Source of the DNA: Thermoclostridium stercorarium subsp. stercorarium DSM 8532 | GTDB taxonomy: Bacteria > Bacillota > Clostridia > DSM-8532 | Length of the DNA stretch: 24,000 bases | Direction: 5' to 3' | Assembly: GCF_000331995.1 (NCBI RefSeq) | Contig: NC_020134.1 | Coordinates: forward strand, 2,430,627-2,454,626 | Part shown: positions 1-24,000 of the stretch, piece after piece | Position numbering within the stretch: the stretch's first letter is position 1 | How the letters are laid out: each line of letters opens with the position of its first letter | The notes under the pieces: generated by a model | What the model was told of the DNA's origin: nothing | What the model saw: the letters and a program-made list of their open reading frames with translations, nothing else | The model's database searches: none | Made by a program: the position numbers and the translations under genes

Positions 1-916
1 TTTTAAAAATCTTATCATACGGAATAATACTGACATATGTCCAACCGGTATAGTCCGAGACGTTATGCGCCAAAAAAAGTTTCTCGCCGTTTATTTTCTT
101 TATTTCATATCCGGAATCCGATTTAAAAGTCATCATGTCTATTTCATTATCCGATAATTCTTTGGAGGAGAAAATCAAACCTTCTTCTGATATAATTGCA
201 AGTATCGGCTCGTTGTCTTTGGATGAGGATAGATATTCATTTGCTATGTCTCCGATGTCGTACCTTATAATTACCGTTCCCATGTATTCCAAACTAAGTG
301 CATGAATTTTGCGGATAATTCTTGCAATCATAATACAATTTTCATCATCCGGGGGTTTTAATATAACGCTCTTACCCTCAGCCGCAACAGCCTTTTCAAT
401 GACAAGATTTTTAACCTTTTCGTCAATTCCGAAAGGGGAAGCTCCGCGGTTATACTGCCGATTCTGCGTATCTACAAAACTAACGCTCTGTATATTGTTG
501 TCCTGAAATGAATATGTCACCAATTGCTCTAAAAGTTTACTTAAGTGTTCACTCCTATTATAATCGGAAGAAGCATGCATCATCATATTTGCATTTTCCT
601 GTATATTGGAATCAGTGGCAATATTATAGGTTAATGTTTCAATCTCCCTTATCTTTTTTTCTATGCTGGTTGTGGACAGATTCAAGACCTGTGCCGCCTG
701 GGAATACACCAGACCGTTATAAATATTAAATGTAACCTGCATGATGAGAATACCTATGGATAAAGCAATGAAAACCTCTACAAACAGAATGATGAATATT
801 TTTTTTCTAATCTTCAGATTCCGGATTATTGACTTAAAATTTTCATAATACTTTTTGAATCTCAAAAAATAGCCCGCTGTATTACAACAGTCATTTTCCT
901 GCTTTATGTCCGGCAT
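1..916 (-). CDS. Membrane sensor protein, N-terminal part only (probably a YesM-type two-component histidine kinase; 3' end lies outside the window)
   Basis: Absent from the ORF track because it runs off the left edge. My hand translation of the minus strand is open for 305 codons from ATG 916-914, with an SD (AGGGGGG, 924-930) 7 nt upstream. The product starts MPDIKQENDCC...KIRKKIFIILFVEVFIALSIGILIMQ (one TM helix). About 240 aa of extracytoplasmic-type sequence follows, ending ...SDYTGWTYVSIIPYDKIFK, which resembles sensor domains of YesM-like kinases. The kinase core is not in the window, so the family call is tentative. Confidence 0.55.
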   Translation of the reverse strand, partial: MPDIKQENDCCNTAGYFLRFKKYYENFKSIIRNLKIRKKIFIILFVEVFIALSIGILIMQVTFNIYNGLVYSQAAQVLNLSTTSIEKKIREIETLTYNIATDSNIQENANMMMHASSDYNRSEHLSKLLEQLVTYSFQDNNIQSVSFVDTQNRQYNRGASPFGIDEKVKNLVIEKAVAAEGKSVILKPPDDENCIMIARIIRKIHALSLEYMGTVIIRYDIGDIANEYLSSSKDNEPILAIISEEGLIFSSKELSDNEIDMMTFKSDSGYEIKKINGEKLFLAHNVSDYTGWTYVSIIPYDKIFK

Positions 917-1039
917 TCAGGTGCCCCCCTTATTAAACCCTAACACATTAAAGGGCGGAAGAGACATGGAATAAGACAGCTAATTCTCTTATTCACATAT
1001 AATCATAAAAAGACTGTTTGTTGTTTTTTACCCACCATT

Positions 1040-1068
1040 ATTATAGTCGTTCACTCTAAATCATTCAA
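1040..1068 (-). promoter_or_regulatory. Sigma-A-type promoter for the sensor gene
   Basis: On the minus strand: TTGAAT (1068-1063), 17 nt spacer, TATAAT (1045-1040), about 120 nt upstream of ATG 916. Confidence 0.45.
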
Positions 1069-1130
1069 TATTGCTGATAACTGCAATAAGATTATAAAAA
1101 AACAAAAGGTCTATCTTTTTTCTCAAGTTT

Positions 1131-2774
1131 TCAAACAATTCTTTTCTTAATATTCTTTATCCTGAATCTCACATTTTTACCCTTCGTTAAGAATTTTGCA
1201 GCATGTAAGATCACAGAAGCCAGAATTTTTCTGATCTCATCAATTTTAAGCCAAACAGAGGTTACAATAAAAACCAGAAAGGCAGGAATAATTCTTGCGC
1301 ATAACGACAGTATTTCCAATATTTTCCTTCCCACTGAAAAACTTTCAGCGGTGGGAAAGGGAATTATAAGCTTGCAAATCCATAACGTAATGCCTGATAT
1401 TACCGTAACTACCGCAGTTTTTGCAAGGAATGTGATATTCTCCGGAATAAGCTCAATCCCGGTTTTTCTGGAGAACATAATAATCAGAAGAAAAGCGTTA
1501 ATCATCACCGTAATGACGTAGGCCATGGCAGTTCCTATGGCGCCGTAGTCGGTATAATTCACAAAATATAAATTGGCGCATATATTTACTCCTATTGTCC
1601 CCAAACCTACAAGCAAGGGCACGCGGGTATTCTGTATGGAATAAAATGCGCGGTTAAGGATAACAACAACCGACTGGAACAGCAATGCAGGAGCATATGC
1701 CAGAAGAGCCAGGCCGTTCATTATCACTTCATAGTTCGACATATATCCCCATTTAAACAATATCTGCATTATTTCCCTGTTGAGAACAATTAAAACCATG
1801 GTACTGGGAATGCATAACGCCATTACCGTCCTTAATCCAGTATTTAAAACCCGTTTGTAATTCTCTTTTTCTTCCAGGGCATACTGGGATGACAGCGTGG
1901 GTAGCATTGCTACGCCAAGGCTCTGGGCAAAAATGCCGAGCGGCAGTTGCCATGTCCGGTTTGCATTATTCATCATTGTCACACTGTTCTGCGCAAACCG
2001 GGTGGAAAAACTTCTTGATATGATGGCGTTAACCTGAACAACCGCCGATGCTGCAAGGGACGGAATGGCGAGCTTTATAAGTCTGATGAAAGTTTCATCC
2101 TTCAAATACAGTTTAGGTCTGTAAAGCCTGAAATGTTCCCATATACATAACAGCTGCACTAAAAAATAAATAAATGAACTTATCATTACCCCTACGGTAG
2201 TAAGCTCCACGCTTCTTGCCCCAAAAGCAATAATGCTAAGCATGACGCACAAATTATACAAGACAGGGCCAAAGGAAGCCGCGGCAAATCTGTTGTAGGC
2301 ATTCAGAATCCCGTTGCACTGTCCCGCAAGCATCATAAAAAGGGAGGACGGCAAAAGGATCCTCGTAAGCTTTACAACCAGGTTGAACTTTTCGGTTCCC
2401 GGTTCATATCCTATAGCTACAAGGCTTACAAACGCAGGCGTGAAAACATAAAAAATAATACTTAATAAAAAGAATGAAATGATTGTTATGTTCAGAAAGG
2501 TTCCTACAGCTTTCCATCCGTCTTTTTCGTTGCCCTTTGAAATGCTGGATGACAGTATCGGAATTATTGCAGCCGCAATAGCACCGCCTACCAGAAGCTC
2601 AAAGGTAAGGTCCGGAAGGGAAAACGCTACGAGGAACTCATCCGAATATCCTTTAGGCGACATTATGTTTTTAATCAGTACCGTGCGTAAAAAACCTGTT
2701 ATCCTGCTGAGAAATGTCGCAAACATAACCAGCGCGGCAGTTCTTGACAGGCGTTTTTCTTCACCAGTTCCCAA
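1131..2774 (-). CDS. murJ: Lipid II flippase MurJ/MviN (MOP superfamily)
   Basis: 547 aa polytopic membrane protein. The N-terminus (LSRITGFLRTVLIKNI...SDEFLVAFSLPDLTFELLVGGAIAAAIIP) matches the MurJ/MviN signature. TTG start at 2774 is preceded by GAAGGAGG 8 nt upstream. Confidence 0.85.
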   Translation of the reverse strand: MGTGEEKRLSRTAALVMFATFLSRITGFLRTVLIKNIMSPKGYSDEFLVAFSLPDLTFELLVGGAIAAAIIPILSSSISKGNEKDGWKAVGTFLNITIISFFLLSIIFYVFTPAFVSLVAIGYEPGTEKFNLVVKLTRILLPSSLFMMLAGQCNGILNAYNRFAAASFGPVLYNLCVMLSIIAFGARSVELTTVGVMISSFIYFLVQLLCIWEHFRLYRPKLYLKDETFIRLIKLAIPSLAASAVVQVNAIISRSFSTRFAQNSVTMMNNANRTWQLPLGIFAQSLGVAMLPTLSSQYALEEKENYKRVLNTGLRTVMALCIPSTMVLIVLNREIMQILFKWGYMSNYEVIMNGLALLAYAPALLFQSVVVILNRAFYSIQNTRVPLLVGLGTIGVNICANLYFVNYTDYGAIGTAMAYVITVMINAFLLIIMFSRKTGIELIPENITFLAKTAVVTVISGITLWICKLIIPFPTAESFSVGRKILEILSLCARIIPAFLVFIVTSVWLKIDEIRKILASVILHAAKFLTKGKNVRFRIKNIKKRIV

Positions 2775-2790
2775 TCCGCAGTCCTCCTTC

Positions 2791-4035
2791 TTATCTCTGC
2801 TCCATGCCGAGTATCAGCCTTCTGAGCATATCCAGTGCATTCAGGCATGAATCATTTCTGATCCGTTCCCTGTTTCCCGACAGCTGAAGCTTTTTGCATA
2901 CAATATTATCATTAACGTATGCCGCAATATAAACAAGGCCCACAGGCTTTTCTTCCGTGCCACCTCCCGGTCCTGCAATTCCGGTTATTGCAACGCCTGC
3001 CGACGCTCCGGTTTTATTTTTCAGCCCGGTAACCATTTCCACCGCAGTCTCTCGGCTTACCGCACCGTATTTATTGAGCGTATCCCATGAAACCCCTAAA
3101 TCCTCAGCCTTTGCCCGGTTTGAATATGTGACGTAACCGCGCTCAAAAACCTCGGACGAACCCGGAATATCGGTAATTTTACCCGCCAGGAGGCCTCCCG
3201 TGCAGGACTCTGCCGTTGCCAAAACCAGCCTGTTCTCTTTTAGAAGGTTAAATACTACCTTTTCCAACGGTTCTCCGTCCTCAGAATAGACAAAGTCCCC
3301 CAGCCTTGATTTAATTTCGCCAACCACAGGGCTCAGCAACGCCGCAGCCTCGTCATGATTCGAACAGCAGGCCGTAACCCTTATTGTAACTTCGCCCTGT
3401 GAAGCATATGGAGCTATCGTCGGGTTACTCTGATTTTCAATTAAATCCATCAGCCGGGTTTCAATATCCGATTCCCCTATGCCGAAAATTTTCAGCATTT
3501 TTGATACAAGCATTATTCCAGTTTTCTGCCTAAGATAATTGAAAACCGTTTCGTCAAACATCGGCTGCATTTCTTTCGGCGGTCCGGGAAGCATTATAAC
3601 CATCTTTCCGCCGTCTTCTATTATGCAGCCGGGAGCCGTCCCGTTCGGGTTGGGAATTACAATGGAATTCTCAGGCAAATACGCCTGTTTAATGTTTATC
3701 TCCGACATTTTCCTGTTTCTTTTTTCAAAATAATTTTTGATTTTTTCAAGAATATCCTCATGAAGGACAAGGTTTCGGTTTAACGCCCTCGAAATTGTCT
3801 CTTTCGTAAGGTCGTCCTTTGTGGGTCCGAGACCTCCTGTGGTAATAACGATATCCGAACGGCTCAGTGCTCTTTTCAGCGTTTCTTCCAGCCTTCCGGC
3901 ATTATCGCCGACAACGGTATGAAAATATACGTTTATTCCCAGTTCCGCAAGCCTTCTTGATATATACTGGGCATTTGTATTCGCAATCTGACCCATTAAA
4001 ATCTCGGTTCCCACCGCAAGTATTTCGGCTGTCAT
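2791..4035 (-). CDS. cinA: CinA family protein (MoCF-like domain plus nicotinamide-nucleotide amidohydrolase PncC domain)
   Basis: 414 aa. N-terminal MTAEILAVGTEILMGQIANTNAQYIS...VITTGGLGPTKDDLTKE and C-terminal LATAESCTGGLLAGKITDIPGSS...ITGIAGPGGG are classic CinA motifs. Confidence 0.9.
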   Translation of the reverse strand: MTAEILAVGTEILMGQIANTNAQYISRRLAELGINVYFHTVVGDNAGRLEETLKRALSRSDIVITTGGLGPTKDDLTKETISRALNRNLVLHEDILEKIKNYFEKRNRKMSEINIKQAYLPENSIVIPNPNGTAPGCIIEDGGKMVIMLPGPPKEMQPMFDETVFNYLRQKTGIMLVSKMLKIFGIGESDIETRLMDLIENQSNPTIAPYASQGEVTIRVTACCSNHDEAAALLSPVVGEIKSRLGDFVYSEDGEPLEKVVFNLLKENRLVLATAESCTGGLLAGKITDIPGSSEVFERGYVTYSNRAKAEDLGVSWDTLNKYGAVSRETAVEMVTGLKNKTGASAGVAITGIAGPGGGTEEKPVGLVYIAAYVNDNIVCKKLQLSGNRERIRNDSCLNALDMLRRLILGMEQR

Positions 4036-4073
4036 AGATAATCACCTTCTATGTGCATTGTTTCATTGCCGTA

Positions 4074-4661
4074 TTAAATCATGCATATTTTCTTTATTTC
4101 ACTCCAGACTTCGGAATAACCCATTTTCCTGGTTGCTGAAACAGGAATGACCGGAACGCCCGGCGCCAAATCCAAAGTCCGGCGTATTTCGTTAATAAGC
4201 CTTTGATGATGTGATCTGGAAACTTTGTCGGCCTTTGTTGCAACAATAATATGGGGTTTTCCCATTGTGATTATCCAACGGTACATGATTTCGTCCAGTT
4301 CAGTCGGCAGATGCCTGATATCCACCAGCATTATAATACCACACAGCTGGCTTCGATTGTTCAGATAAGTTTCAACAATTTTTTCCCACCTTTTCCTTTC
4401 ACTTTCCGAAACCTTTGCATAACCGTAGCCCGGAAGATCAACCAAAATCAGCTTGTTTTCAACATTAAAAAAATTAATCACCCTTGTTTTTCCGGGAGTA
4501 TTCCCCACTTTTGCAAGGGATTTCGATTTTGTAAGAAAGTTGATCAGTGAAGACTTTCCCACGTTTGATCTTCCAACCATGGCTATTTCGGGAAGGTTTC
4601 CGTTCGGATATCCTTCGGGACTCACCGCAGTAGCGATATGTTCAGCATTTTTAACGTTCAT
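4074..4661 (-). CDS. engB: Ribosome biogenesis GTPase EngB/YsxC
   Basis: 195 aa. G1 motif GRSNVGKSSLIN, DLPGYGYA (G3) and TKADK (G4). Confidence 0.9.
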   Translation of the reverse strand: MNVKNAEHIATAVSPEGYPNGNLPEIAMVGRSNVGKSSLINFLTKSKSLAKVGNTPGKTRVINFFNVENKLILVDLPGYGYAKVSESERKRWEKIVETYLNNRSQLCGIIMLVDIRHLPTELDEIMYRWIITMGKPHIIVATKADKVSRSHHQRLINEIRRTLDLAPGVPVIPVSATRKMGYSEVWSEIKKICMI

Positions 4662-4687
4662 ACCCTGATGTCACCCCAAATCCTTTC

Positions 4688-6394
4688 CTATCCTGCATTC
4701 TGCTTTTTTCTCAAATCCATACCCTTTTTTATCATTTCCCTTGCAAGTTTGGCGGTATTTGCACTTTCGTCACCGCTTAAAAGCCTTGCCACTTCTTTTT
4801 CCCTGCCTGCGCCGTCCAGCTTTTCCACCCTCGCAACGGTTCTTTCACCTATCGTTTCCTTGCTTATTCTGTAATGAGCCTTGGCAAGGCTTGCAATCTG
4901 CGCATGGTGCGTTATACATATCACCTGGTGTTTTGCCGAAATTTCAAGCAGCTTTTCACCTACTTTCAGAGCCGCTTTTCCGCTTACACCTGTATCAATT
5001 TCGTCAAATATCAGTACGCCGGTTTCATCAACGTCGGCGAGAATGGTTTTAATGGCAAGCATTATTCGCGCCATTTCGCCGCCCGAAGCAATTTTGCTCA
5101 ATGGTTTTAACCCTTCCCCGGGGTTTGGAGAGATAAGAAATTCTATTGCGTCAAGTCCGTTTTCGGTATAATTCCGTGAATCGTCAAATCTTACTTCTAC
5201 CAAAAACTCGGCTTTTGGCATTTCTAAATCCTTAAGCTGTTCGGTAATTTTGACTTTTAGTTCTTCTGCAGCCTTAACCCTCATATTATGTATATTTTGA
5301 GCTTTTTTATACAAAAGATCATCCAGCTCGTTTTTTTGCCTGCGCAGTTCGGCAAGCCGGCCTTCCACGTCAGATACCTCTTCCAGCTTTTTCTTCGCGT
5401 CTTCCATGTACAGGATAATCTCTTCCACGGTGTTTCCGTATTTTCTTTTCAGATTTTCAATAAGCGCAAGCCTTTCCTCCACTTCCTGCTGCAGCGCAGG
5501 ATCGTAATTTATTTCCTCCCTCTTATTCCTTATTTTTCTCGCTATTTCCTCAAGCCTGTCAGAAATTTCCACAAGGGTTTCGGATATTGTTCCGAAATCG
5601 GGATCAAGATCGGCAATATTGTTCAGTGCCGCCTGAGCTTTCTGAACCTGCTCAATGGCGCCGGGCACCAGCTCGTCTTCACCGGCAAGACACGTGTAAG
5701 CACTGTTAAAAGCTTCAATTATTTCCTCAGCATTTGCAAGTAGCTTGCTCTGCTGCAAAAGCTCAATATCTTCCCCTTTTTTCAAATTCGCAGCCTCTAT
5801 CTCGTTAACCTGATACCTGTAAAGGTCCTCCAGGCGTGCCCGTTCCTTTTCCTTTTCCGTAAGCTCGCTAATTTTTTTCTCAATTTCCCGGTATTTTTCA
5901 AGAAGCTCCCGGTATTCCTCCCTTTCCTTAAGAAGCCCGCCGCCTGAAAACTTGTCCAGGTAATCAATCTGCGCCTGATTCCTTAAAAGCGACTGGTTGT
6001 CATTCTGCCCGTGAATGTCTATTAAATACTCCCCTATCTCCTTAAGCTGTGCCACCGTTACCAGACTGCCGTTAACCCTGCAGATGTTTTTGCCTGAAGT
6101 AGTAAACTGGCGGGAAACAATCAGCATACCGTCTTCCCCGCCGTCTATTCCCATATTGTTTAACACCCCACAAAGCCTTTCGGGGACCTGGAAAACCGCT
6201 TCGACCTTCGCTTTTTCTTCACCGGTGCGAATAATGTCCCTCGATACCCTACCTCCCAAAAGGATGTTAACTGCATCTATCAGTATCGATTTTCCCGCCC
6301 CCGTTTCGCCGGTCAGTATATTAAGCCCGTCCTCCAGCTCCATCGTAAGCTTTTCTATAATTGCTACATTTTCAACCGAAAGCTGGACAAGCAT
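4688..6394 (-). CDS. recN: DNA repair protein RecN
   Basis: 568 aa. N-terminal MLVQLSVENVAIIEKL...LTGETGAGKSILIDA (Walker A), a long coiled-coil middle, and C-terminal ASGGE...LIFDEIDTGVSG signature/Walker B. Confidence 0.95.
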   Translation of the reverse strand: MLVQLSVENVAIIEKLTMELEDGLNILTGETGAGKSILIDAVNILLGGRVSRDIIRTGEEKAKVEAVFQVPERLCGVLNNMGIDGGEDGMLIVSRQFTTSGKNICRVNGSLVTVAQLKEIGEYLIDIHGQNDNQSLLRNQAQIDYLDKFSGGGLLKEREEYRELLEKYREIEKKISELTEKEKERARLEDLYRYQVNEIEAANLKKGEDIELLQQSKLLANAEEIIEAFNSAYTCLAGEDELVPGAIEQVQKAQAALNNIADLDPDFGTISETLVEISDRLEEIARKIRNKREEINYDPALQQEVEERLALIENLKRKYGNTVEEIILYMEDAKKKLEEVSDVEGRLAELRRQKNELDDLLYKKAQNIHNMRVKAAEELKVKITEQLKDLEMPKAEFLVEVRFDDSRNYTENGLDAIEFLISPNPGEGLKPLSKIASGGEMARIMLAIKTILADVDETGVLIFDEIDTGVSGKAALKVGEKLLEISAKHQVICITHHAQIASLAKAHYRISKETIGERTVARVEKLDGAGREKEVARLLSGDESANTAKLAREMIKKGMDLRKKQNAG

Positions 6395-6397
6395 CAG

Positions 6398-6856
6398 TTA
6401 ATCCCCCTTTTTTAAAAGAGAGGTAAACCTTTCCTGCATCTCCTCGGCTATTCTTTCAGCACGGGTCACTACCATAATCGTATCATCTCCGGCAATTGTA
6501 CCGACAATCTCGGGCCAGCCCAGAGAATCAATTGCGGAAGCCACCGCCTGGGCCATTCCGGGTAAGGTCTTAACAACAAGGATATTATTGGCATAATCGC
6601 TGGAAACATACCCTTCCCGAAGTATTGTCAAAAGCCTGTCGCTGATTACGCTTGAGTCATTGCTCATTGCCTTGTACCTGGCCTTCCCGTCGGGACTTGT
6701 AACCTTTACGAGCCGCAATTCCTTGATATCCCTCGATACCGTTGCCTGGGTAACGTCCATACCGTATTCCTTCAGTTTTGCCACAAGTTCATCCTGGGTT
6801 TCAATATCATAATTTTCAATTATTTCAAGAATCTTAGCGTGCCTGTTGTATTTCAT
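6398..6856 (-). CDS. argR: Arginine repressor ArgR/AhrC
   Basis: 152 aa. RHAKILEII...ETQDELVAKLKEYGMDVTQATVSRDIKEL winged-helix region and C-terminal GTIAGDDTI oligomerisation/arginine-binding motif. Sits 3 nt upstream of recN. Confidence 0.9.
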   Translation of the reverse strand: MKYNRHAKILEIIENYDIETQDELVAKLKEYGMDVTQATVSRDIKELRLVKVTSPDGKARYKAMSNDSSVISDRLLTILREGYVSSDYANNILVVKTLPGMAQAVASAIDSLGWPEIVGTIAGDDTIMVVTRAERIAEEMQERFTSLLKKGD

Positions 6857-6933
6857 AGGCTTCTCCTTTCATCTTTACTGAAATAACCTGGATTTTACAA
6901 ATTGGCAAATTTTATATCCATAAACTGTTTCAT

Positions 6934-7809
6934 TCAGTGGATTGGCTTTAAAACCGGATCATGAATCTTGGCTCGTAAAACATCAAAGAAATTAATATCC
7001 TTAAAAGAAACAAATTTAATATCTTTCGGGGCCCTGGTAACGACAATTTCATCCCCCGCCGCCACTCTGAATCCCTCCTGCCCGTCCATTGTTAAAATTG
7101 CGCTGTCGGCGTAATCGTCGTTAATTATAATTCGCAGCTTTCTGTCGGGGCTTGTGATAAAAGAGCGCGAATACAGTATGTGCGGGCATATGGGGGTTGT
7201 AATCATCATTTCCATGTCAGGCTGGACAATGGGGCCGCCGGCCGACAAATTATAAGCCGTTGAACCGGTCGGCGTCGACACAATAACACCATCCCCCGGA
7301 AAAGAATCCACAAACTGATCGTCTACAAACACATGAAGCCTTATAATTCTCGACAGCCCGTCCCTGTTTACCACCGCATCATTAATGGCAATACCCTCAA
7401 AAACGGCTGAATTATCCCGAAAGACCGTTGCCGAAAGCACCATACGGTTTTTAATTTCAAAGTCTTCATCGGCCAGCCGCTTAACCGCCTTTTCTATTTC
7501 GTTAATCTCCACGTCTGCGAGAAATCCAACAGTACCAAGATTAATTCCGAACAGCGGAATATCATGGCTATATGAAGTCCTCGCCATATTAAGAAGCGTT
7601 CCGTCCCCACCAATGGAAATTAAAAAAGAGGACATCCCCAGCATTTCTGACTCCGTATACCCCTCACGCAGTCCCAAATCGTCCGAGATTGATCTGGGCA
7701 AAAGGGGAGTCATTCCGTATTTCAGGATTAAATTAACAATTTTACCTGTAATTTTAAGCTCTTTGTCCTTTTTTCTGTTTACAAACAAACCGATGTTCTT
7801 CCGTCCCAT
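6934..7809 (-). CDS. nadK: NAD kinase
   Basis: 291 aa. GGDGTLL motif, NLGTVGFL and TPTGSTAYNLSAGGPIV motifs typical of NadK/PpnK. Confidence 0.9.
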   Translation of the reverse strand: MGRKNIGLFVNRKKDKELKITGKIVNLILKYGMTPLLPRSISDDLGLREGYTESEMLGMSSFLISIGGDGTLLNMARTSYSHDIPLFGINLGTVGFLADVEINEIEKAVKRLADEDFEIKNRMVLSATVFRDNSAVFEGIAINDAVVNRDGLSRIIRLHVFVDDQFVDSFPGDGVIVSTPTGSTAYNLSAGGPIVQPDMEMMITTPICPHILYSRSFITSPDRKLRIIINDDYADSAILTMDGQEGFRVAAGDEIVVTRAPKDIKFVSFKDINFFDVLRAKIHDPVLKPIH

Positions 7810-7885
7810 TGGCAGTTTCTCCTCTATTGACTAATTCTATTATACAGTTAACCCGAATAAAAATACAACAGAATAAAACGAGGGT

Positions 7886-8683
7886 TCATTTAAGTTCGGC
7901 ATGGGCTGCCTTAACAACCTCATCAACAGGCTTAAAATCATGCTCTTCCAAACTCCTGGCGATATACAGAAGATATTCTATATTGCCTTCAGGTCCCTTT
8001 ATTGGCGAATATGAAAGACCTTTTACTGTGAAACCAAGCTCTTTTGAAAAGTCAATTATTTTCCCAATAACTTCCATGTGAACGGCAGGATCTTTTACAA
8101 CCCCTTTTTTCCCAACCTTTTCCCTGCCCGCTTCAAACTGTGGCTTAATAAGGCAGACCATGCTTCCGCCGTGTTTCAGCAACTGCTTTGCGGGAGGTAT
8201 GATTTTGGTAAGTGAAATAAACGACACGTCAGCAGTGGCAAAATCCACGAACTCACCAATATCTTCAGGTTTGACATATCTGAAATTTGTCCGCTCCATC
8301 ACCACCACCCTGCTGTCGTTTCTCAGCTTCCACGCAAGCTGGCCGTACCCCACGTCAACGGCATAAACCTTGACCGCACCGTTTTTTAACATGCAGTCGG
8401 TAAAGCCTCCGGTCGAAGCTCCTATGTCAATACATACCTTTCCGGTCAGATCAATGCCGAATTCACTGAGCGCCTTTTCAAGCTTTAACCCGCCCCTGCT
8501 GACATAAGGAATAGGGTTTCCCCTTATTTCCAGTTCGGCTTCGGTATCAACCTGAAAACCGGGCTTATCCTCAACCACTCCGTTTACAAGCACAAGACCT
8601 TCCATAATTGCCCTGCGCGCTTTTTCGCGGCTGTCAAAATATCCTTTGTTAACAAGATGTATGTCAAGCCTCTCCTTTGCCAT
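7886..8683 (-). CDS. tlyA: TlyA-family rRNA 2'-O-methyltransferase (S4 domain plus FtsJ-like MTase; YqxC-like)
   Basis: 265 aa. N-terminal RLDIHLVNKGYFDSREKARRAI (S4-like) and DIGASTGGFTDCML SAM-binding motif. Its start codon abuts the dxs stop codon. Confidence 0.85.
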   Translation of the reverse strand: MAKERLDIHLVNKGYFDSREKARRAIMEGLVLVNGVVEDKPGFQVDTEAELEIRGNPIPYVSRGGLKLEKALSEFGIDLTGKVCIDIGASTGGFTDCMLKNGAVKVYAVDVGYGQLAWKLRNDSRVVVMERTNFRYVKPEDIGEFVDFATADVSFISLTKIIPPAKQLLKHGGSMVCLIKPQFEAGREKVGKKGVVKDPAVHMEVIGKIIDFSKELGFTVKGLSYSPIKGPEGNIEYLLYIARSLEEHDFKPVDEVVKAAHAELK

Positions 8684-10585
8684 TTACATATCTCCTCTGC
8701 TCTTCAGCCTTTTAAGAACCCTTTCCGCCAGACTTTTGGAATCAAGGCCATACTTATGATACAAAAGTTCCCTCTTTCCGTGTTCTATCGGTATGTCCGG
8801 GAACGCAGCCACTTCAACGGGGATGTTCATTCCCGCTTCGTTAAGTTTAAACAGGGCTATGCTCCCAAAACCTCCGCTTTTTATATGGTCCTCAACCGTC
8901 ATAAGCAGACAGGTTTTCTTTAGCGATTTACACAGCAACCCGGTATCAAAAGGTTTTATAAAACGATAGTACAAAACATCACTGTGTATTCCGTATTTTT
9001 CAAGTTCCTTTGCCGCCTCAACGGCTATCTCCAGCATATGCCCGGTGACTGCGATGGTAATGTCTCCTCCGTCCATAATCTTGACGGCCTTTCCAAACTC
9101 TATAGGAATGTCGGGCGCCAGATTTCTCTTCCCCTGCCCTCTCGGATATCTGATCGCAATCGGCCCTTTTCCATCCTCCACCGCAAACTCGAGCATTTTC
9201 TCCAGTTCGTCATAATCGGCGGGTGACATTATGGTTATATTCGGCAGTGTTGAAAACAGCGCTATATCATATATACCCTGATGGGTTTCCCCGTCGTCAC
9301 CCACAATTCCCGCCCGGTCAACGGCAAAAATAACATTAAGATTCATCAGTGAAACATCGTGTATAATCTGGTCATAAGCCCTTTGCAGAAAAGATGAATA
9401 AACTGCCACAACGGGTCTCAGTCCTCTGATGGCCAGCCCCGCGGCCATTGTGACGGCATGCTGTTCGGCAATCCCCACGTCAAAAAAGCGTTTCGGGAAT
9501 TTCTCACTGAAAAGACTAAGCCCTGTTCCTTCAGGCATTGCAGCCGTTATAGCCACAATTTCTTTATGCTTTTCGGCCAGTTCCACAAGTTTTTTGCCGA
9601 AAACTTTGGAAAAACTTCCGTTGCTTTCAGACAACACCTTGCCCGTTTCCACGTCGAACGGCGAAACGCCGTGGTACTTCTGCGGTTTCTCCTCAGCAGG
9701 GGAATAACCTCTGCCTTTTTTGGTGCAAACATGTATAAGAACTGGTTCCTTCAGGTTTTTGACTCTCTGGAAAACCCTGTACATTTCCGATATATTATGT
9801 CCGTCCAGCGGTCCGTAATAATGAAACCCCAGTTCTTCAAAGAAGACACCCGGAAGTAACAAATATTTCAAAGAACCTTTTACCTTATGCAAAACCTTTC
9901 TGGCCGATTTACCAATAGCGGGTATGTTATCTACCAGGGTCTGGAAATCGGTTCTCACCTTATAGTAAATGGGTTCTGTCCGTATTCGGCTGAGGTAACG
10001 CGACAAAGCCCCGACGTTTTTTGATATGGACATTTCATTGTCGTTCAGAACAACAATTAGGTTTGTTTTACTGTTTCCGGCGTCGTTCAGCGCTTCAAAG
10101 GCCATGCCTCCTGTCAGCGCCCCGTCGCCGATTACCGCAATGACATTGTAATTATCCCCCATCAGATCCCTTGCCCTGGCCATACCAAGAGCCGCCGATA
10201 TGGACGTTGAACTGTGACCGGTATTAAAACAGTCATGCTCACTCTCGGTTATTTTTGGAAAACCCGAAATGCCGCCCATCTGTCTGATGGTAGCAAGTTG
10301 ATCCCTTCTTCCGGTCAATATCTTATGCACATAGGTCTGATGGCCTACATCCCATATTATTTTATCCCTCGGCGACTGGAAAACGGTATGTAAAACAATG
10401 GTCAGTTCAACCACGCCAAGGTTTGAAGCAATATGCCCACCCGTCTGGGATATTTTTTCGATTAAAAAACTCCTTATTTCCCCGGCAAGGGTTTGAAGGC
10501 AGCACATTTTCAGGTTCTTCAAATCTTCAGGCCCGTTTATGTTCTGAAGGACTCCCGCCGAACACAAACAAATTTTTCCGTCCAA
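8684..10585 (-). CDS. dxs: 1-deoxy-D-xylulose-5-phosphate synthase
   Basis: 633 aa. GHIASNLGVVELT, GHQTYVHKILTGR, GDGALTGGMAFEALN (ThDP motif) and AEQHAVTMAAGLA. The annotated start is TTG at 10585 with GAAGGAAA upstream. The exact start is uncertain; an in-frame TTG lies 6 codons downstream. Confidence 0.93.
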   Translation of the reverse strand: MDGKICLCSAGVLQNINGPEDLKNLKMCCLQTLAGEIRSFLIEKISQTGGHIASNLGVVELTIVLHTVFQSPRDKIIWDVGHQTYVHKILTGRRDQLATIRQMGGISGFPKITESEHDCFNTGHSSTSISAALGMARARDLMGDNYNVIAVIGDGALTGGMAFEALNDAGNSKTNLIVVLNDNEMSISKNVGALSRYLSRIRTEPIYYKVRTDFQTLVDNIPAIGKSARKVLHKVKGSLKYLLLPGVFFEELGFHYYGPLDGHNISEMYRVFQRVKNLKEPVLIHVCTKKGRGYSPAEEKPQKYHGVSPFDVETGKVLSESNGSFSKVFGKKLVELAEKHKEIVAITAAMPEGTGLSLFSEKFPKRFFDVGIAEQHAVTMAAGLAIRGLRPVVAVYSSFLQRAYDQIIHDVSLMNLNVIFAVDRAGIVGDDGETHQGIYDIALFSTLPNITIMSPADYDELEKMLEFAVEDGKGPIAIRYPRGQGKRNLAPDIPIEFGKAVKIMDGGDITIAVTGHMLEIAVEAAKELEKYGIHSDVLYYRFIKPFDTGLLCKSLKKTCLLMTVEDHIKSGGFGSIALFKLNEAGMNIPVEVAAFPDIPIEHGKRELLYHKYGLDSKSLAERVLKRLKSRGDM

Positions 10586-10645
10586 TTGAGTTTCCTTCTT
10601 TCAACCTTAAAATCCGAAGCAAATTTGCGAGTTCCGTAATTGTAT

Positions 10646-10674
10646 ATTTTACTAAAGGATAAAAGTTAAATCAA
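10646..10674 (-). promoter_or_regulatory. Sigma-A-type promoter upstream of dxs
   Basis: On the minus strand: TTGATT (10674-10669), 17 nt spacer, TAAAAT (10651-10646), about 60 nt upstream of the dxs start. Confidence 0.4.
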
Positions 10675-10762
10675 TTCTTTACTGCCATTTAATGGAACAT
10701 GAGAAACGATTCTGCGACGGTCACTCTGAGAAGATGAAAATAAGCTAAATATAATTACTGAG

Positions 10763-11203
10763 CTAATTTAAAATTATGCCGGTTATAATTCCCAATGCCG
10801 CTCCGGCAACTACCTCGATAGGGGTGTGCCCCAAAAGTTCCTTTAACTGTTTATCAAGCTGTATGTTCTCATGGGAATTTACAAGCTTGTTCAGAACTTC
10901 GGCCTGCTTGCCCGCCGCCCTTCTTACCCCGGCTGCGTCGGCCATAACGACAAGTGAAAAAACAACCGCCAGTGCAAAAATATCCGACGTAAACCCGTTA
11001 TGTATGCCCAGTATGGTTGCCAGCGACACAGTAAAAGCGGTATGAGAGCTCGGCATTCCGCCTGAGCCTATCAATTTTCTGAAATCAAGCTTTCGGGTTT
11101 TAACATAATTATGAAAAAATTTAATGCTCTGGGCCAAAAACCAAGTCAGTACAGGTGTGGTAATGGCTCTGTTACTCAGAACATCGGTGAAAAATTTCAG
11201 CAT
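10763..11203 (-). CDS. Divergent PAP2 family membrane protein (DUF212, YuiD-like; acid phosphatase/vanadium haloperoxidase-related)
   Basis: 146 aa. GGMPSSHTAF and MADAAGVRRAAGKQAEVLNKL motifs are characteristic of the DUF212/divergent PAP2 family. GAGGTGAG SD. Confidence 0.8.
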   Translation of the reverse strand: MLKFFTDVLSNRAITTPVLTWFLAQSIKFFHNYVKTRKLDFRKLIGSGGMPSSHTAFTVSLATILGIHNGFTSDIFALAVVFSLVVMADAAGVRRAAGKQAEVLNKLVNSHENIQLDKQLKELLGHTPIEVVAGAALGIITGIILN

Positions 11204-11219
11204 CGCTCACCTCATCAGG

Positions 11220-12116
11220 CTAATTTCTTCTTTCGGCGATATAATAAGCAATTTCCTTAAGAAACCATGCTCTTTCCCCAAACACATCCAAAGACTCAAC
11301 GGCTTTCCTCGTAACTTCCCGAAGCATTTCCTTTGCCCCGTCCAGACCATACAGCGACACATAGGTTGTTTTCCTGTTCCTTTCATCGCTCCCTACGGGT
11401 TTGCCCAGCTCCTCGATTGTGCCTTCCACATCAAGGATATCGTCCCTTATCTGGAATGCGATGCCGATATTTTCTGCATATTCGGTCAGGGCTTTTATTT
11501 TATCCTCCGAAAGTCCTAAAAAAACAGCCGGAACAATTACGCTTGCCGTAATCAGGGCCCCTGTCTTCTTTCTGTGCATGGTTTTCAGCTTCGTGGCAGA
11601 AACCTGCGTGCCTTCAGACTCCATGTCAATGACCTGACCCGCAATCATTCCGTCCCGGCCTGCGGCCCTGGCAATTATACATGAGGCTTTAACCCAGTGT
11701 TCCATTTTGTCCCCCGCATTTGCCGAAGCCTCAAAAAGAAGGGAAAACGCCTCATTCAGCAATGCATCACCGGCAAGAATTGCCATGGCCTCGCCGAACA
11801 CCTTATGATTTGTTAATTTTCCGCGGCGGTAGTCATCGTTGTCCATTGCAGGCAAGTCATCATGTATAAGCGAATAAGTATGAATCATTTCAATGGCCGC
11901 GGCAAAAGGCATCACTTCCTGAGGATCCCCGGACAACATTTTTGTCACGGCCAGCATTAAAACAGGCCTTATTCTTTTTCCACCCGCCATTACACTGTAG
12001 CTCATGGATTCTACAAGCCTTTTTTCGGGCACTTCTCTATTCAGTCTGTCAAAATACTTAACCAAATAATCATCAACCAGCGTGGTTAAATTCCTCATTT
12101 CTTCCTTAAAATTCAT
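11220..12116 (-). CDS. ispA: Polyprenyl (farnesyl/geranylgeranyl) diphosphate synthase
   Basis: First Asp-rich motif LIHDDLPAMDNDDYRRG and second Asp-rich motif FQIRDDILD. I place the start at ATG 12116 (MNFKEEM...), which forms an ATGA overlap with the xseB stop and has GGGGGAAG upstream. The track ORF extends to a GTG at 12152 that lies inside xseB. Confidence 0.87.
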   Translation of the reverse strand: MNFKEEMRNLTTLVDDYLVKYFDRLNREVPEKRLVESMSYSVMAGGKRIRPVLMLAVTKMLSGDPQEVMPFAAAIEMIHTYSLIHDDLPAMDNDDYRRGKLTNHKVFGEAMAILAGDALLNEAFSLLFEASANAGDKMEHWVKASCIIARAAGRDGMIAGQVIDMESEGTQVSATKLKTMHRKKTGALITASVIVPAVFLGLSEDKIKALTEYAENIGIAFQIRDDILDVEGTIEELGKPVGSDERNRKTTYVSLYGLDGAKEMLREVTRKAVESLDVFGERAWFLKEIAYYIAERRN

Positions 12117-12346
12117 TGTTCTTCCCCCGGTGAAAAAGGTTCTTCCCTGCACTCGCCGTTAGCATCGATAAGTTTTACAATTTTCTTTTCGGTCTCATCA
12201 AGCTTTTTGGCGCAATATGCCGATAACTCAACGCCCTTCTGGAAGAGTTCCAGAGATTTTTCCAGAGGGATATCCCCGTTTTCCAAAAGCCTAACAATTT
12301 CCTCCAGTTGCTTTACGGCCTCTTCATAACTTAAATTCAGTTCCAT
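12113..12346 (-). CDS. xseB: Exodeoxyribonuclease VII small subunit
   Basis: 77 aa. SYEEAVKQLEEIVRLLENGDIPLEKSLELFQKGVELSAYCAKKL is the canonical XseB helix-hairpin sequence. Confidence 0.9.
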   Translation of the reverse strand: MELNLSYEEAVKQLEEIVRLLENGDIPLEKSLELFQKGVELSAYCAKKLDETEKKIVKLIDANGECREEPFSPGEEQ

Positions 12347-12370
12347 TTTCCTTTCCCCTTGTCCTTATTG

Positions 12371-13567
12371 TTATATTTCCATTTTTTCGGCCACGCATTT
12401 TATCTTGCCGTCAGCAAGAATTATGTCCAGTTTGTCTCCGTTATGTACCTGCTCTGCCGATTTTATAATATTACCGTTTTTCATTGTAATGCTGTAACCC
12501 CTGGCCAGAACGGTAAGCGGGCTAAGCACGTCAAGTTTTCCGCACAAAACAGAAAGCATTCCCTTTTCCTTTTCAATTCTTCGCTTCATTGCGTCAGCAA
12601 TGTTTTTCCTAATAATTTCCAGATCCATTTTTTTCTGATTTACCCTGTCCAGAGGATGTCTCATGGACGGGCTTTTCATCAGTTGTTCCAGTTTCAGTCT
12701 TTCACACTGAATTCTGTTGGTTATGGCTTTTTTCAAACGCAGCCTCAAATCCATAACATTTTTAACCAGCATTTCCTTTTCAGGAATAACCAGCTCTGCT
12801 GCCGCGGAAGGTGTTGGCGCCCTGAGATCGGCGACAAAATCAGAGATGGAAAAGTCGGTTTCATGCCCCACTGCTGAAATAACCGGGATTTCGGACCTGT
12901 AGATACTCCATGCTACAATCTCCTCATTAAACGGCCAAAGTTCTTCCAGCGAACCTCCTCCCCGTGCCAGGATAATCACGTCTGCTGCTTTGTGCCGGTT
13001 AATAAAATCCAGCGCATACGCTATCTGCCTTGCCGCATCTTCTCCCTGCACCTGCACGGGGAACAGCTTCAGAACCGCGTTGGGGAACCTTCTGAAAAGA
13101 ATATTTATGATATCCCTTATAACTGCGCCGGTAGGAGAAGTAACAACGGCTATACTCCGGGGCAGGTATGGGATTTTCTTTTTTATTTCCGGCCTGAACA
13201 AACCTTCTTTTTCAAGTTTCTGTTTCAGTTGCTCAAAGGCAAGGTATAAATTCCCCAATCCGGCAGGCTCCATATATTCAGGATAAAGCTGGTATGAACC
13301 GCCTGCCTCGTAAATTGATACATATCCTCTGACTATTACTTTCATGCCGTCTTTGGGTTTGAACTTCAGCATCTGATTTTGCGATCTGAACATTACACAT
13401 CTGATTACACTGGATTCATCCTTAAGCGTAAAATACATGTGACCGGACGAGTGCAGCTTGAAATTTGAGATTTCTCCCATTACACACACATCAGACAGGA
13501 TACTGTCGTACGCAAACAAACGTTTTATATATCTTGTAAGCTGAGTTACGGTAATAACTTCCTGCAT
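12371..13567 (-). CDS. xseA: Exodeoxyribonuclease VII large subunit
   Basis: 398 aa. N-terminal OB-fold region (VTVTQLTRYIKRLF...GEISNFKLHSSGHMYFTLKD), catalytic region VVTSPTGAVIRDI...ARGGGSLEELWPFNEE...SAVGHETDFSISDFVAD. Confidence 0.95.
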   Translation of the reverse strand: MQEVITVTQLTRYIKRLFAYDSILSDVCVMGEISNFKLHSSGHMYFTLKDESSVIRCVMFRSQNQMLKFKPKDGMKVIVRGYVSIYEAGGSYQLYPEYMEPAGLGNLYLAFEQLKQKLEKEGLFRPEIKKKIPYLPRSIAVVTSPTGAVIRDIINILFRRFPNAVLKLFPVQVQGEDAARQIAYALDFINRHKAADVIILARGGGSLEELWPFNEEIVAWSIYRSEIPVISAVGHETDFSISDFVADLRAPTPSAAAELVIPEKEMLVKNVMDLRLRLKKAITNRIQCERLKLEQLMKSPSMRHPLDRVNQKKMDLEIIRKNIADAMKRRIEKEKGMLSVLCGKLDVLSPLTVLARGYSITMKNGNIIKSAEQVHNGDKLDIILADGKIKCVAEKMEI

Positions 13568-13569
13568 TT

Positions 13570-13998
13570 TTACTGCTCCTCATCGGCTTTCAGCCCGGCC
13601 GCAATTTTGCCAAGTACACCGTTTATAAAATTCTTTGACTGATCGGTACCGTATTTTTTGGCCAGCTCAACGGCTTCGTTTATTGAAACGTTTACAGGAA
13701 TATCCTTACGGTATTTAAGTTCATAAACGGCAAGGCGCATTATGGCCAGGTCCACTTTTGGCATTCTTTCCAGCCGCCAGCCGATTGAATGGACCTGAAT
13801 TAAATTGTCTATTTCCTCCTTATGGTCTATAACGCCATGAATAACGTCAAGAAAAAACTCCCTGTCCAAATTCTCCAGATCTTCGTTCTCTTCAAGAAAC
13901 ATCCTTATCTGTTCCTCTATGTCGTCATCCCTGAGCTGGATCTGATACAGAAGTTTCATTGCATTCTCTCGGGTTATTCTTCTGCTCAATTTGTCCAC
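13570..13998 (-). CDS. nusB: Transcription antitermination factor NusB
   Basis: 142 aa. [14 protein letters not shown]...[13 protein letters not shown]...[17 protein letters not shown]...FINGVLG. The track start is GTG 13998; an in-frame TTG 3 codons downstream (13989) has better spacing to the AAGGTGGA SD. Confidence 0.9.
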
Positions 13999-14104
13999 CT
14001 TACCTTAATTAACGATATAAGAGTGCTTTTTTCCTCACTATTATAACCACTGAAGGTTAACACTGCAAGGGTCATGTTAAAACAACTCCGCTGCCTGTAA
14101 CCGC

Positions 14105-14134
14105 TTTACAATACGCCAAACCGTGTGGTATAAT
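14105..14134 (+). promoter_or_regulatory. Sigma-A-type promoter (extended -10) upstream of the LacI-family gene
   Basis: TTTACA (14105-14110), 18 nt spacer, TGgTATAAT (14126-14134). About 155 nt leader before ATG 14294, which has a GAGGT SD. Confidence 0.45.
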
Positions 14135-14293
14135 TGCTCAGAAGTATCATTCTTTGAAGATGCCGGCATTTGCCCGTATGAACCTGGAAATACCATTTTC
14201 AAAGATCAGTTTCTTTAAATCCCTGAATAATGACTTACTTTATTTACATAATTTTTTTCGGACTACTAAAGAGTAAATGTATGAGGTTGTGTT

Positions 14294-15273
14294 ATGAGTA
14301 CGCTTAAGGATGTGGCTGAAAAAGCCGGTGTTACAGTAACAACTGTTTCCCGTATGCTTAATAACAGGGGTTATGTCAGTGAGAAAACAAGGAACAAAAT
14401 CCTTAAAGCCATGAAGGAGTTAAACTACCGCCCCAACGAATTTGCCAGGGCATTATCGCTGCAGAGAAGCAACTTCATTGGCCTGATTGTTCCGTCTGCC
14501 AGCAATATGTTCTTCAGCAAGGTAATTGACAGCGTCGAACGCCAGGTTTCAAAACATGGTTACAAATTGCTGCTCTGCACGTCAAATCTTGAACCAAAAA
14601 AGAATTCGAATATTTTGACATGCTGAGTGCAAATAAAGTTGCAGGAGTAATTATAGCAAGCCACACTCAGAATTTGGACAAAAAAATAAACATTGATGCT
14701 CCTGTGATTTCCATAGACAGAATCATTTCGCCTGACATACCGGCTATATGTTCAGACAATTACCAGGGCGGAGTGCTTGCAGCCGAACATCTGATTTCCA
14801 AAGGCTGCAAGAAGCTTGCACATATAAGCGGGAGCATACATTTGAACATGGATGCAAACAAACGTTACTACGGTTTCCGGGACGTGTGTGAAAAAAAAGG
14901 AATCCCTCATGTACTCATCGATGCCACCGAGGAACAATTCCTTTCAATGAACTATGAATCTATAATAAATATACTGCTGGATAATCATCCTGACGTGGAC
15001 GGAATATTCACATCCAATGACATTATAGCCGCTCAGGCGATTACAACATGCAGCAAACGCGGCATCAAAGTCCCCGAACAAATCAAGGTTGTGGGCTACG
15101 ATGACATTGATCTGTGCAAAATCTATAATCCGGCAATTACCACAATTCGTCAGTCAATTGACGATATTTGCATGTATGCCGTTGAAAGCATAATATCCAA
15201 AGTTGAAAACAATAAACCCATTCCGTCATGCATCATATTCCCCGTAACATTAATAGAAAGGGAGACAACCTGA
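14294..15273 (+). pseudogene. LacI-family transcriptional regulator interrupted by a -1 frameshift (or a sequencing error) in an A6 tract
   Basis: ORF 14294-14626 encodes the HTH (TLKDVAEKAGVTVTTVSRMLNN...YRPNEFARAL) and the start of the sugar-binding core. ORF 14620-15273 continues the core (...VVGYDDIDLCKIYNPAITTIRQ). Reading GAACCAAAAAAGAATTC with one extra A gives EPKKEFEYFDMLSANKV, the contiguous sequence expected for this family. Confidence 0.85.
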
Positions 15274-15307
15274 TATCTCCCTTTTAAATTTGTAACAAAA
15301 ATTGTTT

Positions 15308-16135
15308 CTACTTTATCGCTCCCTGAACTACACCTTCTATAATATATTTCTGCGAAAACAGATAAACAACAAGAATGGGTATAATGGTCAATACAATGCC
15401 CGCCATTAACGGTGCATAGTCAACACTGTATGTGTTGAAAAAGTTGTATGTGGACAACGGCAGTGTTCTTTCCGCGGGCGACAGTAAAATAAGGCTTGGC
15501 AGCAAATAGTCGTTCCATATCCACAAAACGTCCAATATTAATACCGTAACAAGCACGGGTTTTAAAAGCGGAAATACAATCCGGAAAAACAGTCTAATTT
15601 TGTTGCATCCGTCAATAAGCGCCGATTCCTCCATTTCCCCAGGAATATTTTTTATAAATCCGTGGAATATGAATATCGCAAATGCCTGTCCAAACCCCAT
15701 GTACATGAAAATTAAAACCCATTTGCTGTTCATTAAATTCAGGCTGCCGTAAATGCTTACCAGCGGTATCATTATTGCCTGAAAAGGAACAATCATCGAA
15801 GCCACCAGTATTGCAAATATTACCTTGTTTATCTTCCACGGATGCCTTACAAGGAAATAGGCTGCCATCGATGATGTGAGCAGTATCAGAATAATGCTGA
15901 TAACAGTGATAACCACACTGTTTCCGATTGCCTGCAGAAAATTCATCTTGTTAAAAGCATTTACATAATTGCCGAATCCTATTTTCTCAGGCAACGCGAA
16001 AGGATTTGTAACAAACTGCTGCGTGGTTTTAAATGAATTGATTACCATCAGGTAAAACGGCATTATGAATATTATCAGCATTAAATATATCAGAACGTAT
16101 CTAATGTATTTTAATTTGCCTTTCCTTTCTTTCAC
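15308..16135 (-). CDS. Carbohydrate ABC transporter permease (CUT1, MalG/UgpE-like)
   Basis: 275 aa, 6 TM pattern, EAA loop region EESALIDGCNKIRLFFRIVFPLLKP. GTG start overlaps the upstream stop (TAGTG), with GGAGG 5 nt upstream. Confidence 0.9.
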   Translation of the reverse strand: MKERKGKLKYIRYVLIYLMLIIFIMPFYLMVINSFKTTQQFVTNPFALPEKIGFGNYVNAFNKMNFLQAIGNSVVITVISIILILLTSSMAAYFLVRHPWKINKVIFAILVASMIVPFQAIMIPLVSIYGSLNLMNSKWVLIFMYMGFGQAFAIFIFHGFIKNIPGEMEESALIDGCNKIRLFFRIVFPLLKPVLVTVLILDVLWIWNDYLLPSLILLSPAERTLPLSTYNFFNTYSVDYAPLMAGIVLTIIPILVVYLFSQKYIIEGVVQGAIK

Positions 16136-17019
16136 TATGCCTCCACCTCAAATCTTTTAGTTAAAAGAACCTGGGTTACCGCTACAATTGCCACTGTAAC
16201 GAAGAATATAATCGCTTCAGCCTGTCCAATACCATATTCATTTGCCTGGAAGGCTTTCTGGTATATATGCATAGCTGCAAGCCTGGTGGAACCATATGGC
16301 TGACCGTTTGTCAGTGCGAGATTGAGATCATAAGTCATAAATCCCCGTGAAATAATTATAAAGAAACATATAATAAACGACGGTACCATCAACGGCATTG
16401 TTATATGCCATAGCCTTCGGAAACCTGTAGCTCCGTCAATTTCAGCCGCCTCATCAACATCTTGCGGTATGCTTACAAAGCCGGCTATATAAATTATCAT
16501 CAGATAACCCGCGTATTGCCATACCGTAACGATAATCATCGAGACTATAGCTCTTTCAGGATGAGTGAGGAATGAAGTTTTGAGAAACTGGTAATCCAAG
16601 ATTTCCCCCAGTTTAGTAACCACATTTGAAAAAAGGAACTTCCATATGTAACCGAGCACTATGCCTCCTATAAGATTGGGTGTAAAGAAACCTGCCCTGA
16701 GAAAATCTCGTCCTTTTATGTTGCCTGTCAGAAGAAATGCCAGCAAAAAAGCCAATATATTACAGAATATGGTTGAATACAGGACATACTTCAGTGTTTT
16801 TCCAAACTGCTGCCAGAATTCCTTGTCGGAAAAAACAGCCTTAAAATTGTTTATTCCTACAAATTCGTATGACATTTTTATCGGACTGTAATCGGTAAAC
16901 GTCAGATAAATACCGTATACAAGCGGTATTAACAATACACATGTAAATGCAAAAAGCGAAGGTCCCATAAACAAAACAAAACTACCTATTTTGTTTAGTA
17001 GTTTCCTGTTACCATTCAT
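16135..17019 (-). CDS. Carbohydrate ABC transporter permease (CUT1, MalF/UgpA-like)
   Basis: 294 aa polytopic protein. EAA loop DEAAEIDGATGFRRLWHITMPLMVP. Confidence 0.9.
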   Translation of the reverse strand: MNGNRKLLNKIGSFVLFMGPSLFAFTCVLLIPLVYGIYLTFTDYSPIKMSYEFVGINNFKAVFSDKEFWQQFGKTLKYVLYSTIFCNILAFLLAFLLTGNIKGRDFLRAGFFTPNLIGGIVLGYIWKFLFSNVVTKLGEILDYQFLKTSFLTHPERAIVSMIIVTVWQYAGYLMIIYIAGFVSIPQDVDEAAEIDGATGFRRLWHITMPLMVPSFIICFFIIISRGFMTYDLNLALTNGQPYGSTRLAAMHIYQKAFQANEYGIGQAEAIIFFVTVAIVAVTQVLLTKRFEVEA

Positions 17020-17040
17020 TTTAACAACCCCAGTCCCCCT

Positions 17041-17077
17041 GAACGGATAACGGCAAAACTTTTGCCGCTATCCGTTC
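17041..17077 (-). promoter_or_regulatory. Intercistronic stem-loop between the binding-protein and permease genes
   Basis: GAACGGATAaCGGCAAAA-c-TTTTGCCGcTATCCGTTC: a 17 bp inverted repeat with one internal mismatch. It lies 24 nt after the SBP stop and 20 nt before the permease start. No U-tract follows on the coding (minus) strand. Confidence 0.6.
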
Positions 17078-17100
17078 TGAATTTATATTAAATATTATAT

Positions 17101-18473
17101 TTACTTATTTGTTGACCTCCAGTATTCGTTAATTCCTTTTGCAAGTTCCTCTCTTGTAATTGCTCCTGCTAAATATTTCAACATCAGATTACCGGTTTCG
17201 GTCCAGACGTCTCCGGAAATATAGGAGAAAACGCCCAGGTTGATTGTTTTGCCCCTCTGTGCATATTCGGCTATAGAAGTTGTCATTGAGTTATATGTTA
17301 TATCTTTTCTGACATTCTTGTAAGGCATATAAAAACCCTGATCAAGGAAGAACTGCTGCCCTTCGGGATCGGTAAGCATCCACCCGAGAGCCTTCAGCGC
17401 AGCTTCCTGCTGTTCTGCTGTACTCTGGGATTTGTTGATACACTGGAATTTGGGTAATACCATTACAACTTCGGAGTTACCGTAAGCGTTCGGATCATTG
17501 CTCCACGGAACGGGTATGAAACCATATTCGGTATCAATGTTTTCCATAGTCACAAGTGTGGTCCACAGCCAGTCACCCATAAAGAACGTTGCACACTTGC
17601 CCTCGGCAAAAGCCTGAGCGTCCCTGTTAAAGTCTGCCACCAGCGGATCGGCTTTGTTGTAATTATATTTGGCAAGCAAATCAAATGTATCCATATACCC
17701 CTGGAAAATCGGATCGTCTGCTATGTCTATTTCTCCTGACTTTATTTTTTCTATAAAGTTAACACCGTCTTCGGTTTTACGGCCTTGTACGGCATAAACA
17801 AGAGTAAGATAATGTCCGCCTAACGACCAGTTTGCGCCATGCAGCATTGTGGCAGGCACACCGGCTTCTTCACATTTTTTGAAAAATGCCTCCAACGCAT
17901 CTCTTGTGTTAATGCTTTTAGGATCGAAATTCCCTTCGCCGAATATTTCATCAACCACTCTCTTGTTATAGAGCAGGCCATACCCCTGAACACTCCACGG
18001 AGCTCCAAGTATTTTGCCGTCAAATGTACCTGAGGCAATGGCGTCCTCTTCGGCATAACTTAACCAGGGTGCATTCTCTTCTGTGAACTCAAGAAGATGA
18101 TCCTGATATTCTATTACGTTGGCCGGGTCTACATTCATAAAGGTCGGTGCATTTCCGGATGCATAAAGGGACTGCAGTTTTTCCTGCTGTCCTTCTCCGA
18201 TACCGGTCGGAATTAATTCAATTACAACATCGGGATTAAGCTCATTATATCTTTTGAACATTTTTTCAAACATTCATTAACTTCTGCGGAAGTGTTAAAG
18301 TATGTAATTGTTACTGTCTTTTTGCTTTCCGTTTTTCCAGAAGTGCCGGTGTCCGAAGTGCTTTGACCTGTACCGCTGCTGCTGTTACCTGTTGTAGTCT
18401 TTCCTCCGCACGCAGCCAGTAATGTGGTAAGAACGGCAACAATCAGCAGAATTGAGAATATCTTTTTTTTCAT
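17101..18473 (-). pseudogene. CUT1-family extracellular solute-binding lipoprotein interrupted by a frameshift (or sequencing error)
   Basis: ORF 18473-18222 encodes a signal peptide with lipobox (LLAAC/GG), a Ser/Thr/Gly linker and the first strand (KKTVTITYFNTSAEVNE). ORF 18273-17101 continues as a family-1 SBP (MFEKMFKRYNELNPDVVIELIPTG...). The frames can be joined by adding one nucleotide in 18261-18276, for example A6 to A7 in TTGAAAAAATG. Confidence 0.85.
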
Positions 18474-18530
18474 AAGTTTACCTCCTTTTTCTGTATAAAA
18501 TGTATTCCCAGTAAATTCTGGGCTGATTTT

Positions 18531-18570
18531 ATATTACTATAACCATGCACGTATGTCAACCCATTAACAT
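18531..18570 (-). promoter_or_regulatory. Promoter P2 (transporter genes) with an overlapping LacI-type operator variant
   Basis: On the minus strand: TTGACA (18559-18554), 17 nt spacer, TAATAT (18536-18531), about 50 nt upstream of the SBP ATG (SD AAGGAGG). The 18-mer ATGTCAACCCATTAACAT (18553-18570) matches the P1 palindrome at 15/18 positions and covers the -35 box. Confidence 0.55.
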
Positions 18571-18661
18571 ATAAATGCCATTTTAAGACTTATAAAATCC
18601 TTTATCTCTGCTTTAACTATTAAGTTTTAGTTTATAATAATCGTTTGACAATAGAGAACAA

Positions 18662-20374
18662 CTAATCCCTATCATTTGAACTGAATGAAAAAACGTTAAC
18701 ACCCTCGTTGTTTATGGCTTTTATACTGAAATCGTAAGTCGCCAAATCGGCTACAAGATTAGCAATATTTCCGTCTTTAACCCAATTTATTATCAGAATC
18801 TGTTCATCGGTATTGTCAACAGTAATCTTTGAATCAAAATCAAAAGCAGGGAATGTATTTCTGAATCTCAATAATGACAGCTGCTGCCTTACTATCTTTT
18901 TCTTCATGCCCTCATAAATCTGTTCCCATGTGAGGTTCGTCCGGTTAATTTCCTTATGCCCCCGTTTTATGGCTTCATAATCATTTTTGCCTGCAAACAG
19001 GTCCAGGTACCACACCTGAGGTTTACCAGGCATAAAAATCTGAATGGCCCTCGCCAGCAGCATCTTTTTGTCGTTTTCACCCAGGGCGCTGTAGTACGTG
19101 CAGTTAACCTGGTAATACATATTTTTTCTTCCGTGCAGATCTTTTATATAACCACCGCGTTTTACAAGCGTATCAATCAGTTTATCTATATACCGGTCGG
19201 GCAATAGGCCTTTTAAATCCAAAAGCGGAATTCCGTCATGACATCCGAGCATATTGACAACCCTTATTTCCTTTTCCTGTAATTCTCTGAACCACTTTAC
19301 CAAATATTCGCCGGTATGCCTCTCCAGAGCATCTATAATAAGCCCAGGCAGGAAAAAGTCATAGGTCAGATATCCTTTCTCGGCAAGCTTTTCATGTATT
19401 TTTTCCTCATATTTTGAATGAATTTCGGGCAAAAGCACAAGTCCGTATTTGTCTGCAATTTCCTTTATTTTTTCCAGGAGCTCCCACGTTTCGGGCTCAT
19501 TGAAGAAATTTCTAAGCCCCGGTTTTTTGGATACATAGGCAAATGCGTCAAGTCTTACAATTTTTGCACCGTACCGGGATAATTTACCCAGTGTTTCCTC
19601 ATAGAATTCCCATACTTTCGGAGACCGAACGTTTAAATCCATTTGTCCAAGGTATTTCCGCCTTGATTCCAATAAATCAACCACTTTGTCCTTATAACGT
19701 GAAAATTCTCCGAAATCGATCTCTTTTGGTTTTTTCCCCGAAGAAATTTCGGCGTTTATTCTGTCCGTCAGCTTCTGAGCCGTAGGATACTGAATATCCA
19801 AGGCGTATACCAGATCTATTGCATCCAGTTTATCGTATCTTACTTCCTGATAAAACGTATTCCAGTAAGGAACTTCCCTGCCGTCAGGAAACCTGACGAA
19901 GAGAATGGGAAGCCCAGGTTTTCTGAAAAACATGTTTTCTATCAAATCCTCTTCAGGCATTATATAGCCTTCACCGGTCATTCGGCCGCAGCCTTCCCAG
20001 AACTTGTTCCAGTCAATAAAGAAATCTTTGTATTCAGAATTTTCACCTTTTTTCAAAATATCCCTGAACTGATGCGAAAGCACCGACAAATGATTCAGAA
20101 CAAAATCAAGTTTCAGCTCAATATTTAAATTTTTGAGTTTCTCCAGGTCCTCAGCCGTTGCCAGTTGTTCATTAAGTTCATAGTCAATGACCGAAAAACC
20201 GCGATCCAAATCGGTGTTAAAAATACTGGGAAGTATGTAAAAAGACTGAAATACGTTTTTAAGTTCATCCATTTGAAGAAACTTAAGTATGTCCGATAAC
20301 GTTCCGCCCAGACTGTCAGGATATGCATTAAACATGGGTCCGGCATTAATTTTATTACAAGGCGCTTTATTCAT
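18662..20374 (-). CDS. GH13 subfamily-18-type (sucrose-phosphorylase-like) alpha-glucoside phosphorylase, specificity unknown
   Basis: 570 aa. The motifs YPDSLGG, DRGFSVIDY, DFVLNHLS, WNTF, IVRLDAFAY (nucleophile Asp276), LLPEIH (acid/base Glu317), LGCHDG, YQVNCTYYSALG and AGKNDYE..INR align with my recollection of Firmicute sucrose phosphorylases. ATG 20374 overlaps the kinase stop (ATGA), with GGAGGG 6 nt upstream. Confidence 0.85.
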   Translation of the reverse strand: MNKAPCNKINAGPMFNAYPDSLGGTLSDILKFLQMDELKNVFQSFYILPSIFNTDLDRGFSVIDYELNEQLATAEDLEKLKNLNIELKLDFVLNHLSVLSHQFRDILKKGENSEYKDFFIDWNKFWEGCGRMTGEGYIMPEEDLIENMFFRKPGLPILFVRFPDGREVPYWNTFYQEVRYDKLDAIDLVYALDIQYPTAQKLTDRINAEISSGKKPKEIDFGEFSRYKDKVVDLLESRRKYLGQMDLNVRSPKVWEFYEETLGKLSRYGAKIVRLDAFAYVSKKPGLRNFFNEPETWELLEKIKEIADKYGLVLLPEIHSKYEEKIHEKLAEKGYLTYDFFLPGLIIDALERHTGEYLVKWFRELQEKEIRVVNMLGCHDGIPLLDLKGLLPDRYIDKLIDTLVKRGGYIKDLHGRKNMYYQVNCTYYSALGENDKKMLLARAIQIFMPGKPQVWYLDLFAGKNDYEAIKRGHKEINRTNLTWEQIYEGMKKKIVRQQLSLLRFRNTFPAFDFDSKITVDNTDEQILIINWVKDGNIANLVADLATYDFSIKAINNEGVNVFSFSSNDRD

Positions 20375-21333
20375 CCGTTACCCTCCCCTGAATTTACGTG
20401 GCTCCCTTCAGTCATTGCCTTTAAAAATTCCTTATACGTTATAATCCTGCCGTCGGATGAAACAATAATCTTGGCTTTTACAGCCTGCGATATTAACAGT
20501 TCATGTTCTATCTCCAGTACCATCGCGGTAAACGGGCTGTCCACTCCCCGGTCCCTGTTACGCTGTTTACGAAATTCCAAAGTTTCTTGTGGTGTACTGC
20601 TTAGCAAAATCGGAATATCAATGCCTCTAAGATAATGGCTGTTTCCATGGGTCCATTCTATTATCAATACCCTGACGTCTTTGAAATCAACCTCTTCATA
20701 CCAAATCTCTTCAGGTTTTCTTCCCATGCGTTTGAGATATATTTTGCTTATACCGTTTTTAAACTGTGAAATTATTTCGTTGAGTTCACAAAAATCAATT
20801 TCGTTCGGAGTACCCAGATAATTTCTGAGTCCCAGTTTTCCTTCACTGTGATAAATCTCAAGCCATGGGTAATCGCTTATAAACCTTGGATCGGTATCAT
20901 CACAATTGCTTTGCAGCTTATTAAGAATCTCTTTTCTTTCTTCCGTATACTCTCCGTGGGCAATAAGCCCTTTCAGCCCGCTTCGCCTGAAAACCCTAAG
21001 CCGTTCGGCGTCATTGTATTCAGGAATTCTGTGAGGATAATTATCTCCCGATAAGATATAACTGCCTATGCCCGTCTGATTAAGATAGTAAGACAGAAGA
21101 GATGCAATTTCGGACTTACCCGTCCCTGAACCGCCGCATACAGATACAACTGCCTTGTTATGAGCATGCTTCTCAATCATAGGCGTAAGCAAATCCATCA
21201 AAACCGGGGCTATGGCTTTCGCTTTGGTGAGATGAGTAAAATTTATCTGAATTTTATCCCCCGGCATGTCTCCTTTTGGTATACTGTTTAATTCTTCAAT
21301 ATTCTTGAATTTGTCAAATATATTATCACCCAT
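20371..21333 (-). CDS. P-loop kinase of the uridine kinase/phosphoribulokinase (PRK/Udk/GLYK) fold, substrate unknown
   Basis: Walker A VSVCGGSGTGKSE, followed by the strand-Asp motif ILSGDNYPH. The later part (FCELNEIISQFKNG..IYLKRM......VRVLIIEWTHG...IDIPILLSS...LEFRKQRNRDRG) follows the uridine-kinase pattern as I recall it. Start placed at ATG 21333 (MGDNIFDKF, GGTGG 7 nt upstream). The track start, TTG 21408, lies inside the promoter -35 box. Confidence 0.6.
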   Translation of the reverse strand: MGDNIFDKFKNIEELNSIPKGDMPGDKIQINFTHLTKAKAIAPVLMDLLTPMIEKHAHNKAVVSVCGGSGTGKSEIASLLSYYLNQTGIGSYILSGDNYPHRIPEYNDAERLRVFRRSGLKGLIAHGEYTEERKEILNKLQSNCDDTDPRFISDYPWLEIYHSEGKLGLRNYLGTPNEIDFCELNEIISQFKNGISKIYLKRMGRKPEEIWYEEVDFKDVRVLIIEWTHGNSHYLRGIDIPILLSSTPQETLEFRKQRNRDRGVDSPFTAMVLEIEHELLISQAVKAKIIVSSDGRIITYKEFLKAMTEGSHVNSGEGNG

Positions 21334-21378
21334 TATAAAACCACCGTTCCTTGTATTTCTTTGTTTTTCATCAGAAAC

Positions 21379-21419
21379 ATTATAAAATATAAAACAAATA
21401 CATGTCAACCGTTTGACAT
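21379..21419 (-). promoter_or_regulatory. Promoter P1 (kinase-phosphorylase operon) with an overlapping LacI-type palindromic operator
   Basis: On the minus strand: TTGACA (21408-21403), 18 nt spacer, TATAAT (21384-21379), about 40 nt upstream of ATG 21333. ATGTCAACCGTTTGACAT (21402-21419) is an 18 bp palindrome with a central CG, 8 of 9 symmetric pairs, and covers the -35 hexamer. Confidence 0.65.
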
Positions 21420-21675
21420 ATAATATAATTCAAATTTACTTTTTTGATTTTTCAGAAGTGCCGGTTCCTTAGAAATGTATATAACTCTTGTATTTTTTTA
21501 AACTGACTTCCGGTTAAAAAAAAAGGAAGTCCTAAAACCTCCTGCAGCTTTAACGCTTTATTCAGACAATTCAGCATCATATCACGGAAACAGAACTTTA
21601 TTAACTATATATGCCTAATAAATTTATCATCGTCTGATTTTTATAATTGGAACGGTGATATTGGGATTTTACGTC

Positions 21676-22467
21676 CTATTTTACAGCCCATTCAATCCCC
21701 TTTTCAATGTATTCATTCCAGAATTTCCAGTCATGGCTTCCCGGCCCTTCCACATATGTATGTTCTATTCCTTCGGACAGAAGAAACTCATGGAATTTTC
21801 TGTTTTCAGCCAGTAAAAAATCCTCTGTTCCACATGCCATGAATATTTCGGGAACCTGTTTCTTTTCCTCCTTTAACTGAAGCACCAGGGCTTCCGGGTC
21901 TTTGTCGCTGCCTTTGACCTTATTGACATCGCCAAACACCCTTGAGTAGTATTTGTAATCTGCAATACCGTCATTATAATCAACGGGTATTCCTGCTATT
22001 TTGTCCACAATCAGTGCAGATGACAACGCAATAATACGCCCGAAAGTTTCTGAGTATTTTAACCCGTTTCTGATGGCTCCGTACCCGCCCATTGACAATC
22101 CGCCGATAAACGTGTTTTCTCTTTTATCTGAAACGGGAAACATCTTGCGTGTGAACTCAACCAGTTCGCAACCAATATATTCGGAATACATTGCTCCGCT
22201 GTCGGTATCATTCAAATAAAAGAAATTTTCCCCGGACGGCATGAAAACAGCGATATTATACTTTGACGAAAACAGCTGCATATTACTGTTGCAAACCCAG
22301 TCCATATGGTTTCCGTGATAACCGTGCAGCAAATAAAGAGCTTTAAAAGGCTGTCCAGACGAATTTCCCCCGCTGCGTGCCTCCATATAATCCAGCGGTA
22401 TAAAAGCGTTAAAAACCGTTAATCTTTTCAGCGCCTTTGAAAAAAAATTAACCTGCAGATAGGCCAT
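21676..22467 (-). CDS. Alpha/beta-hydrolase, putative esterase family (esterase D / tributyrin-esterase / CE1-like)
   Basis: 263 aa. YLLHGYHGNHMDW, nucleophile elbow GGLSMGGYGA, ACGTEDFL (Asp) and GPGSHDWKFW (His). SD GGGGGAG. Confidence 0.8.
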   Translation of the reverse strand: MAYLQVNFFSKALKRLTVFNAFIPLDYMEARSGGNSSGQPFKALYLLHGYHGNHMDWVCNSNMQLFSSKYNIAVFMPSGENFFYLNDTDSGAMYSEYIGCELVEFTRKMFPVSDKRENTFIGGLSMGGYGAIRNGLKYSETFGRIIALSSALIVDKIAGIPVDYNDGIADYKYYSRVFGDVNKVKGSDKDPEALVLQLKEEKKQVPEIFMACGTEDFLLAENRKFHEFLLSEGIEHTYVEGPGSHDWKFWNEYIEKGIEWAVK

Positions 22468-22515
22468 TTTCCGGCTCCCCCTTTCAATTACATGGCTCTT
22501 AGAATATTTTTCCTA

Positions 22516-22544
22516 ATTATAGCACATGGTTACAGGCAATCCAA
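22516..22544 (-). promoter_or_regulatory. Sigma-A-type promoter (extended -10) for the esterase gene
   Basis: On the minus strand: TTGGAT (22544-22539), 17 nt spacer, TGcTATAAT (-10 at 22521-22516), about 45 nt upstream of ATG 22467. Confidence 0.45.
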
Positions 22545-22700
22545 ATAACAATAAACCATGGGTACTGCAAATAATTTAAACCGTGCTCCGGTACCGGTGG
22601 CAAAAGCCGTTTTTTTCTTGTTTTTCATTCACTGTAGTTCATCTTTGAGAGTCCACAGACATCCAAGCTTATTAATATATCGAAAAAGCCGGAATTTTTG

Positions 22701-22729
22701 TTGTCAATCGGGAATATTTACTGTATAAT
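22701..22729 (+). promoter_or_regulatory. Sigma-A-type promoter for the CD225/DUF2752 genes
   Basis: TTGTCA (22701-22706), 17 nt spacer, TATAAT (22724-22729), about 100 nt upstream of ATG 22833. Confidence 0.5.
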
Positions 22730-22832
22730 AGGTATGACTTTTTAGCACAAATTTACATGATTTACCGCTTAGTGGCATTAGAAATGTCACAAAGGCTGGG
22801 TGGAAGTTTTTTATTTTTCAGGAGGGATTCTT

Positions 22833-23327
22833 ATGTATTGTCCCAAGTGTGGGCACGAGGTCGGAGAGCATATGGTCATTTGCCCGTCCTGTGGGGAGCT
22901 GCTGGAAAACAGGAATAATGACACGGTGAATTCCTTTTCCCAGCCAAACTACGGATGGCAACAGCCTGAGGGTATGCCGAAAATTCAGGATATACCGGAC
23001 TATAAAGTACAGTCCATACTCCTTATCGTATTCAGTGCCATATTATGCTGTGTTTTTTGTCTTCCCATACTTGCATTGCCTTTTGCCATAATTGCCCTTG
23101 TTAACTCCAACAAGATCGAAGCTCATATTGTTGCCGGAAATTATGAATACGCCCGTAAGGTTTCGGAAAATACAAAAAAATGGTGCTGGGCAAGCTTTGG
23201 TATACTTTTGGGTTCAATAGCAATAAGTATTGTGTTTGCAATTGTATTTATGAACAGCGGATTATACAAGGAATTTATGAATGAGTTCATGAAGCAGTAT
23301 GAATACTATTATTACAATTTCCAATAA
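22833..23327 (+). CDS. Zinc-ribbon plus CD225/dispanin (IFITM-like) family membrane protein
   Basis: Start placed at ATG 22833 (AGGAGGG 5-6 nt upstream) rather than the track GTG 22800. N-terminal MYCPKCGHEVGEHMVICPSCG is a CxxC...CxxC ribbon. The C-terminal half (DYKVQSILLIVFSAILCCVFCLPILALPFAIIALVNSNKIEAHIVAGNYEYARKVSENTKKW + TM) matches the CD225 pattern: reentrant/TM helix with a CC motif, then the S-x-K-V...G-x-Y-x-x-A amphipathic segment, then a second TM. Confidence 0.75.
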   Translation: MYCPKCGHEVGEHMVICPSCGELLENRNNDTVNSFSQPNYGWQQPEGMPKIQDIPDYKVQSILLIVFSAILCCVFCLPILALPFAIIALVNSNKIEAHIVAGNYEYARKVSENTKKWCWASFGILLGSIAISIVFAIVFMNSGLYKEFMNEFMKQYEYYYYNFQ

Positions 23328-23346
23328 AATACATAAAAAATTAAAA

Positions 23347-23376
23347 AAATGGCTTACTTTTTTCGGTAAGCCATTT
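23347..23376 (-). terminator. Intrinsic-terminator-like hairpin that is functional in the minus orientation
   Basis: AAATGGCTTAC (23347-23357) pairs with GTAAGCCATTT (23366-23376), giving an 11 bp stem and 8 nt loop. Read on the minus strand, the stem is followed by TTTTTTTAATTTTTT. Read on the plus strand, it is followed by ATCCGTTATA with no U-tract. Confidence 0.5.
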
Positions 23377-23388
23377 ATCCGTTATATA

Positions 23389-23787
23389 ATGCTGGTGCTT
23401 TCATGTGCGGTTATAATAACCTGCTGCGTTATAGTATACAGAATAGACCCGGCAAAGGTTCCCCTTACACCTCCGTGCTCCTTTCGTTATTTCACAGGCC
23501 TGTATTGCCCGGGATGCGGAATGACGCGCGCATTGCATGCTGCGCTGAATTTAAGGTTTTCCGACGCTTTTTCATATAACCTGCTGTGGCCTCTCATTAC
23601 CATGTTTGTATTGATGTCCGTCGGTATGTGGTTTTCATTCCTGGTGACGGGTAAATGTCCGTTCAACCCGTTTAACAGGTTTCTCAAAAGATATTCGGCG
23701 GCGGCTTACGTGTTTATAATCGTCCTTTTTGCATTCTGGATTTTAAGAAATATTCCTGTTTATCCGTTTACGTTGCTGGCGCCGTAA
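23389..23787 (+). CDS. DUF2752 family membrane protein (CPGCG motif)
   Basis: PPCSFRYFTGLYCPGCGMTRALHAALNLRFSDAFSYNLLWPL followed by TM helices is the DUF2752 hallmark. I prefer ATG 23389 (132 aa). The track start 23299 overlaps the upstream gene by 29 nt and would place the 23347-23376 hairpin inside the coding sequence. No strong SD precedes either start. Confidence 0.72.
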   Translation: MLVLSCAVIITCCVIVYRIDPAKVPLTPPCSFRYFTGLYCPGCGMTRALHAALNLRFSDAFSYNLLWPLITMFVLMSVGMWFSFLVTGKCPFNPFNRFLKRYSAAAYVFIIVLFAFWILRNIPVYPFTLLAP

Positions 23788-24000
23788 TCAGTTACTGAAC
23801 AAATTTTTGAGGGGATTACCTGTAACCGCCAGTACCACCACACATGCAATCAAAATAATTATGAGCCAGAGCATTGCCGCCCTTGAAAAATTTCTCCTGT
23901 GAATGTTCCCCTCCGATGAAAAAGCCCATTTTGCCATAAAAACAATATTAACAACCGGTATTATCATTGCAAAAATAACAAGCATCCACTCTCCAACACT
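23788..24000 (-). CDS. Small membrane protein, C-terminal part (frame open to the window edge)
   Basis: The minus frame is open from 24000 to the TGA at 23790-23788. Two hydrophobic helices, (..IFAMIIPVVNIVFMAKWAF and AAMLWLIIILIACVVVLAV), flank a basic loop. The upstream end is unknown because the five codons before the track ATG are also open. Confidence 0.4.
   Translation of the reverse strand, partial: SVGEWMLVIFAMIIPVVNIVFMAKWAFSSEGNIHRRNFSRAAMLWLIIILIACVVVLAVTGNPLKNLFSN

Follow-up and report, generated by a model that had tools for sequence, protein, structure and literature searches.

A conserved kinase–phosphorylase gene pair in Thermoclostridium stercorarium, predicted to phosphorylate sucrose and then phosphorolyse the product

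What might a small P-loop kinase be doing when its gene runs into that of a GH13_18 phosphorylase? The question is raised by a 24,000-nucleotide stretch of the Thermoclostridium stercorarium genome (hereafter the window), where both genes lie on the minus strand. The first (20371..21333) encodes a stand-alone kinase of 320 aa, with GGSGTGKS at aa 67-74 (Walker A, 21112-21135) and SGDNY at aa 95-99. The second (18662..20374) encodes a phosphorylase of 570 aa, with RLDAFAY at aa 274-280, LPEIH at aa 315-319 and GCHDG at aa 377-381. As read from the sequence, the junction (20371..20386, minus strand) has the signs of translational coupling: a GGAGGG ribosome-binding site, the reverse complement of 20381-20386, stands 6 nt 5' of the phosphorylase ATG (20374-20372), which overlaps the kinase TGA (20373-20371) in an ATGA. 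The coupled two-gene unit, with its overlap, GGAGGG and motifs, had been described in an earlier sequence-only reading, and all of it is present. That reading took the pairing to be possibly undescribed and proposed three models: a kinase for the aglycone that the phosphorylase releases, a kinase that acts first on a glucoside which is then phosphorolysed, or a new acceptor altogether.

Search scores and residues place the phosphorylase with the strict sucrose-6F-phosphate phosphorylases IcSPP and RgSPP (EC 2.4.1.329), the activity being a predicted one. It exceeds the cutoff of TIGR03852 'sucrose_gtfA' (349 bits, cutoff 334), a model that does not separate sucrose from sucrose-6F-phosphate specificity, and reaches 584 bits (E = 2.4e-174, 48-54% identity) against IcSPP (PDB 6S9U), versus at most 296 bits against enzymes of other specificities: 294-296 for the sucrose phosphorylases 7QQJ/7QQI, 283 for TtSPP, 221 for glucosylglycerol phosphorylase and 198 for the B. 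adolescentis sucrose phosphorylase (BaSP). The AF2 model superimposes on 6S9U with a TM of 0.93 and an rmsd of 1.9 A, and 6S9U is also the structure ranked first by Foldseek (E = 1.4e-63). The GH13 catalytic triad consists of an Asp nucleophile, a Glu acid/base and an Asp transition-state stabiliser; here D276 (19547-19549), E317 (19424-19426) and D380 (19235-19237) align with D223, E264 and D327 of IcSPP. At the +1 subsite and loop A, R151, K411, K417, Y421, Q422 and K474 correspond to R152, K364, K373, Y377, Q378 and K434 of IcSPP. The residues for catalysis and fructose-6-P binding in IcSPP were named by Franceus 2019 (PMC6720575); across 73 orthologues the catalytic triad is invariant, and the others vary little or not at all. 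GH13_18 membership and an intact catalytic apparatus, both seen by the sequence-only reading, are thus borne out by a triad that aligns with IcSPP and is kept in the orthologues. Domain B carries a three-helix insertion (about 19664-19834, aa 181-237), confidently folded in the AF2 model.

The kinase, judged by sequence similarity, is a homologue of the sucrose-kinase domain of AgaSK and not a uridine kinase (Udk). AgaSK of R. gnavus is described as combining a GH36 enzyme and a P-loop sucrose kinase in one protein, its gene lying directly upstream of that of the strict RgSPP (PMC6521584, PMC7688924), and the isolated kinase domain is reported to phosphorylate sucrose with a Km of 1 mM and a kcat of 2.4 per s (PMC7688924). 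The AgaSK kinase domain was represented by that of a close orthologue, P0174 (the chain in PDB 2YFN, R. gnavus AgaSK, stops at residue 720); P0174 unites GH36 and kinase in 933 aa, the GH36 part reaches 1211 bits with 2YFN, and the kinase domain shares 44% identity with the window kinase over aa 60-297 (E = 9e-62). Relative to AgaSK-type domains the window protein has an insertion of 46 aa at about 20857-20994 (aa 114-159). Its AF2 model (pLDDT 93.2) finds pantothenate kinase, uridine-cytidine kinase, FrcK and PRK as best PDB matches, at sequence identities of 10-16% only, in agreement with the Udk/PRK/PanK P-loop fold proposed earlier. Pfam PF00485 gave no match to the window kinase at E <= 0.01, the only P-loop matches being marginal ones to Zeta_toxin and APS_kinase; two homologues do exceed the PF00485 cutoff of 22, P0174 with 31.6 and P0188 with 27.2 bits. 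Against the Udk equivalog NF004018 the kinase scores 17 bits, the cutoff being 180, which upholds the earlier suspicion that it is something other than the housekeeping enzyme.

More than 3,700 homologues of the kinase are found in databases, predominantly stand-alone forms without a GH36 fusion, as in the window; one such AgaSK-type kinase is also reported in Clostridium sp. L2-50. This abundance, the above-cutoff TIGR03852 score and the presence of the same 320-aa and 570-aa products in the public annotations of four T. stercorarium genomes/assemblies (99.7-99.9% identical to the window) indicate that both reading frames are real genes. Within the family, public labels call the kinases 'adenylylsulfate kinase' or 'alpha-galactosidase' and the phosphorylases 'sucrose phosphorylase'.

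The adjacency of the two genes, which the sequence-only reading had wished to see checked across genomes, proves to be conserved: of the 80 closest kinase loci, 77 have a same-strand phosphorylase gene directly after the kinase. The 77 junctions have a median gap of 12 bp and include 13 overlaps and 2 in-frame fusions; in addition, there are independent fusion proteins (P0128 and P0188). Paired loci span Bacillota, Bacteroidota, Actinomycetota, Alphaproteobacteria and Myxococcota, the pairing still holds at 37-39% kinase identity, and at least 544 species genomes contain relatives. A kinase upstream of and coupled to an SPP-type gene is found in L085 and L090 as well, the former an AgaSK-type locus with an overlapping junction as in the window. 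The kinase family is also fused to GH36 and, in one case, to a GH100 invertase-like domain, while GH36 alpha-galactosidase genes accompany 6 and GH32 genes 5 of the 80 loci; these partners point to sucrose as the common intermediate. PfkB (fructokinase-type) genes are found in 3 of the 80 loci, a scarcity that fits a route releasing Fru6P and not fructose. In two loci a long-form kinase stands beside a phosphorylase of the short form, which shows that the insertions need not occur together. As to novelty, the earlier suggestion of an undescribed pairing fails, since the AgaSK-RgSPP pair of R. gnavus is already in the literature; a link between SPP and a kinase is noted in several papers (PMC6521584, PMC7688924, PMC7178133), the published view being that the arrangement is confined to a few gut Firmicutes.

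Homology, specificity residues and linkage together favour the second of the three models, and the pair is probably the conserved core of a PTS-independent route in which sucrose is phosphorylated and then phosphorolysed. Sucrose, or a sucrose-containing or acylated precursor trimmed in the cell, would be imported by the adjacent CUT1 ABC system, powered by a shared ATPase encoded elsewhere. The kinase would then convert sucrose and ATP to sucrose-6F-phosphate, as its relationship to the R. gnavus sucrose kinase, a characterised enzyme, suggests, and the phosphorylase, judging from its specificity residues and its similarity to IcSPP and RgSPP, would turn sucrose-6F-P and Pi into Glc1P and Fru6P, two sugar phosphates that glycolysis can use directly. 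The cost would be one ATP per sucrose, with no free fructose and no fructokinase. Coupling, fusion and linkage across several phyla predict that the product of the kinase is the substrate of the phosphorylase, i.e. that phosphorylation takes place at C6 of fructose.

The surroundings of the pair supply candidate regulatory and transport components. A promoter-like site on the minus strand (21379..21408; TTGACA-18-TATAAT, 12/12 consensus) lies about 45 bp upstream of the kinase ATG, and because it lies downstream of an alternative TTG start (21408), the ATG at 21333 is favoured. Its -35 hexamer is overlapped by a LacI-family operator-like palindrome, TGTCAACCGTTTGACA (21403..21418), and in most of 15 matching loci the motif TGTCAANCGNTTGACA stands 70-180 bp before the kinase gene, a LacI orthologue being encoded in all 15. 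A second promoter-like site (18559..18531, minus strand; TTGACA-17-TAATAT), a consensus match only and weaker than the first, stands upstream of the solute-binding protein gene together with a related operator-like site, TGTCAACCCATTAACA (18554-18569; the whole element spans 18531..18569). From these signals, LacI may be expected to act on the palindrome over the -35 hexamer and probably also on the related site before the transporter genes.

The importer is represented by a CUT1-type ABC solute-binding lipoprotein (17101..18473, minus strand; Pfam SBP_bac_1 and SBP_bac_8) and by two permeases (16135-17019 and 15308-16135, minus strand; BPD_transp_1 in both), the orthologues of which are syntenic in six related loci (L005, L007, L008, L016, L022 and L034). 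Next to them is a LacI-family repressor gene (14294..15273, plus strand; Pfam LacI and Peripla_BP_3), with orthologues in 28 of the 80 loci. A profile search found no ABC ATPase gene anywhere in the window, so that a CUT1 importer with a LacI repressor and without an ATPase is present just as the sequence-only reading had it. The best PDB match of the solute-binding protein is an entry named 'maltose-binding protein', and sequence matches seem to offer no clue to its specificity. Loss of one base at 18274 breaks its gene into two ORFs, and loss of another, in a run of A at 14601, splits the LacI gene; other strains have both genes intact (457 and 326 aa, respectively). The frameshifts may be sequencing errors, or this strain may have an inactive importer. 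Neither the frameshifts nor the PF00756 esterase gene directly upstream of the kinase had appeared in the earlier note.

This esterase (21676..22467, minus strand) is intracellular and CE1-like or tributyrin-esterase-like, and its gene is probably transcribed separately, given a terminator-like hairpin at 21524-21543. Orthologues occur in 22 of the 80 loci, often directly upstream of the kinase, esterase-type genes in general in 43 of 78, and a natural esterase-kinase fusion exists (P0123). Plain sucrose use does not account for such frequent esterase neighbours. Together with the insertions in both enzymes, the phosphorylase's lying in domain B, which shapes the acceptor site, they lend some ground to a variant of the same chemistry in which the real substrate differs from sucrose and the long forms use a modified sucrose, or some other alpha-glucoside, that the esterases set free, in line with the third model. 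We consider this unlikely, as the fructose-6-P-binding residues of IcSPP are kept, two loci mix long and short forms, and the GH36 and GH32 partners indicate sucrose; a new acceptor finds no support.

An improbable reading, in our estimate, is also the published one for R. gnavus, in which the enzymes work in parallel: the kinase makes sucrose-6-Glc-phosphate for another enzyme, and the phosphorylase takes sucrose-6F-P from elsewhere, e.g. by uptake of plant-derived material. According to the sole biochemical report on this kinase family (Bruel 2011, cited in PMC7688924), AgaSK phosphorylates the glucose moiety at C6, and sucrose phosphorylated there could not serve the phosphorylase, so this regiochemistry counts against the proposed route; for Tauzin et al. 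(PMC6521584) and a 2020 review, sucrose-6F-P comes from an unknown source or from import, the latter being proposed in place of a supply by the kinase. Near-universal adjacency, stop/start overlaps and repeated fusions are, however, hard to square with unrelated branches, and GH32, the candidate sucrose-6-phosphate hydrolase, is present in the 5 loci only. Import of sugar phosphates is not established for CUT1-type importers.

Very little can be said for the first model, in which glucosylglycerate or glucosylglycerol is cleaved and the glycerate or glycerol then phosphorylated. Plant-type glycerate 3-kinase (GLYK) is said to have the same P-loop fold, but the phosphorylase stands far nearer to IcSPP than to glucosylglycerol phosphorylase and has the +1 residues of the strict enzymes, the kinase is related by sequence to a sucrose kinase, and those recurrent gene clusters around the 80 loci that carry an annotation include none related to glucosylglycerate or glycerate. 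Hence, the glycerate-kinase route is highly improbable. A housekeeping Udk beside a sugar gene by chance, suggested by the Udk/PanK-like fold and the weak match to the Udk model, has practically no standing in view of that NF004018 score, the adjacency in 77 of 80 loci and the fusions to GH36, GH13_18 and GH100-like domains, and is ruled out by the conserved linkage. Of the two outcomes that the sequence-only reading had set against its own proposal, a phosphorylase that belongs, specificity residues included, to a characterised clade is what was found, but an unlinked housekeeping Udk was not.

What was already known is the pairing in a few gut bacteria; new are its conservation in hundreds of species of several phyla and the fact that the gene of IcSPP, the reference crystal structure, also has an overlapping upstream kinase gene. 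The physiological source of sucrose-6F-phosphate is still called unknown by GH13_18 specialists, and the pair predicts that the kinase is this source, the linkage exposing a conflict with the regiochemistry reported for AgaSK. If the phosphorylate-then-phosphorolyse route is correct, correction of a widespread misannotation of kinases and phosphorylases would follow, as would a pair of thermophilic enzymes with which to make sugar phosphates from sucrose, and the association with esterases hints at a so far unstudied way of using plant sucrose esters. A more far-reaching version, which we hold to be doubtful, combines a widespread PTS-independent sucrose-6F-P route with esterases that de-acylate imported plant sucrose esters (acetylated or feruloylated) in the T. 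stercorarium-type subfamily and with insertions that possibly mediate a kinase-phosphorylase complex. If true, it would overturn the published 6-glucose regiochemistry of AgaSK, explain where the phosphorylase substrate comes from and make the esterase-fed subfamily a new class of sucrose-ester utilisation loci.

Several known systems resemble the locus in part. The PRK/Udk/PanK family (PF00485), including FrcK, has the same predicted fold and Walker A position as the window kinase but different substrates; FrcK, a small P-loop kinase too, also takes its name from a sugar transport system (PDB 3C8U, 'putative fructose transport system kinase'). Classical sucrose phosphorylases often occur alongside CUT1 importers. 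Combined with a fructokinase (BaSP; gtfA/msm type), they too are GH13_18 enzymes and spend one ATP per sucrose, but there phosphorolysis comes first and a ROK or PfkB kinase then phosphorylates free fructose, and the loop-A and +1 residues differ from those of the window. TtSPP of Thermoanaerobacterium thermosaccharolyticum catalyses the same reaction as predicted here, sucrose-6F-P + Pi -> Glc1P + Fru6P, but it is a promiscuous enzyme of another GH13_18 clade, with R134 and H344 at +1; its operon is reported to hold a PTS and a phosphofructokinase, the substrate being thought to be supplied by the PTS (Verhaeghe 2014, summarised in PMC7178133).

The Rgaga1 locus of R. gnavus E1 (Bruel 2011; Tauzin 2019; Lafond 2020) has the kinase family and the phosphorylase clade in common with the window, and the phosphorylase downstream of P0174 is 55% identical to the window enzyme. 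AgaSK-type loci share with it the order of kinase then phosphorylase, the overlapping junction and a nearby ABC importer and regulator. Unlike AgaSK, the window kinase is stand-alone and has the 46-aa insertion, and the phosphorylase, with its three-helix insertion, has 570 versus 492 aa. The regulator is LacI in the window and AraC in R. gnavus, the partner hydrolase an esterase as against an alpha-galactosidase, and the host a thermophilic plant-fibre degrader as against a gut bacterium. IcSPP of Ilumatobacter coccineus (PDB 6S9U; PMC6720575), the closest solved structure to the window phosphorylase, is without the helical insertion in domain B. No mention of genomic context, operon or gene cluster was found in the paper on its structure (PMC6720575). 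In its genome, nevertheless, a 217-aa PRK-family kinase homologous to that of the window (E = 3e-20, 26% identity) is encoded directly upstream and overlaps the IcSPP gene (GTGA), with a GH32 gene before this short-form kinase and an ABC importer, LacI and MalK adjoining.

The kinase (320 aa, 20371..21333, ATG start, TGA stop) and the GH13_18 phosphorylase (570 aa, 18662..20374, ATG start) are both encoded on the minus strand and overlap at ATGA (20371-20374), where the kinase TGA meets the phosphorylase ATG, with a GGAGGG within the kinase gene 6 nt upstream of the latter. The overlap, the GGAGGG and every motif quoted in the sequence-only reading are present on that strand of the window, and public gene calls for four genomes or assemblies nearly identical to the window agree on both products, the window being 99.7-99.9% identical to Thermoclostridium stercorarium genomes. 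A longer kinase starting at TTG 21408 is unlikely, since the perfect sigma-70-type promoter upstream of the kinase (TTGACA-18-TATAAT, minus strand, 21408..21379) would initiate transcription downstream of that codon, and is also disfavoured by the alignment of homologues, which begins at the ATG. The long antisense ORFs within xseA and within the phosphorylase gene appear to be spurious.

The phosphorylase passes TIGR03852, the 'sucrose phosphorylase' equivalog of NCBIfam (cutoff 334), with 349 bits, and the match is broken into two parts, which suggests an insertion. Well ahead of all other entries in the PDB search is 6S9U (E = 2.4e-174, 584 bits), Ilumatobacter coccineus IcSPP, which like Ruminococcus gnavus RgSPP is strict for sucrose 6F-phosphate (PMC6720575); lower scores are obtained for the sucrose phosphorylases 7QQJ and 7QQI (294-296 bits), the promiscuous Thermoanaerobacterium thermosaccharolyticum enzyme TtSPP of a different clade (6S9V, 283 bits), glucosylglycerol phosphorylase (221 bits) and B. 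adolescentis sucrose phosphorylase (198 bits). In IcSPP the catalytic residues are D223, E264 and D327, fructose-6-phosphate is bound by R152, K364, Q378 and K434, with E264 also contacting the substrate, and K373 and Y377 are conserved in loop A (PMC6720575). By alignment these correspond in the window enzyme to D276, E317 and D380, to R151, K411, Q422 and K474, and to K417 and Y421, and all nine positions are invariant or nearly so among 73 phosphorylase orthologues. The AF2 model (pLDDT 86.6, pTM 0.87) superposes on 6S9U with a TM of 0.93 and an rmsd of 1.9 A, and displays at aa 181-237 (window 19664-19834) an extra, confidently predicted three-helix element (pLDDT 89-96) in domain B, one of the two domains (B and B') that shape the acceptor site (PMC6720575).

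Concerning the kinase, Pfam and NCBIfam profile searches detect a P-loop alone, with Zeta_toxin and APS_kinase at threshold, and the Udk equivalog reaches 17 bits where 180 would be needed, which rules out the housekeeping uridine kinase. AF2 models the protein with very high confidence (pLDDT 93.2, pTM 0.89), and the best PDB matches of this model, namely type I pantothenate kinase, uridine-cytidine kinase, 3C8U (an entry named 'fructose transport system kinase') and phosphoribulokinase, bear out the fold originally assigned from the sequence. The family is large (more than 3,700 homologue matches), and its members are named 'adenylylsulfate kinase' by NCBI and often 'alpha-galactosidase' by JGI, the latter name being the first clue to AgaSK, the R. 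gnavus protein combining a GH36 alpha-galactosidase with a sucrose kinase. An exhaustive search of cluster representatives revealed several fusions. P0174 (933 aa) carries GH36 domains and a C-terminal PRK-family kinase; its GH36 part matches R. gnavus AgaSK (2YFN) with 1211 bits, and over aa 60-297 the window kinase shares 44% identity with the P0174 kinase domain (E = 9e-62), relative to which the window protein has a 46-aa insertion (aa 114-159, window 20857-20994). P0128 (868 aa) and P0188 (754 aa) join the kinase to a GH13_18 phosphorylase, and P0123 is a natural fusion of a PF00756 esterase with the kinase. P0270 (751 aa, L089 3316-5571), with a NIF3/DUF34 gene nearby, unites the kinase with a GH100 (alkaline/neutral invertase-like) domain, linking the family again to sucrose through another downstream enzyme.

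The sequence-only reading took the pairing of the two families to be undescribed, and on this point it has to be corrected. The Rgaga1 locus of R. gnavus E1 encodes a regulator, an ABC importer and AgaSK, with RgSPP directly downstream (PMC6521584, PMC7688924); the isolated AgaSK kinase domain phosphorylates sucrose with a Km of 1 mM, and in Clostridium sp. L2-50 the kinase gene is separate (PMC7688924). In one AgaSK-type locus of our own comparison (L085) the overlap with the phosphorylase gene spans 8 bp, and the 492-aa phosphorylase shares 55% identity with the window enzyme. The site phosphorylated by AgaSK is stated to be C6 of the glucose moiety (Bruel 2011, as cited in PMC7688924), for which reason the published view leaves the kinase product unconnected to RgSPP, and import of sucrose-6F-P has been proposed instead (PMC6521584, PMC7688924); elsewhere its source is called unknown (PMC7178133). 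Our literature search found no later paper settling AgaSK regiochemistry against the phosphorylase substrate, and nothing on T. stercorarium sucrose metabolism.

To map the family we scanned one genome per GTDB species with a 12-sequence kinase alignment, a 30-sequence one being too diverse, and found kinase relatives in at least 544 genomes. Analysis centred on the 80 closest loci (54-73% identity), with single look-ups for remoter ones; the 80 comprise isolates such as Herbinix hemicellulosilytica, Anaerocolumna, Clostridium grantii, Mangrovibacterium marinum and Lachnotalea glycerini, as well as MAGs labelled Bacteroidales, Actinomycetota, Alphaproteobacteria and Myxococcales. In 77 of these 80 the kinase is directly followed on the same strand by a phosphorylase orthologue (56-78% identity), with a median gap of 12 bp, 13 overlaps and 2 in-frame fusions. 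Single look-ups extend the link to 37-39% kinase identity and place a PRK-family neighbour beside two further phosphorylase-clade genes. Approached from the phosphorylase side, the link holds as well: in I. coccineus itself (L090 7351-9572, AP012057.1) the IcSPP gene comes after a GH32 gene and a PRK-family kinase of 217 aa that is homologous to that of the window (E = 3e-20), the IcSPP GTG is overlapped by the kinase TGA (GTGA), and an ABC importer, LacI and MalK adjoin; a text search of the IcSPP structure paper (PMC6720575) returned no mention of the gene neighbourhood. In one actinomycetotal locus the Abhydrolase_3, GH32, kinase and phosphorylase genes are preceded by an additional, divergent GH13_18 gene (L019 3806-5200; 31-40% identity), which may encode a true sucrose phosphorylase beside the kinase-dependent route.

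Neither the AgaSK/RgSPP-type proteins nor those of I. coccineus have the helical insertions seen in the window kinase and phosphorylase. Checked as a possible sign of a physical complex, the two insertions occur together in 70 of 72 loci, and they might bring the two enzymes into contact or change the acceptor site. In the loci L076 and L082, on the other hand, a long kinase is paired with a short phosphorylase, so that we do not claim obligatory co-evolution.

The pair is an invariant core in variable surroundings. Among the 80 loci we found ABC permease pairs (43), LacI (28), MFS transporters in Bacteroidota (8), an AgaSK-like arrangement with a separate GH36 gene (6) and GH32 (5), together with strikingly frequent esterase-type genes of the PF00756 (22), beta-lactamase fold (12), BD-FAE (10), CE2, GDSL and COesterase (7 each) types. 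At least one esterase-type gene, from eight clusters and seven fold types, is present in 43 of 78 related loci, and in 36 of the 78 it shares a same-strand gene run with the kinase; the esterase share of genes is 13.6% within 2 kb versus 7-11% further out, a nearly flat profile in a comparison confined to the loci themselves. These neighbours and the P0123 fusion suggest that acylated sucrose, such as plant sucrose esters, may be the real feedstock; a literature search for bacterial sucrose-ester esterases found nothing. Other recurrent neighbours within L005-L084 are NIF3/DUF34 (15 loci), DUF3237 (8), solute-binding proteins with DUF3502 (18), a PF06439 3-keto-disaccharide hydrolase (3) and a neutral-ceramidase-like protein (9), whose gene in Bacteroidota immediately precedes the kinase.

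The window locus, like its closest relative L005, is arranged as esterase, kinase, phosphorylase, binding protein and two permeases with a divergent LacI. Its PF00756 esterase (21676-22467, minus strand) lies directly upstream of the kinase, with a terminator-like hairpin (21543..21524, minus strand) at the end of the gene. A LacI-type palindrome, TGTCAACCGTTTGACA (21403-21418), covers the -35 hexamer of the kinase promoter, and a related site (18554-18569) lies upstream of the binding-protein gene. The motif TGTCAANCGNTTGACA occurs in 15 of 92 loci, mostly 70-180 bp before the start of the kinase gene, and a LacI orthologue is encoded in each of the 15; on this pattern it is a candidate regulon motif of the sucrose module. 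As to specificity, the binding protein has an uninformative best PDB match ('maltose-binding protein') and weak RafE matches. Compared with three or four other T. stercorarium sequences, the window has a 1-bp deletion in the LacI gene (14601, A7 run versus A8) and another in the solute-binding protein gene (18274, TT versus TTT), where the lipoprotein signal peptide and the mature domain are thereby split apart. The two deletions are either strain-specific pseudogenes, implying a derepressed operon and a dead importer, or homopolymer sequencing errors. Strain RKWS1 (CP110889.1; PMC10019256), a nanopore assembly, has further homopolymer frameshifts in LacI, and a Transposase_mut (IS256-like) gene between the esterase and CD225/DUF2752 genes (L001 6259-7485) that is absent from the window and other strains. 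Window 1-13998 and 22800-23787 hold housekeeping genes (murJ, cinA, a small GTPase, recN, argR, nadK, tlyA, dxs, a DUF212 gene, ispA, xseA, nusB), a CD225/zinc-ribbon membrane protein and a DUF2752 protein, with no ABC ATPase among them.

The most economical reading is kinase first, then phosphorolysis, so that the sequence-only interpretation stands in its kinase fold and in one of its models, though not in the novelty of the pairing. Sucrose would be imported by the ABC system, or freed inside the cell from raffinose, fructans or esters; the kinase would convert sucrose and ATP to sucrose-6F-P, which the phosphorylase would split with Pi into Glc1P and Fru6P, at one ATP per sucrose. No free fructose would be released, in keeping with how seldom PfkB genes occur (3 of 80 loci). 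Since tight coupling and repeated fusion usually mark consecutive steps, we predict the 6F-phosphate as kinase product, contrary to the published C6-glucose assignment. That the long-form subfamily acts on a different substrate is unlikely, room for it being left by the insertions in both enzymes and the esterase neighbours. The published parallel branches, with the kinase making the 6-Glc phosphate and the phosphorylase supplied from another source, fit poorly with the gene fusions and appear rather improbable. A glycerate-kinase route, with the kinase acting on the aglycone, and a Udk identity are effectively excluded.

Compared with known systems, the window locus is characterized by a stand-alone kinase, insertions in both enzymes, an esterase partner, LacI control and a thermophile host. 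The R. gnavus authors concluded that the AgaSK-RgSPP arrangement had spread to only few gut Firmicutes; what the present analysis adds is that the kinase-phosphorylase pair is a conserved, widespread core, in a conflict with the literature that is open to test. Set against a sucrose phosphorylase working with a fructokinase, the kinase-first route would carry the same ATP cost per sucrose.
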